A stretch of 64,000 bases of DNA, taken from Candidatus Daviesbacteria bacterium. Its GTDB lineage: Bacteria > Patescibacteriota > Microgenomatia > Daviesbacterales > UBA10151. The notes beneath the pieces were generated by a model. That model was not told where the DNA came from. It ran no database searches and saw only the letters and a list, made by a program, of their open reading frames with translations. This document shows positions 1-64,000 of the stretch, piece after piece. The stretch is from the NCBI GenBank assembly GCA_016176335.1, contig JACOXI010000003.1, positions 258,477 to 322,476 of the forward strand, in the 5' to 3' direction. How positions within the stretch are numbered: the stretch's first letter is position 1; each line of letters opens with the position of its first letter. A program made the position numbers and the translations under genes.

Positions 1-123
1 GTTGTTGTTGAAGCAGCGGGAATCCATGATATAGTTTCGAAGGCTTTAGGTACTGAAAATAAGGCATCTAATGTTTATGCAACACTTGAGGCATTGAGTA
101 GACTCAAGAAGATAAAACAATGA
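1..123 (+). CDS. rpsE: 30S ribosomal protein S5, C-terminal fragment (partial at window edge)
   Basis: Frame 1 reads ...[34 protein letters not shown], matching the conserved S5 C-terminus. The stop overlaps the rplO ATG (ATGA). No L30 gene lies between S5 and L15. Confidence 0.6.
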   Translation, partial: VVVEAAGIHDIVSKALGTENKASNVYATLEALSRLKKIKQ

Positions 124-554
124 AATTACACGAACTGAATAAAGTGACAACAAAACCAAGAAAACGTATCGGGCGGGGGCTTGGATCGGGTAAGGGTAAA
201 ACCGGCGGCCGAGGAAGCAAAGGGCAAAAGGCAAGAGGAAAAATCCCGGTAGGATTTACAGGCAGTCTTCCTTTATATAGAAAATTGCCTTTAAGGCGCG
301 GAAAAGGTAATCCCAAAATATCTAGGAAAGTTAAAGTTATTAGTATTTCTGCGCTAAATGTTTTTAAATCAAAAAGTGTTGTTGGTGTTGAGGAATTAAT
401 TAAAGAAAAGATTATAAGTCCAAAAGATGCAAAGAAAGGTGTAAAAATTTTAGGCAATGGTGAAATAAATACTGCTTTGACCGTCAAACTTCCGGTAACT
501 AATTCTGCCCAAAAAAAGATAGAAAGTAAGGGCGGAAAGGTGAACAATGTCTGA
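120..554 (+). CDS. rplO: 50S ribosomal protein L15
   Basis: N-terminus [33 protein letters not shown] is the L15 signature. It sits in the conserved S5-L15-SecY context. Confidence 0.9.
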
Positions 555-1860
555 ATCGAAGACAAGCTTTGCCTATATCTTATCCCCCATATTTAATGCC
601 TTTAAAATTCCGGAATTGAGGCGAAAAATACTCATCACTGTTTTAATTGTTATTATTTTTAGAATAGCTGCACATATTCCGGTAGGAGGGGTAGATTTGG
701 TTGCTTTAAAGCAACTTTTTTCATCCAATCAATTCTTGGGACTTTTGGATATTTTTTCCGGCGGAACTTTGGTTAATTTTTCAATTATTTCTTTGGGATT
801 AAATCCGTATATTAATGCTTCAATCGTGATGCAACTTCTAACCATGATTATACCTTCCTTGGAGGCTTTATCAAAAGAAGGAGAAATGGGGAGACAGATG
901 ATTAATCAGTATACAAGATATCTGACAATACCTTTGGCGTTGGTACAGTCAATTGGGATGTTTGCTCTGCTTAAAAATCAAGGCATCATCACCCAAATTA
1001 CACCGGTTCAGATTGCGGCCATTGTTGTGGGGATGACTGCAGGGACTATATTTTTAATGTGGCTTGGAGAGTTGATTACGGAATATGGTATAGGAAACGG
1101 TATATCTCTTCTTATTTTTGCAGGAATTGTTTCAAGAATTCCGGTGGTATTTTCTCAAACAGCTTCTGTTTTTGATCAACTGCAGACTTTAAACGTGTTG
1201 ATTTTTGGAACCTTGGCAATTTTGGTGATTGCTGCGGTCGTATTTATAAATGAAGGAAGAAGACAAATTCAGGTGCATTACGCAAGGAGATTTGTCGGGG
1301 AACGGGAAACAGGCGGAGCCGCCAAAACGTACCTGCCGCTAAGAGTTAATCAGGCAGGAGTTATACCGATTATCTTTGCGGTTTCTTTGGTGTTAGTACC
1401 ATCATTTCTAGGATCATATCTTGCTCAACTCCCCAACCCTCAACTGTCATTTTTGGGCAGGTGGCTTGCAGCAAATTTTAATCCTTCAAGTGTTACTTAC
1501 AACTTAAGTTACTTTTTATTGGTTGTAGGATTTACCTTTTTCTACACTGCCGTTATCTTCAACCCTACCAAAGTTGCTGATGAGATTAAAAAATACGGAG
1601 GATTTATTCCCGGCATCAGGCCCGGTACTCAAACCGCAAGTTTTCTAAATTATATTATGGTAAGGATTACCTTGGCAGGAGCTATATTTTTAGGGTTGAT
1701 CGCCATCCTGCCTTCTGTTGCATCGGTACTCACAGGTATTACTACCCTTATTATAGGGGGAACCGGACTTTTGATTGTTGTTTCAGTAATTATGGATACA
1801 GCAAAACAATTCGAGTCAAAACTTATTGAAAGAAGTTATGAGGTATTTGCAAAAAGGTAA
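547..1860 (+). CDS. secY: preprotein translocase subunit SecY
   Basis: 437-aa polytopic membrane protein with SecY motifs (…[16 protein letters not shown]…, [11 protein letters not shown]). Position after rplO. Confidence 0.95.
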
Positions 1861-1862
1861 TT

Positions 1863-2393
1863 ATGAAAAGAATACTTTTAATTGGGGCACAAGGTTCAGG
1901 TAAATCTACCCAGGCAAAACTTTTGTCGGAATTTTTAGGAGTACCTGTTGTCAGCACCGGAGAAGTATTCAGAAATCTTGCTGCATCTGAAAGCGATGAA
2001 GGCAAAATGATTAAGGCGATTTTAGATGCGGGAAAATTAGTTGACGACAAAATCACCTCGGAAATTGTCAAAAAAAGGCTTGATGAGGATGATTGTCAGA
2101 ACGGTTTTATAATGGATGGTTATCCAAGAAACTTGGAGCAAGTGAATTATTTTGATCCGCAGTTTGACAAGGTTTTTTATTTAAATGTGTCGGATGAAGA
2201 GATTATAAAAAGGTTAAGCGTAAGAGGGAGGGAGGATGATACGCCGGAGCTTATTAAGACCAGGTTGGATATTTATAGCGAGGTTACGGTACCTCTGCTA
2301 AAACACTATCAGAAGCAAGGGGTTTTGGTTGAAATTGATGGTATGGGTCAGGTAGAGAAAATCCACCAAGATTTAAGAAGTAATTTTCTGTAA
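1863..2393 (+). CDS. adk: adenylate kinase
   Basis: P-loop GAQGSGKSTQAKLL and overall Adk length/order (secY-adk-map). Confidence 0.9.
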   Translation: MKRILLIGAQGSGKSTQAKLLSEFLGVPVVSTGEVFRNLAASESDEGKMIKAILDAGKLVDDKITSEIVKKRLDEDDCQNGFIMDGYPRNLEQVNYFDPQFDKVFYLNVSDEEIIKRLSVRGREDDTPELIKTRLDIYSEVTVPLLKHYQKQGVLVEIDGMGQVEKIHQDLRSNFL

Positions 2394-3145
2394 TGGTCAA
2401 GTTAAGAAATCAGTATGAATTAAAGTTGATGAGGGACAGTGGAAAGATTGCAGCAGCTGCTTTAAAAAGAGCAATTGAGGGGGTAAAGGTGGGAGTAAGA
2501 GAAATAGATGTAGATAAAGTTGCAGAAAAAACAATTTATAAATTAGGAGGGGATTTGTCCTATAAAACAGTTCCCAATTATCCTTTTGCAACCTGCATTA
2601 CGGTTAATGATCGGGTGGTACACGGTTTGCCTACAGAAAGGCAATTTGTCAAAGAAGATATCGTCAGTATTGATTTGGCAGTCAAATTCAAAGGTTGGCA
2701 TACTGATTGTGCATGGTCGGTACTTTTGGGGAAAGATCCTAAAAAACAAGTGTTCTTAAAAGTTGGGGAAAAGGCTTTGTGGGATGGTATTGAAAAAGCA
2801 GTTGATGGAAATACAGTGGGAGATATATCGAATGCTATTCAAAGTAGAGTCGAGAGAGCTGGCTTAAGCGTGGTAAGAAGTTTGGTAGGTCATGGGATTG
2901 GAAAAAATCTACATGAGGATCCTGAAATACCCGGGTACGGACCAAAAGGAGCTGGGATAAGGCTTAAATCGGGAATGACCTTGGCAATAGAGGTTATTTA
3001 CACAAATGGAAAGGGAGATGTGGTGTTGGATGAGGATGGTTGGACATTCAAGACAGCGGATGGTTCTTTGGGAGGGCTTTTTGAAATGACAGTAATCGTT
3101 GGAAAAAAAGAGGCTGAAGTTTTAACTGATTGGCGGAAAGTTTAA
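2393..3145 (+). CDS. map: type I methionine aminopeptidase
   Basis: 250 aa with MetAP fold residues (…VVHGLP…, HTDCAWS, GHGIG). Conserved position after adk. Confidence 0.9.
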   Translation: MVKLRNQYELKLMRDSGKIAAAALKRAIEGVKVGVREIDVDKVAEKTIYKLGGDLSYKTVPNYPFATCITVNDRVVHGLPTERQFVKEDIVSIDLAVKFKGWHTDCAWSVLLGKDPKKQVFLKVGEKALWDGIEKAVDGNTVGDISNAIQSRVERAGLSVVRSLVGHGIGKNLHEDPEIPGYGPKGAGIRLKSGMTLAIEVIYTNGKGDVVLDEDGWTFKTADGSLGGLFEMTVIVGKKEAEVLTDWRKV

Positions 3146-3211
3146 TAGAAATTACTATTATGGGTTGTATTACGAGGTTAGTTCTGATAAAATACTTTGA
3201 GCCTGAAAATA

Positions 3212-3451
3212 ATGAAAGATACGCTTGAAGTAGAAGGTAAAATTTTGGAAGTTTTACCGAATACTTTGTTCAGAGTAGAAATTGATAAAAGTACTGACCT
3301 GCCTGAACTTATGGGGAGGGTAATTTTGTGTCATATTTCTGGAAAAATGAGGATGCACTATATCAGGCTTTTGGAAGGAGATCGGGTTAGGATACAGATG
3401 AGTCCGAAGTATGATCTTGACAAAGGAAGGATTACATTTAGATTAAAATGA
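3212..3451 (+). CDS. infA: translation initiation factor IF-1
   Basis: [24 protein letters not shown]…[32 protein letters not shown] is a near-canonical IF-1 sequence. Confidence 0.9.
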
Positions 3452-3564
3452 AAGTACAAGCAAGTATTAAAACAAGATGTAAATTTTGTAAAGTAGTTAA
3501 AAGGGAGGGCATTTTGTATGTCATCTGCCCACGTGACCCAAGACATAAGCAAAGACAAGGGTAA
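3448..3564 (+). CDS. rpmJ: 50S ribosomal protein L36 (38 aa; missed by the >=60-aa ORF track)
   Basis: Hand translation from the ATG overlapping the infA stop (ATGA) gives [38 protein letters not shown]. This is the C-x2-C…C…H zinc-ribbon L36 signature in the canonical infA-rpmJ-rpsM position. Confidence 0.85.
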
Positions 3565-3572
3565 AATAAATT

Positions 3573-3977
3573 ATGGCAAGAATTGCAGGAGTTGATTTAC
3601 CGGAAAATAAAAGAGTGGATATAGGACTTACCTATCTTTATGGGATAGGTCGTTCCAATGTGAGATTGGTTTTAAATGAAACGCGGGTTGATCCTAAAAA
3701 GAAAATTTTGGATTTAACAGAGGGTGAAATTAACAAGATTCAAAAGGCTTTAGAGCAGTTTACAGTGGAGGGAGATTTGCATCAGGAAGTTAACCAAAAT
3801 ATTAAAAGATTGGAAGAGATTGGAAGTTATAGAGGATTGCGACACAGGAAGAATTTGCCAGTGAGAGGACAAAGAACAAGATCTAATGCAAGGACAAAAA
3901 GAGGTAAAAGAAAGACCATTGGCGCAATGAAAAAAATTGATCGAGCAAAGGTGGAAGGACCAAAGACAGATGCCTAA
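3573..3977 (+). CDS. rpsM: 30S ribosomal protein S13
   Basis: MARIAGVDLPENKRVDIGLTYLYGIGRS… is canonical S13. Confidence 0.9.
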   Translation: MARIAGVDLPENKRVDIGLTYLYGIGRSNVRLVLNETRVDPKKKILDLTEGEINKIQKALEQFTVEGDLHQEVNQNIKRLEEIGSYRGLRHRKNLPVRGQRTRSNARTKRGKRKTIGAMKKIDRAKVEGPKTDA

Positions 3978-4362
3978 GAAAATCAAAAAAATTAAAAAAC
4001 AAAAAATAGAGAGAAAGTATAGTAGCGGTAGAGTGTATGTGACAGCTACATTTAACAACACCATAGTTACTTTAACTGATAGTTTGGGAAATACCCTAGC
4101 TTGGGGGACATCCGGCGGAGCTGGATTTAAGGGTGCAAGAAAAGCAACCCCATATGCTGCAATTTCCGCAATGGAAGCGGTTGCTCAAAAAGGCAAAGGT
4201 ATGGGTATATCTTCTGTTGAACTGTATATCAAAGGACCAGGTCCAGGGAGAGATGCCACGATCAAAGCTATCAGAGGTGCCGGGATTAACATCACTATGA
4301 TTGCCGATGTAACACCTATTCCGCACAACGGCCCCAGAGCAAAAAAAAGGAGGAGGGTTTAA
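3970..4362 (+). CDS. rpsK: 30S ribosomal protein S11
   Basis: …GRVYVTATFNNTIVTLTD..GN.LAWGTSG..GFKGARKATPYAA… is canonical S11. Start set at the internal MPKK to avoid overlapping rpsM. Confidence 0.9.
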   Translation: MPKKIKKIKKQKIERKYSSGRVYVTATFNNTIVTLTDSLGNTLAWGTSGGAGFKGARKATPYAAISAMEAVAQKGKGMGISSVELYIKGPGPGRDATIKAIRGAGINITMIADVTPIPHNGPRAKKRRRV

Positions 4363-4365
4363 TCT

Positions 4366-4968
4366 ATGGCAAGATATACGGGCCCCAAAAGGAGATTATC
4401 AAGACGAGAAGGTTTGGCATTGTTTGCAAAGGATGCTAAGTCTTTGGAGCGGAAAGGTGCAGTGCCTCCAGGTCAGCATGGTGCCAAAAGAAGAAGGAGA
4501 ATCTCCGAATATGGTATACAACTTAGAGAAAAACAGAAAGCAAAAAGAATTTATGGCATTTTAGAAAGACAATTTAAAAAATATGTTTTGGAGGCAAATA
4601 AAATTAAGGGTGCAACCGGTCTGTCACTCCTGCAGATTTTAGAAACAAGGTTGGATAACGTAGTTTATAAGTTAGGTCTTTCTAAAAGCAGAGCCGGAGC
4701 AAGACAATTGGTTTCTCATGGTCATATTCAGGTAGATGGTCAAAAAACGGCCATCCCTTCATATAAGGTAAGGACGGGTCAGACTATTGCATTATCCGCC
4801 AAATTATCGGATAATACACAAGTTAAAAAGAGTCTTGAAGGATTAGAAACCTTGCCAGAGTGGCTTGAAAGACAGGCTACAGTAGGCAAGGTTTTAAGAA
4901 AACCTGAGAGGGATGAGATGGAACAGTCAATTGATGAACAACTGATTGTTGAGTATTATTCAAGGTAA
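4366..4968 (+). CDS. rpsD: 30S ribosomal protein S4
   Basis: MARYTGPKRRLSRREG… N-terminus plus the S4 domain. Confidence 0.9.
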   Translation: MARYTGPKRRLSRREGLALFAKDAKSLERKGAVPPGQHGAKRRRRISEYGIQLREKQKAKRIYGILERQFKKYVLEANKIKGATGLSLLQILETRLDNVVYKLGLSKSRAGARQLVSHGHIQVDGQKTAIPSYKVRTGQTIALSAKLSDNTQVKKSLEGLETLPEWLERQATVGKVLRKPERDEMEQSIDEQLIVEYYSR

Positions 4969-4980
4969 TATTAAAAAAAA

Positions 4981-5892
4981 ATGGTTAAATTTCACATAAA
5001 AACAGAAAAAGAAGTAGAAAATTTTGCAAAAATTGTTATTGAACCGTTGGAGGTTGGGTTTGGCCATACTTTGGGTAACAGCCTAAGACGAGTTCTCTTA
5101 ACATCATTGGGCGGTTCGGCTGTAACATCAGTTAAGATAGACGGAGTTTCACATCAATTCTCAACAATAGAGGGAGTGTTGGAAGATGTTATCGAAATAA
5201 TTTTGAATGTTAAAAAAATCCGCCTTCAGGTGGATTCAGAAGATCCGGTTAGATTGTTAATTAAAACATCAGGGAAAAAAGAGATTAAAGCCGGAGATTT
5301 TGAAGTTGCGGGAGCCGCACAGGTAGTGAATCCCGATCAACATATAGCAACTCTGACGGATACAAAATCCAAACTAAATATGGAGATGATTGCAGAAATT
5401 GGAAAAGGGTATTCTTTGGCAGAAGAGCGGAAAAGCAATGAAATAGGAATTATCGCAGTAGATGCATTATTCACCCCTGTTGTAGCAGTAAATTACAATG
5501 TTGAGCCGACAAGGGTTGGAAGAAGAACGGATTTTGACAAATTGGTTTTAGAGGTGACAACAGACGGATCTATTACTCCACAAGATTGCTTAAATGAGGC
5601 TGCAAAAATTTTATCAGATACTTTTAAAAAAATCTATGAGCCGGATATAGAAGAAAAAGTTGAAGAGACAAGTCTCGCAATTTCTGAAGAAGTGTTAAAA
5701 ATGACAATAGAAGAGTTGGATCTTCCTGTGAGAATAACCAATGCTCTAAAAGCTATAGAGATAAATATCTTAGAGGATTTGATAAATATTCCTAAAGCGC
5801 AACTTTTAAAAGCCAAAAATTTGGGTACCAAATCAATTAGTTTAATTTCTGATAAATTAGTTGAGAGGGGGTTGTCTTTGCGTGAGGCATAA
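4981..5892 (+). CDS. rpoA: DNA-directed RNA polymerase alpha subunit
   Basis: N-terminal domain (…FGHTLGNSLRRVLLTSLGGSAVTSVKIDGV.HQFSTIEGV…) and the C-terminal domain. Confidence 0.9.
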   Translation: MVKFHIKTEKEVENFAKIVIEPLEVGFGHTLGNSLRRVLLTSLGGSAVTSVKIDGVSHQFSTIEGVLEDVIEIILNVKKIRLQVDSEDPVRLLIKTSGKKEIKAGDFEVAGAAQVVNPDQHIATLTDTKSKLNMEMIAEIGKGYSLAEERKSNEIGIIAVDALFTPVVAVNYNVEPTRVGRRTDFDKLVLEVTTDGSITPQDCLNEAAKILSDTFKKIYEPDIEEKVEETSLAISEEVLKMTIEELDLPVRITNALKAIEINILEDLINIPKAQLLKAKNLGTKSISLISDKLVERGLSLREA

Positions 5893-6409
5893 TGTATATG
5901 GTAAAAAATTGGGAAGAAATAAAAACGAAAGAACTGCACTTTTTAAAAGTTTAGTGCGCAGTCTTTTTAGTTATGGAACTATTGAGACTTCCGAATCTAA
6001 AGCCAAGGCTGTAAAAGGGTTAGTTGATAAAATTATCAACCTGGCTAAAAACAAAAGCACCCAGCATTTATTGCAATCATATTTAGTAAACAGAGATTTA
6101 CAACAAAGATTAATTAAAGAAATTGCTCCAAAACTTTCTGATAGGATTTCCGGGTATACTACCATGTTGAGAATCGGTACAAGAGCAGGTGACAGATCAA
6201 CAATGGTAAGAGTGAGTCTGATACATAACGAGCAGTTAAAGCCAATAGAGAAAAAAGAATTAAGAATTAAGAATCGAGAATCAAGCGAAAAGATAGTAAG
6301 GACTGAAGTAAAAAAAACTGTTTCCGAGAAGAAAGGTAGAACTGGACAATCTGTTAGAAAAACTCACGTCACAAAGAAGAGGACTTCAAGATTGTCCAAA
6401 ACAAAATGA
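5882..6409 (+). CDS. rplQ: 50S ribosomal protein L17 with a Lys-rich C-terminal extension
   Basis: …RHNVYGKKLGRNKNERTALFKSLVRSLFSYGTIET…TTMLRIGTRAGD… matches L17. The start is probably GTG/TTG near 5876–5882. About 60 extra basic residues at the C-terminus. Confidence 0.8.
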   Translation: MRHNVYGKKLGRNKNERTALFKSLVRSLFSYGTIETSESKAKAVKGLVDKIINLAKNKSTQHLLQSYLVNRDLQQRLIKEIAPKLSDRISGYTTMLRIGTRAGDRSTMVRVSLIHNEQLKPIEKKELRIKNRESSEKIVRTEVKKTVSEKKGRTGQSVRKTHVTKKRTSRLSKTK

Positions 6410-6831
6410 GCACCAGTTCATTATCAGCAAAAAATATACAGAGGAAGTGGCATTTGATAGATGCCAAGGATCAGGTATTGGGAAGGCTGGCTTCTGATGT
6501 TGCAAAAATTTTAATGGGTAAGAATAAACCGATCTTTGTTCCATATTTGGATACGGGTGATTTTGTGGTTGTAACAAATGCTTCACAAGTTAAGGTATCA
6601 GGTAAAAAATCCCAAACCAAAAGATACGTCGGACATTCCGGTTACCCTGGTGGTTTGAGGGTTGAGATATTTGATAAGATGATAAAAAGAAAACCGGAAT
6701 ATGTTATAGAGCATGCAGTTTTGGGAATGCTCCCCAGGAATAAATTAGGTAAACAGATGATAAAAAAATTAAAAGTTTTTGCCGGGGAAGAACACCCATA
6801 CAAACTACGAATAGAGGGAGGATCAAAATAA
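6406..6831 (+). CDS. rplM: 50S ribosomal protein L13
   Basis: …KWHLIDAKDQVLGRLASDVAKILMGKNKPIFVPYLDTGDFVVVTNA… is canonical L13. Confidence 0.9.
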   Translation: MSTSSLSAKNIQRKWHLIDAKDQVLGRLASDVAKILMGKNKPIFVPYLDTGDFVVVTNASQVKVSGKKSQTKRYVGHSGYPGGLRVEIFDKMIKRKPEYVIEHAVLGMLPRNKLGKQMIKKLKVFAGEEHPYKLRIEGGSK

Positions 6832-7247
6832 TGGAAGAAATAGTAAAAGGGAAGGAAAGTAAATTTATTTCATCAGTTGGGAGAAGAAAAGAGGCTGTTG
6901 CCAGAGTTAGATTAATGGAGGGTAATGGTCAAGTTACAGTTAATGGGAAACCTATTGTTGCATATTTTTCAGGTGCGGTTTTCCAAAGACTTTACTCAAA
7001 ACCTTTTGAGATTACAAAAACGCTTGGTAAATACGCAATTTCAGTAAAAGTTGGGGGTGGAGGTAGAGTCTCACAATTAGGAGCTGTTATACACGGGATT
7101 GCAAGGGTTCTTTCCAAAGCGAACCCGCAATTTCGTGTAACATTAAAAAGAGAAGGTTTGTTAACACGCGATGCAAGGGTAAAAGAGAGAAGAAAGTTCG
7201 GTTTAGCTCACAAAGCAAGGGCTAAAAAACAGTCTCCCAAACGATAG
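6831..7247 (+). CDS. rpsI: 30S ribosomal protein S9
   Basis: C-terminus …GGGRVSQLGAVIHGIARVL…TRDARVKERRKFGLAHKARAKKQSPKR is canonical S9. Confidence 0.9.
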   Translation: MEEIVKGKESKFISSVGRRKEAVARVRLMEGNGQVTVNGKPIVAYFSGAVFQRLYSKPFEITKTLGKYAISVKVGGGGRVSQLGAVIHGIARVLSKANPQFRVTLKREGLLTRDARVKERRKFGLAHKARAKKQSPKR

Positions 7248-7373
7248 TTTTTTAGACCGAAGTCCTGGAAGCAGTCACCAAAGAGATAATTTCCTGCCCA
7301 AATTTCTACATGTAATTATTGTAAGGGTTTGTTAAAATACTTTAAGAGTTTAATATAGTAAATAAACAAACTT

Positions 7374-8768
7374 ATGCCGCTTCTTAAAAAAACCATGTTT
7401 CGTGAATATGATCTGCGGGGCCGGGAAGCAGACGACGAGCTTAACGATACTTCAATGTACTATATTGGTCGCGGTTTCGGGGCATATCTTCACAAGCGTA
7501 GCATTAATGAAGCAGTGGTTGGTCATGATGCCAGGGGTACTTCCGAAAGTTTTCACCAAAGTGTCATAAAAGGATTAACTGAAAGTGGTATTAATGTAAT
7601 TGATACCGGGATAATTACCACCCCGATGGGTTACTGGTCTCAATATCATTTAAAAGTTAAGGGGCTGGTTACTGTTACAGCTTCTCATAATCCAGCCGGA
7701 TGGAACGGAGTAAAGCTTGGATCAGATCTGTCATATACACTTCTGACTGATGAATTACAGGAAGTTTATAATATCATTGCAAAAGAGGAATTTGTTGATG
7801 GAAAAGGAACAATTAAAAAAGCAGAGATATTCAAACCCTACAAAGAAGACTTAACTGCAAAGGTTAACATTGTAAAGAAATTCAAAGTTTTAGTAAATAC
7901 CGGCAATGGAACTGCTGGATTATATGTACCGGAAATCTTGAAAGCTGCAGGATGTGAAGTGGTTGACCACTTTACGAATGTGGACCCGACTTATCCAAAT
8001 TACACTCCAAATCCTGATGGAACTGCCATGATGGAAGATACTGCCAAACAAACTATAAAAAATAAATGTGATTTAGGATTTGCTTTTGATGGCGACGGCG
8101 ACAGGTTGGGGTTGGTTGATGAAAAGGGAAATGTGATCTGGCCAGACAGGTATATGATTTTGCTTTCCCGCCTTATTTTATCTAAACGACCTGGGGCCAA
8201 AATTATTTTTGATGTTAAGGTTTCAGAAGCTTTGCCAGAAGATATTAAAGCTCATGGTGGAGTTCCTATTATGTGGAAGACTGGGCATTCTCATATTAAA
8301 GCCAAGATGCATGAGGAAAAAGCAGCTCTGGCAGGAGAAATGAGTGGGCATATTTTCTTTTCAGATGGCTATTATGGTTTTGATGACAGTATGATTGCCG
8401 CCTTAAAACTTTTGGAATATTTAGCTACTCAAAACAAACCATTATCAGAAATTATTGATGATACTCCTTACTACATATCTACCCCGACCATTCAAGTCAA
8501 AACCACTGATGAAGATAAATACGATATAGTGGAGGAGTTAACTGCAGAATTTAAAGCTGAAGGGTATACAGTGATAGATATTAATGGAGCTAGAGTTTAT
8601 ACAGATAAAGGTTGGGGACTGGTGAGGGCTTCTTCCAATACACCAACACTAGTTTTAAGATTTGAAGCTAAAGACGAAAAAGAACTAGAGAGATTAAAAA
8701 AAATGATGAAAGAAAAATTGGATAAATTTGAAAAAGTTAGTAAAGATTGGGATACGAGCGGACACTAA
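7374..8768 (+). CDS. phosphoglucomutase/phosphomannomutase-family alpha-D-phosphohexomutase
   Basis: Active-site serine loop TASHNPAGWNGVK, metal loop FDGDGDRLG and sugar-binding GEMSGH. 464 aa. Confidence 0.8.
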   Translation: MPLLKKTMFREYDLRGREADDELNDTSMYYIGRGFGAYLHKRSINEAVVGHDARGTSESFHQSVIKGLTESGINVIDTGIITTPMGYWSQYHLKVKGLVTVTASHNPAGWNGVKLGSDLSYTLLTDELQEVYNIIAKEEFVDGKGTIKKAEIFKPYKEDLTAKVNIVKKFKVLVNTGNGTAGLYVPEILKAAGCEVVDHFTNVDPTYPNYTPNPDGTAMMEDTAKQTIKNKCDLGFAFDGDGDRLGLVDEKGNVIWPDRYMILLSRLILSKRPGAKIIFDVKVSEALPEDIKAHGGVPIMWKTGHSHIKAKMHEEKAALAGEMSGHIFFSDGYYGFDDSMIAALKLLEYLATQNKPLSEIIDDTPYYISTPTIQVKTTDEDKYDIVEELTAEFKAEGYTVIDINGARVYTDKGWGLVRASSNTPTLVLRFEAKDEKELERLKKMMKEKLDKFEKVSKDWDTSGH

Positions 8769-8816
8769 CAATTAATTTTCCACTTGCCAAAATAGGTAAT
8801 TTGTGGTTTAATAATA

Positions 8817-8936
8817 ATGCATCAAGAGTGCCGCCTAAAAGGCGAGCCGGCAACCGAAAAGTTAACGGTGCCAAAGATGATGTGCCCTGCTACATAAGCG
8901 AGGAAAACTTAATCCTCTCTTATGAGAGGTTTTTTT
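8817..8936 (+). promoter_or_regulatory. SAM riboswitch (SAM-I/SAM-IV clan, SAM-IV-like core) with intrinsic terminator, 5' of metK
   Basis: …GCAUCAAGAGUGCCGCC-uaaaa-GGCGAGCCGGCAACC…CGGUGCCaaagAUGAUGUGC… matches the S-box/SAM-IV conserved strings (AUCAAGAG, GAGUGCC, CCGGCAACC, GGUGCC, P1 closing GAUGAUG). A terminator hairpin CCTCTCttatGAGAGG plus T7 follows at 8914–8936. It lies directly upstream of metK. Confidence 0.55.
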
Positions 8937-8944
8937 AAAAAAAT

Positions 8945-10057
8945 ATGGCAAAAAACAGTACTACTACTTTTACATCAGAATCTGTTTGTGCTGGTCATCC
9001 GGATAAAATTTGTGACCAAATTTCCGATGCCATTTTGGATGAAGTATTAAAACAAGATTCGCATGGTCGAACAGCGATTGAATGTTTGGCCGCCAGTAAT
9101 AGATTAATTATTGCAGGAGAAGTGGGCGCTCGGGCAAAAGTAGATTTTAAAAAAATCGCCCGAGAACAAATAAAAAGACTTGGTTACACAAATAGCAAAT
9201 TTAATTTTTCGGACAAGTCTCCAATAGATGTATACGTACACGAACAATCTCTGGAAATTTCGGTGGGAGTGAAACGTAAAGGTGCCGGGGATCAGGGAAT
9301 GATGTTTGGTTTTGCTTGTAAAGAAACAGCTGTGTTAATGCCTTTGCCGATTATGATTGCACATGTACTAACCAGAAAAATGGATCAGGTTCGGGAAGAA
9401 AATATAGTTGATTATCTTCGCCCGGATGGTAAATCTCAAGTAACGATAGAATATAAAAATGGCAAGCCTGTAAAAATTATACAAGTTGTTATAGCAATAC
9501 CACACAAAGAATCCGTAGCACTAGATTACGTCAAAGATGATGTTTACAGAGTAATAGTGACACCGGTATTGGAAACCTTTGGATTTAAAATGAAAAAGGA
9601 CAAGCTGATTGTGAACGGTACAGGTATTTGGCATAACGGCGGCCCTGCATCAGATTGCGGTTTAACCGGTAGAAAAATTGTGGTTGACACATATGGAGGT
9701 TATGCCAGAGTTGGTGGAGGTTGTTTTTCCGGTAAAGAACCCTCAAAGGTAGATAGGGGTGGTGCATATGCGGCAAGATTCTTGGCCAAAAATGTGGTGG
9801 CACATGGTTTGGCGGAAAAGGCGGAGGTCAGACTGGCTTATTTTATTGGGGCTAAAAAGCCTACCATGGAGGATATAGAAACTTTTGGGACTGCAAAAAA
9901 GTCTCACAAAGTAATCCTTTCTTTTATGAATAAAATTTTAGATACATCTGTTGAAGGAATTTTAAAAGGATTGGATTTGCAAAGACCAATTTATTTACCA
10001 ACTGCCGCGTACGGTCACTTCGGCCGTGAAGAATTCCCCTGGGAAAAAGTAGTCTAA
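8945..10057 (+). CDS. metK: S-adenosylmethionine synthetase
   Basis: GHPDKICDQISDAILD, GAGDQGMMFGFA and the full MetK length. Confidence 0.9.
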   Translation: MAKNSTTTFTSESVCAGHPDKICDQISDAILDEVLKQDSHGRTAIECLAASNRLIIAGEVGARAKVDFKKIAREQIKRLGYTNSKFNFSDKSPIDVYVHEQSLEISVGVKRKGAGDQGMMFGFACKETAVLMPLPIMIAHVLTRKMDQVREENIVDYLRPDGKSQVTIEYKNGKPVKIIQVVIAIPHKESVALDYVKDDVYRVIVTPVLETFGFKMKKDKLIVNGTGIWHNGGPASDCGLTGRKIVVDTYGGYARVGGGCFSGKEPSKVDRGGAYAARFLAKNVVAHGLAEKAEVRLAYFIGAKKPTMEDIETFGTAKKSHKVILSFMNKILDTSVEGILKGLDLQRPIYLPTAAYGHFGREEFPWEKVV

Positions 10058-10323
10058 TATATTTCAAATTGTAAAAAGTTTTTAAGTTTATCTTCAGTTA
10101 TTTCTACTTTTTCTACTTCTGCCATGGATGGGCCAATATAGCACCATTTAACAAATTTATCTAACTTTTCTTCTTCTCCTTCAGCTTCTATGTAAACTGA
10201 TCCATCAGGAATATTTTTGGCAAATCCAACAATACCCAACAAATCTGCTTGCTCTTTTGCTGTTGCTCTGAAAAATATTCCTTGAACTCTGCCGAAAACT
10301 TTAATATTTAAATGTTTTCTCAT
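10054..10323 (-). CDS. acylphosphatase
   Basis: 89 aa with the VxGxVQGVxFR motif (VFGRVQGIFFRATA) and the acylphosphatase-like fold length. Confidence 0.7.
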   Translation of the reverse strand: MRKHLNIKVFGRVQGIFFRATAKEQADLLGIVGFAKNIPDGSVYIEAEGEEEKLDKFVKWCYIGPSMAEVEKVEITEDKLKNFLQFEIY

Positions 10324-10326
10324 AAT

Positions 10327-11115
10327 TTAGGAAAATTCCAGTATCATCGGCAAATGGTCTGATATTTCTACTTCAAGTACTTGAAAATCTGAAACTTTAA
10401 CATTTTTTGAAATAAAAGTATAATCTGCAAATTTTTGAAAGTTAGGTCCTCCATAAAATGGACTTAAATTACTTCTAGTTCTTAAGATTTGGTATTCTTT
10501 TATTAAGTTTCGCATCCCCTGTCCTAAAATCTTCAGACTTTCAGTTTCAGGAAGGAGGTTAAAGTCCCCAACTAAAATTTTTGCCCCTTTTTTATTTTCA
10601 ATGATATTTTTTGCCTTTTTTACCTGCTTTAATCTATTTGGAGCATCTAGTTTATGTGTGAGAGGATAGGGCGTTCCATGATAGTTAAAAACTGAGAATT
10701 GTTTGTTATTAAAAGTAAAAGTTAGATACTGTAAGGGTGTTGAAAGATTGGAAAAATTCTTTTTTAATGTATCAAGTTGCCTGCTTTTATAAATAAAATA
10801 ATCTTTATGTTCGTCAACTCTGATATTATTTTTGATAAATACTGCTAATCCATATTGTAAGTTAAAGTTAACTGGTTCTGTTTGATCATCAATACCAAAA
10901 AGAATTGGAAAATAAAATACTTGATAATCCGGCAATATTTTTTTGATCTCTTTCAATAAATTAGCCCTAATTCCTTGGTATTGTTTGACCTCGGAAGTTG
11001 TATTGTATATTTCCTGCAGGCAAAAAATATCAGTATCTGCAGACGATTGTTTTATAAAATTAATAAGGGGTTCAAAAACCTTCCCACCCCAGGTATTTAG
11101 CGAAATTAGTTTCAT
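10327..11115 (-). CDS. endonuclease/exonuclease/phosphatase (EEP) family protein
   Basis: N-terminal LNTWGG…DIFCLQEI and C-terminal SDHLP catalytic His motif typical of the EEP/DNase I-like fold. Confidence 0.6.
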   Translation of the reverse strand: MKLISLNTWGGKVFEPLINFIKQSSADTDIFCLQEIYNTTSEVKQYQGIRANLLKEIKKILPDYQVFYFPILFGIDDQTEPVNFNLQYGLAVFIKNNIRVDEHKDYFIYKSRQLDTLKKNFSNLSTPLQYLTFTFNNKQFSVFNYHGTPYPLTHKLDAPNRLKQVKKAKNIIENKKGAKILVGDFNLLPETESLKILGQGMRNLIKEYQILRTRSNLSPFYGGPNFQKFADYTFISKNVKVSDFQVLEVEISDHLPMILEFS

Positions 11116-11156
11116 ACATAGAATTATAGAGTATCAGATGGTAAAATTTAAGACTG

Positions 11157-11228
11157 CGGGGATTAGGTCATCGGTAGACCGCTCGGATGGGGTCCGAGAA
11201 GCAGAGAGTTCAATTCTCTCATCCCCGA
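11157..11228 (+). tRNA. tRNA-Pro (anticodon GGG)
   Basis: Hand-folded cloverleaf: acceptor CGGGGAT/ATCCCCG (C1:G72, typical of tRNA-Pro), D-stem GGTC/GACC, anticodon stem CTCGG/CCGAG with loop AT-GGG-GT, T-arm GAGAG-TTCAATT-CTCTC, discriminator A. Confidence 0.8.
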
Positions 11229-11319
11229 CACACCCCTATTTAAATATATGTATCCATACACCCAAACAAATGAAATTTGGGGTATTGTGTAGAAGGTTTT
11301 GTTTTGCTATAACAAATTC

Positions 11320-12384
11320 ATGGCGCAAAATGATGAAGCTAAAAAAGCTGCAATCGCTGCCGCTATGGCACAAATTCAGAAATCCTACGGCACAGGTTCT
11401 ATCATGAGATTGGGTGAAAGAGCGGAGAAACTGACTACCCAGGTCATTCCCACCGGATCAATTGCGCTGGATTTGGCTTTAGGGGTTGGAGGGATACCCA
11501 GGGGGCGTATTATTGAAATTTTTGGCCCGGAGGCAGGTGGAAAAACTACCTTATGCCTTCACATTATAGCGGAGGCGCAAAAGAAGGATGGAGTTGCCGC
11601 ATTTATTGATGCAGAGCACGCCCTGGATCCCCAAAGAGCCCAAAAAATTGGTGTTAATTTGGATGATCTTTTAATATCTCAACCGGATACTGGCGAGCAG
11701 GGGTTGGAAATTGCTGAAAGCTTAATTAGATCAGGTGGAATTGATGTATTGGTAATTGATTCTGTGGCAGCCTTGGTGCCCCGTGCAGAATTGGAGGGCG
11801 AGATGGGAGATGCAGTCATGGGTATGCAGGCAAGGTTAATGTCTCAAGCTTTGCGAAAATTAACCGGCGCTGTTTCCAATACCAACACAATTGTGATTTT
11901 TACCAACCAGTTGAGGCAAAAGATTGGAGTGATGTTTGGAAATCCGGAAACAACTCCTGGAGGATTGGCGCTGAAGTTTTATACGTCAGTTAGACTTGAT
12001 ATTAGAAAAATTGAGAACATTAAAGTGGGAGATACAGTTGTTGGCTCAAGACATAGGGTAAAAGTTGTAAAAAATAAAGTTGCTCCTCCGTTTAGAATTG
12101 CCGAGTTTGATATGGACGAAAACGGTATATCTTACGAAGGTGAGCTTTTGGATATTGGTATAGAGCTTGGGATTTTGACAAAAAGCGGGGCATTTATCAA
12201 AAAAGGTGAAACTATCATAGGTCAGGGCAGGCCTGCTGCTATAGAATACTTAAAGAATGATAAAAAGGAAGCTCAAAACCTGGAAAAAGAAATCAGGGAG
12301 GGATGGGGAGAACAAAAAGAGGGTAAGGAGAAAATTGTAGTAGGACCACAAGAAGAGGCAGTAGGTATAGAACAAGCTGTCTGA
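11320..12384 (+). CDS. recA: recombinase RecA
   Basis: …[30 protein letters not shown]… Walker A, L1/L2 loops and the full RecA length. Start set at MAQNDEAKK. Confidence 0.95.
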
Positions 12385-12385
12385 T

Positions 12386-13063
12386 ATGCCCAGAGTAACT
12401 GCCGTAGAACCTCAAACTCTTCGACTACGCTTGGGGCCTAATCGGAGATTTAATATATTTTTAGATGGAGAATTTGCTTTTGGAGCAGATGAGGATTTGG
12501 TGGTGGAATGGAGATTGATCCCCGGTAAAGTACTTGACACACCCGATGTGGAAAGATTGTTATTTGAGGCAGAGGTAGGGAAACTGATGGAAAGGATGTA
12601 CCGACTTTTTAATATCAGACAAAGAAGCGAAAAAGAGGTTAAAGACTATTTGAGGAATTTGTCTTTTAAAAGGAAAGTTAAAGGTCAAGAGGAAATTTCA
12701 GAAGCAGCTATTGCACTTTTAATTAATAAATTAAAACAAAAGGGTCTTCTGTCTGATGAACAATTTGCTAAAGCTTGGGTGCAGTCACGAAGAAAAACTA
12801 AAAATAAAGGAAAAATCGCACTTAAAGCTGAATTGTATCAAAAAGGAATTAATCGAGATTTAATTGAAGAAGTACTTGAGGAAGAATCCACACCAGAATC
12901 TGAAAAGCAGTTAGCTCAACAAGCCTTAATGAAAAAAATGAAGACTTGGAAAAGCTTACCGTTGTTGAAATTTAAGAAAAAATCCTACGAGTTTTTATTA
13001 AGAAGAGGTTTTGAATATGAAGTTGTTCGGGAAGTTATTGAAAATTATCTTAACAAGAGGTAA
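12386..13063 (+). CDS. recX: recombination regulator RecX
   Basis: Immediately downstream of recA, 225 aa, with a three-repeat helical architecture and RecX-like N-terminus (…LRLRLGPNRRFNIFLDGEFAF…). Confidence 0.75.
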   Translation: MPRVTAVEPQTLRLRLGPNRRFNIFLDGEFAFGADEDLVVEWRLIPGKVLDTPDVERLLFEAEVGKLMERMYRLFNIRQRSEKEVKDYLRNLSFKRKVKGQEEISEAAIALLINKLKQKGLLSDEQFAKAWVQSRRKTKNKGKIALKAELYQKGINRDLIEEVLEEESTPESEKQLAQQALMKKMKTWKSLPLLKFKKKSYEFLLRRGFEYEVVREVIENYLNKR

Positions 13064-13179
13064 AATACTAATACTTGGAGTATAGAGGTAAATTCTGATA
13101 TGGGTACCAAGATTTTTCAAAAACTTGCAAACTTTATCAGCCGATAATTTCGGTTCCTCTGCTATTCTCCCAAAATTGT

Positions 13180-14502
13180 ATGCAAAGATCATTTGGTCCA
13201 ATTACATCAAATCAACAAAGTTCTAATTCTACAGAACTTGCCAAACGAGAGGGAATTTTAGAGGAAAGAGAAAGACAAATATCACAAAAGAGTAAAATTT
13301 TAGATGAAAAGTTAGACCAAGTTGAAAAAACCAGAAAAGACTTGGTAGAAAAGCTGGAAAAAGCCTCCAGGCTATCCAAAGATGAAGCTGGCAAGATATT
13401 ATTGGAACAGGTAGAAAAAGATCTATCTGTTGAGATTTCCAAAAAAATTAAAGAAGCGGAAGAAGAAATAAAGCTGGCATCAGATGAGAAGTCAAAGGAG
13501 ATTTTGGCTGATGCTATGAGGCATGGATTTACAGATGTGATTTCCGAATTTACAACCTCAAGGGTTAATCTTCCTGATGAAGAAGTTAAGGGGCGGATTA
13601 TCGGCAAAGAAGGAAGGAATATCAGAACTTTTGAACAAGCAACCGGGGTAGATGTGATTATGGATGATGAAACTCCCAATAGTTTGATAATTTCATCATT
13701 TGACTCTGTCAGGCGTGAAATTGCCAAAGTTGCTTTAGAGAAACTTTTGGCTGATGGAAGAATTCAACCACAAAGAATTGAGGAGATAGTTGCCAAAACC
13801 AAAGAGGATTTTGAAAAAATTATGTTACAAGCAGGGGAAAAACTTTGTACAGATGCCGGAGTTTATAATTTACCCACTGATTTGGTAAAACTTTTGGGAA
13901 GATTTAAATATAGATTTTCTTTCGGGCAAAATTTGATCCAACATACATTGGAGGAAACAAGAATTGGGGTGGTTTTGGCAAAAGAAATTGGAGCAGATGC
14001 AAACATTGTTCGTTTGGGCTGTTTGCTGCATGATATTGGAAAAGTAGCAACAGAGGGAGATGAGGGGACTCATGTTGAAAAAGGAGTGCAAGTTGCCAAA
14101 AAATTCCAAATGCCGGAGGCAGTTGTCAATTGTATTGCGGAACATCATGAAGATAAACCATTCTCCTCCATTGAGTCGGTGTTGGTCTATATCGCGGACG
14201 CAATATCCGGCGGAAGGCCGGGAGCAAGACACGAAAATGTTGAGGATTATATAAAAAGGATGGGGGATCTGGAAAAAATTGCCACCTCGTATGAAGGGGT
14301 TGATAAAGCTTTTGCACTGCAAGCAGGTCGTGAAGTTAGAGTTATAGTTATGCCGGATAGAATATCCGATGATGAATTACCAAAATTGGTACACGATATA
14401 GCAACAAGAATTTCTCAAGAAGTTATGGTTCCTGGGGCAGTCAAAATTACAGCAATCAGAGAAACCAGAATAACGGAAACTACAATGACGACTCCGCAGT
14501 GA
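13180..14502 (+). CDS. rny: ribonuclease Y (KH + HD domains; N-terminal transmembrane anchor apparently absent)
   Basis: KH motif GRIIGKEGRNIRTFE, HD motif LLHDIGK…HH, C-terminal …VIRETR. Aligns to B. subtilis RNase Y from about residue 80 onward. The upstream in-frame sequence lacks a hydrophobic helix. Confidence 0.85.
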   Translation: MQRSFGPITSNQQSSNSTELAKREGILEERERQISQKSKILDEKLDQVEKTRKDLVEKLEKASRLSKDEAGKILLEQVEKDLSVEISKKIKEAEEEIKLASDEKSKEILADAMRHGFTDVISEFTTSRVNLPDEEVKGRIIGKEGRNIRTFEQATGVDVIMDDETPNSLIISSFDSVRREIAKVALEKLLADGRIQPQRIEEIVAKTKEDFEKIMLQAGEKLCTDAGVYNLPTDLVKLLGRFKYRFSFGQNLIQHTLEETRIGVVLAKEIGADANIVRLGCLLHDIGKVATEGDEGTHVEKGVQVAKKFQMPEAVVNCIAEHHEDKPFSSIESVLVYIADAISGGRPGARHENVEDYIKRMGDLEKIATSYEGVDKAFALQAGREVRVIVMPDRISDDELPKLVHDIATRISQEVMVPGAVKITAIRETRITETTMTTPQ

Positions 14503-14555
14503 TACTTCTTACTTTGGGTCTTTACATAGGGTAAAACTTCTGGTAATTTAGTGTC

Positions 14556-14828
14556 ATGACAAAGAATCAGCTTATAGAAAAAGTTGCTAAAAAAGCCAGT
14601 CTTACTAAAAGGGCAGCAGCAGATGCGGTAAATTCCACATTTAATTTTATTAAAGACGGTTTGGTAAGAGGAGAAAAAGTTGTCATTACCGGATTTGGGA
14701 CTTTTCTTATTAGATCTCGTGCAGCAAGGCGTGGCAGAAATCCTCAAACAGGAGAAACAATCCAAATTCCCAATAAAAAAACTCCGGGATTTACAGCAGG
14801 AAAAACTCTTAAGAGATTAATTAAGTGA
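14556..14828 (+). CDS. hup: DNA-binding protein HU
   Basis: 90 aa. MTKNQLIEKVAKKASLTKRAAADAVNSTFNFI…GFGTF..R.R.AR.GRNPQTGE.I.IP…F..GK.LK is canonical HU. Confidence 0.9.
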   Translation: MTKNQLIEKVAKKASLTKRAAADAVNSTFNFIKDGLVRGEKVVITGFGTFLIRSRAARRGRNPQTGETIQIPNKKTPGFTAGKTLKRLIK

Positions 14829-14984
14829 TATTACCCAGTCTTTAAATTTATTATCAGACTGATAATTTGGTTTAGGTTTTAATGATCCATCAAGAAATCC
14901 CCCAATTCCTCTGGCAGCCAAAATGACTTTTAATTTATCTATGTTGTAACCGCTCATTACTAACATGGATAATATCTTCTCGGC

Positions 14985-15770
14985 CTAATCTTGATTTTGG
15001 AGTACACTGAACACTCTTTGAATGAAATATCCGATATCATAATATTCAACCCCATTTACCATAGCGTGTTCTCCATCAAAAAGTCCAAGTTTATCTCCTT
15101 TTAGAATGATTAGATGCCAGGGAGTAAAGTCTCCATGCCTGGGTCTTTTTTGAAGTCTAGGTATACCATTTTCCACAATTTTCAATAAATCCATCACTTT
15201 GTACCTTTCCCTGATATCTTCCGGAATGTCACCATACCATGATTTCGTTTTCTGTAAGAACCATCTCTGATGTTCAGAGTTTTCTTGATCAGATAGTTGA
15301 TCAATACCTAGTTCTTGAATCAATTCTGAAAATTCAATAACAGAAGGCAGGAGATTTTGAAGAATTGTTGATACCCGTATCCTTTCTGGTCTTTGGGCAA
15401 GTAATTCCCCATCAAATTTATCGGTTATTAAATAGAAAAGCTTATCTTTGTATAGTCCGCAATCTTTGTTTTGAGGCACCCAAAAATTTGAGACAGATCT
15501 TGATACTAATTTATTAAATTGTTCGTTCCATCTATATTCATTTTTTGTGACAGTAGAGATGCCCTCGGTAGTTGCCAGTTTTAAAAATAATACTTTGTTC
15601 CCCTTTTCTAATATACCAAGAATGTGTCTTCCACCCGACCAAAGTTTTTTGATGAGGTATCTTTTTTCAAAAAAGGCCTTTGTCTTACCTAAATCCAATT
15701 TTTTACCCAAACGATAATCTAAAACTCTGCCGTTTACCTTGATTTGGAAGGCTTTGAGATTTTTTCTCAT
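14985..15770 (-). CDS. APH/choline-kinase-like phosphotransferase family protein
   Basis: Catalytic-loop-like HGDFTPWHLII and downstream D-x-E/G pattern resembling the aminoglycoside phosphotransferase/ChoK fold. No other recognisable motifs. Confidence 0.4.
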   Translation of the reverse strand: MRKNLKAFQIKVNGRVLDYRLGKKLDLGKTKAFFEKRYLIKKLWSGGRHILGILEKGNKVLFLKLATTEGISTVTKNEYRWNEQFNKLVSRSVSNFWVPQNKDCGLYKDKLFYLITDKFDGELLAQRPERIRVSTILQNLLPSVIEFSELIQELGIDQLSDQENSEHQRWFLQKTKSWYGDIPEDIRERYKVMDLLKIVENGIPRLQKRPRHGDFTPWHLIILKGDKLGLFDGEHAMVNGVEYYDIGYFIQRVFSVLQNQD

Positions 15771-15843
15771 ATAAATTGATTATATCAAAGGTTTTCTGTA
15801 TTATTGTATGGATACGTGAATCAACTCAAAAGTCAAAACTCAA

Positions 15844-16128
15844 ATGTCAAAACCTAAGATTAACAAGGGTATTCAGATTCCAGATCAAATTTTACGAGAG
15901 TTGTTAACTGTCTCCGAATGGAGAATGTTAAAGAACCGCTTTCAAATAAAGAACCTTTTGGAAGAAGGATTATCCATAAGATCGGTGGCAAGTCAGGTTA
16001 GAGTTGGTACTGATACGGTAGTTAGGGTAGCCAGGATCATTGAAAAAAGTAACTTGAAAATTTTGAAAAAAGTAAAAAAACTGCCATTTAAAACTTCAAC
16101 CCCTTGGATTTTTGGGAAAAGTGAATAA
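15844..16128 (+). CDS. TrpR-like/YerC-YecD family DNA-binding protein
   Basis: …ELLT.SEWRMLKNRFQI…L.EGLS.R.VA..V.VGT.TV.RV is the TrpR/YerC helix-turn-helix signature. The N-terminus is encoded within a heptamer-repeat tract. Confidence 0.55.
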   Translation: MSKPKINKGIQIPDQILRELLTVSEWRMLKNRFQIKNLLEEGLSIRSVASQVRVGTDTVVRVARIIEKSNLKILKKVKKLPFKTSTPWIFGKSE

Positions 16129-16137
16129 GTAGATTTC

Positions 16138-17340
16138 TTAAAAAGGATTTTTTGACATATTTATTAAGAAAAACAATTTGATGAATTCTTTGGGGATGGG
16201 AATGCCAGTTAAAAATGGATAGACTAAAATAAAACTTAAAATCATTAAGCTAAGAAAAATAATAATCATTGGTTGACTCTTTTTTTTGTCTAAACCTAAA
16301 CTTAATTGGTATCCCAATGCCAGAGATAAAAATGGAACTGAAGGACTAAAATAATATATAAACATTAACCTGGGAGAGATAGCCCAAGGTAACCAGAGAA
16401 AGAAAAATCCAGCCAAAACCAGTAATAAACTCTCGGAACGTTTTTTTAGATAATCCCTAACAGTTAACAAAATAGCGATTGTGCCTACCCAAAAAACAAC
16501 AGGATTGCCGAAGGCAAAAATATTGGCAATTTTATCTTTTTGATAGTCTACAAAATACCAAACAGGATAAAGATTAAGCGGCCAGGACCACCAAGAAGAA
16601 GCATAATCATGAGCTGCTTTCAAATGAGTATGATACCACCACTGCTGATTTATAAGTTGCAGAAATTGATTGAGTGTATGACCAGTTAAAAAAAAGGGTA
16701 AATAGATTAGTAAATAGATAACAGGAGGGATAACTAGAAATTTGAATATTTTTATCGGCAGACGGTATTTTATCAGCAGTAAAATAAAAAGACCCAGTAG
16801 ATAAACAGCTGTCCATTTATTCGCCAGCGCCATTCCCAAAAATATTGCAGAAATGCTAAATTTGTTTTTTATGAAAAACACAAAACTTAAAAGACAAAAA
16901 GTAACCAGATAAATATCCAACATGCCGGTTCTTGATTGGACAAAATTTAAGCCATCAATAGAAAAGATCAAGGCTGAAAGTAAAGCTATAGTGTCTTTTT
17001 TGAAAAGTAACACTCCAAGATAATAGACCAGATATACAGATAGCACCCCCATTACTACTCCTGGTAAACGCCAAGCGAGACTGTCAGTATTTTTCAGGAT
17101 AAACATTGACCCGGCCATTATTTCTTGAGCTAGCGGTGGATTGACCCAAGCATAGGCATGACCTTCAGGAGCTTTTGTCCACCATTCCCAAGCTTCCTTA
17201 TTCCCCTTTAGATACTCCTTTGCTGTAAATGGGTAGTACACCTCATCAAAAACATAATTTTTAGGATAATCAATTCTTATAATCCGCAAAAATAGCGAAC
17301 TAACAAGTAATAAAATGAGAAGCAAATTAGTCTTTTTCAT
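16138..17340 (-). CDS. GT39/PMT-like (GT-C fold) membrane glycosyltransferase
   Basis: N-terminal loop YVFDEVYY (the DE motif of PMT/ArnT-type GT-C enzymes) followed by at least 10 predicted TM helices. Confidence 0.55.
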   Translation of the reverse strand: MKKTNLLLILLLVSSLFLRIIRIDYPKNYVFDEVYYPFTAKEYLKGNKEAWEWWTKAPEGHAYAWVNPPLAQEIMAGSMFILKNTDSLAWRLPGVVMGVLSVYLVYYLGVLLFKKDTIALLSALIFSIDGLNFVQSRTGMLDIYLVTFCLLSFVFFIKNKFSISAIFLGMALANKWTAVYLLGLFILLLIKYRLPIKIFKFLVIPPVIYLLIYLPFFLTGHTLNQFLQLINQQWWYHTHLKAAHDYASSWWSWPLNLYPVWYFVDYQKDKIANIFAFGNPVVFWVGTIAILLTVRDYLKKRSESLLLVLAGFFFLWLPWAISPRLMFIYYFSPSVPFLSLALGYQLSLGLDKKKSQPMIIIFLSLMILSFILVYPFLTGIPIPKEFIKLFFLINMSKNPF

Positions 17341-18448
17341 AACACTTTTTTAACTCGTATATTAATCTCAAATAGAGAAAAATAAAATAGATTACTATAA
17401 ATCGAAAAATTATATCCAAAATAAATCTCAATTCATGTGTTAGCCTAAAATAAGAAAACAAAACTGTAGAATTGATTAAGTCAAATGGCCACCAAATGCT
17501 AATAGCAGGAATTTGGAGTAAAGATACAAAAGGCAAAAACCATAGCATGTATTGAGGAGTGTTGACATGGTTTCCTAAAACAGCCGTAAAGATTGTGAGA
17601 TAACAAAGGAGTAAAAAATTTTTATTAGTTAAACTGCTCTTTTTGTAGAAGAACCAACTTATGAACCAGGCGATCAAAAGTAAACTAAAAAGTAGTAAAG
17701 TGCGGTAATGATCAAACCCAAAATAAATTAGATAATAAGATAACGTATTAAAATCATACATTTGAGGATTCTGACTTTGCCAAGTATAAGGAAAAAGCCA
17801 AAATTGAAAATTGTAAAGAGCAAAAGGAAGGTTAATTAGAACTATGGTAGTTATAAAAATTATCAAAGGTAAAATAATAGATTTTTTTCCTAGTTGGTAC
17901 AATATGAATAAAGGTAATAGAAACCCAGGATAAATTTTAACTGTTGTTCCAAGAGCCAGTATTAAAAAGGCCAGTTTTGACTGATTTTTTATCAGTAATA
18001 AAATAGCAAGTAGAGTTAGTAAAGTCGGCAATAAGTCATAGTTAGTAGTTGAAGCAATGAGAAAAGTGGGTGATGCAGTCAGGTAAATAATAAATCTTTT
18101 AGATTTGGAGTTGACAATCGTTGCTAAGCGGTCTAAGCAGACAAAAATTAAAAGTCCTGCCGGTATAAAGATAAAGGCATTTCCCAGAATAAAATTCTGA
18201 TAGGAAAATCCACCCAGAAGCATACTTATAAAATAAGCAAATTTTTGTATCAGTATATAACCTACTGGATACTCAATAGGAAAAAAGAAGCTATGTGCTA
18301 TATATTGACCGTAGTAATGGTAAAAATACCACCAATCCCCCTGATATGTACCTAAAAGATTAACGAACGGCCAAAAATTCAGTCTAATATAGACTGAAAA
18401 TATTAAAACGATTGCAGGGAAGAGCAAATAAAGATTCTTGATGTTCAT
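17327..18448 (-). CDS. polytopic membrane protein, probable GT-C-type glycosyltransferase partner
   Basis: 374 aa, highly hydrophobic and Trp/Tyr-rich. Start set at MNIKNLYLL (ATG at 18446–18448) to avoid overlap with miaA. Abuts the GT39-like gene on the same strand. Confidence 0.45.
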   Translation of the reverse strand: MNIKNLYLLFPAIVLIFSVYIRLNFWPFVNLLGTYQGDWWYFYHYYGQYIAHSFFFPIEYPVGYILIQKFAYFISMLLGGFSYQNFILGNAFIFIPAGLLIFVCLDRLATIVNSKSKRFIIYLTASPTFLIASTTNYDLLPTLLTLLAILLLIKNQSKLAFLILALGTTVKIYPGFLLPLFILYQLGKKSIILPLIIFITTIVLINLPFALYNFQFWLFPYTWQSQNPQMYDFNTLSYYLIYFGFDHYRTLLLFSLLLIAWFISWFFYKKSSLTNKNFLLLCYLTIFTAVLGNHVNTPQYMLWFLPFVSLLQIPAISIWWPFDLINSTVLFSYFRLTHELRFILDIIFRFIVIYFIFLYLRLIYELKKCYEKD

Positions 18449-18473
18449 CTTAGAGTATATAATATTGTACCGT

Positions 18474-19535
18474 ATGAAAAAAATTTTAGTGATTTTGGGT
18501 CCAACTGCAACAAGAAAAACTGACTTGGCTTTATATTTGGCCAAAAAACTTAATGGAGAGTTGGTGGCTTGTGATTCTAGACAAGTATATAAGGGATTAG
18601 ATATTGGCACTGGAAAGTTACCAGCCCCAATGTCAAATCTCAAATGTCCCGTCAAAGACGAGGCTCGCTCGCCTCGCAGCGAAGCAGCGGGCCTCTGGCG
18701 GCAAATGTCAAATGTAGAAAAAAAGAATGGATATTGGAAGATTGATGGGATAAAAATACATATGTATGATGTTGTTTCTCTAAAGATTCAGTTTACTGTG
18801 GCAGATTATGTTAAAGATGCAAATAGGGTAATTAATGATATTGAGAAAAGAGGGAAATTGCCAATTATAGTGGGTGGGACAGGATTGTATGCTAAAGCAT
18901 TAATTGAGGGATTGTCTTCTCTTGAAACACCCGTAAATAAAAAATTAAGGCAGAAATTAAACTTTTTATCTTTAAAACAACTGCAAAAAAAACTGCAAAA
19001 AATTGCATCGGAGAAATGGCAGTCTTTGAATCATTCCGATAAGAATAATCCAAGAAGATTAGTTCGGGCAATTGAGTTAGAAATTAATAAGGGAGATACG
19101 GGAAATCGGGGCAATTGGGGAAATCAGAGATTAGCAAGAGAATTTGATATTTTAAAAATTGGATTAAATGCGTCTAGAGATATATTGTATGAAAAAATTA
19201 ATAAAAGAGTTTATAAGTGGATTGAGGAGGGAATATTAGAAGAAGTTAAAAATTTAAGGAGTAAGGGGATAAGCAAAGATAGGTTTAAAGAATTGGGACT
19301 AGAGTATTCGGTTGCTTTGGAATATTTGGATAAAAAAATTACGCTTGAGGAAATGGTAAATAAGATGCAAACTAAAGTCAGGCAATATGCAAAGAGGCAA
19401 ATTACCTGGTTTAAGAGGGATAAAAATATTTTTTGGTTTGATATATCGGATAAAGATTATCTAATAAAAGTAGAAAACTTCATCACTAAATGGTATCATC
19501 AGTTAAAGATAACAAAATATGCCGCAAAAAATTGA
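18474..19535 (+). CDS. miaA: tRNA dimethylallyltransferase MiaA carrying an in-frame GC-rich palindromic insertion
   Basis: P-loop GPTATRKT, DSRQVYKGLDIGTGK, then about 35 extra residues (…PAPMSNLKCPVKDEARSPRSEAAGLWRQMSNVEKK…) before the conserved …HMYDVV…/…QFTVADYVKDA… block. The rest matches the MiaA family. Confidence 0.85.
   Translation: MKKILVILGPTATRKTDLALYLAKKLNGELVACDSRQVYKGLDIGTGKLPAPMSNLKCPVKDEARSPRSEAAGLWRQMSNVEKKNGYWKIDGIKIHMYDVVSLKIQFTVADYVKDANRVINDIEKRGKLPIIVGGTGLYAKALIEGLSSLETPVNKKLRQKLNFLSLKQLQKKLQKIASEKWQSLNHSDKNNPRRLVRAIELEINKGDTGNRGNWGNQRLAREFDILKIGLNASRDILYEKINKRVYKWIEEGILEEVKNLRSKGISKDRFKELGLEYSVALEYLDKKITLEEMVNKMQTKVRQYAKRQITWFKRDKNIFWFDISDKDYLIKVENFITKWYHQLKITKYAAKN
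18648..18701. repeat. GC-rich palindromic mini-element (copy 1) inserted in-frame in miaA, flanked by direct heptamer repeats
   Basis: CCGTCAAAGACGAGGCTCGCTCGCCTCGCAGCGAAGCAGCGGGCCTCTGGCGG is about 70% GC in an AT-rich gene. It is flanked by AATGTCAAATCTCAAATGT on the left and CAAATGTCAAATGTAG on the right. It shares the GGCTCGCCTCGC / CGTCAAAGACG / GCGAAGC.GCGGGC words with the copies at 22902–22962 and 37600–37629. Confidence 0.6.
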
Positions 19536-20487
19536 TATCTCTTATAAAACAGTAATTTTTATTGCGATCTTCGTTATCACTCTCTGGGCAATTTATTTAA
19601 TACGAGATCTGCTGGTTATTCTATTTGTCTCAATCATTTTTATGTCAGCCTTAAATCCCCTGGTAAGTTTCTTTGTAAAAGCTAAACTACCGAAAGTTTT
19701 GAGTATTGGTATAACCTACCTTATTATAATCGCTGTTGGCGCAGCAGCGTTTGCCGCCATTTTACAACCGCTTATTGAAGAAAGCAGACGGCTGATCTTG
19801 ACTTTGCCGTATCTGTCGGGGCAATTTTTTAACATCGCTAACATAAATGAATCGGTCTTTCAGTCCGAACTAACCAATCTTTCAAAAAACGCATTCACTA
19901 TAACGCTTGCTATATTTGATAATTTATTGGCGATAGTATTTCTTTTGGTGATCACATTCTACATGCTTTTGGAACGCGATAATCTCAAACAGCGGCTGGC
20001 GTCTCTATTTATTGGAAAAGAAGATAGAGTAAAGAGGTTAATCGTCAGAATTGAGGAGAAATTGGGAAGTTGGTTAAGAGGACAACTAGTTTTAACTTTG
20101 ATTATTGGTCTCCTATCTTATATAGGATTAACTATTTTAAATATCCCTTACGCCCTCCCACTAGCTGTTCTGGCAGGAATATTGGAGGTGGTACCTGTAA
20201 TTGGGCCTATTATTTCTGCTATTCCGGCGATACTCATTGCCATCACCGTATCTCCCTTTTTAGGACTGGGTGTTGCGGCAATGTATGTTGTGATTCAACA
20301 ATCGGAAAATCATTTAATTGTTCCTCAAGTTATGAAACGGGCAGTAGGACTGAATCCTTTAATGGTGATTTTGGCAATTGCTATCGGATCGAGACTGCTG
20401 GGTTTCGCAGGAGCATTGCTCGCTGTTCCATTTACGGTTGTATTGCAGATTATAGTTGCGGAAATTATGGAAGATAGAAAAACTTAG
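19519..20487 (+). CDS. AI-2E family transporter (PerM/YhhT, UPF0118)
   Basis: 322 aa, about 8 TM helices, characteristic length and conserved C-terminal GLxGxxLAVP motif. Confidence 0.7.
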   Translation: MPQKIDISYKTVIFIAIFVITLWAIYLIRDLLVILFVSIIFMSALNPLVSFFVKAKLPKVLSIGITYLIIIAVGAAAFAAILQPLIEESRRLILTLPYLSGQFFNIANINESVFQSELTNLSKNAFTITLAIFDNLLAIVFLLVITFYMLLERDNLKQRLASLFIGKEDRVKRLIVRIEEKLGSWLRGQLVLTLIIGLLSYIGLTILNIPYALPLAVLAGILEVVPVIGPIISAIPAILIAITVSPFLGLGVAAMYVVIQQSENHLIVPQVMKRAVGLNPLMVILAIAIGSRLLGFAGALLAVPFTVVLQIIVAEIMEDRKT

Positions 20488-20492
20488 TGCCT

Positions 20493-20877
20493 AGGAAGCT
20501 AGTAAGCCAGATTCTGTTTTCCCGCTTCGACGAATCGAGGCGAGTAGATGATCATTTATCTAGAATGTGATTTTTAATAGTCACATCTTCCCGGTTTTAC
20601 GGGATGCTCCTGACTCCGGTTATTGAACGAGCTACTCAACCGATTCTAGGATTGCAGCAGGGAGGATTATCCCTCTGTACCAGAAGGTACAGAGAACCCG
20701 GTAGCTTGGTCGTTTCATTCGGCGCCACCCGATTCGTCACTGTTACTCTATACTGGGTCTTGCGACCCCCCGCTTGTGCGGGGCACCTTGCTCTATGCTG
20801 TCTGGACTTTCCTGTCGCCCGCAACTGCGTAGCTGTTGGCGACCGATCATCCTTCTTCCTAGGCTTCCATATTTTAC
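20493..20877 (-). ncRNA. rnpB: RNase P RNA, bacterial type A
   Basis: The minus strand reads 5'-GGAAGCCUAGGAAG…GGCGACAGGAAAGUCCAGACAGCAUAGAGCAAGGUGCC…ACAGUGA…CCGAAUGAAACGACC…ACAGAAUCUGGCUUACUAGCUUCC-3'. It contains the universally conserved P4 halves (AGGAAAGUCC…; …ACAGAAnCnGGCUUA), the GNRA/P-loop blocks and P1 pairing between the ends. The 385-nt GC-rich block sits in an AT-rich genome. The ORFs 20604–20903(+) and 20636–20899(-) lying inside it are spurious. Confidence 0.75.
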
Positions 20878-20980
20878 TATATAATGAGTCTAGATTCAAA
20901 TAAGGACCTGCTTCGCACTTACGCTTGTGAATATTTTAGCTCGTGCTCGCAGAACCTGTTAATTTTGTAGAAACAAAATT

Positions 20981-22510
20981 ATGCTCTCAAAAATTTACTC
21001 AGGAGCCAATATTGGGCTGGATGCTGTTACAGTAACTGTAGAAGTTGATGTTTCATCAACAGGATTACCTCATTTTATTATGGTAGGACTGGCTGATAGA
21101 GCTGTGGAAGAAAGTAAAGAACGGGTCAGATCAGCCATAAGAAATAGCAAAGTTGAATTTCCGGATCATAAGATTACTATCAATTTGGCACCGGCAGATT
21201 TACCCAAAGAGGGTCCACATTATGATTTGCCCATTGCGTTAGGGATACTGTTGGCCTCCGGTCAAATTACAAACAGGGCAGGTATAGATTTAAATCAGTC
21301 CTTGGTTGTAGGGGAATTGTCTTTGGATGGGACATTAAGATATACCCGTGGTATTTTACCGATTGCCTTACTTGCCAAATCTTCCGGTTTCCAAAAAATT
21401 ATCGTTCCTTTTGAGAATGCGAAAGAAGCATCTGTGGTTGAGGGGGTTGAGGTTTTAGCTTTTCATTCATTGTCTGAAGTAATGAGAGTTATTTTAGGTC
21501 AGCAAGATTTGACCCCTTTTGTACGAGAAAATCTAAATTTGGGAGAGGATTTAATATTTGAGTATGATTTTTCCCAAATTAAAGGTCAAGAGATGGCAAA
21601 AAGAGCGCTTGAGGTTGCAGCTGCGGGAGGACATAATATTTTACTTAAGGGTCCACCTGGTGCAGGTAAAACTATGTTAGCTCGAGCTTTTCCTTCGATT
21701 TTACCTCCGCTTTCATTTGAGGAAGCAATTGAAGTGACAAAGATTTATTCTATTGCCGGACTTTTGGAATCGGGTAAGTCTTTGGTTACAACAAGACCTT
21801 TTAGATCCCCTCATCATACTGCATCACATGTAGGTTTAATTGGAGGTGGGAACAATATCAGACCGGGAGAGATTTCACTTGCTCACAGAGGAGTGTTATT
21901 TTTGGATGAGCTACCGGAGTTCCCCAGACAAGTATTGGAGGTTTTACGACAGCCAGTGGAGGATCATAAAGTGACTATTTCCCGCTCCTCCGGTTCTCTG
22001 ACCTTTCCTGCTCAATTTATTCTTTTGGCTGCCCAAAACCCCTGTCCTTGCGGGTTTTTGGGAGACTTGAAAAAAAGTTGTACTTGTATGCCGGGTCAGA
22101 TTGCAAAATATCGAAAAAGAATTTCAGGACCTCTTTTGGATCGTATAGATATTTACCTTGAAGTACCTGCGGTTGCAGTTGATAAATTGACAACCGGGGA
22201 AGATGCGGAATCTTCCCATCAGATTAGAGATAGAGTCAACAAGGCGCGACGCACCCAAAAAACAAGATTTGGGGGTAGAATTTTAACAAATTCCGAAATG
22301 ACCAACCAAGATATAAAGCAATTTTGTAGCATCACTTCAGAGGGATTAGAGATCTTGAAGAAGGCGATTTCTTCTTTAAACCTTTCTGCCAGAGGTTATC
22401 ATAGAGTATTAAAGCTCTCAAGGACTATCGCGGATATTTCGAATTCGGATAATATTCAATTGGAGCATATAGCCGAGGCACTGCAGTATAGACTTCGAGA
22501 AGAAATTTGA
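20981..22510 (+). CDS. comM: YifB/ComM family Mg-chelatase-like AAA+ ATPase
   Basis: N-terminal Lon-like domain MLSKIYSGANIGLDAVTVTVEVD…, Walker A GPPGAGKT and the ChlI-type C-terminus. 509 aa. Confidence 0.9.
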   Translation: MLSKIYSGANIGLDAVTVTVEVDVSSTGLPHFIMVGLADRAVEESKERVRSAIRNSKVEFPDHKITINLAPADLPKEGPHYDLPIALGILLASGQITNRAGIDLNQSLVVGELSLDGTLRYTRGILPIALLAKSSGFQKIIVPFENAKEASVVEGVEVLAFHSLSEVMRVILGQQDLTPFVRENLNLGEDLIFEYDFSQIKGQEMAKRALEVAAAGGHNILLKGPPGAGKTMLARAFPSILPPLSFEEAIEVTKIYSIAGLLESGKSLVTTRPFRSPHHTASHVGLIGGGNNIRPGEISLAHRGVLFLDELPEFPRQVLEVLRQPVEDHKVTISRSSGSLTFPAQFILLAAQNPCPCGFLGDLKKSCTCMPGQIAKYRKRISGPLLDRIDIYLEVPAVAVDKLTTGEDAESSHQIRDRVNKARRTQKTRFGGRILTNSEMTNQDIKQFCSITSEGLEILKKAISSLNLSARGYHRVLKLSRTIADISNSDNIQLEHIAEALQYRLREEI

Positions 22511-22524
22511 AATTGACAACAATT

Positions 22525-22562
22525 GAAAAACCACGTTTCAATTTACATGAACGTGGTTTTTC
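22525..22562. terminator. bidirectional intrinsic terminator between comM (+) and the small zinc-ribbon ORF (-)
   Basis: AAAAACCACGTT-tcaatttacatga-AACGTGGTTTTT is a perfect 10-bp stem flanked by A-runs and T-runs. Confidence 0.7.
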
Positions 22563-22594
22563 AAAATGGTGAATTCACCATAAATCGTGTGGGA

Positions 22595-22732
22595 TTAACC
22601 ACCGATTTTAAACATTGAGGTGCTACAAACCGGGCATCTGCCTTTTGAGGCTTTTTTACCATTTTTCATGGTTACCCCTTGGACATCTTCAGCATCTCTT
22701 TTTTGGCGGCATTTGACGCAATACATTTGCAT
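22595..22732 (-). CDS. small zinc-ribbon protein (45 aa; missed by the >=60-aa ORF track)
   Basis: Strong RBS GAAAGGAGGTGAG 8 nt upstream of the ATG. Product MQMYCVKCRQKRDAEDVQGVTMKNGKKASKGRCPVCSTSMFKIGG has CxxC…CxxC. It ends at the convergent terminator. Confidence 0.5.
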   Translation of the reverse strand: MQMYCVKCRQKRDAEDVQGVTMKNGKKASKGRCPVCSTSMFKIGG

Positions 22733-22750
22733 ACTAAAACTCACCTCCTT

Positions 22751-23176
22751 TCAGAATATATTAATATTCAAAACATTATTTTTCATTAGAAAATAAAGGA
22801 TGATTTGTAAACCCAATGCAGTACCTGCAAAGATAGAAATCTTCAGCAGATCTTGACGAAGGTAGGTGGTGTCATCGATAGTGACTTCCACTTTTGTGGT
22901 AGACGGCTCGCCTCGCTGTCGCCCTTGGCGAACCTCGTCAAAGACGGGCGAAGCGGGCAGACTGTAGATGTTAGACTGATCATTCCTGCCATAGAATTGC
23001 TGGCGAAGGATCTTGAGGCGTTTTTCCAAATCTGACTGATGTTTGCTCTGGTGTAGGGCCATGTTAGGTTCAGCTACGCACACTTGAGCCTTAGAGAACA
23101 TACAATTGAGTTCTCGCAGGATCAAATCGATTAGATTTGAGCCTATCACGCACAGTGTACGCTTGTCAAGCACCAA
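22751..23176 (-). CDS. hypothetical C-terminally membrane-anchored protein containing GC-rich element copy 2 (coding status uncertain)
   Basis: 141-codon ORF with a TTG/GTG start and C-terminal hydrophobic helix ISIFAGTALGLQIILYFLM. It carries the in-frame GC-rich repeat at 22902–22962. No recognisable family. Confidence 0.3.
   Translation of the reverse strand: MVLDKRTLCVIGSNLIDLILRELNCMFSKAQVCVAEPNMALHQSKHQSDLEKRLKILRQQFYGRNDQSNIYSLPASPVFDEVRQGRQRGEPSTTKVEVTIDDTTYLRQDLLKISIFAGTALGLQIILYFLMKNNVLNINIF
22902..22962. repeat. GC-rich palindromic mini-element (copy 2, permuted relative to the miaA copy)
   Basis: GACGGCTCGCCTCGCTGTCGCCCTTGGCGAACCTCGTCAAAGACGGGCGAAGCGGGCAGAC. It shares GGCTCGCCTCGC, CGTCAAAGACG and GCGAAGCGGGC with the copy at 18648–18701, in a different order. 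Confidence 0.5.
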
Positions 23177-23240
23177 ATGAACCTAAAACTATCGGATAAA
23201 ATTAGTTAGGTTATTTTTTTCAAATAACAATAGATTGTCA

Positions 23241-23269
23241 TTGACAAATAATCGCAACAAAGTTATATT
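23241..23269 (+). promoter_or_regulatory. sigma-70-type promoter for the 23283 gene
   Basis: TTGACA (23241–23246), a 17-bp spacer, then TATATT (23264–23269), about 14 bp upstream of the ATG region. Confidence 0.45.
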
Positions 23270-23282
23270 AAAAGAGTAACTT

Positions 23283-23747
23283 ATGTATTCGGATTGGGTT
23301 GGTCCCGCCATAGCGGGATTTTTGGCAGTTTGGCTTGGGGTTTTAAGTTTCTTAATTTGGAAACAGGGGAATTTCTTGCAGTCTCTTTTTCCAAAAGATG
23401 GAAAAAGAGATATAAGACGCAAGTTTGAGGAAGTGTTGGAGGCTCTAGAGGAGTTTAAGGAAGAGTCAAAAAAGACCAAAGCAGATTTGGATGAATTGAG
23501 AGAGGAGGGGTTATTGCATATTAGCCGTTTTTGGCTTTTACGATATAACCCGTATGAAGATACAGGCGGGGATCAAAGTTTTACAGTTGCTTTGTTGGAT
23601 ACGAGGGGATCGGGGTTTGTATTGACCAGTTTACACGCAAGATCGCAGACTCGGGTTTTTGCAAAGCCGATTACAGACGGTAAAAGTAGCAAGTATCGTC
23701 TATCAAAAGAAGAAGAAGAGGTTGTAAAGAAAGCAATGAAGAAATGA
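23283..23747 (+). CDS. hypothetical membrane-anchored protein (DUF4446-like)
   Basis: N-terminal TM helix, a coiled/charged linker and a conserved-looking C-terminal block …RYNPYEDTGGDQSFTVALLD.RGSGFVLTSLH.R…SKY.LS.EE. Confidence 0.4.
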   Translation: MYSDWVGPAIAGFLAVWLGVLSFLIWKQGNFLQSLFPKDGKRDIRRKFEEVLEALEEFKEESKKTKADLDELREEGLLHISRFWLLRYNPYEDTGGDQSFTVALLDTRGSGFVLTSLHARSQTRVFAKPITDGKSSKYRLSKEEEEVVKKAMKK

Positions 23748-24928
23748 TGGTAAAAAATCTTTTGCAAACATATCAAAATCTTAATAATATCCAAAGACTG
23801 TTGGTGTTGATAATTTTGGCAACTGTTTTATATGGCAGTTCAACCAGTTTATCTTACTCGTTATTGGGTAAAATAGGTAAAAGTTCTACGTCCCCAGAAG
23901 AATTAACTTCTGCACTCCCAAGCATAACCGGATCAGTGCAAGAAGACCCAAATGAACCAAAAACAGAAACCTGTCCTTTAAATGGACGTTTGCATACCAA
24001 AAAAGCAAAAGATGCTTGGGAGCAAAAAAGACCTTTGGCAGTCATGATTGAAAACCACACGGAAGCAAGGCCGCAATCAGGTTTATCTTCAGCAGATGTA
24101 GTTTATGAGGCTGTGGCAGAAGGAGGGATCACCAGGTTTATGGCTGTATATTATTGTAATCTACCCGATGTTCAAGTTGGTCCTGTCAGATCCGCTAGGA
24201 CCTATTATTTAGATTGGCTTTTAGAATATGATGCCTTGTATGCACATGTGGGAGGAGCGAATACCCCGGGTCCTGCCGATGCTTTAAGTCAGATCATAAA
24301 GTATGATGTTTTAGACTTGAATCAATTCTCCATCGGCTTCCCTGTTTTTTGGAGAGATTATCAAAGATTAGGCCATCCTGTTGCAACAGAACATACTATG
24401 TATTCAACAACCGCAAAACTTTGGGAAGTAGGTGCAAAAAGAGGCTGGAGCGCAGTTGATTCCAAAGGTGTCAGATGGGATAAAAACTTTACACCTTGGA
24501 AGTTTAAAGATGATCAGGGTGGTGGGACTACGACTAATATGACGGTTAATTTCTGGGAAAGCCAGTCAGCATACCAAGTGCAGTGGAGCTATGATAGTGT
24601 CACCAATTCATATAAAAGGAAAAATGGGGAACCTCATACTGACTTAAATAACAATAAACAGCTTGAAGCAAAAGCGATTATTGTGCAATTTGAAAGAGAA
24701 TCTAATGCCAACGATGGGTATCCGGGCAATGTTCATTTGCTATACGGAACTACCGGTACTGGAAAGGCTTTGATTTTCCAAGATGGTAATGTCGTGGAGG
24801 GCAAGTGGATTAAGCAATCCAGAACAGCGAGAAGTAAATATGTTGACTCCAAAGGGAAAGAGGTTGAATTAAATAGGGGTCAAATTTGGATCCAGACTGT
24901 CCCGGAAGGATCGAAAGTAACGTATTAA
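23744..24928 (+). CDS. DUF3048-family secreted/lipoprotein-like protein
   Basis: Signal/TM, then RPLAVMIENHTEARPQSGLSSADVVYEAVAEGGITRFMAVY, resembling the YerB/DUF3048 N-domain. 394 aa. Confidence 0.45.
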   Translation: MMVKNLLQTYQNLNNIQRLLVLIILATVLYGSSTSLSYSLLGKIGKSSTSPEELTSALPSITGSVQEDPNEPKTETCPLNGRLHTKKAKDAWEQKRPLAVMIENHTEARPQSGLSSADVVYEAVAEGGITRFMAVYYCNLPDVQVGPVRSARTYYLDWLLEYDALYAHVGGANTPGPADALSQIIKYDVLDLNQFSIGFPVFWRDYQRLGHPVATEHTMYSTTAKLWEVGAKRGWSAVDSKGVRWDKNFTPWKFKDDQGGGTTTNMTVNFWESQSAYQVQWSYDSVTNSYKRKNGEPHTDLNNNKQLEAKAIIVQFERESNANDGYPGNVHLLYGTTGTGKALIFQDGNVVEGKWIKQSRTARSKYVDSKGKEVELNRGQIWIQTVPEGSKVTY

Positions 24929-24951
24929 CCTTATTGCCTGCCTGAAAGGAG

Positions 24952-25548
24952 GTGGCAATGTTAGAAGAATTATTTGTTTCAAGAGTCCGGGTAAAAATAT
25001 TACAGTTATTTCTATCTGCTCCAACTAATGCTCTTTTTCATGTCCGAGAAATAGTAAGACGTGTGTCAGAAGAAATAAACGCCGTCAGGCGCGAGTTAGC
25101 AAGAATGGAAAAGTTCGGAATGGTTTCTTCTGAATGGAGAGCAAATAGAAGACTTTATGAATTCAGAAGAGATTATCTTTTCTACAAAGAACTACTATCT
25201 TTAGTTGCAAAAACTTCCGGTTTGGGCGGGAATTTAATTAAAAACAAGAACAAACTGGGTAAAATTAAATTTATTTTTGTTTCTACTAAATTTGTAAAAG
25301 GATTACCCGCAGGTAGCGAAGATGTCAATCTTTTGGTTGTAGGCAGTATAGTTTTGCCCGAATTGCAATCAATTATCGCGGATGAACAGGCAAAAAGAGA
25401 AGCAGAAATTAATTACTCTTTTATGGATGAGGCAGAATTTAAATTTAGGGTAAAAAGAAGAGACTCTTTTATTTTAAAGGTTTTGATGCAGCCGAAGATT
25501 ATGCTGATTGGGGATGAGGATGAACTACTAGAGGGAGTAGTTGCATAA
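24952..25548 (+). CDS. winged-helix DNA-binding domain protein
   Basis: N-terminal wHTH-like region (…VREIVRRVSEEINAVRRELARMEKFGMVSS…); the C-terminal domain is unassigned. Confidence 0.35.
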   Translation: MAMLEELFVSRVRVKILQLFLSAPTNALFHVREIVRRVSEEINAVRRELARMEKFGMVSSEWRANRRLYEFRRDYLFYKELLSLVAKTSGLGGNLIKNKNKLGKIKFIFVSTKFVKGLPAGSEDVNLLVVGSIVLPELQSIIADEQAKREAEINYSFMDEAEFKFRVKRRDSFILKVLMQPKIMLIGDEDELLEGVVA

Positions 25549-25556
25549 TATAGAGG

Positions 25557-26852
25557 ATGGCCTCCAGAAAAATTTTATGGTTTATTGTGTTTGTCATCTT
25601 ACTTTCAATTTTCATAGATCTACCGAAATTACCGAATTTTAATATTCTTGGTAAGAGCATGAGGTTTGATTTCCCGCTAAAGTTAGGATTGGATCTTCAG
25701 GGTGGAACCCAACTGGTGTTAGAAGCCCAGATGGACAAAATTGAGCCACAAAATAGAGATAGTGCTCTGGAATCAGCCAAAAATGTTTTGGAAAAAAGAG
25801 TCAATTTATACGGAGTATCTGAAGCGGTAGTGCAATCTTCCAAAATAGGAAATCAAAGAAGAATTCTGATTGAACTGCCGGGATTAAAGGATGCGTCTTC
25901 GGCGGCACAACTGGTTGGTAAAACTGCCCAGCTGGATTTTAGAGAGATGATTGGTACTTCTTCTGAAGCCACTCAATCAGCTGTAGCATTGCTTGATCAT
26001 TTTAGACCAACTGGATTAACCGGAGCAGATTTAAAAAAAGCCCAAGTTACTTTTGGCAGCGATACGAGAGTTCAAGCAGGACCACAGGTGGCAATTGAGT
26101 TTACCTCGGAAGGAGCCCAAAAATTTGCCGAGATCACCAAAAGAAATGTTAATAAACCTCTGGCTATGTTTTTGGATGATATACCAATTAGCTGGCCACC
26201 ACCTGTTGTTCAACAAGAAATTATTGGTGGTTCAGCGGTAATTACCGGGCAATTCACCACTCAAGAAGCTAAAGAATTGGCTATTCAACTTAATGCCGGA
26301 GCATTACCTGTGCCAATCAAGATTTTAGAGCAAAGGTCAATCGGCCCCACATTAGGACAAGAATCTGTGAATAAGAGCTTAGTGGCAGGCATTATAGGGT
26401 TGGTGATAGTGGCCATATACATGGGGGCATATTATGGAGTGTTAGGACTGGTGGCAGATGGTGCTTTGGTTGTCTACACTCTTTTGATTCTGGCAATTTT
26501 TAAAACCGGTCTTTTTATTTTACCTCCTGTTACTCTAACCTTGGCAGGAATTGCCGGATTTGTACTATCAATTGGAATGGCGGTTGATGCAAATATCTTG
26601 ATTTTTGAAAGGATGAAAGAGGAAATCCGCTGGGGTAAAAGTCAAAGGTCGGCTTTGGAATTGGGGTTTACAAGAGCCTGGTCCTCGATTTGGGCCTCCA
26701 ATGTTTCATCTCTTATGACCGCTGCAATTCTTTTCGGAATGGGTACAACTTTAATTAAAGGTTTTGCAATTACTTTGTCAATTGGTGTTTTGGTATCTAT
26801 GTTTACAGCAATTGTAGTGACCAGAACGTTTTTAAGGTTAATCATTCACTGA
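25557..26852 (+). CDS. secD: protein translocase subunit SecD
   Basis: N-terminal TM, periplasmic P1 domain (…LGLDLQGGTQLVLEA…) and a C-terminal 6-TM bundle with SecD/F motifs. Confidence 0.9.
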   Translation: MASRKILWFIVFVILLSIFIDLPKLPNFNILGKSMRFDFPLKLGLDLQGGTQLVLEAQMDKIEPQNRDSALESAKNVLEKRVNLYGVSEAVVQSSKIGNQRRILIELPGLKDASSAAQLVGKTAQLDFREMIGTSSEATQSAVALLDHFRPTGLTGADLKKAQVTFGSDTRVQAGPQVAIEFTSEGAQKFAEITKRNVNKPLAMFLDDIPISWPPPVVQQEIIGGSAVITGQFTTQEAKELAIQLNAGALPVPIKILEQRSIGPTLGQESVNKSLVAGIIGLVIVAIYMGAYYGVLGLVADGALVVYTLLILAIFKTGLFILPPVTLTLAGIAGFVLSIGMAVDANILIFERMKEEIRWGKSQRSALELGFTRAWSSIWASNVSSLMTAAILFGMGTTLIKGFAITLSIGVLVSMFTAIVVTRTFLRLIIH

Positions 26853-26853
26853 T

Positions 26854-27729
26854 ATGAAATTTAAGTCTAAAAAGCCCCATTATGAATATCTTAAGAAAAA
26901 ATTTAAAGCAAGACATAGGAGTCTGCAGGAAAAATTCTGGGATAAACACGGAGAAGCACTCAAGCAAATAGCTTTGGGATCTTTAGGAGGGTTATTACTG
27001 CTTTCTCCTCCAACTAACCTAAGTTTACCTTTTCCAAATCTAACAACAAGTAAAGATGATGCTTTAAAAAGTTTTGACAAGAATGTGTTACTTGCTGCTG
27101 AATTGGAAAAAATAGTTCCGAAAGATATCAGGCCGTTATCAAAAGAGGAAGAGAGGGAAATCACTGGTACTTTGTCAAGAAATTTCGGTCTTGCGGTTTT
27201 GCCGGAACTTGAGGGTGTTAGACTAAACAGAAATTACGGTCTGATTGGAGGAGAGCAACACTTATATAGATACCCGGGTGATAATTTATATGCGCACGCT
27301 GAAAATACAAGTGATTGGGCAAAATATGGTTCCTCGGGTATTGCACCAAGTCTGGGGGCTTGGGGTTATTTTACTCCTTCTAAAGAAGAATTTAGTGAGC
27401 TGGACAAATCAAGAGAAAGATATTATCTTGCTATACAAACCTTTTTAATACCTGGTTTCGCGGAAAATGTTTCAAAGTTTAGGGATTTTTTAAAATTTAG
27501 AAAAATGCTGGTGGTAAATCCAAAGAGCGGACAGGCAGTTGTAGCAATTATCGGTGATGCAGGACCGGCAGAGTGGACAGGGAAACATTTGGGGGGTTCC
27601 CCTGAAGTCATGGATATTTTAGGCTTAGCAGGTGGGATGAGAAAGGGACCGGTATTATACTTTTTTATTAATGACCCCGAGGATAAGATTCCTTTGGGTC
27701 CCATAAAGGTGGTCAACAATGAAGCATAA
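26854..27729 (+). CDS. secreted RlpA-like double-psi beta-barrel (DPBB) domain protein inserted between secD and secF
   Basis: N-terminal TM (ALGSLGGLLLLSPP). C-terminal …KSGQAVVAIIGDAGPAEWTGKHLGGSPEVMDILGL resembles the DPBB core (V.V.DRGP…R.iDLS..A…LG) of RlpA/expansin-like proteins. Confidence 0.4.
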   Translation: MKFKSKKPHYEYLKKKFKARHRSLQEKFWDKHGEALKQIALGSLGGLLLLSPPTNLSLPFPNLTTSKDDALKSFDKNVLLAAELEKIVPKDIRPLSKEEEREITGTLSRNFGLAVLPELEGVRLNRNYGLIGGEQHLYRYPGDNLYAHAENTSDWAKYGSSGIAPSLGAWGYFTPSKEEFSELDKSRERYYLAIQTFLIPGFAENVSKFRDFLKFRKMLVVNPKSGQAVVAIIGDAGPAEWTGKHLGGSPEVMDILGLAGGMRKGPVLYFFINDPEDKIPLGPIKVVNNEA

Positions 27730-28057
27730 CCAAAAGTTTTTTTACAGCCATCTTATAGAGGTGGAGTCAATTATTATAGAGTTGGATAAAATGGATTTAT
27801 CAGTTGATGAGAAACTACATCTTACTCAACTGATTGATTCCAGTTTGCATCATGCTATCTTGGATGCAGTTTTTTCCGAACTTTCCAATCAGGACAAAAG
27901 AGTTTTGGTAAATCACCTTAATGAGGGTGACCATGAAAAGATTTGGAGTTTCTTACAAGGAAAGATAGAAAATGTCGAAGACAAAATAAAAAAAGTGGCA
28001 GATGATTTAAAAAAAGAAATACATAAAGACATGAAGGAGAGTAAGATTAGAAAATGA
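27719..28057 (+). CDS. hypothetical charged helical protein
   Basis: 112 aa, overlaps neighbours by 4–11 nt (operonic). No recognisable motif. Confidence 0.35.
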   Translation: MKHNQKFFYSHLIEVESIIIELDKMDLSVDEKLHLTQLIDSSLHHAILDAVFSELSNQDKRVLVNHLNEGDHEKIWSFLQGKIENVEDKIKKVADDLKKEIHKDMKESKIRK

Positions 28058-28941
28058 TTAACTTGATGAAATTCAAAGTAGCGTATTTTATTTTTTCGTT
28101 ACTAATTATTATACCGGGTTTATATTATTTGATAACTTTCGGACTAAGACTGGGTGTAGATTTTACCGGTGGTGCCCTATTGGAATATAAATTTGAAAAA
28201 ACTATTGATAAAAATGAATTAAGAAAACAGATTGCTTTATCAGGGATAGAAGTAGGACAAATCATCCAATCTTCAGACGAGACCTATATTATAAGAACAA
28301 AACCTCTGGAACAGGAAAAGATTGGTAATTTAAAATCTGCCCTGACAGAAAAATTTGGTAAATTGGAGGAAAAAAGATCGGAATTTGTAGGCCCTGTTAT
28401 AGGATCAGAACTGAAGCAAAAAGCGGCACTGGCTTTACTGTTGGCATCAGTTGTAATTATTGTATATATTGCTTTTTCTTTTCGTAAGGTACCAAGGCCT
28501 GCTTCTTCCTGGAGGTTTGGTGTTGCTGCAATTGTGGCACTATTGCATGATGTCTTGGCGGTAGTAGGAGTATTTGCCATTTTAGGAAAATTTTTAGGAG
28601 TTGAAGTAGATACTCTCTTTGTGACAGCACTTTTGACTATTATTGGTTTTTCAGTTCATGACACAATTGTGGTATTTGATAGAATCAGAGAGAATTTAAT
28701 CAAAAATATTGGAAAGAAATTTGTAGATATTGCTAACCTTTCTGTTGTTCAGACTATTGGCAGGTCATTGAATACCTCACTGACTGTGGTATTTGTACTG
28801 GTGGCACTACTGCTTTTTGGAGGAGAAACAATTAAGTGGTTTGTGGTGGCGCTTCTGGTGGGAATTATTTCTGGAACTTATTCTTCAATTTTCAACGCCA
28901 CAGCGCTTTTAGTATGGTGGGAGGAAAAACTAGGCCATTAA
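28054..28941 (+). CDS. secF: protein translocase subunit SecF
   Basis: 295 aa with the SecF P1 region (…GVDFTGGALLEY.F…) and the 6-TM SecD/F bundle. Confidence 0.9.
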   Translation: MINLMKFKVAYFIFSLLIIIPGLYYLITFGLRLGVDFTGGALLEYKFEKTIDKNELRKQIALSGIEVGQIIQSSDETYIIRTKPLEQEKIGNLKSALTEKFGKLEEKRSEFVGPVIGSELKQKAALALLLASVVIIVYIAFSFRKVPRPASSWRFGVAAIVALLHDVLAVVGVFAILGKFLGVEVDTLFVTALLTIIGFSVHDTIVVFDRIRENLIKNIGKKFVDIANLSVVQTIGRSLNTSLTVVFVLVALLLFGGETIKWFVVALLVGIISGTYSSIFNATALLVWWEEKLGH

Positions 28942-30344
28942 ACCTGCTTAATTTTACTCAAAAGGTATTTGCGATTATTCTTAGATGAGTCTTCTAATAC
29001 TTCCTCAAAAAGTTTTTGCAGGATTTCTCCTACCTTGGGTCCTGGTTTGATATTTAAAGTTTTCATAACATCATTACCGTTTACTTTTAGATCTGCTATG
29101 GAAAATGGTTTTTTTAACACTTCTTTAATCCTTTGTCTAAACTTTTCCATTCTCCAGGATACTGCTTTTTGAGTACCTCCTCCAAGTCTGTCTCCAATCC
29201 GTACTGCCATCATATCTTCAATATTTTCTACTCCAACATTTTTAATAAATCTTCTGATAGCAGAATCTGTTTGGTTTTCATCGACTGTAAATAAATGCCA
29301 CCTGACAAGTTGATATAATTTATCAGTTTGTTTGTTTGATAAATTAAACCTTTTGGCAATTTTTAAAGCAATCTGACCACCAACTGTATCATGGTTATAA
29401 AAAGTTACATTTCCGTCGTTTTGTGTTGCAACTGTATCAGGTTTTCCAACATCATGAAGCAGGGCAGCCAGTCTGACGAGCGGATCTTTTGATGAACATT
29501 CTTTAAGAGTAAGAAGTGAGTGTTCTCCAATATCATAAATCCTGTCATGTTTTGGGCCCTCTTGTTTTATCCCAAAACACCTTTCTAATTCCGGTAATAT
29601 AACCTGTAATATCCCTACTTCCCTAAGTGTTACTATCCCCATGTATGGATTCACACCACCTAGAATTTTGAAAAGTTCATCTCGAATTCTTTCCCAGGCG
29701 ATTTCTCTTAACAGATGGGCGTTTTTTTTGATGGATTCAAGAGTTTTTTCATCTATACCAAATTCTAATTCTGTGGCAAACCGAACAGCTCTGATTAAAC
29801 GAAGAGCATCTTCCTGAAAGCGAGTGTTGGGGTCCCCAACTGCCTTAATTAGCTGATTTTCAAGGTCATCTTGTCCATGGAATGGGTCAATTAGAATAAA
29901 GCTAAATGCTTGATTCTTACTGCTTAATTCTGCGCGAAGCGCCATGGCATTGACAGTAAAATCACGCCGAGCCAAATCCTCCTCAATTTTATTGGTCCAT
30001 GCTACTTTATCAGGATGTCGGTAATCCTTATATGTGCCTTCCTTTCTCATTGTTGTAATCTCATAGATTTCGGCAGTTGTGGTTGGAATACCTACAGTCC
30101 CGAACTTATTATCATAAAAAGGTTCTCCAAAAGTCGAACCTTTTTGCGAGCTTCGCTCTAAAAATCCTTCTTGGAAAAGTTGTAAAATCTCATCAGGCTT
30201 CGCGTCTGTTGTAAAGTCCCAATCGGAAACAATTTTGTCCATTAAAAGATCACGAACCGCCCCTCCAACAATAAAAATTTGGAAATTAACTTTTTGAAAT
30301 TTATCTAATATATTTTTTATATGACTGGGTATTTTATAAGCCAT
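28938..30344 (-). CDS. cca: CCA-adding tRNA nucleotidyltransferase (class II pol-beta head + HD domain)
   Basis: Head motif FIVGGAVRDLLM…DWDF, downstream RRDFTVNAMA, HD motif LLHDVGK. Confidence 0.85.
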   Translation of the reverse strand: MAYKIPSHIKNILDKFQKVNFQIFIVGGAVRDLLMDKIVSDWDFTTDAKPDEILQLFQEGFLERSSQKGSTFGEPFYDNKFGTVGIPTTTAEIYEITTMRKEGTYKDYRHPDKVAWTNKIEEDLARRDFTVNAMALRAELSSKNQAFSFILIDPFHGQDDLENQLIKAVGDPNTRFQEDALRLIRAVRFATELEFGIDEKTLESIKKNAHLLREIAWERIRDELFKILGGVNPYMGIVTLREVGILQVILPELERCFGIKQEGPKHDRIYDIGEHSLLTLKECSSKDPLVRLAALLHDVGKPDTVATQNDGNVTFYNHDTVGGQIALKIAKRFNLSNKQTDKLYQLVRWHLFTVDENQTDSAIRRFIKNVGVENIEDMMAVRIGDRLGGGTQKAVSWRMEKFRQRIKEVLKKPFSIADLKVNGNDVMKTLNIKPGPKVGEILQKLFEEVLEDSSKNNRKYLLSKIKQV

Positions 30345-30378
30345 GAGGTAATTTTACCCTCTTAGTTGGTATGATACA

Positions 30379-31968
30379 ATGCAGCATGATATGAGATGGA
30401 AAGTAGCAGGTAAACAAAGTGCTGGTCTCATCCAACAACTGCTTCTCAATCGTGGGATTAAAACTAATAAAGAAAAACAAGATTTTTTTAACCCGAATCT
30501 AGCCTCGTATAAAAAGGATCTGGATATTCCCGGAATAGAAAAAGCTCAAAAGAGAATATTTGAGGCAATAAAAAATAACGAGTTGATAATAGTATACGGA
30601 GATTATGATGTGGATGGAATTTGTGGGACTGCTATTTTGTATAAAGGGTTAACCTCACTTGGAGTAAAAGTTTTACCCTACATTCCGCATAGAGAAAAAG
30701 AAGGTTATGGATTATCAAGGATAGGTTTGGAATTTGCTAGGGATTCAGGGGCATCGGTTGTAATAACAGTTGATAACGGAATTGTGGCGATAGATCAGGC
30801 AAAATTGGCAAAAAGTTTAGGATTGGATCTTATTATTACCGATCACCATATCCTCGGAAAAGTTAAACCGGATGCATACGGGATAGTACATTCTACAAAC
30901 ATGTGTGGAGCAGCAGTTGCCTGGTGTCTTATCAATTCACTGATTAAAAAAGAGTTGGCCCAAGAACTTTTGCAGTTTGCAGCAATTGCCACTGTTTGTG
31001 ATCTGCTTCCATTAATGGGCTTGGGTAGAGCATTTGTTTTTGAGGGACTAAAGATTTTAAATCGCACAACCAACTTGGGGTTACTTGCTCTTATTAATGA
31101 ATCTGGTATTAGCTTGGGTAATATCGGCTCATATGAGATAGGTTACATTATTGGACCAAGGCTTAATGCCATGGGCAGGTTAGAACATGCCATAGATTCT
31201 TTACGCTTACTTTGTACTAAGGATCCTGCCAAAGCTTCGAAATTGGCCAAACTTTTATCAGAAACAAATGTCACCCGTCAAAAGATGACAATGGCGGCAA
31301 TTGATGAAGCAAAATCATTAGTGGACGAAAAGAAAAAGATTCATATTTTAAGCAGTAAAGATTGGTCTGCCGGTATTATTGGATTGGTGGCAGGCAGGAT
31401 CACTGAACAATATTTCCGTCCAACAATTGCTATTTCTTTGGGAGAGACAGTTTCCAAAGGTTCTGCCCGTTCGGTAGATGGAATAAATATTGTGGAGGTA
31501 ATCAGAAAACACTCTGATATATTAATTGATGTCGGAGGGCATCCTGGTGCAGCTGGTTTTTCCATCTTGAGTAAACATATAGACATTTTTAAAAAGAGAG
31601 TGGAAAGCGAGGAGATAGCCTTGCCAGAGTCAGAGCAGGTTTTAGCAATTGATGCCAAAGTTCAAACAGAACAATTAAACAAAACTTTAGTGCAGGAGTT
31701 GGAAAAATTTGAGCCGTTCGGTTTTGGCAACCCCAGACCAATTTTGGCAACATATGGAATGAGTATTTCTGATATTAGAATTGTAGGGGGAGGAAAGCAT
31801 TTGAAATGTAAAGCGGATGGGATTGATGCCATTGCTTTTGGAATGGGAGAGCAGGTTAATCTTTTAAGATCCGGCCAAATAGTAGACTTGGCATATAACT
31901 TGGAACTTGATACTTATAATAGCAATGATAAGTTACAATTAAAAGTTAAGGATATAAAAATTATTTAG
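30379..31968 (+). CDS. recJ: single-stranded-DNA-specific exonuclease RecJ
   Basis: DHH motifs (…IIVYGDYDVDGICGTAIL…, …ITDHHIL…) and the DHHA1 domain (…GGHPGAAGF…). 529 aa. Confidence 0.9.
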   Translation: MQHDMRWKVAGKQSAGLIQQLLLNRGIKTNKEKQDFFNPNLASYKKDLDIPGIEKAQKRIFEAIKNNELIIVYGDYDVDGICGTAILYKGLTSLGVKVLPYIPHREKEGYGLSRIGLEFARDSGASVVITVDNGIVAIDQAKLAKSLGLDLIITDHHILGKVKPDAYGIVHSTNMCGAAVAWCLINSLIKKELAQELLQFAAIATVCDLLPLMGLGRAFVFEGLKILNRTTNLGLLALINESGISLGNIGSYEIGYIIGPRLNAMGRLEHAIDSLRLLCTKDPAKASKLAKLLSETNVTRQKMTMAAIDEAKSLVDEKKKIHILSSKDWSAGIIGLVAGRITEQYFRPTIAISLGETVSKGSARSVDGINIVEVIRKHSDILIDVGGHPGAAGFSILSKHIDIFKKRVESEEIALPESEQVLAIDAKVQTEQLNKTLVQELEKFEPFGFGNPRPILATYGMSISDIRIVGGGKHLKCKADGIDAIAFGMGEQVNLLRSGQIVDLAYNLELDTYNSNDKLQLKVKDIKII

Positions 31969-32173
31969 AGCCGTTAGTTCGATCTTCCACAGGCTCATAG
32001 GTTCTTGTAGTTGTATTAAAATACCACTCTTCAGAAACACCAGGGCATTCTCTTGGTCCTACTCCATTCCCAAAAATATTAGTACGAAGAGTTGCTTCTG
32101 GTACCAACCTACGGTCAGGTGTATTTTTAGGGCGATGATATGCTTCTAATCCTCCTCTTACTTCTGTTGTCAT
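31961..32173 (-). CDS. hypothetical 70-aa protein (GC-richer island)
   Basis: Excellent RBS AAAGGAGGAGGAATAAA-ATG. Product MTTEVRGGLEAYHRPKNTPDRRLVPEATLRTNIFGNGVGPRECPGVSEEWYFNTTTRTYEPVEDRTNGSK has no recognisable family. It overlaps the recJ 3' end by 8 nt on the opposite strand. Confidence 0.4.
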   Translation of the reverse strand: MTTEVRGGLEAYHRPKNTPDRRLVPEATLRTNIFGNGVGPRECPGVSEEWYFNTTTRTYEPVEDRTNGSK

Positions 32174-32445
32174 TTTATTCCTCCTCCTTTCCGCACTTGT
32201 CTCAATGAAGAGCGAAGTGACTTTACCCCCCTACTGTAGACAGCACTATCAATAACTCCTGCAGCTAATTGGGTTCTAATTCTATGTATTTTTTCTTCAA
32301 TCTCAGCTAGTGGTGAGGATAATACTTGGTAATGTATGGGTGAACCGTGAGGTGACAACAGACGTCTTCGCCTGCCCCTATCAGCTAATCCTATCGCGCT
32401 TTCTGCTGTTGGATCTTGCCACTCTCTAAAATAACGTTCTTTCAT
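32170..32445 (-). CDS. questionable 91-aa ORF, possibly a structured 5' leader of the 70-aa gene
   Basis: No SD within 5–10 nt of its ATG; a hairpin plus U-run ends 12 nt upstream. Its last codons are simply the RBS of the downstream ORF translated (…RKGGGIK*). Arg-rich low-complexity stretch RGRRRRLLSPHGSP. Confidence 0.2.
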   Translation of the reverse strand: MKERYFREWQDPTAESAIGLADRGRRRRLLSPHGSPIHYQVLSSPLAEIEEKIHRIRTQLAAGVIDSAVYSRGVKSLRSSLRQVRKGGGIK

Positions 32446-32507
32446 ATTTTTTCCATTAAAAAACCTCCCGTTTGGGAGGTCTGATTCCTTTCTATTTTAG
32501 GTTAAAT

Positions 32508-32609
32508 TTACCTAAAAAGACCTCCCCAAAAAGTGGCCAAAATGACCACCAAAATAAGGAGGCCTACAATTAACAAATTTTCTCTTGGTAAACTAATCAC
32601 TTTTGACAT
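32508..32609 (-). CDS. putative 33-aa hydrophobic small peptide (leaderless), followed by a hairpin terminator
   Basis: ATG at 32607–32609 (minus strand) with a -10-like TACTAAAT immediately upstream and no SD. Product MSKVISLPRENLLIVGLLILVVILATFWGGLFR. Hairpin CCTCCCaaacGGGAGG plus T6 (32464–32479) follows. Confidence 0.3.
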   Translation of the reverse strand: MSKVISLPRENLLIVGLLILVVILATFWGGLFR

Positions 32610-32734
32610 ATTTAGTATTGTATCTTGTTTAAGTAAACAATGCAAGTGTCCGCAATATTCCCCATAGAAATTCGAGAATAGCGAGAAAAAGTTGCGTTTT
32701 CGTAAACTTTATATTAAGATTGCATCTTATAATA

Positions 32735-34336
32735 ATGTCTGCAGAACAAGATAAATCATTTTTGGTAATCGGCGGAGCTGATGGTATGGGTAACTGGCTT
32801 GTGCGCCGAGTCTTTGGACAGGTATCAGGAATAAATCGTATCACCCTTCTTGATGTTCGTCCTGTTGATCAAATTCCGAATGCTAGATGGTTAAGCGAGT
32901 TTGGCCAACTCCCTAATCCCATAGATGGTATTCAGGTAGATTATTCTGTCAGTCCTGACAGATTAATCCATGGATGGAGACCAATCGCTACAAATTCTAC
33001 TCCTCCAGAAAGTAGGCTTCCGTTATCTGAATATGATATCGTTATGCTGGGAGTACCTGCAGATCAAATATCTACTGCTGTCGCCAATATTTTTCCGCAA
33101 TTGAAAAGATCCGTCTGGATACTTGATATCTGTTCTGTTAAGCAGAAGCCCATAGAAATTATGCATCAACAAGCTCCGGAGGGAGCTTCTATTATTGGTA
33201 CGCACCCACTTTTTGGGCCAGCTGTACCTGATCTTATAGGGCAGAGGATGGTAATGGTTGAGACTCCCTCAACTAATTCTGATCATTTTAATTGGCTGAC
33301 CCAGCTCTATAGAGATCGTGGTGCTCTGATAGTGCAAGCAGCACCTGATGAGCATGACTATTATATGCAATTTGTACAGGGACTTACACACTTTAGCTTC
33401 TTCCTGTTTGGCGAAGTTTTAAGGCGGGCAATGTACAGAGGCTTTAATTTTGATCGTTCGTTTGATTTCATGACACCCCCATATGCAGCTGTTGCAGGGT
33501 TTCTTGGAAGAATAATTTCAGCTAACCCTAGGGTTTATGCCCAAATTCAGGCTGATCCTACCATGTTGCCTATAAGGGATTTGCTAGTTGAGTCAGCCCG
33601 TTCCTTAGTTTCTAGTTTCAGAGATTCTGATGAAACTGGAATTATTTTGGCAATAGAGGGTATAACTGGTCCTTTTCAAGAGCGTGGAGTTGCAAAAGGC
33701 ATTTCTCTTTCTGCATCTTTTGTAGCAGCAAATCAGGCATACTTTCGTTTGCTACAAGAACGTAAAGTTGAGGAGCGATTAACTGTTGTACAGGTAGTAG
33801 ATCCTATAGATACAGGTAGGGAAAGAGTTTATCATGCAGGACGACTAATTGATTTTGATGGTGAATCTTTAGTGCTTAGAGAACGTACCTCCTTCATAGA
33901 TGGTAAGTTAATCATAGTCTATGGTCAAGAATCCCAACGTGGTGCTGAGCGATTATTAAGAAAATTTGGAATGGGATTACCTAAAGGTAAAGAGATTCGT
34001 ATACACCATAAGAGAGCCCGTGTTTTGTCTGATCCAGAGACTGACCTGTGGAGAAGACTTAACCTATTGCATCATGTATCTGATATCCCAGTTATAACGG
34101 AAGTACCGACGCGATTGGAAGGACTTATAAGAAATATCCCTTTGCTCTGCCCAGATGTTGTCTCCTTAGCAACAAGAACAGTAGAAGAAGCTCGTTGGTT
34201 ACAGCGCTATGGATTAACTAATCAAATTTTGCACCTCACAGTTTATGGAGATAGGAATATGGCAGAAGTCCAAGCACAAGTAATCCAATTACTCTCCGTA
34301 TCAGGACTAAAGCTACATCAGGAGGTTAACAGTTAA
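32735..34336 (+). CDS. prephenate/arogenate dehydrogenase (TyrA) domain fused to a ~240-aa C-terminal domain of unknown function
   Basis: N-terminal Rossmann VIGGADGMGNW, catalytic THPLFGP (the HPMFGP-type TyrA motif) and dimerisation region. The C-terminal 240 aa has no recognisable motif. GC about 45% against about 35% genome background. An alternative start lies at 32720. Confidence 0.65.
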   Translation: MSAEQDKSFLVIGGADGMGNWLVRRVFGQVSGINRITLLDVRPVDQIPNARWLSEFGQLPNPIDGIQVDYSVSPDRLIHGWRPIATNSTPPESRLPLSEYDIVMLGVPADQISTAVANIFPQLKRSVWILDICSVKQKPIEIMHQQAPEGASIIGTHPLFGPAVPDLIGQRMVMVETPSTNSDHFNWLTQLYRDRGALIVQAAPDEHDYYMQFVQGLTHFSFFLFGEVLRRAMYRGFNFDRSFDFMTPPYAAVAGFLGRIISANPRVYAQIQADPTMLPIRDLLVESARSLVSSFRDSDETGIILAIEGITGPFQERGVAKGISLSASFVAANQAYFRLLQERKVEERLTVVQVVDPIDTGRERVYHAGRLIDFDGESLVLRERTSFIDGKLIIVYGQESQRGAERLLRKFGMGLPKGKEIRIHHKRARVLSDPETDLWRRLNLLHHVSDIPVITEVPTRLEGLIRNIPLLCPDVVSLATRTVEEARWLQRYGLTNQILHLTVYGDRNMAEVQAQVIQLLSVSGLKLHQEVNS

Positions 34337-34382
34337 TTATCAGCACCAATGCAGATTGATTTTAAATCTCCTTAATCTCTTC

Positions 34383-35468
34383 TTAAGATAATTTTTCAGA
34401 AATGAGTTGGGCTAATGTTGGTGCTTTTCCTAGCCCTAATTTTGCCCTCCTAAGATTAGCGGTTTCAGTATCGAATTTTATTTGATTTAAATTTGCCACA
34501 ATTTCGGCTATTTCAGTTCTACCAGTATAAGGTCTTAAGTTGCTGACATAGACCTGAAGAGCACTAGGGGTTCTTAAATCTTCAATAGTTGGTTCACCTC
34601 CAAAGCGTTCAGCAATTGGAATTCTTTGATAGGGGGCATGGAGGTGCTTTGCAGAAATAACTGTTCCTATCTCTTTATCTCGAGCAGGTTCCCATCCAAT
34701 ACCTTCAACTTCTTTCATAAGTAGTAAATATCTTAACTCTGAAGCAGGCATAAAGTTAATTCTCCGCTCACCGTTTCTTGCAAAAAGTAGCTCCTCTTGG
34801 CTGTACCCCCATGCAGGTGGATGAGTAAGTAGATATATTAGTGGTCGTTGAGGAACATCTAAGAGATGATCAGTGGTACCATTTCTATTATAGCGTTCTG
34901 CAACTTCTGCCAGACTAGAAGCAATAGTTGGATGAGTAATTTGAATATGCTGTACAATTGGTAACAAATGTTCTTCGGTTTCGCAGGTAATTGGGTTTCC
35001 TGCATCAAGAGTTACTCTTACACCACTTAATTCAGGATAATAAGCATCTTTATACGCCTCAATAAATCCCCTGATTTGTTGTGCATTAGCCATCTGGTTA
35101 TCTATATCTCCGCCATTGGCGTACACATTGCTATGACAAGGACTCATAATTCTAAGAGCAGCAAGGTTTACCTGATTAACCTCACGAAGGCGGCGGGACA
35201 AGCTTAATGCTGTACTTACATAACCAACTACTCTCGCAGGCAAATCAGTAGGACGAGTATTGGGCATGACAATCACGATACTCATTTCTACGGACTGCTG
35301 TCCTTCTCTCCAACCGTGGAGAAAATCTGGAGTTCGAATGTCATGTGAGGCAATGAGGGGAGAATTTATTTTTCCGTCTGAAGGATCAGTCAAAAATCTC
35401 CAACCCATTCTAGTTAGTGCCTCATAATACTGATTCGTCCATGGTTGATTGGCATGTCCTCTTTCCAT
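34383..35468 (-). CDS. hypothetical 361-aa protein (GC-richer island)
   Basis: Long ORF with non-host-like codon usage and no family assignable by eye. Ends 2 nt before the aminotransferase gene on the same strand (operonic). Confidence 0.45.
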   Translation of the reverse strand: MERGHANQPWTNQYYEALTRMGWRFLTDPSDGKINSPLIASHDIRTPDFLHGWREGQQSVEMSIVIVMPNTRPTDLPARVVGYVSTALSLSRRLREVNQVNLAALRIMSPCHSNVYANGGDIDNQMANAQQIRGFIEAYKDAYYPELSGVRVTLDAGNPITCETEEHLLPIVQHIQITHPTIASSLAEVAERYNRNGTTDHLLDVPQRPLIYLLTHPPAWGYSQEELLFARNGERRINFMPASELRYLLLMKEVEGIGWEPARDKEIGTVISAKHLHAPYQRIPIAERFGGEPTIEDLRTPSALQVYVSNLRPYTGRTEIAEIVANLNQIKFDTETANLRRAKLGLGKAPTLAQLISEKLS

Positions 35469-35470
35469 GG

Positions 35471-36586
35471 TCAGTTAATCTCCTTTAAAGAAGTTAAAAA
35501 TTTTTTATTTTTTTCTTCATCAGCGATAGTTATTCTTACAAAACCCATATTTTCAATTCCTTTTGACTTTCTAAAATCAGCAGTGAGAATACCCTTTTTT
35601 AAAAGTTCTTCGTATAAGTCTTTCGTTCTATGTTTCAATAAATAAATATTTGTTTTTGTATCTGCTCCTAACTCTAGATTTTTTAATTTAGAAATTTCTC
35701 TAAAAAGATTTTCCCTTAACCTTCTTGTTTCTAAGGTTGTTCTTTGAATGAATGTTTGATCCATAAGAGCAGCCCCAGCAAGATTGATGATTAGTCCAGA
35801 AGTCATCAGCATAGTATCTCGATAATTCTCAATTACTTCTATCATTTTTGAATGAGCTAAGGCATAACCAAAGCGTAAACCCGCTAATCCATAAGCTTTT
35901 GATAGAGTACGAAGAACAATTAGATTTTCATACTTATGAATTAATTTAATGGCAGATTTTTTATGCTTTGGATCGTAAAATTCAAAAAAAGCTTCGTCTA
36001 CAATAACAAGAGATGGCGAATTTTTTACAATTCTTTCGATTTGTTCTTGTTCATAAACTTCTCCAGTCGGATTGTTGGGATTACAGATCCAAATAATACT
36101 GGCGTTATTTTTGTTAGCTGAGTTGCATATCCTGTCAATCAAGATCGAATCAGGCTTAAAACAATTATTTGCAGGTAAGTTTAGATATATTACCCCACCT
36201 TGCATTAATAGTGAAGCTTCAGAAAATCTATAAAACGAGGGTACAACAATAATACTTTTGCTATTTTTATCCACAATCATTCTTGGTAAATAATCAATGA
36301 TTTCATTGCTACTATTGGCAATAGTTACATTATTCATTGAAAGGTTATATAAAGAGGCAATGATTTTTTTGATTTTGCTATTGCTGGGGTCGGTATAATA
36401 GGCTAGAATTTTTTTATCAATAGCCTTTAAGACGGTTTCAATATTGACACTGCCAAGTAGATTCTCTCCTAAATCAAGTCTAAGGTATTTAGAAAGATCA
36501 TCAAACTTTTGATCCTTAGAGAGATATCCAGTGACTCTAATCTTTAAATATTTATTGGTAATTGTATTTAGTTTCATTTTTTTCAT
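35471..36586 (-). CDS. class I/II pyridoxal-phosphate aminotransferase (HisC/aromatic aminotransferase-like)
   Basis: PLP-lysine motif LRTLSKAYGLAGLRFGY, N.NNPTG and DEAF motifs. 371 aa. Confidence 0.75.
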   Translation of the reverse strand: MKKMKLNTITNKYLKIRVTGYLSKDQKFDDLSKYLRLDLGENLLGSVNIETVLKAIDKKILAYYTDPSNSKIKKIIASLYNLSMNNVTIANSSNEIIDYLPRMIVDKNSKSIIVVPSFYRFSEASLLMQGGVIYLNLPANNCFKPDSILIDRICNSANKNNASIIWICNPNNPTGEVYEQEQIERIVKNSPSLVIVDEAFFEFYDPKHKKSAIKLIHKYENLIVLRTLSKAYGLAGLRFGYALAHSKMIEVIENYRDTMLMTSGLIINLAGAALMDQTFIQRTTLETRRLRENLFREISKLKNLELGADTKTNIYLLKHRTKDLYEELLKKGILTADFRKSKGIENMGFVRITIADEEKNKKFLTSLKEIN

Positions 36587-36712
36587 TAAAAAACCTCCGA
36601 CACAAAACGGAGGTTAGTCTATTTAGCTGATTTTTATTTCACAAAAACCAACCTCCGTTTTAAGCGAAGGTAAAGAAAAAGCCAACAGCCTTTCTTTGTA
36701 GTTTTTGCACAG
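36587..36712 (-). promoter_or_regulatory. 5' leader of the aminotransferase gene with mutually exclusive antiterminator/terminator hairpins that sequester the SD
   Basis: Minus-strand transcript: …AACGGAGGTTggttttt…(antiterminator partner)…AACCTCCGttttgtgtCGGAGGTTTTTTA-ATG. The terminator stem CCTCCG/CGGAGG (36594–36613) contains the GGAGG SD 8 nt before the ATG. A -35 TTGACA/-10-like promoter lies at about 36718–36747. Confidence 0.45.
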
Positions 36713-36768
36713 AGAGTACTTTATCATAAGAATTCAAGCCTTGTCAAGTTCTTTCACAAACTGATATT

Positions 36769-38151
36769 ATGCAAGCATATATGGATCGCACATTAATTTT
36801 GGATTGTAAAGAGAAGGTTGGAAAAGAGGTGAAAATTTGTGGATGGGTTGTAACTGGCCGAGATCACGGAAAGCTCGTTTTTCTGGATGTCTTAGACAGA
36901 AGTGGAGTTATTCAAGTATTAGCATCTGGGGCTGACAAAAATGTTCCAGAGCTAAGACCCCAGGATGTAGTTTGTGTTACAGGAACTGTCAATAAAAGAC
37001 CACAAAATCTGGTTAATAAAAATATCCCTACGGGTGAAATAGAAATTTCAGCAGAAACTATTGAGGTTTTATCAAAAGCTCAAGAATTGCCTTTTGATAT
37101 GGGAGGTAAAGATTTGGATTTGCAGTTGCCAACTCTTTTAGATTTCCGATCCTTAACTTTACGTCACCCTAAGCTTAAGTCTATTTTCAAAGTTCAGGCA
37201 AGTCTGCTTGAGGGATTTAGGCAAGCAGCTTTAGATTTAGACTGTACAGAGATTGTAGTACCAACAATTGTGGCAGGAGCAACAGAAGGAGGGGCAGAAG
37301 TTTTTAAGATAGATTATTTCGGCCGTAAAGCCTACCTTTCCCAAAGTCCCCAGCTTTACAAACAAATGTTAGTGCCTGTATATGAGCGGGTCTTTACTAT
37401 TGCTAAGGCTTACCGTGCCGAACCCTCGGTTACCACCAGACATTTAACCGAAAGCACACAACTGGATATTGAAATTGGTTTTATAGAATTTGAAGACTTG
37501 CTGGATTTCCTGGAGGCAGTGGCGGTTAAAATGTTAACTGTTGCGGAGGAACAGTGCGGAGATATTTTATCTGAATTTGGTGTTGAAAAAATTGCTTTTG
37601 GCTCGCCTCGCTCCGCGGGCGGAGCGGGCAAAATTCCCAGACTGACCTTAAGAGAAGCTCAAGAAATAATCTTTAAAGAGTTTGGCAGAGATAATAGGAA
37701 TGAGAAAGATTTGACCCCGCAAGATGAGATAGATTTGTGTCAATGGTCGAAAGATAAACATCAATCGGATTTTGTCACCATCACTCATTTTCCAACTTCG
37801 GCAAAGCCATTTTACACCATGCCTAATCCAAAAAATCCAGAGTATAGTTTAAGTTATGACCTTCTTTTTAGAGGGGTAGAAATTTTAAGTGGTAGTCAGC
37901 GTATTAATGATTATCAGCAATTGCTCGATAGCATAAAAGGTCGGGGTATGAATCCTGATAATTTTCAGTTGTATCTTCAGGCTTTCCAGTATGGTATGCC
38001 CCCGGAGGGAGGATTTTCCTTCGGACTTGAGAGGGTTACGATGCATGTTCTAAATTTATCAAATATTAGGCAAGCCAGTCTTTTTCCAAGGGATATGGAA
38101 AGAGTTGATATCAGATTATCTCAAAACTCAAATCGCAAATCTCAAAACTAA
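36769..38151 (+). CDS. aspS: aspartyl-tRNA synthetase (archaeal/bacterial short type) with an in-frame 30-nt GC palindrome insertion
   Basis: OB-fold N-domain and class II motifs (FRAE…, …GGFSFGLERV…). A 10-aa GSPRSAGGAG insert is encoded by element copy 3. Confidence 0.9.
   Translation: MQAYMDRTLILDCKEKVGKEVKICGWVVTGRDHGKLVFLDVLDRSGVIQVLASGADKNVPELRPQDVVCVTGTVNKRPQNLVNKNIPTGEIEISAETIEVLSKAQELPFDMGGKDLDLQLPTLLDFRSLTLRHPKLKSIFKVQASLLEGFRQAALDLDCTEIVVPTIVAGATEGGAEVFKIDYFGRKAYLSQSPQLYKQMLVPVYERVFTIAKAYRAEPSVTTRHLTESTQLDIEIGFIEFEDLLDFLEAVAVKMLTVAEEQCGDILSEFGVEKIAFGSPRSAGGAGKIPRLTLREAQEIIFKEFGRDNRNEKDLTPQDEIDLCQWSKDKHQSDFVTITHFPTSAKPFYTMPNPKNPEYSLSYDLLFRGVEILSGSQRINDYQQLLDSIKGRGMNPDNFQLYLQAFQYGMPPEGGFSFGLERVTMHVLNLSNIRQASLFPRDMERVDIRLSQNSNRKSQN
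37600..37629. repeat. GC-rich palindromic mini-element (copy 3) in-frame in aspS
   Basis: GGCTCGCCTCGCTCCGCGGGCGGAGCGGGC has a near-perfect palindromic centre GCTCCGCGGGCGGAGC. It shares GGCTCGCCTCGC…GCGGGC with copies 1 and 2 and is flanked by AAAATT on both sides. Confidence 0.55.
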
Positions 38152-38280
38152 AACTTTAAATCTTAAAACTTTTTAAAGATTTTACCTTTAAGATGTAGAT
38201 TTGACCCATTCGGCTTCGTTCAGGGTCATCCTGAGCATTGTCGAAGGATGACATCTAAGATATAAGATTTGAGATTGTTA
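38119..38280. repeat. composite element: heptamer tandem-repeat arrays in inverted orientation flanking a GC-rich palindromic core (38203–38255)
   Basis: Left: TCTCAAA ACTCAAA TCGCAAA TCTCAAA ACTAAAA CTTTAAA TCTTAAA, encoding the aspS C-terminus …SQNSNRKSQN*. Core: GACCCATTCGGCTTCGTTCAGGGTCATCCTGAGCATTGTCGAAGGATGACATC. Right: CTAAGATATAAGATTTGAGATTG, the reverse complement of CAATCTCAAATCTTATATCTTAG. Confidence 0.5.
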
Positions 38281-39204
38281 ATAATGAAATATTATTTTTA
38301 TTCTGCTGGTTTAATTATACTGGCTATTATTTTTGCAACTACTTTACCAATTCTTACCGAGCAAAGTGAAAACACCCTACTTAGTCTACAAATTCCACAG
38401 AATAACTCCGCAGTTGCCGGTATTCAAAAGTACAATATCCCCCCTGTTAGCAAAAATATCCTCCCTCCGGAAATTTCCGCCCGATCTGTTTTAGTGAAAG
38501 ATCTGGGAACAGGAACTATCCTTTATCAAAAGGATGCAAATCTGCCGGTACCTATCGCATCAACCACTAAGATTGCAACAGCCTTGGTTGCCAGCGAATA
38601 TTTTAATCCCAACTCAATTTTAACAGTAAATCTGGGAGCAGAAATAAGCGGTGCAAAAGTAGGTCTTTTAAAGGGGGAAAACTTAAGTTTTAGGTCTCTT
38701 CTTTACGGGATGTTACTTAATTCCGGAAATGATGCGGCTTTCGCAATTGCGGAAAACTACCCCGGCGGAGTATTAGGTTTTGTTTCGGCAATGAACAAAA
38801 AATCAAATGAATTAGGGTTGAAAAGCACACATTTTGAAAATCCTGCCGGGTTTGATGGTCCCAATCATTTCTCATCTGCCTTGGATCTTTCTAAACTGAC
38901 AGAGGAGGCTTTGAAAAATTACCAGTTGGCAAGGATTTTTGCCACCAAAGACACCAGTATTGTATCCTTGGATAAAAAATATGAGCACCAACTCCATAAT
39001 TTAAATAAGCTTTTGGCTGATGTTAAGGGAGTGCTTGGTGTCAAAACCGGTTATACGCAAGCAGCAAAAGAAAATTTAGTCACTTTGGTTGATAGGGATG
39101 GTCACAAAATACTGGTTGTTGTTTTGGGTAGTGATGATAGGTTTGGGGAATCAACTAATTTGATTGAGTGGACTTATGATAACTTCATATGGCCCCAATT
39201 TTAA
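38269..39204 (+). CDS. D-alanyl-D-alanine carboxypeptidase (peptidase S11, PBP5-like)
   Basis: SxxK ASTTKIAT, SxN LNSGNDAA and KTG motif VKTGYT. N-terminal signal/TM. Confidence 0.8.
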   Translation: MRLLIMKYYFYSAGLIILAIIFATTLPILTEQSENTLLSLQIPQNNSAVAGIQKYNIPPVSKNILPPEISARSVLVKDLGTGTILYQKDANLPVPIASTTKIATALVASEYFNPNSILTVNLGAEISGAKVGLLKGENLSFRSLLYGMLLNSGNDAAFAIAENYPGGVLGFVSAMNKKSNELGLKSTHFENPAGFDGPNHFSSALDLSKLTEEALKNYQLARIFATKDTSIVSLDKKYEHQLHNLNKLLADVKGVLGVKTGYTQAAKENLVTLVDRDGHKILVVVLGSDDRFGESTNLIEWTYDNFIWPQF

Positions 39205-40244
39205 GGATTTAAATACTCCGAACTGACGGCAGGAACGTACGCCACAAAATTGGGTCCCTCAAAAACAAAAATCGGTTGCAAATACGGCGAGTAGTTTTGA
39301 GAAAGGTAATATCCAAGATAAACAGAAGTGATGGATACTTGGGGTTTATCAGGTTCCAAAACTACAACTCCTCCCCCTCCTTTTAAATCCTCAAAAGCTT
39401 GTTCGGCAGATTTGGTAAGATACGTTGCAAATGTGGTATTATCCAATACATAATAAGTAAAGTTTGCTGAAAGGTAATTTCCCAAATTGGCAGCCGAACC
39501 TAAAACAGTTGCCTTAACCAAAGCCTCGTTAAAATTGGGGGTAAAAATAGATTTTCCATCGATTGCTTTTGGCCAAATTGACACTTGGGCTGCAATAGCT
39601 TCGGATCTTAAAGTAGTGGAGATAAGTTTTTCACCATCCTTTTTTAAGAGAGTAATTTTAGTGCGACCTTCTCTTAAATCCCCGTTTAGATAACCTAGGG
39701 ATTCTAGAAATCTTTCAAAGTCGGAAAGAAGTTTGTTATCATCATCCAAGTTTTCAGCCCCCGAAATAGTTGCCTCCTTGGTGTAGGAAAAATTACCGGT
39801 ATCCAAATCAACAAGTAAGCTTTTACCATTTTCTTTAAATTTATATTGAGTTTCACTTAAGATTTGTGGGGAGGTAAGTATTGCAAACTTTTTTGCCAAG
39901 TCCTCGCTTCTTTCGGGCGATAAAAGTGTGGCAAAAGACTTCACAATAAAATATACTTTAATAATTTTTTCAAAGCCGGTATCTTGTCCAACCTTCGGTA
40001 ATCCTCCTGTTTTAGTATCCAAAGAATAAGAAAAATTGGAGGAAGATACGGCGGCAGTTGGAAAATCAGGGTAGGGTAGAAAGCCAAATTTTGTATCGGG
40101 TTTTTCTTCAACCCGGGGGATAGTTGACAGATAATAAGCATACCAAATCTTATAACCTATAAAACCCAAAATACCCAAAATTAGCGCTACTGCTGTCAAA
40201 ACAATAATTTGTCTACTTAAAATTGCAGTTTGAGTTAGAGTCAT
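39201..40244 (-). CDS. hypothetical N-terminally anchored extracytoplasmic protein
   Basis: N-terminal TM helix (IIVLTAVALILGILGFIGY) and a 300-aa beta-rich domain. No motif assignable. Confidence 0.4.
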   Translation of the reverse strand: MTLTQTAILSRQIIVLTAVALILGILGFIGYKIWYAYYLSTIPRVEEKPDTKFGFLPYPDFPTAAVSSSNFSYSLDTKTGGLPKVGQDTGFEKIIKVYFIVKSFATLLSPERSEDLAKKFAILTSPQILSETQYKFKENGKSLLVDLDTGNFSYTKEATISGAENLDDDNKLLSDFERFLESLGYLNGDLREGRTKITLLKKDGEKLISTTLRSEAIAAQVSIWPKAIDGKSIFTPNFNEALVKATVLGSAANLGNYLSANFTYYVLDNTTFATYLTKSAEQAFEDLKGGGGVVVLEPDKPQVSITSVYLGYYLSQNYSPYLQPIFVFEGPNFVAYVPAVSSEYLNP

Positions 40245-40301
40245 AGTTTTTGTTGCGAGCCTCTACTGTTATTATACAGGATCGAAAGGTATAATATGTT
40301 T

Positions 40302-41627
40302 ATGAACGTGAGAGTCAGGATTGCCCCATCCCCAACAGGATCACCACATATCGGGACTGTTTGGCAAGCCCTTTTTGATTTTGTTTTTGCCAAAAAAAAA
40401 CATGGCAAATTTATTTTGCGGATTGAAGATACAGACAGGGCAAGATATGTTGCCGAAAGCGAACAGGAAATTGTCGAAACATTTAAATGGTTAGGTTTTG
40501 AGTTTGATGAAGGTCCCAATATTGGGGGGGATTTTGGTCCGTATAGACAATCGGAAAGGCTTGAGATATACGAAAAGTTTGCCAGGGAGTTGGTGAAAAA
40601 GGGTACGGCTTTTGCAGATGAAGGAGCAGTCAGATTTAAGACAAAAAAGACAGGAGTAACCTCTTGGCACGATTTGGTGGGAAGTAAGCTGATAACTTTT
40701 GAAAATTCCACACAGGATGATTTTGTGATTTTAAAATCAGACGGATATCCCACATATAACTTTGCCAATGTTGTGGATGACCATTTAATGGAGATAACCC
40801 ATGTGATCAGAGGGAATGAATTTATCTCATCTACCCCAAAGCATTTGATGATATATGAATCCTTTGGTTGGCAGCCTCCTCAATTTGCCCATCTGCCGGT
40901 TTTGGTTGGGGCCGATCGGAGTAAATTATCTAAAAGACACGGGGCAAAATCCGCACTGGAGTTTAAAAAAGAAGGATACTTGAAAGAGGCGATCCTAAAT
41001 TTTCTGGCTCTTTTAGGGTGGACACACCCGGAAGGCAGGGAAATTTTCACTATAGATGAGATGATAGGTCTTTTTAATTTTAAAGATTTTAACTTGGCAT
41101 CGGCTTTTTTTGATACTACAAAGCTTGACTGGTTGAATGGGGAATATATTAGGAAATCTCAAAACTCAAAACTCAAAAGTCAAATTTTGGAATATTTAAA
41201 AGATATCTCAGGTGGGGCAATCGAGCATCCCACAGAGCAGGAAGTTGAGAAAGTAATACCGCTTATTAAAGAGCGGATTAAGAAATTATCAGATTTTATT
41301 CCTCTGACAGATTTTCTTTGGGAAAAGGCTGAATATGATTTACAAATATTTCAAAAATTAAATATTAAAGATCAAAAAGAAATTCTAACCAAAATTATAG
41401 AAGAGCTGAAAAACATGGAAAGACCTTGGAAGGCAGATATTTTTGAGGCAACCTTTAGGAAACTGGCAGAGGATTTGGGATTATCAGCTGCACAAGTTTT
41501 TCAACTAATCAGAGTGGCAGTGTCAGGCCAATTAGTTACTCCGCCTCTTTTTGAAAGCATCCAGATATTGGGAGAAAATGAGACTGTCAAAAGAGTTAAT
41601 GAAGTTGCAAACATTATAGGTTCGTGA
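40302..41627 (+). CDS. gltX: glutamyl-tRNA synthetase
   Basis: MNVRVRIAPSPTGSPHIGTVWQALFD (HIGH motif) and KLSKR (KMSKS motif). Contains an in-frame heptamer-repeat tract at 41157–41186 encoding …RKSQNSKLKSQI…. Confidence 0.9.
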   Translation: MNVRVRIAPSPTGSPHIGTVWQALFDFVFAKKKHGKFILRIEDTDRARYVAESEQEIVETFKWLGFEFDEGPNIGGDFGPYRQSERLEIYEKFARELVKKGTAFADEGAVRFKTKKTGVTSWHDLVGSKLITFENSTQDDFVILKSDGYPTYNFANVVDDHLMEITHVIRGNEFISSTPKHLMIYESFGWQPPQFAHLPVLVGADRSKLSKRHGAKSALEFKKEGYLKEAILNFLALLGWTHPEGREIFTIDEMIGLFNFKDFNLASAFFDTTKLDWLNGEYIRKSQNSKLKSQILEYLKDISGGAIEHPTEQEVEKVIPLIKERIKKLSDFIPLTDFLWEKAEYDLQIFQKLNIKDQKEILTKIIEELKNMERPWKADIFEATFRKLAEDLGLSAAQVFQLIRVAVSGQLVTPPLFESIQILGENETVKRVNEVANIIGS

Positions 41628-41640
41628 TAATATCGCCACC

Positions 41641-41985
41641 ATGGAGGATCCCAGGTGGCTGCGACTAATAACTATCGGGTTGGTTTTGGCAGCCTTGGCT
41701 GTTGGTTATTTTCTTTTAACAGGCAGGTTATCTCCAAATAGCACAACCAGGACACAAACTCAAGTGAATAAGGCAGTTGAATCCCCAACTCCTAATGCAG
41801 TTCCCGGCGTTACTCCGCCATCTTCTCCCACCCCTACCCCTGCTTCTGCCTATTCCAGAATAGTTGAGCGTACTCAAGATGGAGTAAAGAGTTTGCCTAA
41901 GACTGGTTTTCCGCAGGCTTTGTTAACAGTTATTTCAATTGGGGTAATGATCTCCGGTTTGGGTCTTCGTAAGTTTCCGTATTAA
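41641..41985 (+). CDS. small LPXTG cell-wall-anchor protein
   Basis: N-terminal TM/signal, Pro/Thr/Ser-rich stalk, then the LPKTG sorting motif, hydrophobic segment and basic tail (…SLPKTGFPQALLTVISIGVMISGLGLRKFPY*). Confidence 0.55.
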   Translation: MEDPRWLRLITIGLVLAALAVGYFLLTGRLSPNSTTRTQTQVNKAVESPTPNAVPGVTPPSSPTPTPASAYSRIVERTQDGVKSLPKTGFPQALLTVISIGVMISGLGLRKFPY

Positions 41986-41988
41986 TTC

Positions 41989-42546
41989 TTAATCTGTTTT
42001 TCCGCTTAGGAGAGCATCAATTATATCGTGAGGTAGCGCCGCCGCATTTAGCAGAGCTTTTCTGACTAAACTGCCTGCTTCTGATCCAATTTCATCAGCT
42101 GCTTTAAGAATTCCCATGACAGCACTTTTTGCCAGTTCCCCTGAATCTGCCCCAATATCACCGGCTGCTTGAATAGCTCCCTCAACAGAAGAGATAGCTA
42201 CTCCCCCAATATCTCCACCGACCTTGGAGGTGGTTTTTACAGCTTGTGATGCAGCCTCACCTGCTGCTTCGGTTGCGTTTACTCCAGTATCTTTTGCTCC
42301 ATCCACCACACCTCTGACTAAACCTGTGACTCCATCTGTTAAGGAGGCCCCTGTTCCGGATATAGTTTCCAAACCTTCACCTACAACCTGGTCAATTGTT
42401 TGAAGGCCGGTGCTTGCCACATCTCCTGCTCCAGAAATAAGCTTGACAACGTTTTCCCGAGCTACATTTTGTACAGTTGAGGCCACATCACCTGCACCGG
42501 AGACAACTGAAGAAAGAGCATTTTTAAAATCGTCGGTTACAGACAT
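41989..42546 (-). CDS. hypothetical Ala/Gly/Val/Asp-rich repetitive protein
   Basis: 185 aa of low complexity with internal repeats (…ISGAGDVAST… twice; GxxAxxAxxD periodicity). Family not assignable. Confidence 0.4.
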   Translation of the reverse strand: MSVTDDFKNALSSVVSGAGDVASTVQNVARENVVKLISGAGDVASTGLQTIDQVVGEGLETISGTGASLTDGVTGLVRGVVDGAKDTGVNATEAAGEAASQAVKTTSKVGGDIGGVAISSVEGAIQAAGDIGADSGELAKSAVMGILKAADEIGSEAGSLVRKALLNAAALPHDIIDALLSGKTD

Positions 42547-42633
42547 TAAATTTAGAGTAACATTAGTAATTTATTTAGTCAATACCCCGTATTAGCTATG
42601 GGTATTATAAATTGATATAATCATCCCGCATAT

Positions 42634-42704
42634 TGCGGGATGGTGAAATGGTATCACAACTGGCTCTGAACCAGTTATTCTAGGTTCAAATCCTAGTCCC
42701 GCAG
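42634..42704 (+). tRNA. tRNA-Gln (anticodon CTG)
   Basis: Hand-folded: acceptor TGCGGGA/TCCCGCA (U1:A72, typical of bacterial tRNA-Gln), D-stem GTGA/TCAC, anticodon stem ACTGG/CCAGT with loop CT-CTG-AA, T-arm CTAGG-TTCAAAT-CCTAG, discriminator G. A -10 TATAAT lies 7 nt upstream. Confidence 0.8.
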
Positions 42705-42815
42705 CCCTTCGACTTCGTCCCAATAAATTGGGACTTCGCTCAGGGCTATAGCCTTTTACTTTCATAAAGTAGAAGTCGAAGGCCCTGAGTGAGCGTAGCG
42801 AATCGAAGGGCTATA
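42705..42815. repeat. GC-rich long imperfect palindrome immediately 3' of tRNA-Gln (intergenic GC-repeat family)
   Basis: GCCCTTCGACTTCG…CGCTCAGGGC…GCCCTGAGTGAGCGTAGCGAATCGAAGGGC has arms pairing over about 30 nt. It shares the words CTCAGGG, GTCGAAGG, CCTGAG and GAGCGTAG with the elements at 38203–38255 and 63849–63915. Confidence 0.5.
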
Positions 42816-42823
42816 ATAATATC

Positions 42824-43096
42824 ATGCCCTATGTAGTTTATATTCTTAGAACCTCTTCCAGCACTCTCTATATTGGTCAAACTAATAACCTGGAAAAAAG
42901 ATTAAAAGAACATCAAAGCAAATCCTCAAGATCAGCCAAATATATAAAATACTTTCAGTCTTCTACCTTAGTATATTCAGAAACATACAATTCTAGAACT
43001 GAAGCCATTACAAGAGAATGGCAGTTAAAAAGATGGACAAAAGCAAAAAAAGAAGCGTTGATCAAAGGCGATACAAACTTATTGAAAAAGTTATAA
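42824..43096 (+). CDS. small stand-alone GIY-YIG nuclease (YhbQ/UPF0213-like)
   Basis: MPYVVYILRTSSSTLYIGQTNNLEKRLKEH…YSE.Y.SRTEAITREWQLKRWTKAKK is the GIY-YIG core (YV.YIL…LYIG.T.NL..RL.EH, R…E…K). 90 aa. Confidence 0.7.
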   Translation: MPYVVYILRTSSSTLYIGQTNNLEKRLKEHQSKSSRSAKYIKYFQSSTLVYSETYNSRTEAITREWQLKRWTKAKKEALIKGDTNLLKKL

Positions 43097-43144
43097 AATA
43101 CAGCCAAGACGGGCATCCTAAACAATCGAGGTGTCTTTAATGCT

Positions 43145-44626
43145 ATGCCAAAAATAAAATCATCGGAGCAACAACTATCGCGAGAATCATTAAATGAGTT
43201 AAAACTCCTGATTGAAAAAAAAGGATGGAGTCTCGTACCAATCCATCTCGAGGATGATTTTGGGGCTGACGGGCAAGTAGAACTTTTTGTCCGAAAGAAA
43301 AAAGATTACGAATATAGTCCTTATTCTTTCAAGTTTCAGTTGAAATCGACAACTTCTGGTAAAAATACAGAAGATTTTAGTCTTATTGATTTGAAGACAT
43401 GGTGTCATAGTCCCATTCCTTTCTTTCTGTTTTTTTGGAATAAAGCTGAAAATAAATTTTACTGGATAAACCTACATGAATTTTGTAACAATTTAGAATT
43501 AACCAGCCCAGAAAAATTCGAGCAGACTTATTTAAAAATTAACTTTGAGAACGAGCTAAACGTGGATAGTTTTAACCTTATTGAGATGAACACAAGAAAC
43601 CTTTGCAAAATGGCGGCGAGGGCAATTAATGATAACGTAGGTAAACAAGTTGCCGTTGGGGATCTTGCTAAACAGGGAGAACCAATCATAGCTCTCGGCT
43701 ATTCTTTTAAAAAAGCTGATCTTTCAAAAATGGATATGAGGAAGGCAATTATGATGGGTATTGATTTTAATAATGCTGATCTTTCTCATGCAGATATGAG
43801 ATCAGGTGCATTTATGGGAGCAAATTTTAAAGGCGCTAATTTAGATGGAGCAGATCTTCGAAGTTGTAGTTTTATGGGCGCGTTTCTTGAAAAAGCTAAA
43901 TTAAGAACAGTAAAACTGCAGGGAGCGGCTTTTATGGGAGCGTTTGTGGAGGGAGCAGATTTTTCAGGAGCTGAATGGGATGATATTTCCCTATGGTCAA
44001 TAAGCAAATCCTATGATTTCGAAAAGGCCATATTTGATGAAGGTATTTTAGGTAAAATTGTTAAACTGGGCAAAATAAACAATCTTGCTGTTAATAATTT
44101 ATCTGTTGTAAATAATAAACAAGATATTTCTGTTATAGACAAATGGATTGCAGTTAAAACTGAAAACGAACAGGGCGCTGATTATCGGTCGGTTCCGCTT
44201 GAGGGTAAACCGTTAAATAAAATTACCTTTAGGATTAAACCCATGTCGCCTTTTTGGAGAGCAGGTTTGAAAATTGTTGATCCCAACGGCTCATTCCTAC
44301 CATTAAGAAGCGTGAATAGTATTCTTTTCCATTTGGGATCTACAGTAACTAATAATTTTTTCGGTATTACCGCGTATGTAAATGGTGAATTAGTAGGAGC
44401 TGTTAATAAATCCTTGAAATATGACCCCCTTCAATCAATAATAATTAGTTTCGAGGTTAACCAAAATAACTTCGTTAAGTTTTTTGTGAATGGATCTGTC
44501 GAATTTGAACCGAACGAGAGAATAAACCCTCGTCTATTAAAAAAGGCTTGTCTAGTTGCATGGGGTGATATTAATGACTACAAGGTTGGATTTGATGAGA
44601 TAAAATTTTTACCGAGAGCGGCATAG
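43145..44626 (+). CDS. three-domain protein: DUF4365-like PD-(D/E)xK nuclease N-domain, pentapeptide-repeat tract, C-terminal beta-sandwich domain
   Basis: The N-domain (…WSLVPIHLEDDFGADGQVELFV…FKFQLKSTTSGK…WCHSPIPFFLFFWNKAENKFYWINL) fits the D…E.K / 'QVKST' pattern of DUF4365 restriction-endonuclease-fold domains. Residues 190–280 form about 18 tandem pentapeptides (ADLSKMDMRKAIMMGIDFNNADLSHADMRSGAFMGANFKGANLDGADLRSCSFMGAFLEKAKL…). The C-terminal 200 aa is beta-rich (…FRIKPMSPFWRAGLKIVDPNGSF…GITAYVNGELVGAVN…FFVNGSVEFEPNE…). Confidence 0.6.
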   Translation: MPKIKSSEQQLSRESLNELKLLIEKKGWSLVPIHLEDDFGADGQVELFVRKKKDYEYSPYSFKFQLKSTTSGKNTEDFSLIDLKTWCHSPIPFFLFFWNKAENKFYWINLHEFCNNLELTSPEKFEQTYLKINFENELNVDSFNLIEMNTRNLCKMAARAINDNVGKQVAVGDLAKQGEPIIALGYSFKKADLSKMDMRKAIMMGIDFNNADLSHADMRSGAFMGANFKGANLDGADLRSCSFMGAFLEKAKLRTVKLQGAAFMGAFVEGADFSGAEWDDISLWSISKSYDFEKAIFDEGILGKIVKLGKINNLAVNNLSVVNNKQDISVIDKWIAVKTENEQGADYRSVPLEGKPLNKITFRIKPMSPFWRAGLKIVDPNGSFLPLRSVNSILFHLGSTVTNNFFGITAYVNGELVGAVNKSLKYDPLQSIIISFEVNQNNFVKFFVNGSVEFEPNERINPRLLKKACLVAWGDINDYKVGFDEIKFLPRAA

Positions 44627-44686
44627 AACATAGTAAATGAGTCATAAGGATAGAAGGGTTCGAAACCGATACGTTCAGCTTTTAAA

Positions 44687-44782
44687 ATGATTAAACTTGT
44701 TGCTTTTGATTGGAACGGAACTATTTTTGCAGATACTCATGCAATTTTCGAGAGTGAAATAGGGATTATGCGCAAGATGTAG
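44687..44782 (+). pseudogene. N-terminal remnant (31 codons) of a HAD-superfamily hydrolase gene
   Basis: ATG…MIKLVAFDWNGTIFADTHAIFESEIGIMRKM* carries HAD motif I (FDWNGT) but stops after 31 codons. No continuation in any frame. Confidence 0.45.
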
Positions 44783-44817
44783 TTGAACTATAGGGTGATT
44801 GGTGATATACTACAAAA

Positions 44818-45597
44818 ATGGGAAAAGAAGAAGAACGTATTGCCTATCTCCGACAAACTCCTATGGAGATTGGAACAATTCAAGCACGATATAGAACGGC
44901 GCTTGAAGTTGCACAGAGATTATTAGGAGATAAGACTTCTCTTTGGTTAGATATTGGATCCAATCTTGGATTTGGATTACAGGAGTTATGTCCATCTATA
45001 AACAGAGTGATAGCAGTTGATATAGACCCTGAATATATCCAGCTAGCATCAGAAAGAAATCCTCAGGTAAGAGGAGTAGCAATGGACGGTTGCCAACTTG
45101 GTTTTCCTAATGAGCGTTTTGATTTAGTAAGTTTATTTGAAGTGATTGAGCACACGGGAGAAGTACAGCAAAGAAATTTACTTGCGGAAGCAAACAGAAT
45201 TCTCAAACCTGAAGGGATACTCCTTCTGTCTACCCCAAATAAAGACGCTCATGGTAGAAGACAAATGGGTATTGATCACGAAAGAGAACTAAGACCTCAA
45301 GAACTTAAACAGCTGTTAGCAGAAGGAGGATTTATTATTCAGGATACCTTTGGACAAATATTTTTAAATGGCAGCTTATTTCACGATATACTTCAGAATG
45401 TAAGAGTAAACCCTTTAGCTACTTTTATATATTATCAACTTATTCCGTTTTCTTTAAGAAGGGGTATAAGCGATTTTACTCTTTCTTCTCAAAGTCCATT
45501 ACAGGTAAGAAGCCCCAAACCATACGAGATACCAAGAATAATGTTTGTTGTTTGTCAAAAAAACTTCAACAGTTCGTTTGAAGACTACACTACATAA
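44818..45597 (+). CDS. class I SAM-dependent methyltransferase (Methyltransf_11/23-like)
   Basis: Motif I LDIGSNLGFG, post-I acidic VIAVDID, motif III-like region. GC-richer than neighbours. The 3' end overlaps the ribD stop by about 13 nt (convergent). Confidence 0.65.
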   Translation: MGKEEERIAYLRQTPMEIGTIQARYRTALEVAQRLLGDKTSLWLDIGSNLGFGLQELCPSINRVIAVDIDPEYIQLASERNPQVRGVAMDGCQLGFPNERFDLVSLFEVIEHTGEVQQRNLLAEANRILKPEGILLLSTPNKDAHGRRQMGIDHERELRPQELKQLLAEGGFIIQDTFGQIFLNGSLFHDILQNVRVNPLATFIYYQLIPFSLRRGISDFTLSSQSPLQVRSPKPYEIPRIMFVVCQKNFNSSFEDYTT

Positions 45598-46592
45598 CCT
45601 ATGGTTAAAAGGTTATCATCAAATCTTTTGTATGAAAGATTTTTTAAATGTATGGATTGTGAGATAGTTTGAACTCCTTGTCCAGCTATGGCACTGATGG
45701 CCTTTTTTCCACCAACAAGGATAGGAGCATGAAAGGCATATACTTTATCAACCACTTTGGCATCCACAAAACTTCCCAAAACACTTCCTCCTCCCTCCAC
45801 CAAAATACTGATTATTTCTTTTTCCCTCAAGACTGATAAAAGATCATGGATTTTTTTAGCTTTTATAATTAAGACATTTTGATCCCGCAAAACTTGGGCA
45901 TCATCTGGAATTTGCACTCTTTGGCCCAGGATGATCCGTAGCGGGTCTTTTTTCCCTTTCATCCTCACACCTAAATGGGGATTATCTTTTAAAACTGTAT
46001 TTATTCCCACCAAAACTGCCTGATACTGCCCCCGCAAACTTCTGGCATATTTCCTTGCCTTTTCATTGGTAATCCATTTTGATTCACCGGTTCTGGTGGC
46101 AATTTTACCATCCAAGGAGGCTGCAAATTTTAGGGCAATAAAAGGACGCTTTTTCTCATGAAATGTAAAAAATGCTTCATTTAAGGTTCGTGCCTCACTC
46201 TCTAACACTCCTACTAAAACTTCAATCCCTGCTTTTTGCAATTTAGCTAAGCCAAAACTTCGGACCTTTGGGTTTGGATCCAGTGTCGCACAAACCACTC
46301 TGGTTATTCCCGCTTGGATGATGGTATCAACGCAGGGTGGTGTTTTGCCAAAATGGGAGCAGGGTTCCAGATTAACATATAATGTTGCTCCTTTTGGATT
46401 TTCTTTACACTTTTGCAGTGCCTCAATTTCCGCGTGTGGCAGACCAAATACTTTATGATAACCTTTTCCGATCATCCTGCCGCCCTTTACAATAAGGGCT
46501 CCAACCATAGGATTAGGATATGTCCAGCTCACCCCTTTTTTGGCAAGTTTTAATGTTTCATTAATGAAAAATTCATCTTGGGTATAAGTCAT
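45585..46592 (-). CDS. ribD: bifunctional riboflavin biosynthesis deaminase/reductase RibD
   Basis: CMP/dCMP deaminase zinc motif HAEIEAL…PCSHFGKTPPC and a C-terminal RibD reductase domain. Confidence 0.9.
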   Translation of the reverse strand: MTYTQDEFFINETLKLAKKGVSWTYPNPMVGALIVKGGRMIGKGYHKVFGLPHAEIEALQKCKENPKGATLYVNLEPCSHFGKTPPCVDTIIQAGITRVVCATLDPNPKVRSFGLAKLQKAGIEVLVGVLESEARTLNEAFFTFHEKKRPFIALKFAASLDGKIATRTGESKWITNEKARKYARSLRGQYQAVLVGINTVLKDNPHLGVRMKGKKDPLRIILGQRVQIPDDAQVLRDQNVLIIKAKKIHDLLSVLREKEIISILVEGGGSVLGSFVDAKVVDKVYAFHAPILVGGKKAISAIAGQGVQTISQSIHLKNLSYKRFDDNLLTIGYVV

Positions 46593-46597
46593 GGGAA

Positions 46598-47824
46598 TTA
46601 AACCTCTCTTAGATGGTGAGACAGTTTTTGTTTTTTGGTGGCAAGATATTGTTTATTATTTTTATTAGGTTTTATTTCCAGTGGCACAGTTTGTAAAACA
46701 TCTATACCAAAACTGGAAAGTTGCTGCTCTTTATCCGGATTATTAGTTAAAAGATATATTTTTGAAATACCTAAATCTTTTAACATATCTGCTGCAATTT
46801 TGTAGCCGCGAGCATCAATCGGTAAGCCTAATTTGGTATTTGCTTCAACAGTATCAAGACCCAGATCTTGCAGTGCATAGGCTTTTATCTTATTTGTTAA
46901 TCCAATTCCTCTTCCTTCCTGATTTAGATAGAGAATTACACCCTGCCCCTTTTTTTGAATCAGCTTCATGCTCTGGTGTAGTTGCGCTCCACAATCACAC
47001 CTAAGTGACAGTAGAGTATCACCTGTTAGACATTGAGAGTGTACTCTGGTCAGTATTGGGTTTGTAATTTTGCCTAAAAGCAGTACCACATGCTCACTTT
47101 GATCAGCCAGAGATTTGTAAATGAATAATTTAAATGTGCCATATTTAGTAGGCAAGAGCGAATAGGCTGTTTTTACCAGCTCTTCTTTCTCTTTTGTTTC
47201 TCCCAAGGGGTGTTTTTTAAGATATTTAACCAGTCCCTCAATTGCCACAATTTTAATATGTAATTTTTGGGCCAGTTTTTTAAGATCAGCTAATCTGGCC
47301 ATCCTGCCATCACTTCCTATAATTTCACAAATCACTCCTGCCGGGTTAAAACCCGCAAGTTGAGAAAGATCTACTGCTGCTTCGGTATGACCGGCTCTTT
47401 TTAACACCCCGCCCGTTTTGGCCACCAGACCAAAAACATGACCTGGTTTTATCAAATCTTCCGGTTTTGATCTGGGGTTTGCTAAAATTTTAATGGTCTT
47501 TAGCCGATCAAAAGCAGATATCCCTGTTGAAACATTGTTTTTAGCATTGACTGAAACAGTAAAGTTTACTTTGGTTTTTTCGGTATTTTCCCAAGGTGGA
47601 GCCATCAACGGTAAGTGTAGACGGTGGGCTTGAGATTGGGTAATGGCACAACAAATAAGACCTCCCCCCTGGCGAATCATGGTGATTAGATGCTGAAGTT
47701 TTAGCTGATCAGCCGGTATATAAAAATCAGCCTCATTCTCACGCTTAGGATGATCTACTAAAATTAACATATTGCCTTTTTTAATCTGTTCTAAAGCCAC
47801 AGATATGCTTGAGAAATTACTCAT
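46598..47824 (-). CDS. ribBA: bifunctional 3,4-dihydroxy-2-butanone-4-phosphate synthase / GTP cyclohydrolase II
   Basis: RibB N-domain (…DHPKRENEADF…) and RibA C-domain with the zinc motif CDCGAQL. Confidence 0.9.
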   Translation of the reverse strand: MSNFSSISVALEQIKKGNMLILVDHPKRENEADFYIPADQLKLQHLITMIRQGGGLICCAITQSQAHRLHLPLMAPPWENTEKTKVNFTVSVNAKNNVSTGISAFDRLKTIKILANPRSKPEDLIKPGHVFGLVAKTGGVLKRAGHTEAAVDLSQLAGFNPAGVICEIIGSDGRMARLADLKKLAQKLHIKIVAIEGLVKYLKKHPLGETKEKEELVKTAYSLLPTKYGTFKLFIYKSLADQSEHVVLLLGKITNPILTRVHSQCLTGDTLLSLRCDCGAQLHQSMKLIQKKGQGVILYLNQEGRGIGLTNKIKAYALQDLGLDTVEANTKLGLPIDARGYKIAADMLKDLGISKIYLLTNNPDKEQQLSSFGIDVLQTVPLEIKPNKNNKQYLATKKQKLSHHLREV

Positions 47825-48264
47825 AGTTTTGACATCAGTCTGATCATTTCTAAAGCAGTCAAAGCTGCTTCCACTCCCTTATTTTCTTTTTTACGAGTTG
47901 CCCGCCCTATTGCATCTTTGAGATCATAAACTGCCAATACCTCAAAAATAACAGGAATTTCATATTGTAAGGATACTTCCATACAACCCCTGGCGCACTC
48001 CATCCCAATTTGCTCAAAATGGTAAGTTTTGCCTTTGACTATTGCCCCAAAGGCAATAATGGCGTCATATTTTCTTTTTTTGGCCAAAATTTTAGCCAGT
48101 AAAGGTATTTCTAAAGATCCGGGTACTCTAAAGATGTCTACCTGATCCCTACCTATCCCTTTTTTGGAAAGTGTAGTAAGGCAATTTTTCTGCAAGCTTT
48201 TCGTTACTTCTTCTCTGAAGCTACTACCTACAATGGCGATTTTAATATCTTTAATTTTTTTCAT
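47821..48264 (-). CDS. ribH: 6,7-dimethyl-8-ribityllumazine synthase
   Basis: 147 aa, lumazine synthase fold residues (…IAIVGSSFREEV…, …VPGSLEIP…). Confidence 0.9.
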   Translation of the reverse strand: MKKIKDIKIAIVGSSFREEVTKSLQKNCLTTLSKKGIGRDQVDIFRVPGSLEIPLLAKILAKKRKYDAIIAFGAIVKGKTYHFEQIGMECARGCMEVSLQYEIPVIFEVLAVYDLKDAIGRATRKKENKGVEAALTALEMIRLMSKL

Positions 48265-48847
48265 GTCCTTTTCCTTTTAACAGTTTTCTTGTGTATTTGG
48301 CTAAAATATCTACTTCAAGATTGACAAAACTACCAATTTTGACGGCGTGTAGCATGGTTGCTCTAAAGGTGTAGGGGGTAATTGCCACTGTAAAAGAATC
48401 TTTTTTGGTTTGGACAATTGTTAAAGAAATGCCATTTACCGCCACTGATCCTTTTTCAACTATAAACTTAGAAAGCCTTGCGGGATGCTTAACTAATAAA
48501 ATTTTGCTGTTTTTTTTGTTTTTAATCTCCTTAATAATGCCCACTCCGTCAACATGACCCTGCACAATATGTCCTGATAGAAAGGTATTCATAGTAACCG
48601 GTAATTCTAAGTTAACTAGGGTATTAGGTTGAAGATTGCCTAGCACTGTTGCCTTAAGGGTTTCTGGCATGACATCAGCATAAATAGTGTTGTTTTTAGC
48701 TTTATTGACAGTTAGGCAAACACCATTAATGGCAATACTGGTGCCTTCAGAGATTTGTTTCATAAGCTTTAGCGGAATTGCAAAGACAAACCCTTCTGGT
48801 GTTCGTTTAACAAATGTTCCTAAATGGGTAATGATGCCAGAAAACAT
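48251..48847 (-). CDS. ribE: riboflavin synthase alpha subunit
   Basis: MFSGIITHLGTF… with the duplicated lumazine-binding barrel (…INGVCLTV… / …VNGISLTI…). Confidence 0.9.
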   Translation of the reverse strand: MFSGIITHLGTFVKRTPEGFVFAIPLKLMKQISEGTSIAINGVCLTVNKAKNNTIYADVMPETLKATVLGNLQPNTLVNLELPVTMNTFLSGHIVQGHVDGVGIIKEIKNKKNSKILLVKHPARLSKFIVEKGSVAVNGISLTIVQTKKDSFTVAITPYTFRATMLHAVKIGSFVNLEVDILAKYTRKLLKGKGHEKN

Positions 48848-49075
48848 AAAAAATCCCCTTTCGGGGATACAATAAACACCAATTGGTGTATTTTTCTTTC
48901 TTTCATCCCGACTGTACCCTTCGATACTTCGACTTCGCTCAGTACTCAGGGTTCTTCACTTTGTGAAGAACGGTCGGCTTTGGACTTTCACCAAATCATC
49001 CATATACCGTTTCTGGTATGTGGTCGTGGGCTATACCACCGATTTTGACTTACACAAAACCCCGAAAGAACAGCT
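48848..49075 (-). promoter_or_regulatory. FMN riboswitch (RFN element) with terminator/SD-sequestering expression platform, 5' of the rib operon
   Basis: The minus strand reads …UCUUUCGGGGuuuuGUG.AA.UC…AUCGGUGGUauAGCCCaCGAcc…GGAUgauuugGUGAAAGUCCAAAGCCGACCGU…AAAGU…GAAGGGUACAGUCGGGAUGAAAGAAAG. This matches RFN conserved blocks (CGGGG, ACCGG.GGU, AGCCCGCGA, AAGCCGACAGU.AAAGU, GGAUG.AAGA). It is followed by AUCCCCgaaaGGGGAU plus U6 directly abutting the ribE ATG; the 3' half-stem GGGGA is the likely SD. Confidence 0.7.
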
Positions 49076-49264
49076 ATAGTATAACACAAAAAAATACATT
49101 CGACTATGCTCAGTATTTTTTTTGTGCTGAGTAATATCGAAGCACAAAAAAACTCGCGCAAGGCGAGTTTTCTTGAGAACCTACTTTTCAGTAAGCCAAA
49201 TGTTTATATCAAACAGATCAAGATGGGTCAAGTAGTACAAAATAGATCATGATACAATTAAGAT

Positions 49265-49717
49265 ATGGTATACCTTGGTACTGATCATGCGGGGTTTGAG
49301 TTAAAAGAAAAAATTAAAGGGTTTTTAAAGGAGCAGGGATATGAGACCGAAGATTTTGGTGCACATTCTTTAGATTTGGAGGATGACTACCCTGATTTTA
49401 TATCAAAAGCTGCGGAAGCTGTTTCCAAAAATCCGGAAAGCAAGGCAATAATTTTGGGAGGTTCAGGACAAGGAGAGGCCATAGTTGCTAATAAATATCC
49501 CAATGTTAGAGCTGTTGTATATTACGGGAGAGCGCAGCAGATACCTGCTCTGGCTCGCCAACACAATGATGCCAACATCTTGTCTCTGGGAGCCAGATTT
49601 TTAACCGAGGAAGAAGCATTAGAGGCTGTTGGGTTATTTTTGCAAACTCCATTTACTAAAGAAGCGCGTCATGTCAGAAGAATAGAAAAAATAGAACATA
49701 TAGAGCAAAGTCGTTAA
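49265..49717 (+). CDS. rpiB: ribose-5-phosphate isomerase B
   Basis: MVYLGTDHAGFELKE… and …IILGGSGQGEAIVANK… (RpiB/LacAB family). 150 aa. Confidence 0.85.
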   Translation: MVYLGTDHAGFELKEKIKGFLKEQGYETEDFGAHSLDLEDDYPDFISKAAEAVSKNPESKAIILGGSGQGEAIVANKYPNVRAVVYYGRAQQIPALARQHNDANILSLGARFLTEEEALEAVGLFLQTPFTKEARHVRRIEKIEHIEQSR

Positions 49718-50359
49718 ATGGTACAAATTATTCCGGCCATACTTTCTACCTCAGAGGATGATTACGCAAGAGATGTCTCGCGTTACCAGAAGTCTTCATT
49801 CTTCCAAGAAGGTTGGGTTCATATTGATTTCATGGACAATATTTTTGTTCCAAATAAAAGTATTGAACCGCCAGTAATAGCTAAACACCCGATTAATTTA
49901 CATAAAGAAGCTCACCCCATGGTCTTACATCCTTTGCAATGGGTTGACAGTTTAGTGAAGGTGGGATTTGAGAGGATAATTTTTCATATAGAGGCAGCAG
50001 ATACTAGTGAATGTATAGAGTATATCAAGAGTCAGGGACTTGAGGTAGGACTGGCTATAAATAATAAGACCCCTATGGAGAAACTAACACCTTTCATTGC
50101 TAAAATAGATGTGGTACTAGTGATGTCTATCATCCCGGGTTTTCAGGGACAACCGTTTATTCATGAGTCTTTGGATAAAATCAGAAAATTAAAATCTAAG
50201 GAATGGAAAGTCCGAATCGGGATAGATGGAGCAGTGAAAGATGATAATATTAGGGAGATTGTTGATGCGGGAGTAGATTTTATCACAGTTGGTTCGTATC
50301 TTCTTAAAGGGGATATTGATGAAAATTTAGAAAAGTTATGGGAGGTAATCAATGAATGA
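49718..50359 (+). CDS. rpe: ribulose-phosphate 3-epimerase-like TIM-barrel enzyme
   Basis: HIDFMDNIFVPN (cf. RPE HVDVMDGHFVPN), …HIEA…, C-terminal …GIDGAV…GVDFITVGS. Confidence 0.75.
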   Translation: MVQIIPAILSTSEDDYARDVSRYQKSSFFQEGWVHIDFMDNIFVPNKSIEPPVIAKHPINLHKEAHPMVLHPLQWVDSLVKVGFERIIFHIEAADTSECIEYIKSQGLEVGLAINNKTPMEKLTPFIAKIDVVLVMSIIPGFQGQPFIHESLDKIRKLKSKEWKVRIGIDGAVKDDNIREIVDAGVDFITVGSYLLKGDIDENLEKLWEVINE

Positions 50360-50984
50360 TAATACTTTAAGAAAAGCTAAAAATATTGAGCAGGTGGCAA
50401 TTTTCGGATCATCGCATGCAGCGCTTGACAGCCAACTGGCAAAAGATACATCTGAAGTTTCCAAAAAATTAGCAGAAGCGGGATATATTGTGGTGGATGG
50501 CGGAGGACCGGGGGTTATGAGAGCGGCAACAGAAGGGGCAAAGTCTGTTGGAGGTAAGGTGATAGGGATAGTGTTGGAAGCAGATGAGCACATGCATTAT
50601 GAGGGAAGGGATCCCGAGAATAAATTTGACATAGAGATTAAGGCAAAAAATTTTGTAGAAAGGACAATCGCGCTGATGCGGGAAGGTCAGGTTTATGTGG
50701 TATTTAATGGTGGGACAGGCACCATATCGGAATTTGGCATGGCGTGGGGGTTAGCCAAATTATACTTTGGTCACCATAAACCGCTTATTTTGTACGGTAA
50801 GTTTTGGGAAAATATTATGAATACATTTAAAGAAAATATGCTGATAACAAACGAGGAGAGAGAGGTATATAAAATTGTAGACTCCCCAGAAGGTGTTTTA
50901 GAAGCAATTATTCAGTTTGAAGAAGAATTGGAAAAAGGGGAGCATAAGTATATTCAAACAACCAGAGGTGATTTCACAAATTAG
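50352..50984 (+). CDS. LOG-family (TIGR00730) Rossmann-fold nucleotide-binding protein
   Basis: GGGPGVMRAATEGA…VIGI and …FNGGTGTISEF… motifs characteristic of LOG/YvdD proteins. Confidence 0.7.
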   Translation: MNDNTLRKAKNIEQVAIFGSSHAALDSQLAKDTSEVSKKLAEAGYIVVDGGGPGVMRAATEGAKSVGGKVIGIVLEADEHMHYEGRDPENKFDIEIKAKNFVERTIALMREGQVYVVFNGGTGTISEFGMAWGLAKLYFGHHKPLILYGKFWENIMNTFKENMLITNEEREVYKIVDSPEGVLEAIIQFEEELEKGEHKYIQTTRGDFTN

Positions 50985-51000
50985 TGATACTATTAAAGTT

Positions 51001-51837
51001 ATGACTTTAACTGATACAGATTATCGTAAGTTGGAGGAGAAAGCCAATTTAATCCGCCAGGATATTATTAAAATGCTTTTGGAGGCAGGTTCCGGCCATT
51101 CTGCCGGACCTTTGGGGATGGCAGATATTTTTGCTGCCTTGTATTTTAATATTTTAAAGCATGATCCTGCTAAGCCGGATTGGGAAGATCGGGATAGGCT
51201 AATTTTATCCAATGGACATATTTGTCCGGTACGTTATGCGGCCATGGCTCATGCCGGTTATTTTCCTATTTCCGAACTTAAAACTTTGAGAAAATTAGGG
51301 AGCAGACTTCAAGGACATCCACACAGAGGTGCACTTCCAGGTATTGAAACAACATCAGGTCCCCTAGGATCCGGATTATCACAAGCAATAGGGTTGGCAT
51401 TGGCAGGCAGAATTGATGGGGCAAAATGGAGAGTAATTTGCCTCATGTCAGATGGAGAGCAGGATGAAGGAAATACCTGGGAAGCAGTAATGCTTGCCAG
51501 TAAATACAAACTACACAATATGACTGCCTTAATGGATCGTAACAATATTCAAATTGACGGGTTTACGGAAGATGTAATGCCGCTGGATTCCTTAAAAAAT
51601 AAATACGAAGCTTTTGGTTGGTATGTTTTAGAGATTGACGGCCATAATATGGAGGAAATAATTGATGCTTTCAGTCAGGCCAAAGCAATTTTTGAAAAAC
51701 CGACTTTAATTATTGCCCACACAATTCCAGGGAAAGGTGTTGATTTTATGGAGAATAAATTTGAATGGCATGGAAAACCACCCAATAAAGAAGAAGCAGA
51801 GCTGGCTTTAAAACAGCTACAGAAATCAGGGGAGTAA
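51001..51837 (+). CDS. transketolase, N-terminal (thiamine-diphosphate-binding) subunit
   Basis: …GSGHSAGPLGMADIFAALYF… and the GDGE/N metal motif (…MSDGEQDEGNTWEA…). The split-gene arrangement is completed by the next ORF. Confidence 0.85.
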   Translation: MTLTDTDYRKLEEKANLIRQDIIKMLLEAGSGHSAGPLGMADIFAALYFNILKHDPAKPDWEDRDRLILSNGHICPVRYAAMAHAGYFPISELKTLRKLGSRLQGHPHRGALPGIETTSGPLGSGLSQAIGLALAGRIDGAKWRVICLMSDGEQDEGNTWEAVMLASKYKLHNMTALMDRNNIQIDGFTEDVMPLDSLKNKYEAFGWYVLEIDGHNMEEIIDAFSQAKAIFEKPTLIIAHTIPGKGVDFMENKFEWHGKPPNKEEAELALKQLQKSGE

Positions 51838-51841
51838 AATT

Positions 51842-52831
51842 ATGATAAATAGAAAAATGAATTTAAACAGTAAACTTTTTGATGATGGTGTAGAGCAAAT
51901 TCCCAGCCGCAATGGTTTTGGAGAAGGGTTAGTTTTGGCAGCAGAAGAGAATGAACAGGTGGTCGGACTGTGTGCAGATCTGACTGAATCTACCAGAATG
52001 CAAGCATTTGCCGAAAAATTCCCGCAAAGATTTATAGAAGTTGGTGTAGCTGAACAAAATTTGGCAACTGTGGCAGCAGGAATGGCTCTTGGAGGGAAGA
52101 TTCCTTTCATCGCATCTTATGCAACTTTCTCCCCAGGTAGAAATTGGGAACAAATCAGAACAACTATTTGCTATAACGATGTGCCAGTTAAAATTATCGG
52201 TTCTCATGCCGGAGTTTCTGTTGGACCGGACGGAGCAACACATCAAGCCTTAGAGGATATAGCTATGATGCGTGTATCACCAAATGTGGTGGTAGTTTCT
52301 CCAGCAGATTCAATTGAAGCTAGAAAAGCCACTTTAGCAATTGCCCGCCTCAATAAACCTTGTTATTTGAGACTCTCCAGAGACAAAGTTCCTGTTATCA
52401 CCACCAATACTACCCCTTTTGAAATAGGAAAAGCAGAGGTTTTCTATGAAGGAAAGGATGCTACGATTGTTGCAACAGGACAGATGGTATATAGAGCCTT
52501 AATGGCAGCAAAAGAGTTGGAATCGAGTAAAATTTCTGTTCGAGTAATAAATTGTCACACGATAAAACCAATAGACCAAGAAACTATTTTAAAAGCTGCA
52601 AAAGAAACAGGGGCAATAGTTAGTGCGGAAGAGCATCAAGTTACAGGAGGATTGGGCGGGGCGGTGGCTGAAGTTTTGTCCCAAAATTACCCTGTACCTT
52701 TACAGATAGTTGGTATTGAGGACAGATTTGGTGAATCAGGTGCACCGAATGAACTTATGGAAAAATTCGGATTGACAAAGAATGCAATTATAAAAGCTAT
52801 AATGCAAGTTTTAAGAATGAAAGGAAAATGA
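51842..52831 (+). CDS. transketolase, C-terminal (pyrimidine-binding + C-terminal domain) subunit
   Basis: …IEVGVAEQNLATVAAGMAL… and …IGSHAGVSVGPDGATHQALEDIA… are transketolase Pyr-domain signatures. Confidence 0.85.
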   Translation: MINRKMNLNSKLFDDGVEQIPSRNGFGEGLVLAAEENEQVVGLCADLTESTRMQAFAEKFPQRFIEVGVAEQNLATVAAGMALGGKIPFIASYATFSPGRNWEQIRTTICYNDVPVKIIGSHAGVSVGPDGATHQALEDIAMMRVSPNVVVVSPADSIEARKATLAIARLNKPCYLRLSRDKVPVITTNTTPFEIGKAEVFYEGKDATIVATGQMVYRALMAAKELESSKISVRVINCHTIKPIDQETILKAAKETGAIVSAEEHQVTGGLGGAVAEVLSQNYPVPLQIVGIEDRFGESGAPNELMEKFGLTKNAIIKAIMQVLRMKGK

Positions 52832-52916
52832 AGATGTGTGAGACTTGCGGGCAAGCTTTTTCCTCATTGGTGGCGGGGGTAATATCGCTTATCTCTTTTA
52901 TCCTTTTTCCCCTACT

Positions 52917-53585
52917 TCAGCTTTTTTTTGCCTCAATTAGATTACTTTTGAGTAAGGTTGGTAGGATCATGGTAACAATTCGTACTATTACAACAAAGGC
53001 AGCAAAACCGAAAGTTATCTGGCCAACCACCCTTTTGATTACTAAAACTCCATTGACAGATTCAACTAAATAAAAGTGTAAAACTGCCAAAATTAATGCC
53101 AGATATGCTGTTGACTGGACAATTTTCCAAATCTTAGGGCTTAAAGAATTTAAAGCCAGCTTGTTAGAGGTTAAGGTGACTGCCGAAAGTATTAATAAAG
53201 AAGCCAGACCAGCCAGCAAGCCAAGGTATTTGGGACTGGCCGGGTTAAATAATTTGGCTAGATTGTAATTAACATAGAAAATATAAATTAAAATAGCATG
53301 GGATAGGGCAACAAAAAAGCTCAATATTCCCCAAAATTTCCGGTGGGCTTTTAAAACATCCAAGGTAGGGAAAAACCTGCAGGCAGGGCCAATCAGTAAA
53401 GTTAGGGATAGCAGGGCAACAGACATTAGGCCGGTGGTTTTAACCATTTCTTGAGGGGAAACTTTGCCAAAATTGTAAAACTGAAAATACAGCCAGAAAA
53501 GGATGAGCGGTACCCCAAAATCAATTAATCTTTGGGTTATATTTTTATCTTCAGAGTAATGATAAGGATGGACTTTATTTTTCAT
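52917..53585 (-). CDS. ferric-reductase-like (YedZ/MsrQ-type) haem-binding membrane protein
   Basis: 6-TM protein with spaced His in TM helices (…AHRKFWGILSFFVALSHAIL…, …LILAVLHFYL…). The overlapping +strand ORF 52828–53073 is probably spurious. Confidence 0.4.
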   Translation of the reverse strand: MKNKVHPYHYSEDKNITQRLIDFGVPLILFWLYFQFYNFGKVSPQEMVKTTGLMSVALLSLTLLIGPACRFFPTLDVLKAHRKFWGILSFFVALSHAILIYIFYVNYNLAKLFNPASPKYLGLLAGLASLLILSAVTLTSNKLALNSLSPKIWKIVQSTAYLALILAVLHFYLVESVNGVLVIKRVVGQITFGFAAFVVIVRIVTMILPTLLKSNLIEAKKS

Positions 53586-53664
53586 TGACTAAATGGTGTG
53601 TATTAAAGATTATACCACATGAGATCTTGACATATCCCCTATGGGGGGATATAGTATATGGATT

Positions 53665-53937
53665 ATGTACAGACCTAAAGATACACAGGAAAGAATTCTG
53701 CATAGACTAAGGATCGCCAGGGGGCATCTTGATAAAGTGATCAAGATGATTGAGAATGGGGACTACTGCATTGATATTATCCACCAATCCCAGGCTGTTC
53801 AAAGTGCTCTGCGAGAAGCTGACTCCTTAACTTTAGAAAACCACTTGAAAACCTGTGTGGTTGATCATATTAAAAAGGGCGAGACAGAGACTTCTATCAA
53901 AGAAATAATGTATGTTTTTAAGAAGAATAAGCAATAA
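53665..53937 (+). CDS. csoR: CsoR/RcnR-family metal-sensing transcriptional repressor
   Basis: …ILHRLRIARGHLDKVIKMIENGDYCIDIIHQSQAVQSAL…H…C… is the CsoR W-X-Y-Z fingerprint (Cys/His/Cys) in a 4-helix bundle of about 90 aa. Confidence 0.7.
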   Translation: MYRPKDTQERILHRLRIARGHLDKVIKMIENGDYCIDIIHQSQAVQSALREADSLTLENHLKTCVVDHIKKGETETSIKEIMYVFKKNKQ

Positions 53938-53938
53938 G

Positions 53939-54436
53939 ATGAATGACAAAAAAATTATTATTGGCTTTGTAGTCTTAACGCTCTTAATACTGGGAGGTGG
54001 AGTTTATATTTTAAGTGTTACCACTGCTAATCCTGCTGTGGTTAATCTTGCCCAAAATGCCAAAGTGTCTGTTGATCAAAAAACTCATGATTGGGGAAAT
54101 ATCCCTTATAGCGGAGGTAATGTCAGCAAAACTTTTACTATTAAAAATACAGGAACTGATTCCTTAAAGCTGACTAACATAAAAACTTCATGTGCTTGTA
54201 CTTATGCTCAAGTAATCATCGATGGGAAGACAAGTCCTAATTTTGGTATGCACACCACTTCTTCCTGGGTGGGAGAGGTGGCTCTAGGTAAAGAAGCCAA
54301 CTTAACGGTCGTTTTTGATCCGGCTTTCCATGGTCCGTCAGGTGTGGGAGCTATTGAACGGTTGGTGTCGGTTGAAACAAATGATATTCAAAATCCTAAA
54401 TTAGAATTTTCCTTAAAAGGGGTAGTAGTGAAATAA
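53939..54436 (+). CDS. DUF1573-domain protein (N-terminal TM + beta-sandwich)
   Basis: …HDWGNIPYSGGNVSKTFTIKNTGTDSLKLTNIKTSCACTYAQV… matches the DUF1573 pattern (DFG.I…F.F.N.G…L.I..V..SCGCT). Confidence 0.55.
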   Translation: MNDKKIIIGFVVLTLLILGGGVYILSVTTANPAVVNLAQNAKVSVDQKTHDWGNIPYSGGNVSKTFTIKNTGTDSLKLTNIKTSCACTYAQVIIDGKTSPNFGMHTTSSWVGEVALGKEANLTVVFDPAFHGPSGVGAIERLVSVETNDIQNPKLEFSLKGVVVK

Positions 54437-54449
54437 TTCAAAATTCAAA

Positions 54450-55397
54450 ATGCAAAATTCAAAATTACAATTAAAAATTCAAAAATTTTTATCTAAAGCA
54501 GTGCCGCTTTGGATGGTGCTTTTGATTGTTTTAAATTCCACCCTAATCATGGGTATTATCCAGTACTATTTGATGAAGCAGGAATTGGATAAAAATATCC
54601 GGCAGCTTGCAAAAACCACTCAAACTCCCCAGCAACTGGCGCAAATTTTAAAACAGGAGGTTGTGCCTCAAAAAGGTTATGTGACCTCTTTAAAATGGAA
54701 AGATTTAGGCAAAAGATTAGTGGAGACAGGGGCTATTGATAAGAAAAAATATGAGGAAATCTTTACTCAAAATGTGGATGGAGGGGATCATATGAAATAT
54801 ATGGATGGAAATTGGGAGGAGAATATTGCTATTAACGAGCAAAATGCCCGTTTTATGGTTAATACTTTTTGGGCTTTGGGGTTGGTTAATAAGAGTAAGG
54901 TTTTAGATGAAGGGCCAATGAGGGGAGAGGGTATTGAAACCGGAAACATGGCTTCAACCGCAGGTTGGACTTTGGGTAGTAAACCTGCCATGGAGCTTTA
55001 TTCTTCAAGTCCAACAATTCCTTTAACTGCCGAGCAGCAAGAACTGGTTAAAAAGATTGCCCAAAATGTTTTTCGTCCTTGCTGCGGTAACTCAACTTAT
55101 TTTCCGGACTGCAACCATGGTATGGCTGCCTTAGGATATATTGAGTGGGCAATCTATAATGGATTATCTGAAGACCAAATTTATAAAGATCTTTTAGCCT
55201 TTAATTCTTTCTGGTTTCCGCAAAATTATGTAGAGATGGCAGTTTATTTTGATAAGCAAAATATCAAATGGAAAGATTTAGACCCAAAATTGGCACTCTC
55301 TGCCTCTTATTCTTCGGCGCAAGGTGTGCAGCGTATAAAACAAGCCATACAATCTGTTCCCGGGGTTTCCGGAAGCGGCGGAGGTTGTGGTGTATAA
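54450..55397 (+). CDS. Cys-rich 'CCxNS…DCNHG' family protein, paralog A (metal island)
   Basis: N-terminal TM, then …LTAEQQELVKKIAQNVFRPCCGNSTYFPDCNHGMAALG…AFNSFWFPQNY…GSGGGCGV*. Clear paralog of the C-terminal 300 aa of ORF 59878–61326 (FRPCCNNSTFFQDCNHG…AFNSFWFPQNY…GGAGCGV*). The 5' end is encoded by a heptamer-repeat tract. Confidence 0.5.
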   Translation: MQNSKLQLKIQKFLSKAVPLWMVLLIVLNSTLIMGIIQYYLMKQELDKNIRQLAKTTQTPQQLAQILKQEVVPQKGYVTSLKWKDLGKRLVETGAIDKKKYEEIFTQNVDGGDHMKYMDGNWEENIAINEQNARFMVNTFWALGLVNKSKVLDEGPMRGEGIETGNMASTAGWTLGSKPAMELYSSSPTIPLTAEQQELVKKIAQNVFRPCCGNSTYFPDCNHGMAALGYIEWAIYNGLSEDQIYKDLLAFNSFWFPQNYVEMAVYFDKQNIKWKDLDPKLALSASYSSAQGVQRIKQAIQSVPGVSGSGGGCGV

Positions 55398-56234
55398 ATG
55401 GAAAGTGTATTTTTTCAAACATCACTGGTAGCAGCTTTTGTGGCGGGAATGGTGGCTCTGTTTGCTCCATGTTGTATTACATTTCTTCTTCCGGCATATT
55501 TAGGATCTGTTTTTAAAGAAAAAGAAAAGATAGTTTTAATGACTTTAGTTTTCGGGGCGGGAATTTTTGTAACTTTGATGCCGGCAGTTTTAGGGGTGGC
55601 GCTAATTTCCAAAATGCTTTTTAGATACCATGATGCAATTTATATTACAGGCGGCTTGCTGATGCTTTTTGTGGCAGCAGTTACCTTTTTAGGCTTAAAA
55701 TTACCAATGCCCTCATTACCAAATGCAAAGATTGGCAGGAGAGCAGACATATTATCAATTTTTACTCTGGGTATTTTCTCCGGTATCACATCTGCCTGTT
55801 GCGCACCGGTTTTGATTGGAATTATGACTTTGACTTTTCTTTCTCCCAGCTTTTTCGGAGCGCTTTTGGTGGGTGGGACTTATGTATTGGGGATGGTAGT
55901 ACCGCTTCTTATGATGGCGGTTTTTTTGTCGGACAAGATGCCCAAAATGGTCTTTTTAAGAAGGCCGGTTACCAGCATTAACCTTTTCGGCAGAACTTAT
56001 ATGGTGGCATTGAGTAATCTGATTGCCTCGGTGATATTTTTCGCAACAGGCATCCTGGCTTTGGGGCTGACTTTGACAGGGAAATTGTCTTCTCAAGATA
56101 TGGACATATTCACCAAAACCATAACAGGAGTATTAAATAACGTGAATAATGTTTTTGGCAGCAATATTTTTGTAAATATTTTATTCGTCGTGGTCTTGGC
56201 ATTCCTTATTTATAAAGTTTCGAAAAAGCTTTAG
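55398..56234 (+). CDS. DsbD/CcdA-superfamily-like membrane protein with paired-Cys motifs (MerT-like)
   Basis: 8-TM protein with …FAPCCITFLLPAYLG… in TM1 and …SACCAPVLIG… in a later TM. Start codon abuts the paralog-A stop (translationally coupled). Confidence 0.5.
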   Translation: MESVFFQTSLVAAFVAGMVALFAPCCITFLLPAYLGSVFKEKEKIVLMTLVFGAGIFVTLMPAVLGVALISKMLFRYHDAIYITGGLLMLFVAAVTFLGLKLPMPSLPNAKIGRRADILSIFTLGIFSGITSACCAPVLIGIMTLTFLSPSFFGALLVGGTYVLGMVVPLLMMAVFLSDKMPKMVFLRRPVTSINLFGRTYMVALSNLIASVIFFATGILALGLTLTGKLSSQDMDIFTKTITGVLNNVNNVFGSNIFVNILFVVVLAFLIYKVSKKL

Positions 56235-56259
56235 ACTGGATTTAAGGAGGTGATTTTAA

Positions 56260-56397
56260 ATGATGGGTTATGGAAATTGGGGGTATGGCATGATGAGTTC
56301 CGGATTTGGAGTTTTGGCAACCGTTTTCTGGTTGGTTATTTTCATTGACCTTATTCTTATAGGTATTTGGCTTTGGAAACAGATTCAAAAGAAGTAA
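56260..56397 (+). CDS. small membrane protein (45 aa; missed by the ORF track)
   Basis: RBS AAGGAGGTGA 9 nt upstream. Product MMGYGNWGYGMMSSGFGVLATVFWLVIFIDLILIGIWLWKQIQKK. Confidence 0.4.
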   Translation: MMGYGNWGYGMMSSGFGVLATVFWLVIFIDLILIGIWLWKQIQKK

Positions 56398-56401
56398 GGA
56401 G

Positions 56402-56674
56402 GTGAGAAAAATGTTAAATGCAAAAGCTTTTGCCAATGCGGCATCAGCCGTGATGGGAATTTGGGTGGTAGTTTGTGCATTAGTTTCATATATTGCACCG
56501 GACCTTTTGTTTACTATAGCCCAATCCTGGATGCATACCATTAATTTGGAGGTAGCCAAAACTACTTTCAGTCCGAATTTGGGATTATTACTTTTGGGGC
56601 TGGTAAGCGCAACAGGTCTAACCTGGATAACAACCTATGGCACCATCAGTTTATACAATAAGTGGGTAAGATGA
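56402..56674 (+). CDS. small 2-TM membrane protein
   Basis: RBS AAGGAGGTGAG 8 nt upstream; 90 aa hydrophobic. The ORF ends overlapping the copB start. Confidence 0.4.
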   Translation: MRKMLNAKAFANAASAVMGIWVVVCALVSYIAPDLLFTIAQSWMHTINLEVAKTTFSPNLGLLLLGLVSATGLTWITTYGTISLYNKWVR

Positions 56675-58905
56675 TTGAAAAAAATATGTATATTTGTCCA
56701 ATGCATCCTGATGTTATATCCGAAAGAGCAGGTAAATGTCCCAAGTGTGGTGGCATGGATTTAGTGGAGAAGAAAGAGGAACATGGTATAAGTCACGATA
56801 TGCACGAAGTTGATCAGCCCCAAAGAGCCGGTATGTATTACAGCTGTCCTATGGATCCGGAGGTGATTTCCAAAAAGCCTGGTAATTGTCCCAAATGCGG
56901 CATGGAGCTTATGCCAATAACAAAAGAACATGGGGGTTTGGATCATGCAAATATGGAAGAGGGTTTCAAGCGAAGATTTTTTGTCACCTTACCTCTGGTA
57001 TTTATTATTGTAGTGCTTGCCCCAAAGATTCAGGAATGGTTCAGGTTTAGCCTCACATTCCCGGGAATGGAAATTGTGACCTTTGCCTTAACCTCGGTAA
57101 TAGTTTTCTACTCTGGTTTGCCTTTTTATCAGATGGCCCTTGGTGAAATTAAAGCCAAAAAGTACGGCATGATGACTTTGGTTTCATTGGCTGTTTTATC
57201 AGGGTATTTTTTCTCTGTTGCCGCAACTTTCCTTTTTCCGGGAGAAAATCTTTACTGGGAAATTGCCACATTGGTTTTGGCATTTTTGCTGGGTCACTGG
57301 ATAGAAATGAGAGCTGTTCGGGGCGCAACAGGGGCACTGGCTGAATTGGCCAGACTTATTCCTCCCACGGCCCATAAGATAGTGATAAGTGGCAAGAGAA
57401 AAGTAATTAGTGATGTGGGAACAGGACAATTAAAAAAGGGCGATCTGATTCTGGTTCGTCCAGGAGAAAAAATGCCCATTGATGGGGTGGTTTGGGAAGG
57501 AGAATCTGCTGTAAATGAGTCAATGGTGACAGGAGAGTCTGTTCCTGTAGAAAAGAAAAAAGGGTCAGAAGTGATAGGCGGGACGATCAACAGTGACGGT
57601 TCTCTGACAGTTAAGGTCACAAAAACCGGGGAGGAAACAGCCATCTCCCAGATGATGGAGCTGATTCGGCAGGCACAAGAGAGTAAACCTGATGTACAAA
57701 AAATGGCTGATCAAGCAGCCAGCTGGTTAACATTTACTGCCCTGACAGTAGGTATAGGCACCTTTTTGTTTTGGTTTTTTGGATCAAACCAGGGGGCTAT
57801 TTTTGCCGGAACTTTGGCGATTTCCGTAATTGTTATTGCCTGTCCTCATGCTCTGGGTCTGGCTATCCCGACTGTCACCACTATCACTACGGCTTTGGCT
57901 GCCAAAAACGGAATTTTAATCAAAGACATGAGGGCTTTGGAGATTGCCAGAAAACTTAACTGGGTGGTTTTGGATAAAACAGGAACGTTAACAGAGGGGA
58001 AATTTGGAGTGTCTGATGTGGCAACATTTGGGAAAATATCGTCTGTGGAGATTATTAACTTGGCAACTGCTTTGGAGTTTCATTCTCAACATCCGATTGC
58101 CCAGGGTATTGTGGAGGAGGCCAAAAAAAGGAGAATGAATATACAACCTGCCAAAAATTTTAAATCTATTCCCGGCAAAGGAGCAGAAGGTTTGGTAGAT
58201 GGAAAAAAAGTGGTAGTGGGGAATCAGGCACTGATGGAAGATTTAAGAATTAAGAATATAGAATCAAGAATTAAGGGATTTAAACAGGAAGGGAAAACTT
58301 TTATTTTTGTGGCCATAAATAACAGATTAGTTGGGGCAATTGGGCTGGAAGATGTCATAAGGCCACAGTCAAAAGAAGCAATAGATGCTTTTAGGGAAAT
58401 GGGCATTAAAACAGCCATGCTGACCGGTGATCATGAAACTGTTGCAAAAATGGTGGCTGAAAGATTGGGTATAGATACTTTTTTTGCCCAGGTTCTACCC
58501 GGGGATAAGGTTAGCAAAATCAAGCAGTTGCAAGAAGGGGGCAATGTGGTGGCGATGGTGGGGGATGGGATTAATGATGCGGCCTCTTTAACCCAGGCTC
58601 ATATTGGTATTGCCATTGGGGCAGGCACGGGAGTGGCCATTGAGTCTGCAGAAATAGTGCTGATGAAAAATGACCCCAGGGATGTAGTTAAAGCTATAAA
58701 ACTTTCTCAAAAAACCAACATTAAGATGGTGCAAAATCTTGCTTGGGCAGCAGGTTACAATATCATTACCATCCCCATGGCAGCCGGTATTTTTTATAAC
58801 CTGGGAATTCTGCTGCGCCCTGAATGGGCAGCGCTTTTGATGAGTGCCTCATCTGTGATCGTGGTTTTCAATGCCTTGCTTTTAAAAAAGGAACGTCTTG
58901 ACTGA
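56662..58905 (+). CDS. copB: P1B-type heavy-metal-translocating ATPase, CPH subtype (CopB-like) with two N-terminal Cys4 metal-binding mini-domains
   Basis: Two repeats YICPMHPDVISERAGKCPKCGGMDL / YYSCPMDPEVISKKPGNCPKCGMEL. TM6 motif CPH (…IACPHALGLAIP…), DKTGTLT, GDGINDAA, HP. 747 aa. Confidence 0.9.
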   Translation: MGKMIEKNMYICPMHPDVISERAGKCPKCGGMDLVEKKEEHGISHDMHEVDQPQRAGMYYSCPMDPEVISKKPGNCPKCGMELMPITKEHGGLDHANMEEGFKRRFFVTLPLVFIIVVLAPKIQEWFRFSLTFPGMEIVTFALTSVIVFYSGLPFYQMALGEIKAKKYGMMTLVSLAVLSGYFFSVAATFLFPGENLYWEIATLVLAFLLGHWIEMRAVRGATGALAELARLIPPTAHKIVISGKRKVISDVGTGQLKKGDLILVRPGEKMPIDGVVWEGESAVNESMVTGESVPVEKKKGSEVIGGTINSDGSLTVKVTKTGEETAISQMMELIRQAQESKPDVQKMADQAASWLTFTALTVGIGTFLFWFFGSNQGAIFAGTLAISVIVIACPHALGLAIPTVTTITTALAAKNGILIKDMRALEIARKLNWVVLDKTGTLTEGKFGVSDVATFGKISSVEIINLATALEFHSQHPIAQGIVEEAKKRRMNIQPAKNFKSIPGKGAEGLVDGKKVVVGNQALMEDLRIKNIESRIKGFKQEGKTFIFVAINNRLVGAIGLEDVIRPQSKEAIDAFREMGIKTAMLTGDHETVAKMVAERLGIDTFFAQVLPGDKVSKIKQLQEGGNVVAMVGDGINDAASLTQAHIGIAIGAGTGVAIESAEIVLMKNDPRDVVKAIKLSQKTNIKMVQNLAWAAGYNIITIPMAAGIFYNLGILLRPEWAALLMSASSVIVVFNALLLKKERLD

Positions 58906-58950
58906 AGATCATTGACAAAAGTAAAATAAATTCCTATCATTTGTATAGAT

Positions 58951-59274
58951 ATGCAAATGAAGAAAAAAGAAACTCTCCAAAATGAACTTCAAGATAACGC
59001 CAAAATTGAGGCGTGTGCTGAAAAATTTGGCACTACAGGCGACCGAACCCGAATGAGGATTTGCTACCTTCTTTGTCACCATCCAGAGTTAACAGTTTCT
59101 GAAATAGCTGAAATTATTAGTTCTCCAATCTCGACTGTGTCTCACAGCCTAAAGAAGCTAAAAGAAATACAGGTAGTTGACCACCGAAGACAAGCAAAGC
59201 AAGTTTTATATTCTTTAAGTAAAAACAAATTTGTTTCAGTCATTAAAAGTCAATTATTAGGAAACAATGAATAA
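58951..59274 (+). CDS. ArsR/SmtB-family metalloregulator
   Basis: wHTH …RMRICYLLCHHPELTVSEIAEIISSPISTVSHSLKKLKEIQVVDHRRQAKQVLYSL… with Cys/His in the alpha3 region. Confidence 0.7.
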   Translation: MQMKKKETLQNELQDNAKIEACAEKFGTTGDRTRMRICYLLCHHPELTVSEIAEIISSPISTVSHSLKKLKEIQVVDHRRQAKQVLYSLSKNKFVSVIKSQLLGNNE

Positions 59275-59875
59275 AAAGATACTTGTATTAGCACTAATTA
59301 TAACGGCCTTTGTTGCAGGTTATTTTTATTTTTTCTCATCCAAGCCGCTATTTAATTTTTCTCCCAAGGAGTTTCAACAGGAAACAAAAGGGTTGGTTAA
59401 CGAAGCATTAGCTGTAAAATTTGATTACCTTTCCAAGAATGGTAATTCTTCTTGTTCGGGAGCATTCCGAGACTCTATCGCTTCAATGCCAGACAATGCT
59501 CGTTTACAAGGTTCTTGCTGCAGCCCCATGAGTATGCACCGCTACAGCGAGCAAGTTGAAGGGCTAAAAAAGTATCAACAAATCTTGGAAATCCCTCCTG
59601 ATCCTTATGATATTGAGGCAAAGCTGGCTAAAAAGTTAATGGCAGATTATGACAATATTCAGTTAACTGCAGAAGAACAGAAAGCTTACGATTTTGCCAT
59701 GCAAAATTCTGATGAGAAAGGCCCTTGTTGCTGTAAGTGCTGGAGATGGAATGTTTACGGAGGATTAGGAAAGTATTTGATTAAGAATTACAAATTTACT
59801 GGACAGCAGGTTACCCAAGTGTGGAATTTATCTGATGGATGCGGTGGTGATAATGACCATCATCACAGTTCATAA
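59267..59875 (+). CDS. secreted Cys/His-rich putative metal-binding protein
   Basis: N-terminal TM/signal; clusters …GNSSCSGAF…, …GSCCSPMSMH…, …GPCCCKCWRW…, C-terminal …DGCGGDNDHHHSS*. Confidence 0.45.
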   Translation: MNKKILVLALIITAFVAGYFYFFSSKPLFNFSPKEFQQETKGLVNEALAVKFDYLSKNGNSSCSGAFRDSIASMPDNARLQGSCCSPMSMHRYSEQVEGLKKYQQILEIPPDPYDIEAKLAKKLMADYDNIQLTAEEQKAYDFAMQNSDEKGPCCCKCWRWNVYGGLGKYLIKNYKFTGQQVTQVWNLSDGCGGDNDHHHSS

Positions 59876-59877
59876 GT

Positions 59878-61326
59878 ATGAAGAAACGAGCAATTAAAAA
59901 ACTTAAAACTAAATTTCTTACAGCAGCGTTCTATGGCTCCATCGGCTTAACAGCCTCACTTGCTCTATTTCTTGTCTTTTATTGGAGTTTGAGCCTAAAT
60001 TCAAGTATTTACAGCCTTATCAACAATACGAAAGGCGAACCTATTTATCTTTGGGTCTATGTGTTTCTTACTTTCGGCACCATTTTCTTGTTTGGTGTTA
60101 ACGCTGTACTTTTTGTTTATCGGTGGAGGAAGTTCGGGCCTCCTAGACTTAAAGGTCAAGGCGGAAGCGGTTTGGGAGCTTTGGTAGGAGTGGCGGCTTC
60201 AGCTTGTCCGGTCTGCGGTTCTGTTCTTTTATCTGCCATTGGTATTGCCGGAGGATTGGCAGTTTTCCCGCTTCAAGGTTTGGAACTGAAAGCGCTCTCT
60301 TTTGGACTAATGGCGCTCCCTGTTTGGTTAACAACCAGAGAGTTAAAATCTTTAAGTTGCGGTGATGAAACTTGCCCGACTCCTCGTCCTACTTGGTTTC
60401 AGGCAAAAGACAAGCCTTATCTTATAGCCTCTTTAGCATTAGTTACTGTTTTGATACTTATTGGCTGGAATATGCTCAAATCAGACCCGATAGTTTATGG
60501 TTTTTTCAATAAACCAGAGGCAACAAAGGTTTCTTCAACAATCAATCCATTGTATGACGAAGTAGTGGCTAAAGTTTTGCCCTCCCAAGGTTTTCAAAGC
60601 AAAATTTTCTTAGGAGATAGCTTCTTAAAATTGGTACAAAATGGTGTTATTGACCAGAGTAAGTTTGAAGCAATTTATCAAGAACGCGGAGGATTGTCAG
60701 CCCAGTTTAAAGAAGTCTTAAGTGAGCCTTCATACAAACCAATTCTTCTCACCCGCGAAAATGCCAACATCTACGTCAATCTTCTCTGGGCATTAGGACT
60801 TTCCAACTATATGTCAACAAATAAAGATAGCCCTGTTAACGGCAAATCTCTTTTTAACTTTGCTTCAACTGGAGGCTGGAATATAGGGAAGGAAGAAAAT
60901 GGGGGAGCGTACTTCAATAAATTCAGAATAGTTAGGCTGACACCCGAGCAAGAGGCTCTAGTCACTCAAATTGCCAAAGCAACCTTCCGTCCCTGTTGCA
61001 ATAACTCTACCTTTTTCCAAGATTGTAACCATGGTTCTGCTCTTTTAGGGCTTCTCCAACTCGGAGCTTCACAAGGACTCACTGAAGATGAGTTGTACAA
61101 AGAGGCTCTCGCTTTCAATTCCTTTTGGTTCCCGCAAAATTATATTCAAACAGCCTTATATTTTAAGGTAGTTAAAAACACAGATTGGGACAAAGTTGAC
61201 CCAAAAGTAGCGTTGGGAGCTAATTACTCAACTGGCAATGGATGGAGCAAGAATGTGCAAACAGAGATTGCTAAAATACCAAACCTTATCCCCCAAACAA
61301 ACGGTGGAGCAGGATGTGGGGTATAA
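59878..61326 (+). CDS. fusion of a 4-TM CxxC membrane domain with a Cys-rich 'CCxNS…DCNHG' domain, paralog B
   Basis: N-terminal 180 aa with TM helices and …ASACPVCGSVLLSA…. The C-terminal 300 aa is paralogous to ORF 54450–55397. Confidence 0.5.
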   Translation: MKKRAIKKLKTKFLTAAFYGSIGLTASLALFLVFYWSLSLNSSIYSLINNTKGEPIYLWVYVFLTFGTIFLFGVNAVLFVYRWRKFGPPRLKGQGGSGLGALVGVAASACPVCGSVLLSAIGIAGGLAVFPLQGLELKALSFGLMALPVWLTTRELKSLSCGDETCPTPRPTWFQAKDKPYLIASLALVTVLILIGWNMLKSDPIVYGFFNKPEATKVSSTINPLYDEVVAKVLPSQGFQSKIFLGDSFLKLVQNGVIDQSKFEAIYQERGGLSAQFKEVLSEPSYKPILLTRENANIYVNLLWALGLSNYMSTNKDSPVNGKSLFNFASTGGWNIGKEENGGAYFNKFRIVRLTPEQEALVTQIAKATFRPCCNNSTFFQDCNHGSALLGLLQLGASQGLTEDELYKEALAFNSFWFPQNYIQTALYFKVVKNTDWDKVDPKVALGANYSTGNGWSKNVQTEIAKIPNLIPQTNGGAGCGV

Positions 61327-61372
61327 ATACTAAAGGAGGTGATAAATTATGTGTCCAGATTGCAACTAGATT

Positions 61373-62809
61373 ATGAGTGCAAATATGTTTGATTTAATTA
61401 TTATTGGTGGTGGAGCAGGCGCTTTTGCTGCTGCCATTAAGGCTAATGAACTCGGAGCAAAAACTTTATTAGTTAACAAAGGACTGCCTCTTGGTGGGAC
61501 CTGTGTTAATGTTGGTTGTGTTCCATCTAAAACTCTCCTTTGGGCCGGCGAGGTGATGCATCTTGCCAGAAACCACAAGATTCCGGGAATAGATATAGAG
61601 GTTAAAAGGTTTGATTTTGCCCAAATTGTCCAACACGAGCTTGATTTAGTAGAAAAGTTAAGAGCTGAAAAATATGAAAAAATTTTAAATGGTTTAGAGA
61701 GTGTTACTTATCTAGAAGGACAAGCGACTTTTGTTTCTCCTTATGAGATCGAAGTTAATCCTTCGACAGAGCTCAGGACAGGTGGTCAAAAGTATCAGGC
61801 TAAGAAATTCATTATCGCTGCTGGATCAACTGCAACAGTACCACCAATTGATGGGATTAAGGAAGTAGGATACTTAACTCACATTGAGGCTCTACAGATT
61901 AAACAGCAACCAAAGAAACTAATCGTAGTAGGTGCTGGTCCTTTAGGACTGGAGTTTGCCCAAATGTTTGCCAGGTTTGGTACTAAAGTAACAATATTAC
62001 ATAGAGGACAATCCATTTTCCGTGGTGAAGAAGAATTAACAACTAGACTTGCTGAAATACTCACTGAAGAAGGAATAACTATTAAAACTAATGTCCAAAT
62101 AAAAAGTGTCAGAAAAGATGGAGAGAAAAAGGTTTTAGTATACAAAGAAGCAGACTTGTCCGCCGAAGCCTTGGTAAAGGCGGATGAAATACTACTAGCT
62201 GCAGGTAAAACTCCCAATACCCAAGGAATGGGTCTTGATAAAGCTGAAGTTGGGATGGATGAGAAACAAACGATTAAAGTCAACTCCTACTTTCAAACTT
62301 CTCAATCGCATATTTATGCTATAGGTGATGTGACGGATAGCCCGCTAAGACTTGAGCCAACTGCAGGGAGGGAGGGTACACTAGCTTCAGAAAACGCCTT
62401 AAATAATGCCAAAAATAACATTGACTATAATACTGTGCCCTGGACTATCTTCACTGATCCGCAACTTGCAGGAGTAGGACTTACAGAAGAGCAGGAGATG
62501 GAGCAAATAGGAAGATGTTTATGTCGGACTGTTTCTTTTGCCAACGTACCTAAAGCCATAATAATGAATCGTACGGAAGGTTTAATCAAGATGGTTGTCC
62601 ACCCGGATACAAAAGTGATCCTGGGCGTTCATATACTGGCTCCAAATGCAGGAGAGTTAATTGCTCAAGCAATGGTACTTGTCAAGAACAAAAATACCAT
62701 TGATGATGTTATCAATTCTTTACCAATGTTTCCAACTCTTTCAGAAAGTATAAAAACCGTTGCGTTGTCTTTTACTAGAGATATAAGTAAACTAAGTTGT
62801 TGTATATAA
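61373..62809 (+). CDS. merA: mercuric reductase-like flavoprotein disulfide oxidoreductase (no N-terminal HMA domain)
   Basis: FAD motif IIGGGAGAFAAA, redox-active GGTCVNVGCVPSK, NAD motif and a C-terminal vicinal Cys pair …KLSCCI* (MerA ends …KQLSCCAG). Confidence 0.7.
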   Translation: MSANMFDLIIIGGGAGAFAAAIKANELGAKTLLVNKGLPLGGTCVNVGCVPSKTLLWAGEVMHLARNHKIPGIDIEVKRFDFAQIVQHELDLVEKLRAEKYEKILNGLESVTYLEGQATFVSPYEIEVNPSTELRTGGQKYQAKKFIIAAGSTATVPPIDGIKEVGYLTHIEALQIKQQPKKLIVVGAGPLGLEFAQMFARFGTKVTILHRGQSIFRGEEELTTRLAEILTEEGITIKTNVQIKSVRKDGEKKVLVYKEADLSAEALVKADEILLAAGKTPNTQGMGLDKAEVGMDEKQTIKVNSYFQTSQSHIYAIGDVTDSPLRLEPTAGREGTLASENALNNAKNNIDYNTVPWTIFTDPQLAGVGLTEEQEMEQIGRCLCRTVSFANVPKAIIMNRTEGLIKMVVHPDTKVILGVHILAPNAGELIAQAMVLVKNKNTIDDVINSLPMFPTLSESIKTVALSFTRDISKLSCCI

Positions 62810-62810
62810 A

Positions 62811-63848
62811 ATGGATCTTTGGTTAATTTTCCTGACCGGTTTAACTGTAGGGGGGTTGACCTGTATGGTAGTACAGGGGGGGCTTTTGGCCGGGGTTTTG
62901 GCGGCAAAAGAAGAAGAGGATTTTACAGAAGGCAGTCAAAGAAAACACAACGTACTACCGGTTTTGGCATTTTTGATAGCTAAACTTATTGCGTATGTAA
63001 CTTTAGGTTTTATACTGGGTACTTTTGGTTCAACGCTGGCCATTTCCGATAATACCCGGATTGTCATGCAACTTATTGCAGGGGCGTATATGATAGCCAT
63101 AGCTTTGGATCTTTTGAATGTTCACCCGATTTTTAGATATGTTGTGATCCAGCCTCCTAAATTTTTAACCAGAATGATTAAGGATACCTCGAAAAGCCGC
63201 GATTTATTTGCCCCGGCAATTTTAGGATTTTTGACTGTTTTTATCCCCTGCGGTACTACTTTGGCCATGGAAGTTTTTGCCATATCTTCCGGCAGCGCAA
63301 TTTGGGGGGCTTTGATTATGGGTACATTTACTTTGGGAACCTCACCTTTGTTTTTGGGATTGGGGTTTATTACAACTGTGTTGGGTGATACTTTCAGGAC
63401 GCGATTTTTCAAGTTGGCCGGGGTTTTGGTTGCGTACCTTGGGATCACTACCTTCAATGGAGCGCTGGTTTTGGCTGGATCGCCAATTACTTTGCAAACA
63501 ATCAGAGATATGATCCCCATTCAAATTGATCTTTCCGGTGGAGCGCAGGCAGCTTCAGATTCTAATGTGCAAGTTTTGGCAGGAGTACAAACTGCAAACA
63601 TTTTGGTTTACCCGACAGGTTATAGCCCAAACTACATACAGATTAGATCAGGAATTCCCGTGAGGTTTAATTTGGCTACAACCGGGGGTTTTGGTTGTAC
63701 ATCCCAGTTTCGGATTCCCCAACTTGGGCTTAGCAAAAATTTAACTCAAAATAGTATAACTTCTGTAGAGTTTACGCCGCAGACTAAAGGTAAGATTGTC
63801 TGGACTTGCTCAATGGGTATGTATTCGGGAATAATGAAGGTGATATGA
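62811..63848 (+). CDS. DsbD_2-like 6-TM domain fused to a C-terminal cupredoxin-like Cys/Met domain
   Basis: TM1 …GGLTCMVVQGG… and TM4 …VFIPCGTTLAM…, each with a single Cys. C-terminal 100 aa …GGFGCTSQF…VWTCSMGMYSGIMKV* resembles cupredoxin/TRASH-like metal sites. Confidence 0.45.
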   Translation: MDLWLIFLTGLTVGGLTCMVVQGGLLAGVLAAKEEEDFTEGSQRKHNVLPVLAFLIAKLIAYVTLGFILGTFGSTLAISDNTRIVMQLIAGAYMIAIALDLLNVHPIFRYVVIQPPKFLTRMIKDTSKSRDLFAPAILGFLTVFIPCGTTLAMEVFAISSGSAIWGALIMGTFTLGTSPLFLGLGFITTVLGDTFRTRFFKLAGVLVAYLGITTFNGALVLAGSPITLQTIRDMIPIQIDLSGGAQAASDSNVQVLAGVQTANILVYPTGYSPNYIQIRSGIPVRFNLATTGGFGCTSQFRIPQLGLSKNLTQNSITSVEFTPQTKGKIVWTCSMGMYSGIMKVI

Positions 63849-63915
63849 GCGAAGCGAGTATCATCCCTTCGGGTCTGAGCCTCAGGGTCGAAGACCTGAG
63901 CGTAGTCGAAGGATC
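63849..63915. repeat. GC-rich nested-palindrome repeat (intergenic GC-repeat family)
   Basis: GAGCGAAGCGAGTATCATCCCTTCGGGTCTGAGCCTCAGGGTCGAAGACCTGAGCGTAGTCGAAGGATC. Its core TCAGGGTC-n-CCTGAGC-RTWGTCGAAGGAT is shared with 38203–38255; the words are shared with 42705–42815. Confidence 0.5.
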
Positions 63916-63921
63916 TATTTG

Positions 63922-64000
63922 ATGGTTAAGAAGAAATTAAAAATTCAGGATATACACTGTTCGTCTTGTTCTCTGGTAATTGATATGGATTTGGAGGATT
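63922..64000 (+). CDS. heavy-metal-associated (HMA) domain protein, 5' fragment (runs off the window)
   Basis: MVKKKLKIQDIHCSSCSLVIDMDLED… contains the M.C..C HMA fold start. Confidence 0.5.
   Translation, partial: MVKKKLKIQDIHCSSCSLVIDMDLED

What the first reader, a model, noticed from the sequence alone, without database searches (positions are those of the whole stretch)
42634..45597. Candidate defence/accessory islet inserted immediately 3' of tRNA-Gln, between housekeeping blocks
A tRNA 3' end is a classic integration hotspot. Here tRNA-Gln is followed by (i) a 110-bp GC-rich palindromic element, (ii) a stand-alone YhbQ-like GIY-YIG nuclease, (iii) a 493-aa protein fusing a DUF4365-like PD-(D/E)xK nuclease fold to pentapeptide repeats and a beta-sandwich, (iv) a 31-codon N-terminal stump of a HAD hydrolase gene, which looks like an insertion or deletion scar, and (v) a GC-richer SAM-dependent methyltransferase whose 3' end runs into the convergent ribD gene. 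Two nuclease folds plus a methyltransferase in a small insert flanked by intact housekeeping genes (gltX upstream, the rib operon downstream) is the typical footprint of a compact anti-mobile-element system. I do not recognise this combination as a described system.
Basis: partly seen in the sequence, partly recalled or inferred. Interest (0 to 1): 0.8.

Follow-up and report, generated by a model that had tools for sequence, protein, structure and literature searches.

The report
Mosaic accessory islet beside tRNA-Gln
The stretch after tRNA-Gln in this Daviesbacteria (CPR) genome is a real variable gene slot, but its three genes arrived separately: a selfish GIY-YIG element, a likely single-gene anti-phage nuclease with an undescribed sensor-like domain, and an ordinary methyltransferase cassette.

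Summary
Related Daviesbacteria keep gltX, tRNA-Gln and the rib operon, but the tRNA-Gln-to-ribD interval ranges from about 0.85 kb (near-empty) to about 6.5 kb with unrelated cargo. It is a genuine plasticity zone, with no integrase.

The "nuclease + nuclease + methyltransferase system" reading fails. The interval is a mosaic of three independent units.

1. A 394-bp GC-rich palindrome plus GIY-YIG unit is inserted exactly at the tRNA-Gln CCA end, flanked by CAGCC repeats. A homologous site (L098) lacks it.
2. A 493-aa protein has three domains: a DUF4365 PD-(D/E)xK nuclease (the SPARDA effector fold, with QxK conserved), a pentapeptide beta-helix, and a ConA/lectin-fold C-terminal domain.
3. 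An 811-bp class-I SAM methyltransferase cassette replaced the body of a HAD gene. It is 92% identical in nucleotides to a copy in an unrelated context.

The C-terminal domain has no Pfam model. Elsewhere it is fused to TIR, DUF4062, PIN, HEPN and HNH domains, to a kinase or cyclase, or to transmembrane modules, which is a conflict-system signature. Homologues of the 493-aa protein sit beside SIR2 genes, a restriction-modification system and PADLOC defence-candidate genes, or directly 3' of tRNAs.

Most likely the 493-aa protein is a single-gene abortive-infection nuclease; this is inferred, not shown. The recurrent order of homing-endonuclease gene, tRNA and nuclease gene is unexplained.

The parts
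42633..42707 (+). tRNA-Gln (anticodon CUG). It is the conserved anchor of the variable interval. Its encoded CCA end is interrupted: the sequence reads GCAGCC|C instead of the GCAGCCA seen in relatives.
   Evidence: ARAGORN; Rfam RF00005, 67.1 bits; comparison of the 3' ends with L020, L027, L037 and L098.
42702..42706 (+). Left copy of the 5-nt direct repeat CAGCC that flanks the 394-bp palindrome + GIY-YIG insertion. The right copy is at 43101-43105.
   Evidence: Direct reading. The uninterrupted sequence GCAGCCA-AGACGGGCACCC is seen in L037 and L098.
42703..42815 (.). GC-rich nested palindrome, a member of a dispersed REP/MITE-like repeat family. Its right end carries a TATAAT-like hexamer (my reading) a few nt upstream of the GIY-YIG ATG.
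   Evidence: Inverted repeats. Fold -60.3 kcal/mol, z -8.05. The family pattern matches 5 times against 0.01 expected. A GC-rich palindrome lies immediately 5' of the GIY-YIG genes in L005, L011, L037 and L027 (17624-17935) as well; the second L027 copy (12969-13223) has only a degenerate, imperfect version (my reading).
42824..43096 (+). Stand-alone 90-aa GIY-YIG (YhbQ/Slx1-like) nuclease gene, interpreted as the protein of a selfish element associated with tRNA genes.
   Evidence: PF01541 E 2.1e-16. dN/dS 0.11 against the L027 copy. GIY-YIG genes abut tRNA genes in L005-L010, L011, L027 and L037.
43101..43144 (+). Right CAGCC repeat plus the displaced tRNA-Gln 3' trailer (A-AGACGGGCATCC...). 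The trailer runs 38 nt up to the ATG of the 493-aa gene, the same spacing as in L098.
43145..44626 (+). 493-aa three-domain protein. DUF4365 PD-(D/E)xK nuclease (aa 1-165, nt 43145-43639; D38, D42-G43 and Q65-x-K67 are invariant). Pentapeptide beta-helix (aa about 181-300, nt 43685-44044). Disordered linker (aa 312-327). ConA/lectin-fold C-terminal domain (aa 328-493, nt 44126-44623). It is a candidate single-gene abortive-infection or defence nuclease.
44683..44782 (+). Remnant of a HAD-family phosphatase gene. 23 homologous codons (44683-44755) are followed by unrelated sequence and a stop at 44780-44782.
   Evidence: tblastn and blastn against full-length HAD genes in L014, L021 and L046. 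Weak NCBIfam hit to the YcsE-related riboflavin-metabolism phosphatase, E 0.058.
44779..45589 (+). 811-bp methyltransferase cassette: a promoter-like TTGAAC-17-TATACT at 44783-44811 plus the class-I SAM methyltransferase ORF at 44818-45597. The last codons of the ORF read into the 3' end of ribD.
   Evidence: 92% nucleotide identity to L097 5985-6794 in an unrelated context. Pfam and NCBIfam. Promoter-like site (consensus match only). dN/dS 0.26.
45585..46592 (-). ribD, the conserved right-hand boundary. Homology with relatives resumes at 45591-45594.
   Evidence: Pfam RibD_C and deaminase; blastn against relatives.

Best explanation
The interval between tRNA-Gln and ribD is a lineage-specific plasticity zone in Daviesbacteria. 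In this genome it holds three independently acquired units, not one system.

(a) A 394-bp selfish unit, made of a REP-like GC-rich palindrome and a small GIY-YIG nuclease gene, was inserted exactly at the CCA end of tRNA-Gln. It is flanked by a CAGCC duplication. It pushed the tRNA's original trailer and the downstream gene 399 bp away.

(b) The gene that originally followed the tRNA encodes a 493-aa single-polypeptide sensor-effector protein. The inferred mechanism is as follows. The C-terminal ConA/lectin-fold domain, perhaps together with the pentapeptide beta-helix, recognises an invader-derived cue. This releases or oligomerises the N-terminal DUF4365 nuclease, which then degrades DNA non-specifically. 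The result would be abortive infection or plasmid loss, as DUF4365 does in SPARDA.

(c) An 811-bp promoter-plus-methyltransferase cassette encoding a generic class-I SAM methyltransferase replaced about 590 bp of a HAD phosphatase gene that is convergent with ribD in relatives.

Shown: the anatomy, the insertion junctions, the variable synteny, the independent distributions, the domain folds, the conserved catalytic motif and purifying selection. Inferred: the defence function, the sensing role of the C-terminal domain, and the homing behaviour of the GIY-YIG unit.
For: Variable slot. Relatives keep pbp-hyp347-gltX-hyp114-tRNA-Gln and ribD-ribBA-ribH-ribE-rpiB-rpe. Between them, L020 has only a cupin and a 99-aa ORF, and L037 has one Mrr_cat gene. 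L014, L021 and L027 carry 5-6.5 kb of unrelated cargo: His_Phos, Fic, HicAB, UDG, GT4, a racemase and CDF transporters.

Independent units.
- L098 (493-aa homologue, 83% identity) has tRNA-Gln, then GCAGCCA-AGACGGGCACCC, then the ATG 38 nt after the CCA, with no GIY-YIG gene or palindrome. The window has the same trailer after the insert, with CAGCC on both sides.
- The methyltransferase cassette is 92% identical in nucleotides in L097, next to T2SS/pilus genes and a YafQ toxin-antitoxin pair.
- HAD homology stops at 44755 and resumes at the ribD stop.

The 493-aa protein.
- DUF4365 scores above the Pfam cut-off.
- Q65-x-K67 and D42 are invariant in the family. They correspond to the Q62/K64 pair that PMC10810196 proposes from alignment as the DUF4365 active site and mutates to make its inactive TmuRE control.
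- The model has alpha-beta-beta-beta-alpha-beta topology.
- The C-terminal domain has pLDDT 93.9 and a lectin/SPRY-type fold.
- The C-terminal-domain family has 230 clusters. Among the top 150, partners include DUF4062 x8, CAP12/Pycsar TIR x7, TIR_2 x3, SEFIR, PIN_8, HEPN_Swt1, HNH_3, EAD11, cyclase x2 and a kinase. There are also about 21 transmembrane forms, 9 proteins sharing the N-terminal domain of PADLOC candidate PDC-S60, and 6 sharing PDC-S35.
- Homologues lie 4 nt downstream of a SIR2_2 gene (L003/L004), or in an island with SIR2_2, PDC-S18 and a type IIG restriction-modification gene (L012).
- dN/dS is 0.15-0.20.

Against: - There is no experimental evidence for defence by any DUF4365-pentapeptide or C-terminal-domain protein.
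- The 493-aa protein has only weak N-terminal PADLOC hits (E about 1e-4 to 1e-5) and no hit for the C-terminal domain.
- Short homologues (P0009, P0013) sit alone among housekeeping genes.
- Only about 8 independent genomic contexts could be examined.
- GIY-YIG (or an HNH-like ORF in L098) shares a tRNA with the DUF4365-pentapeptide gene in every tRNA-linked case. Full independence of (a) and (b) is therefore not proven.
- The 5-nt CAGCC repeat could be chance microhomology.
- The ligand of the C-terminal domain is unknown, and a lectin fold could equally mean a non-immune binding role.
Confidence: 0.6

Rival explanations
1. First reader's view. GIY-YIG, the 493-aa protein and the methyltransferase form one compact anti-mobile-element system with restriction-modification logic: two nucleases restrained by a modification methyltransferase.
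For: The genes are adjacent and co-directional. There are two nuclease folds and a SAM methyltransferase. PADLOC gives a mad2-like hit for the methyltransferase, E 8e-13, over the SAM-binding region only. Identical trios occur in L001 and L002, but those are the same strain.
Against: The trio was not found in any fetched locus outside the window's own strain, including relatives L014-L047, at tblastn E 1e-4. Each gene occurs without the others: L098, L013 and L003 for the 493-aa gene; L097 for the methyltransferase; L027 for GIY-YIG. Discrete junctions separate the three units. The methyltransferase has no DNA-methyltransferase family hit; its best matches are UbiG, BioC and DVU1556-type families, all below their cut-offs.
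Confidence: 0.05
2. Composite mobile module. The homing-type endonuclease gene (GIY-YIG or HNH), the tRNA gene and the nuclease gene immediately 3' of it travel together. The endonuclease cuts tRNA genes of naive genomes, and repair co-converts the tRNA allele and the adjacent cargo. This would make tRNA flanks the entry point for defence genes in integrase-poor CPR genomes.
For: - The order GIY-YIG, then tRNA, then DUF4365-pentapeptide gene recurs with three different tRNAs: Gln, Ser-CGA and Ser-GGA. The proteins are only about 43% identical. The ORF starts 14-38 nt after the CCA end.
- L037 has GIY-YIG, tRNA-Gln and Mrr_cat; L098 has an HNH-like ORF, tRNA-Gln and the 492-aa gene.
- Partial 5' tRNA duplications lie upstream of GIY-YIG in 4 independent cases; the largest is 57 nt at 98% identity, E 1e-27.
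- In loci not selected through the short homologues, only 3 of 21 tRNAs have a GIY-YIG neighbour, all at the orthologous tRNA-Gln.
- tRNA-Gln alleles track GIY-YIG presence, not gltX or RibD similarity: the window matches L037 at 60/71 but L014 at 43/71.
- Precedent: T4 SegB, a GIY-YIG enzyme, recognises the tRNA T-psi-C motif and drives inheritance of flanking tRNA genes (PMC2330249).
Against: - In the window the GIY-YIG unit is clearly a later, separate insertion between the tRNA and the 493-aa gene.
- DUF4365-pentapeptide genes also occur with no tRNA or GIY-YIG nearby, in L003, L012 and L013.
- Numbers are small and the loci were not sampled at random.
- No cleavage data exist.
Confidence: 0.2
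3. The 493-aa protein is not an immune protein. It could be a selfish or addictive toxin, or an inter-bacterial conflict nuclease. It could also be a DNA-metabolism factor in which the pentapeptide domain acts as a Qnr/MfpA-like DNA mimic.
For: The pentapeptide region resembles MfpA/Qnr folds. Toxin-antitoxin genes (HicAB, Fic, YafQ) share these variable slots. Short homologues stand alone among housekeeping genes.
Against: Qnr and MfpA NCBIfam scores are 25-33 bits against cut-offs of 240-500. There is no signal peptide or secretion-associated neighbour. The gene is absent from the five relatives that retain gltX and tRNA-Gln (L014, L020, L021, L027, L037), so it is not housekeeping. The partner spectrum of the C-terminal domain (TIR, DUF4062, Pycsar-type TIR, SEFIR, EAD11) is characteristic of immunity-type conflict systems.
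Confidence: 0.12

Closest known systems
SPARDA / DUF4365(DREN)-APAZ effector of short prokaryotic Argonautes
   Same: The N-terminal nuclease family is the same (PF14280, above the Pfam cut-off). It has the same Q-x-K active-site motif (Q65/K67 here; Q62/K64 in TmuRE, PMC10810196). There are weak direct sequence hits to solved DUF4365 and DREN-APAZ chains (9qbq E 0.07; 9jsb E 0.54). The expected output is the same: non-specific DNA degradation on activation.
   Different: There is no APAZ domain and no Argonaute partner. The nuclease is instead fused to a pentapeptide beta-helix and a lectin-fold domain. It is a single-gene arrangement, so the trigger cannot be guide-directed target recognition.
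Single-polypeptide effector + variable auxiliary-sensor defences (DUF4062 + AUX: Swarozyc, Evangelion)
   Same: The logic is a conserved toxic effector joined to a swappable C-terminal module without Pfam annotation that determines the trigger. Eight of the top 150 C-terminal-domain-family proteins carry DUF4062 itself.
   Different: The KpSwz AUX domain has an HTH/winged-helix fold, whereas this C-terminal domain is a ConA/lectin-type beta-sandwich. The effector here is a nuclease, not an NADase. Nothing here has been tested experimentally.
Hailong HalA (defence effector described as carrying pentapeptide repeats)
   Different: HalA is a tetrameric ion channel partnered with the nucleotidyltransferase HalB. 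Here the effector is a soluble nuclease and no HalB-like gene is adjacent.
Phage T4 SegB and other free-standing GIY-YIG homing endonucleases
   Same: A small GIY-YIG gene embedded among tRNA genes. SegB recognises a conserved tRNA stem-loop motif and spreads itself together with flanking tRNA genes (PMC2330249). Here GIY-YIG genes abut tRNA genes, their presence is polymorphic, and tRNA alleles are discordant with the flanking genes.
   Different: The gene here is cellular (CPR), not phage. The protein is only 79-97 aa and has no recognisable DNA-binding extension. It is always preceded by a GC-rich palindrome, and often by a partial 5' copy of the tRNA. Cleavage specificity is untested.
REP/RAYT-type palindromic repeat systems and MITEs
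   Same: Short GC-rich palindromes are dispersed in intergenic DNA: 5 family matches in 64 kb. One copy is physically linked to a nuclease gene.
   Different: The linked gene is a GIY-YIG nuclease, not an HUH/tyrosine transposase. The palindromes next to GIY-YIG genes in different genomes share no sequence. Mobilisation in trans is pure inference.
tRNA-anchored genomic islands (integrase-mediated)
   Same: A variable accessory segment begins at the 3' end of a tRNA gene.
   Different: There is no integrase in the interval here or in relatives. No tRNA-derived direct repeat lies at the far boundary. The cargo is a patchwork with separate junctions.

Membership tests
Restriction-modification (or MADS-like) system made of the three genes | A methyltransferase of a DNA-methyltransferase family (N6_Mtase, N6_N4_Mtase, DNA_methylase or MethyltransfD12) | tested here: not met
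   Only generic class-I SAM methyltransferase families were hit (Methyltransf_11, 23, 25, 12 and 31). NCBIfam best hits (DVU1556, UbiG, MftM, BioC) are all far below their cut-offs. The PADLOC mad2 hit covers only the SAM-binding fold.
Restriction-modification (or MADS-like) system made of the three genes | The nuclease and methyltransferase genes are inherited together across genomes | tested here: not met
   The trio is absent from all relatives. The methyltransferase cassette occurs alone in L097. The 493-aa homologues in L098, L013, L003 and L012 have no such methyltransferase or GIY-YIG neighbour.
DUF4365 (PF14280) PD-(D/E)xK nucleases | Profile match above the Pfam gathering score | tested here: met
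   51.1 bits against a cut-off of 24.3, E 2e-13, aa 13-145 on profile positions 2-134 of 139.
DUF4365 (PF14280) PD-(D/E)xK nucleases | Conserved catalytic D ... Q-x-K motif on an alpha-beta-beta-beta-alpha-beta core | tested here: met
   D38, D42, G43, Q65 and K67 are invariant in 11 homologues. In the model, D42 lies at the start of strand 43-51 and Q65/K67 lie in strand 54-69. Q62/K64 are the residues that PMC10810196 proposes as the TmuRE active site and mutates for its inactive control.
DUF4365 (PF14280) PD-(D/E)xK nucleases | Nuclease activity | not testable with these tools
   This needs biochemistry.
SPARDA (short pAgo + DREN-APAZ) | An APAZ domain C-terminal to the nuclease, and an adjacent short Argonaute gene | tested here: not met
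   The residues after the nuclease are a pentapeptide helix and a lectin-fold domain. The neighbours are GIY-YIG, a HAD stump, a methyltransferase and ribD. The PADLOC Aga_REase hit covers only the N-terminal 113 profile positions.
Qnr/MfpA-type pentapeptide topoisomerase protectors | NCBIfam family score above the curated cut-off | tested here: not met
   Scores are 21.7-33 bits against cut-offs of 240-500. Only the generic pentapeptide Pfam families pass.
GIY-YIG superfamily (PF01541) | Profile match above the gathering score | tested here: met
   60.4 bits against a cut-off of 22.6.
Free-standing homing endonuclease | Presence/absence polymorphism at a defined conserved target, with precise junctions | tested here: met
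   In L098, the tRNA-Gln CCA end runs uninterrupted into the same trailer and the homologous 492-aa gene. L037 and L027 show the same uninterrupted CCA-trailer junction, although a different gene follows. The window has a 394-bp insert between CAGCC repeats.
Free-standing homing endonuclease | Site-specific cleavage of the empty allele | not testable with these tools
   This needs an in-vitro cleavage assay.
Integrase-mediated tRNA-anchored genomic island | An integrase or recombinase gene, plus a direct repeat of the tRNA 3' segment at the distal end | tested here: not met
   All ORFs in the interval were identified and none is a recombinase. No tRNA-Gln fragment with E below 0.39 lies between 41600 and 49300. 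No recombinase was found in the island ORFs of relatives that were scanned.
Concanavalin A-like lectin/glucanase fold (C-terminal domain) | Jelly-roll beta-sandwich superposable on lectin, SPRY or GH16 structures | tested here: met
Known anti-phage systems in PADLOC v2.0 | A significant model match for the 493-aa protein | tested here: not met
   Only weak N-terminal hits were found (Aga_REase E 3.7e-5; PDC-M02A E 1.4e-4) and nothing for the C-terminal domain.

The most novel reading that the evidence does not exclude
Two linked novelties are not excluded.

(1) The C-terminal lectin-fold domain may define an undescribed family of invader-sensing modules. It has about 230 clusters and no Pfam or PADLOC model. 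It is plugged onto nuclease, TIR, DUF4062, PIN, HEPN, HNH, kinase, cyclase and membrane effectors. The 493-aa protein would be its nuclease-armed form.

(2) In integrase-poor CPR genomes, small homing-type endonuclease genes (GIY-YIG or HNH) may insert into or next to tRNA genes, regenerate the tRNA through a partial 5' duplication, and drive lateral replacement of the tRNA allele together with the defence gene placed 14-38 nt after its CCA end. That would be a new route for defence-gene mobility.
Probability: 0.2. Interest if true: 0.8.

Novelty: new variant of a known kind. Interest (0 to 1): 0.55.

Why it matters
CPR/Patescibacteria make up a large share of bacterial diversity, yet their immune repertoire and the way they exchange accessory genes are poorly known.

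If the 493-aa protein is a working single-gene defence, it adds a new architecture to the sensor-effector class: a SPARDA-type nuclease, a pentapeptide helix and a lectin-fold sensor. Its C-terminal domain would be a handle for finding a whole family of unannotated immune proteins with at least ten different effector types.

The recurrent order of endonuclease gene, tRNA and nuclease gene, with tRNA pseudo-duplications, would explain how small genomes without integrases turn over genes at tRNA loci, if it proves general.

If none of this holds, the locus remains a well-documented example of an ordinary mosaic plasticity zone, and a caution against reading adjacency as a system.

Tried and rejected
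- Viral-contig scans with the C-terminal-domain (A4) and DUF4365-pentapeptide (A3) alignments found no relatives. The genes are therefore not evidently phage-borne.
- tblastn of the nuclease domain and the C-terminal domain against PLSDB plasmids gave no match.
- The afdb50 fold library was unavailable.
- The promoter/terminator scan was no better than shuffles (11 found against 10.6 expected), so co-transcription with the tRNA cannot be judged.
- The word-indexed homologue search for the methyltransferase found only two close relatives, so its wider family and substrate remain unknown.
- PADLOC scans of unknown neighbours found nothing. These were the L013 196-aa and 170-aa genes, the L094 271-aa gene, the L027 229-aa gene and the L014 331-aa gene.
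- I considered that the palindrome was an att site or a terminator specific to this islet. I rejected this because it belongs to a dispersed family.
- I considered that the C-terminus of the methyltransferase derives from HAD. I rejected this because cassette homology with L097 runs to 45589, and tblastn with the full-length HAD proteins found no significant match beyond the stump.
- I considered an integrase-mediated island and rejected it.

Full report
**Source and observation.** The window comes from a Candidatus Daviesbacteria (CPR/Microgenomates) genome. The 493-aa protein is identical to an NCBI entry of that name.

- tRNA-Gln(CUG) lies at 42633-42707.
- A nested GC-rich palindrome lies at 42703-42815. 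Its fold energy is -60.3 kcal/mol, z = -8.05, and its GC content is 0.478 against 0.384 for the window.
- A 90-aa GIY-YIG ORF lies at 42824-43096 (PF01541, E 2.1e-16).
- A 493-aa ORF lies at 43145-44626, with DUF4365 (E 2e-13, above the Pfam cut-off) and pentapeptide repeats.
- A 31-codon HAD stump lies at 44687-44782.
- A class-I SAM methyltransferase lies at 44818-45597 and overlaps the convergent ribD by 13 nt.

There are two corrections. The methyltransferase is not GC-rich relative to the genome (0.371). The palindrome is one copy of a dispersed repeat family: the pattern CCTGAG-N3-25-TCGAAGG matches 5 times in the window against 0.01 expected.

**Synteny test.** I used RibD to fetch relatives and mapped the window's proteins onto them. 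Daviesbacteria keep two blocks: pbp-hyp347-gltX-hyp114-tRNA-Gln on one side and ribD-ribBA-ribH-ribE-rpiB-rpe on the other. The interval from the 3' end of tRNA-Gln to ribD differs in every genome.
- L020 has about 0.85 kb with a cupin and a 99-aa ORF.
- L037 has about 0.9 kb with a single Mrr_cat gene (PADLOC candidate PDC-M58A).
- L014, L021 and L027 have 5-6.5 kb. The cargo includes His_Phos_1, an unrelated class-I methyltransferase, a 2'-5' RNA ligase, Fic, TauE, UDG, GT4, a racemase, HicAB, CDF transporters and unknown genes.

None of these relatives has the 493-aa gene or this methyltransferase. No recombinase was found in the scanned island ORFs of relatives. No tRNA-derived repeat marks the far boundary of the interval in the window. 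So "inserted islet in a variable slot" is right, but "integrase-type island" is not.

**Three separate units.**

(i) *The HAD scar and the methyltransferase.* Full-length HAD genes of 220-222 aa lie convergent to ribD, overlapping its 3' end, in L014, L021 and L046. The window keeps only their first 23 codons (44683-44755, 84-88% nucleotide identity). Homology to relatives resumes at the ribD stop. The segment in between is an 811-bp cassette (44779-45589) consisting of a promoter-like site and the methyltransferase ORF. This cassette is 92% identical in nucleotides to L097 5985-6794. There it sits between a response-regulator/type II secretion-pilus operon and a YafQ toxin-antitoxin pair.

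The methyltransferase hits only generic small-molecule-type families and no DNA-methyltransferase family.

(ii) *GIY-YIG and the palindrome.* In L037, L027 and L098 the tRNA-Gln ends ...GCAGCCA and is followed directly by AGACGGGCACCC (AGTAGGGCACCC in L027). In L098 a 492-aa homologue (83% identity) starts 38 nt after the CCA end. In the window the same trailer, AAGACGGGCATCC, and the same 38-nt spacing to the ATG are found only after the GIY-YIG stop codon. CAGCC is present on both sides of the intervening 394 bp, at 42702-42706 and 43101-43105. The palindrome plus GIY-YIG unit is therefore a later, discrete insertion between the tRNA and the 493-aa gene.

(iii) *The 493-aa gene.* This is the original first gene of the slot in this sub-lineage.

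All three genes are under purifying selection, with dN/dS of 0.11-0.26.

**The 493-aa protein.** AlphaFold models built with homologue alignments show four regions.
- An alpha-beta-beta-beta-alpha-beta nuclease core spans aa 1-165.
- A right-handed pentapeptide beta-helix spans aa about 181-300.
- A disordered linker spans aa 312-327.
- A 14-strand beta-sandwich spans aa 328-493, with pLDDT 93.9.

D38, D42-G43 and Q65-x-K67 are invariant among 11 homologues. Q-x-K is the pair that PMC10810196 proposes from sequence alignment as the DUF4365 active site. That paper mutates Q62A/K64A to make its inactive TmuRE control. TmuRE is the effector of a short-Argonaute system and degrades DNA non-specifically once activated.

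**The C-terminal domain is a shared module with swappable effectors.** Close relatives of the domain occur behind about 130-aa multi-pass membrane segments (P0010, P0012, P0014-18, P0121-123) and behind an HNH domain (P0124, P0125).

An exhaustive profile search found 230 representative clusters at E <= 1e-3. Pfam and PADLOC scans of the best 150 showed these partners:
- DUF4062 (8 proteins), CAP12/Pycsar-type TIR (7), TIR_2 (3), TIR and SEFIR;
- PIN_8, HEPN_Swt1, Hypoth_Ymh, HNH_3 and EAD11;
- nucleotide cyclase (2), protein kinase and HTH;
- 9 proteins sharing only the N-terminal 175-residue domain of PADLOC candidate PDC-S60;
- 6 proteins sharing the TIR-like part of PDC-S35;
- a 21-member transmembrane group.

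This "one constant domain, many toxic or signalling partners" pattern is the hallmark of conflict systems. DUF4062 has recently been shown to be a TIR-like NADase. Its single-protein defences depend on variable, unannotated C-terminal AUX sensors.

The C-terminal domain itself is not in PADLOC v2. No relatives were found in IMG/VR or PLSDB.

**Genomic company of the homologues.**
- A 70%-identical full-length homologue lies 4 nt downstream of a SIR2_2 gene (L003/L004).
- A shorter DUF4365-pentapeptide protein lies in an island with a related SIR2_2 gene (35% identity to the first), a PDC-S18 gene (E 7.7e-65) and a type IIG restriction-modification gene (L012).
- L013 and L098 (81-83% identity) share an overlapping downstream 170-aa gene of unknown family that is absent from the window.
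- Two short homologues, P0013 and P0009 (about 43% identity), stand among housekeeping genes. Like the window's gene, they lie immediately 3' of a tRNA: Ser-CGA and Ser-GGA, with the ORF starting 14 and 22 nt after the tRNA.

**Mechanism proposed.** The protein most likely acts as a single-polypeptide sensor-effector. The lectin-fold C-terminal domain, and possibly the pentapeptide helix, would bind an invader-derived protein, glycan or nucleic acid. Binding would relieve auto-inhibition or drive oligomerisation, and the DUF4365 nuclease would then cut DNA indiscriminately.

The folds, the motif, the modularity and the contexts are shown. The trigger, the activation step and the protective phenotype are inferred. 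I put 0.6 on the combined statement. That is roughly 0.85 for "a mosaic of independent units" and roughly 0.55 for "the 493-aa protein is a defence nuclease".

**An unexplained regularity.** Small GIY-YIG genes in these CPR loci are tied to tRNA genes. In four independent cases the order is as follows:
1. a partial 5' copy of the tRNA;
2. a GC-rich palindrome that interrupts or follows that copy;
3. the GIY-YIG ATG, 1-20 nt further on;
4. the complete tRNA, 4-8 nt after the GIY-YIG stop in three cases and overlapping the end of the called ORF in L011.

The four cases are L005-L010, L011, L037 and L027. In L005 the duplicate is 57 nt long at 98% identity (E 1e-27); the other duplicates are 10-20 nt. 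In L098 an ORF with an HNH-like motif (my reading; not confirmed by a family search) occupies the same position.

All three independent tRNAs followed by a DUF4365-pentapeptide gene have such a neighbour. Among the 21 tRNAs in loci not selected through the short homologues, only the orthologous tRNA-Gln of L027, L037 and the window does.

tRNA-Gln alleles also disagree with the flanking genes. The window's tRNA matches L037 and L027 at 59-60 of 71 positions, but matches L014 and L020 at only 43-45 of 71, although L014 and L020 are closest by GltX and RibD. It matches L098 at only 48 of 71, despite the 83%-identical downstream protein.

T4 SegB is a GIY-YIG enzyme that recognises a tRNA stem-loop motif and drives inheritance of flanking tRNA genes (PMC2330249). 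It is the nearest precedent. These endonuclease genes may merely share a taste for tRNA loci with the cargo, or they may actually drive cargo turnover there. The data in hand cannot decide, and I give the second reading about 0.2.

**Verdict.** The locus is a true accessory slot, and it contains one gene with good circumstantial credentials as a novel single-gene defence. The proposed three-gene system does not exist as a unit.

Novelty: a new variant of a known kind, namely a sensor-effector abortive-infection protein. It has an undescribed domain combination and an unannotated sensor-like domain family.

Interest: 0.55.

Noticed in passing
window 48891-49073 (minus strand); insertion at about 48910-48968: The FMN riboswitch upstream of ribE carries a 59-nt insertion in a terminal hairpin loop where the Rfam model has 5 nt. 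The insertion contains the same CTTCGACTTCGCTCAG / CCTGAG...TCGAAGG motif as the palindrome after tRNA-Gln. The motif sits just upstream of ribE in relatives L014, L016, L017, L020, L031 and L033 too, so this riboswitch-embedded repeat is old.
   Followed up: partly
window 38203-38255, 42703-42815, 48910-48968, about 61760-61777, 63845-63915: A dispersed family of GC-rich palindromic (REP/MITE-like) repeats. The pattern CCTGAG-N3-25-TCGAAGG has 5 matches against 0.01 expected by shuffling. Only one copy is next to a GIY-YIG gene. Whether GIY-YIG mobilises the solo copies is unknown.
   Followed up: partly
L005 7380-8120; L011 7500-8020; L037 11800-12420 (minus); L027 17500-18020 (minus): A repeated anatomy: a partial 5' copy of a tRNA, a GC-rich palindrome, a GIY-YIG ORF and then the complete tRNA. 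It was seen four times independently, at tRNA-Ser(CGA), tRNA-Ser(GGA) and tRNA-Gln (twice). In three cases the palindrome splits the pseudo-tRNA in its D-arm region. I found no description of this arrangement in the paper searches I ran.
   Followed up: partly
window 42633-42707 compared with L014, L020, L021, L027, L037 and L098: tRNA-Gln alleles fall into types that track the presence of a GIY-YIG neighbour rather than the similarity of the flanking gltX and ribD genes. The window matches L037 at 60/71, L027 at 59/71, L014 at 43/71 and L020 at 45/71. This suggests lateral replacement of the tRNA gene. In addition, the GIY-YIG insertion removed the final A of the encoded CCA in the window's tRNA-Gln.
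   Followed up: partly
window 41989-42546 (minus strand): A 185-aa Ala/Gly/Val-rich ORF (GC 0.47, no Pfam family) lies between the conserved hyp114 gene and tRNA-Gln. It has no counterpart in relatives. The 5' side of tRNA-Gln is therefore variable too: relatives have GIY-YIG (L027, L037) or an HNH-like ORF (L098) there.
   Followed up: no
L013 3177-3689 and L098 1887-2006: The two closest homologues of the 493-aa gene (81-83% identity) are followed by an overlapping 170-aa gene with no Pfam or PADLOC match. My reading of its N-terminus is a ubiquitin-like beta-grasp. This gene is missing from the window and could be a lost partner.
   Followed up: partly
L003 3124-4143; L004 195-1214; L012 90-1148 (minus): SIR2_2 proteins of 339-352 aa, 35% identical to each other, accompany DUF4365-pentapeptide genes in two different lineages. 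They are only weakly similar to known defence SIR2 families (PADLOC E 1e-5 to 7e-9). This may be a two-gene SIR2 + nuclease variant.
   Followed up: partly
L094 7214-8828; L095 7162-8817: HNH + C-terminal-domain proteins (P0124, P0125) are each preceded by a conserved-size unknown gene of 263-271 aa, overlapping in L094. The L095 context has a resolvase, HTH_17 and DUF5681, which looks like a mobile element.
   Followed up: no
window 8814-8920 (plus strand): A SAM-I/IV riboswitch match just above the gathering score (42.3 bits against 41.1) lies upstream of the ORF at 8945-10057.
   Followed up: no

Follow-up and report, generated by a model that had tools for sequence, protein, structure and literature searches.

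The 64,000-nucleotide stretch of Candidatus Daviesbacteria DNA analyzed here (the window) contains a copper-defense operon that is interrupted by a mercury-type cassette. Each of the two carries a member of a widespread, unnamed Cys-rich family, predicted to lie on the outer surface, whose genes have putative thiol-relay membrane proteins as neighbors. All genes listed in the first-pass annotation were recovered on the + strand at their coordinates, and its assignment of the region to a Cu/Hg-type metal gene cluster was upheld, but what it described as one ten-kb island consists of two nested transcription units instead of a single one. The outer unit encodes, in this order, CsoR, a DUF1573 protein, protein A, a CcdA-like protein, small membrane proteins, a P1B ATPase, a DsbD_2-cupredoxin fusion and an HMA protein. 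Its features are:

53627..53655, + strand, promoter-like site: TTGACA, 17 nt spacer, TATAGT (11/12 promoter match)
53632-53652, predicted CsoR-type operator ATATCCCC-TATGG-GGGGATAT, between the -35 and -10 hexamers
53641..53937, + strand, CsoR-family Cu(I)-sensing repressor (PF02583, 82.8 bits)
53912..54436, + strand, membrane-anchored DUF1573 Ig-like protein with a C94-x-C96 motif (PF07610)
54450..55397, + strand, protein A (315 aa): membrane anchor and unnamed extracytoplasmic domain
55398..56234, + strand, divergent CcdA/DsbD-family membrane protein with C25 C26 and C134 C135 doublets
56260..56397, + strand, 45-aa Met/Gly-rich single-TM protein (ORF)
56402..56674, + strand, DUF5676 2-TM protein (PF18926, 51.2 bits)
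56662..58905, + strand, CPH-type P1B copper ATPase with two N-terminal HMBD domains (PF19335 twice)
62811..63848, + strand, fusion of a DsbD_2 membrane domain and a cupredoxin-like domain (PF13386; PF13473, Cupredoxin_1)
63922..64000, + strand, start of a CopZ-like HMA protein (IHCSSC); the ORF runs past the window end

The inner unit (58906-62810), under a conserved promoter and operator of its own, encodes ArsR, a secreted protein with nine invariant Cys residues, protein B and MerA, in that order:

58912..58960, + strand, cassette promoter: TTGACA, 17 nt spacer, TATCAT (promoter and repeat search)
58951..59274, + strand, ArsR/SmtB metalloregulator (NF033788, 64.4 bits against a cutoff of 55; PF01022)
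59267..59875, + strand, secreted or anchored 202-aa protein of an unnamed family (Cys/His conservation)
59878..61326, + strand, protein B (482 aa): five-helix membrane domain and Cys-rich extracytoplasmic domain
61373..62809, + strand, mercuric reductase MerA (predicted), catalytic core, ending in LSCCI (TIGR02053)

The outer CsoR operon was conserved over Microgenomates and related CPR bacteria. Other Daviesbacteria carry it without the cassette, and in cassette-free operons the DsbD_2-cupredoxin gene directly follows the ATPase gene. Neighbors of the genes for the Cys-rich domain shared by proteins A and B were counted within 6 kb in 48 GTDB loci flanked on both sides by 6 kb or more. DUF1573 was found in all 48, CcdA-like genes in 46, CsoR in 41, P1B in 39, DUF5676 in 32 and DsbD_2-cupredoxin in 27; the 46 CcdA-like neighbors bear out the earlier proposal of a link between the domain and membrane modules that carry Cys. 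Outside the CPR, a locus of 66% GC held a family member together with CopA, CsoR, a canonical CcdA, a TlpA-like redoxin, DUF1573 and DUF411. The four-gene set of ArsR, 202-aa protein, protein B and MerA recurs in a different genomic context (L168/L169), and the cassette promoter with its repeat was invariant in four other contexts, with the sequence further upstream diverging. The best explanation of the inner unit is a mobile ArsR-controlled cassette, a reading that we judge to have an even chance of being correct.

A promoter scan of positions 53400-64000 returned two 11/12 matches, the csoR promoter among them. The operator box within it forms a perfect 8-nt inverted repeat, and of 62 related loci, 34 had a similar C4-N-G4 box ahead of csoR. 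CsoR had the PF02583 fold and the Cu(I) ligand set C43/H68/C72, whose 25- and 4-residue spacings equal those of C36/H61/C65 in Mycobacterium tuberculosis CsoR. As the ATG at 53641 lies inside the operator and the ATG at 53665 yields a 90-aa protein, the same length as the L003 orthologue, the latter is likely the true csoR start. The P1B ATPase passed the cutoffs of both TIGR01525 (602 bits) and TIGR01511 (586 bits) and contained the VIACPHALG (CPH) and DKTGT motifs of a P1B copper ATPase. The DsbD_2-cupredoxin fusion scored 114 bits against PF13386 and 36.5 bits against PF13473, with residues C296 and C333-S-M-G-M in the cupredoxin-like domain. The last ORF, incomplete at the window end, shared 69% identity with the PF00403 HMA protein that occupies the corresponding place in the L003 operon. 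Homologues of the 45-aa protein were present in 15 of 80 loci; this protein resembled the membrane part of SHOCT proteins near related cassettes.

The DUF1573 protein also matched the OS_HP2 (seleno)protein domain of NCBIfam, and both C94 and C96 were kept in all 108 aligned homologues. DUF1573 homologues that contain selenocysteine, in a UGC motif, have been described (PMC9312934) and point to redox chemistry. Protein A carries the motifs C211 C212, D220 C221 N222 H223 and a C-terminal GGGC313GV; it was earlier taken to be soluble, but has an N-terminal membrane anchor. The paralogous relationship between A and B proved genuine, with 35% identity over about 315 aa (E 3e-55), a similarity that, judged by sequence, is far above chance. 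Neither protein had any Pfam or NCBIfam match, even at E<=10, and the protein A AF2 model (pLDDT 86.6) had no significant PDB fold match. Pfam, NCBIfam, PDB sequences and PDB folds thus agree with the earlier statement that the Cys-rich domain lies outside the named families. All 4524 homologues of protein A were annotated as hypothetical, and clustering at 50% identity divided the domain family into about 650 groups. Cys and His were the positions kept most strictly in the domain: C211, C212, C221 and H223 were kept in 167/167 homologues and C313 in 126/126. None of the Cys residues in A, B, DUF1573 or the CcdA-like protein falls outside a conserved motif. No similarity of protein A to any known oxidoreductase was detectable. 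The best Foldseek match of its model, which was not significant, was the N-terminal domain of CcmH (2KW0; 63 columns, about a quarter of the domain; TM 0.60 on target, E 1.1, probability 0.75), and profile alignment to CcmH was not significant either (hhalign P 0.074). Both share a helix before an R-x-C-x-x-C-like motif, and both systems have a CcdA/DsbD partner.

The start codon of the CcdA-like gene abuts the stop codon of protein A. Described before as a paired-Cys 8-TM protein, its product has about seven hydrophobic segments and is a CcdA homologue. A profile built from 36 homologues matched the CcdA structure 5VKV (E 1.1e-17, residues 7-189), which places it in the CcdA family by sequence homology; PF02683 matched 8 of the 36, the window protein itself not being among those matched. 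The segments APC25C...LP and SAC134CAP aligned to the SPCV and TPCIGP motifs of 5VKV, so that each repeat, as in CcdA/DsbD transporters, has a Cys in a Pro-containing TM motif at the place of the essential one. The extra adjacent Cys of each doublet was kept in 98/99 homologues. The 278-aa protein did not qualify as DsbD_2 (PF13386; hhalign E 0.17). The fusion in protein B had been read as a Rosetta stone for protein A and its split membrane partner. This argument fails: the two membrane parts had no BLAST similarity and matched weakly at the profile level (hhalign P 7e-4, probability 26%), and B-type fusions also adjoin a CcdA-like gene (L120, L122, L090), so the fused domain is no substitute for the split partner.

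In the inner unit, an 11-2-11 inverted repeat (TCATTTGTATA/TATGCAAATGA) that overlaps the promoter is presumably where ArsR binds as its operator. The helix-3 region of ArsR is rich in Cys and His (C22, C37, C42, H43, H44). The 202-aa protein, with 2129 homologues and no Pfam or NCBIfam family match at E<=10, has nine invariant Cys including C63, CC84-85, CCC154-156, C158 and C192, as well as H91 and a C-terminal HHH tail. Its gene adjoins B-type genes in L001, L087, L088, L097 and L168. The membrane domain of protein B, previously counted as 4-TM, was modeled as five helices by AF2 (pLDDT 85.5), with a helix break at C110-P111. Its Cys residues form a membrane CPVC110-113 motif and a loop C161-x4-C166 pair, and the extracytoplasmic domain has C373 C374, C383, H385 and C480. 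There were at least 1200 B-type homologues; among 120 B-type proteins, CxxCG was kept in all, the second Cys pair in 101 and the C-terminal Cys in 119.

MerA scored 521.5 bits against TIGR02053, above the equivalog cutoff of 454.45, and 380.6 against the lipoamide dehydrogenase model TIGR01350, under its cutoff of 408.8. Its best PDB matches were the MerA structures 4ywo, 5x1y and 1zk7, with an E-value of 1e-96 for mercuric reductases versus 2e-75 for lipoamide dehydrogenase. The published signatures of MerA are a redox-active Cys pair, a C-terminal vicinal Cys pair, Tyr264 and Tyr/Phe605 (PMC8261052). All four were found: GGTCVNVGCVPSK and ...KLSCCI were present, the Tyr aligned with that of 1zk7 and 5x1y (EVGYLTH), and position 605 was Phe (MFPTL), as in the archaeal MerA 4ywo. 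A published MerA phylogeny with dihydrolipoamide dehydrogenases as its root already includes Daviesbacteria MerA (PMC8261052), and the window MerA was 74% identical to that of the L168 cassette. Against the earlier idea of a different MerA substrate stand the equivalog score, the PDB relatives, the four signatures and the published clade; by its sequence MerA is a bona fide mercuric reductase of this CPR clade. As noted before, it consists of the core only. The NmerA (HMA) domain, an optional feature of MerA, was missing: no HMA match was obtained and the 5x1y alignment begins at residue 83 of that structure. The characterized MerA of Metallosphaera sedula (4ywo, 462 aa) likewise has no NmerA.

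Around the observed gene identities, synteny, operators, CcdA homology and Cys/His invariance we propose, with about half of our confidence, a copper-induced thiol relay from the cytoplasm to outer-surface Cys proteins that would be analogous to Scs/DsbD; its membrane topology, direction of flow and relayed species (electrons or metal ions) we infer. Cytoplasmic Cu(I) would release CsoR from its operator and the outer operon would be expressed, with the P1B ATPase exporting copper and with the DsbD_2-cupredoxin/HMA pair and the DUF1573, protein A and CcdA-like triad being made. The CcdA-like protein would carry the reducing power of cytoplasmic thioredoxin over the membrane via thiol-disulfide exchange. 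Two anchored outer-surface proteins would receive it, the Ig-like DUF1573 protein (CxC) and protein A, the latter with a CC...DCxH center and a flexible Gly-rich tail that has a Cys at its end. They would keep surface thiols reduced and/or hold Cu(I) thiolates during export. Protein B would be a self-contained relay made of a cytoplasmic Cx4C loop, a membrane CPxC and the same outer domain, and the inner cassette would extend the system to thiophilic-metal defense, specifically against mercury here.

Copper-induced DsbD-type reductive pathways are established, namely Scs (PMC10907172, PMC3322552) and dsbDEG (10.1101/2020.08.17.255257). A redox relay is favored because of this precedent, the CcdA homology, the selenoprotein relatives of DUF1573, the non-CPR redoxin locus and the conserved Cys residues. 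The window encodes no thioredoxin-fold partner, the usual client of CcdA, which counts against it. Hg/Cu thiolate ligands, such as those of MerT and MerF, form vicinal Cys-Cys doublets more typically than redox disulfides do, and the presence of such doublets in both halves of the CcdA-like protein, in protein A and in the 202-aa protein also counts against a redox relay, as does the His-rich tail of the 202-aa protein, which suggests metal binding.

The main rival of the thiol relay is a direct metal relay or buffer, in which the Cys4His domain, the 202-aa protein and DUF1573 would bind extracellular Cu(I)/Hg(II) as thiolates, the CcdA-like protein and B would pass the metal from thiol to thiol, and protein B with the 202-aa protein would be a functional MerT and MerP analogue that feeds the NmerA-less MerA. 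Taken jointly, this is possible but improbable. In its favor, every component has vicinal Cys pairs, the four-gene cassette that includes MerA recurs, 46 of the 120 B-type proteins have an extra N-terminal Cys-rich extension, the 202-aa protein has its His tail and the non-CPR locus contains DUF411/CopG. Protein B has a membrane Cys pair and a cytoplasmic-loop Cys pair, which is the layout of MerT, and MerA lacks NmerA in a locus where Pfam and NCBIfam found neither MerT nor MerP. The likeness of protein B and the 202-aa protein to MerT/MerP is one of architecture only, as they had no Pfam or NCBIfam match to MerT, MerP or HMA at E<=10. The ArsR-Cys202-B unit and the Cys202-B pair are commoner without MerA (L087, L001, L088, L097), and a toxic-metal importer without its reductase would be harmful. 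Copper import under CsoR derepression makes little sense, and thiol-disulfide exchange is the only demonstrated activity of CcdA proteins. A stronger form, that a hitherto unrecognized thiolate relay, made up of the A/B domain, the 202-aa protein and the CcdA variant with CC doublets, moves Cu(I)/Hg(II) and not just electrons across the CPR cell membrane, with CcdA repurposed as a metal conduit and with B and the 202-aa protein replacing MerT, MerP and NmerA in CPR mercury cassettes, is a little more doubtful still.

That the domain is an outer-surface enzyme or receptor with a substrate unrelated to metals (e.g., in envelope maintenance), placed in metal operons by stress co-regulation only, is very unlikely. 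As is typical of enzymes, the domain has many polar and aromatic motifs, Cys aside, that do not vary (ASTGGW, NxxWxLGL, FNSFWFP), and it is very highly conserved from one CPR phylum to another (62-85% for the B-type), but the synteny with CsoR, P1B, DUF1573 and CcdA over CPR and the 66%-GC non-CPR locus, and the strict invariance of Cys and His, argue against it. High-Mr thioredoxin reductases reduce protein disulfides via a C-terminal redox tail. That the MerA homologue is not a mercury enzyme here, in line with the earlier idea of another substrate, but a dedicated NAD(P)H-driven reductase recharging the cytoplasmic Cys pair of protein B through its C-terminal Cys-Cys tail would fit the adjacency of MerA and B in two contexts (window, L168) and the absence of MerT, MerP and NmerA, but it is the least probable reading given the equivalog score and four signatures of MerA, its published clade (PMC8261052), the L011 locus in which MerA occurs with ArsR alone and without protein B at the same operon site, and the fact that protein B is mostly found without MerA.

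The thiol relay proposed here would share with the Scs and DsbD/CcdA pathways the induction by copper and a DsbD-superfamily membrane protein that reduces Cys proteins outside the cytoplasm, and DsbD has an Ig-like N-terminal domain of which the Ig-like DUF1573, with its Cys pair, is reminiscent. It differs in its clients, the unnamed Cys4His domain and DUF1573 instead of thioredoxin-fold proteins, in the Cys-Cys doublets of the CcdA-like protein in place of single Cys, in CsoR regulation and in its CPR host. As in the mer operon (MerR-MerT-MerP-MerA), the cassette encodes a bona fide MerA together with an extracytoplasmic Cys protein, a membrane protein whose Cys pairs lie in the membrane and in a cytoplasmic loop, and a repressor that senses metal and has an operator of its own, but the regulator is of the ArsR and not the MerR type, there is no sequence relation to MerT/MerP, MerA lacks NmerA and the ArsR-Cys202-B unit usually occurs without MerA. 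Gram-positive CsoR-CopZ-CopA operons share the CsoR C-H-C site, the P1B ATPase, the HMA chaperone and a G/C-tract inverted-repeat operator inside the promoter; here the operon adds the DUF1573/A/CcdA-like triad, DUF5676, the tiny Met/Gly-rich protein and DsbD_2-cupredoxin, and the ATPase is CPH-type with HMBD instead of CPC-type with HMA. The locus presents a new protein family within a known kind of system.

The analysis brings to light three unnamed families, one made up of the Cys4His domain, one of the 9-Cys secreted protein and one of the CcdA variant with CC doublets. In CPR bacteria, a large share of bacterial diversity with an envelope chemistry that has hardly been studied, few genes accompany copper efflux as constantly as theirs, and members are found outside the CPR as well. 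Being small and soluble-domain-based, with clear predicted operators, these families are directly testable. If true, the relay model would extend the link between copper and thiol redox homeostasis known from Scs/DsbD to clients without a thioredoxin fold, and it could explain how substrate is supplied to CPR MerA without MerT, MerP and NmerA.

All ORFs named in the first-pass annotation were found, on the + strand, between 53641 and 64000. The main genes and units are located as follows.

54450-55397, + strand: paralog A (HYS96_01895), 315 aa, membrane-anchored, with the unnamed Cys-rich domain
55398-56234, + strand: membrane protein of 278 aa
58906-62810, + strand: four genes encoding ArsR, a 202-aa protein, paralog B and MerA
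59267-59875, + strand: Cys/His-rich protein of 202 aa
59878-61326, + strand: paralog B (HYS96_01925), 482 aa, membrane domain and Cys-rich domain
62811-63848, + strand: DsbD_2-Cupredoxin_1 fusion protein

The window corresponds to a contig of Candidatus Daviesbacteria (CPR/Patescibacteria), both paralogs being 100% identical to their NCBI proteins. Family searches confirmed CsoR (PF02583), the DUF1573 and DUF5676 genes, a P1B ATPase (CPH motif, two HMBD domains), the ArsR/SmtB regulator, MerA (521.5 bits against a TIGR02053 cutoff of 454.45) and the DsbD_2-Cupredoxin_1 fusion; the HMA gene at the cluster end was truncated. Paralog A, the 278-aa protein, the 202-aa protein and paralog B had no Pfam or NCBIfam match at E ≤ 10. 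The cupredoxin part of the fusion protein carries C296 and a C333-S-M-G-M motif, and a stand-alone cupredoxin at a related locus (L020, 11834-12193) has C-G-M-N-M, a Cys...CxMxM pattern reminiscent of the Cu(I) site in CupA, a pneumococcal chaperone. The operon therefore pairs a DsbD-superfamily membrane domain with a Cys-based copper domain for a second time. Similarity was also noted between a tiny Met/Gly-rich single-TM protein (56260-56397; MMGYGNWGYGMM...) and the membrane portion of longer SHOCT-domain proteins, likewise Met/Gly-rich, at other loci (L087, 12756-13442; L120, 15538-16245; L168, 8106-8714), which recur around the ArsR cassette and copper operons and often adjoin a TrmO_N-like gene.

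No Rfam family was detected inside the island. Elsewhere in the window, Rfam matched an FMN riboswitch (48891-49073, -), a SAM-I/IV riboswitch (8814-8920, +) barely above its gathering score, and two tRNAs (11157-11228, +; 42634-42704, +). The 73-nt GC-rich spacer between the DsbD_2-cupredoxin and HMA genes (63849-63921) had no significant structure (z -0.48) and no second copy within the window.

The region had been described as one island; the gene cluster stood, but it consists of two nested units rather than one. Other Daviesbacteria carry the same operon minus four genes, in the order CsoR, DUF1573, A, 278-aa protein, DUF5676, (small genes), P1B ATPase, DsbD_2-cupredoxin and HMA. In these operons the DsbD_2-cupredoxin gene directly adjoins the ATPase gene. 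In the window, the genes for ArsR, the 202-aa protein, B and MerA (58906-62810) occupy exactly this junction. Promoter-like sites were no more numerous than in shuffled sequence, and promoter evidence was therefore restricted to the best two sigma-70-like sites of the region (11/12 matches each), which lie immediately upstream of csoR and of arsR. The csoR site contains a perfect inverted repeat, ATATCCCC-N5-GGGGATAT, between the -35 and -10 elements, and boxes of this type stand before csoR in 34 of 62 related loci. At the arsR site, the promoter and an 11-2-11 inverted repeat overlap. Neither element varied across four other genomic contexts, although the sequence immediately upstream diverged, which marks the left edge of a mobile cassette. 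The complete four-gene unit was also present in a quite different neighborhood at loci L168/L169 (identity to the window proteins 85% for B and 74% for MerA, which again passed TIGR02053). Locus L087 has ArsR, the 202-aa protein and B without MerA, beside a serine recombinase, and L011 has only ArsR and MerA of the four, inserted at the same place in the operon. The junction between the ATPase and DsbD_2-cupredoxin genes appears to be a hot spot for insertion of accessory cassettes. At L020, in a Daviesbacteria-like genome, this slot was filled by another gene set (14609-18226), comprising a BlaI/CopY-like and BlaR1-like pair (recognized by eye only), a DsbA-like thioredoxin protein (Rcas_1661 family match), a stand-alone 4-TM CxxC protein, a homolog of the 202-aa protein and an unnamed 164-aa protein.

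Upstream of the cluster, a transketolase is split into two adjacent genes for its N- and C-terminal halves (50917-52831), preceded by a LOG-family gene (50352-50984). An upstream LOG-family gene is likewise present at L003, a related locus, which suggests that the copper operon has a conserved chromosomal position in Daviesbacteria. Divergent from csoR and adjoining its promoter is a gene for a Ferric_reduct-type (MsrQ/YedZ-like) membrane protein (52917-53585, - strand; PF01794, 38.3 bits), with no MsrP-like partner seen.

Paralogs A and B share the Cys-rich domain over ∼315 residues (E 3e-55, 35% identity), and no third copy was present in the window. A-type proteins gave 4524 matches and B-type proteins at least 1200, all named only "hypothetical" and none with a Pfam domain. 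When 1.84 billion cluster representatives were searched exhaustively with a profile, 652 clusters at 50% identity were obtained, and relatives were encoded in 532 stretches of GTDB genomes (one genome per species). The best 80 of these 532 stretches were all from CPR, or from unclassified MAGs with CPR-like synteny; family members were also found on contigs of 60-70% GC. Many MAGs titled "uncultured Gammaproteobacteria bacterium" (binchicken assemblies; L007, L009, L013, L015, L016 and others) carried a Daviesbacteria-type operon with 70-84% identity and CPR-like GC content; the titles are probably placeholders or wrong taxonomy. A profile search with the domain matched no PDB sequence. AF2 models of A (pLDDT 86.6) and B (pLDDT 85.5) gave no significant Foldseek match in the PDB (B: best E 0.18, TM <0.2); the best match of A, the three-helix N-terminal domain of CcmH, is unproven as a relative (Foldseek E 1.1, hhalign P 0.074). 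Cluster look-ups of ten divergent members gave no informative names, and literature searches returned no description of the domain or of the triad formed by DUF1573, A and the 278-aa protein. The match to a well-characterized family that would have refuted the first-pass annotation was therefore not found in Pfam, NCBIfam, or PDB sequences and folds.

Within the domain, C211, C212, C221 and H223 (A numbering) were kept in 167/167 aligned homologs, and the Cys of the Gly-rich C-terminal tail, GGxCG[VAT]-COOH, in 126/126. In-frame TGA codons for selenocysteine were absent from the conserved Cys positions in 160 loci. Since the N-termini of A and B are Lys-rich and followed by one or more membrane helices, an extracytoplasmic position is predicted for the domain.

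The 278-aa neighbor of A is, judged from its sequence profile, a divergent CcdA: a profile of 36 homologs matched Thermus CcdA (5VKV) with E 1.1e-17, and both of its Cys motifs aligned with the two essential CcdA cysteines. Eight of the more divergent family members matched PF02683; similarity of the 278-aa protein to DsbD_2 was not significant. A second adjacent Cys at both sites, present in 98 of 99 homologs, distinguishes the family. Synteny was very strong: in the 48 GTDB loci that extend 6 kb or more to either side, genes for DUF1573 (48/48), the CcdA-like protein (46/48), CsoR (41/48) and the P1B ATPase (39/48) were found within 6 kb of the family gene. The CxC motif of DUF1573 is invariant, and the existence of selenocysteine-containing DUF1573 relatives argues for redox chemistry. 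On a non-CPR contig of 66% GC, a signal-peptide version of the domain was accompanied by CopA, CsoR, a canonical CcdA, a TlpA-like redoxin, DUF1573 and DUF411, and hence its association with copper and thiol-redox genes is not peculiar to CPR.

The first-pass annotation had taken the split and fused forms of the domain as a Rosetta-stone hint that it works with a membrane module, an argument that was not supported. BLAST of this domain against the neighbor of A returned nothing, and hhalign against the CcdA-like profile gave only a lead (P 7e-4, probability 26%, ASACPVCG aligned with TSACCAP). Moreover, B-type fusions directly follow DUF1573 and CcdA-like genes in other lineages (L120, L122 and L090). 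Together, these comparisons indicate that the membrane domain of B is an added module rather than a fused copy of the neighbor of A. Of 120 B-type proteins, all have CxxCG in a broken membrane helix and 101 a second Cys pair in the next loop. At L020 the module occurs as a stand-alone 185-aa gene, beside a homolog of the 202-aa protein and a DsbA-like gene. An additional N-terminal Cys-rich extension was present in 46/120, the window B having none; the extension (YQCEECGF...CEAWC..H.SCN), presumably cytoplasmic, occurs in many Parcubacteria B-type proteins (P0141, P0148, P0163, P0223 and others). The 202-aa protein represents another unnamed family (2129 matches, nine invariant Cys) and its gene often, though not always, precedes B-type genes. 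Compared with the A domain, it gave only a local match of 34 columns (LTxEQQ...PCC, P 7e-4).

The closest PDB entries to MerA were mercuric reductases (M. sedula 4ywo, 1e-96; 5x1y; Tn501 1zk7), with lipoamide dehydrogenases at 2e-75. The protein carries the redox Cys pair, the C-terminal Cys pair, a Tyr264 equivalent and an archaeal-type Phe605, and so possesses every feature on which published MerA inclusion is based (both Cys pairs, Tyr264 and position 605). In the published phylogeny, Daviesbacteria MerA falls in a CPR clade that is sister to Thermococci/Archaeoglobi MerA, and does not group with lipoamide dehydrogenases (Christakis et al., PMC8261052), a grouping that would likewise have counted against the first-pass annotation. 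Nothing was found that pointed to a non-mercury substrate, as had been proposed.

The best-supported reading, to which we give an even chance, is a copper-induced thiol relay with the same logic as the Scs and dsbDEG systems. Reducing equivalents would travel from the cytoplasm through the CcdA-like protein to DUF1573 and A, Cys proteins of the outer surface, which would in turn maintain thiols there in the reduced state and/or hold Cu(I) during copper export by the ATPase. B would be a single-chain version of the relay under a thiophilic ArsR sensor. We infer the membrane topology, the direction in which the relay runs and what it carries from these data. In the main rival reading, which we consider less likely, the cargo would be the metal itself, and B and the 202-aa protein would act like MerT and MerP for a MerA that lacks NmerA. 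This rival is favored by the vicinal Cys pairs, which are pervasive, and by the His tail of the 202-aa protein, but MerA is frequently absent beside B, which argues against an importer. The first-pass observations held with minor corrections; of their interpretation, the metal cluster and the unnamed domain stood, whereas the Rosetta stone and the non-mercury MerA did not. The system belongs to a known type, an operon for copper/mercury resistance that includes an envelope thiol pathway. It is assembled from three unnamed protein families and a new variant of CcdA.
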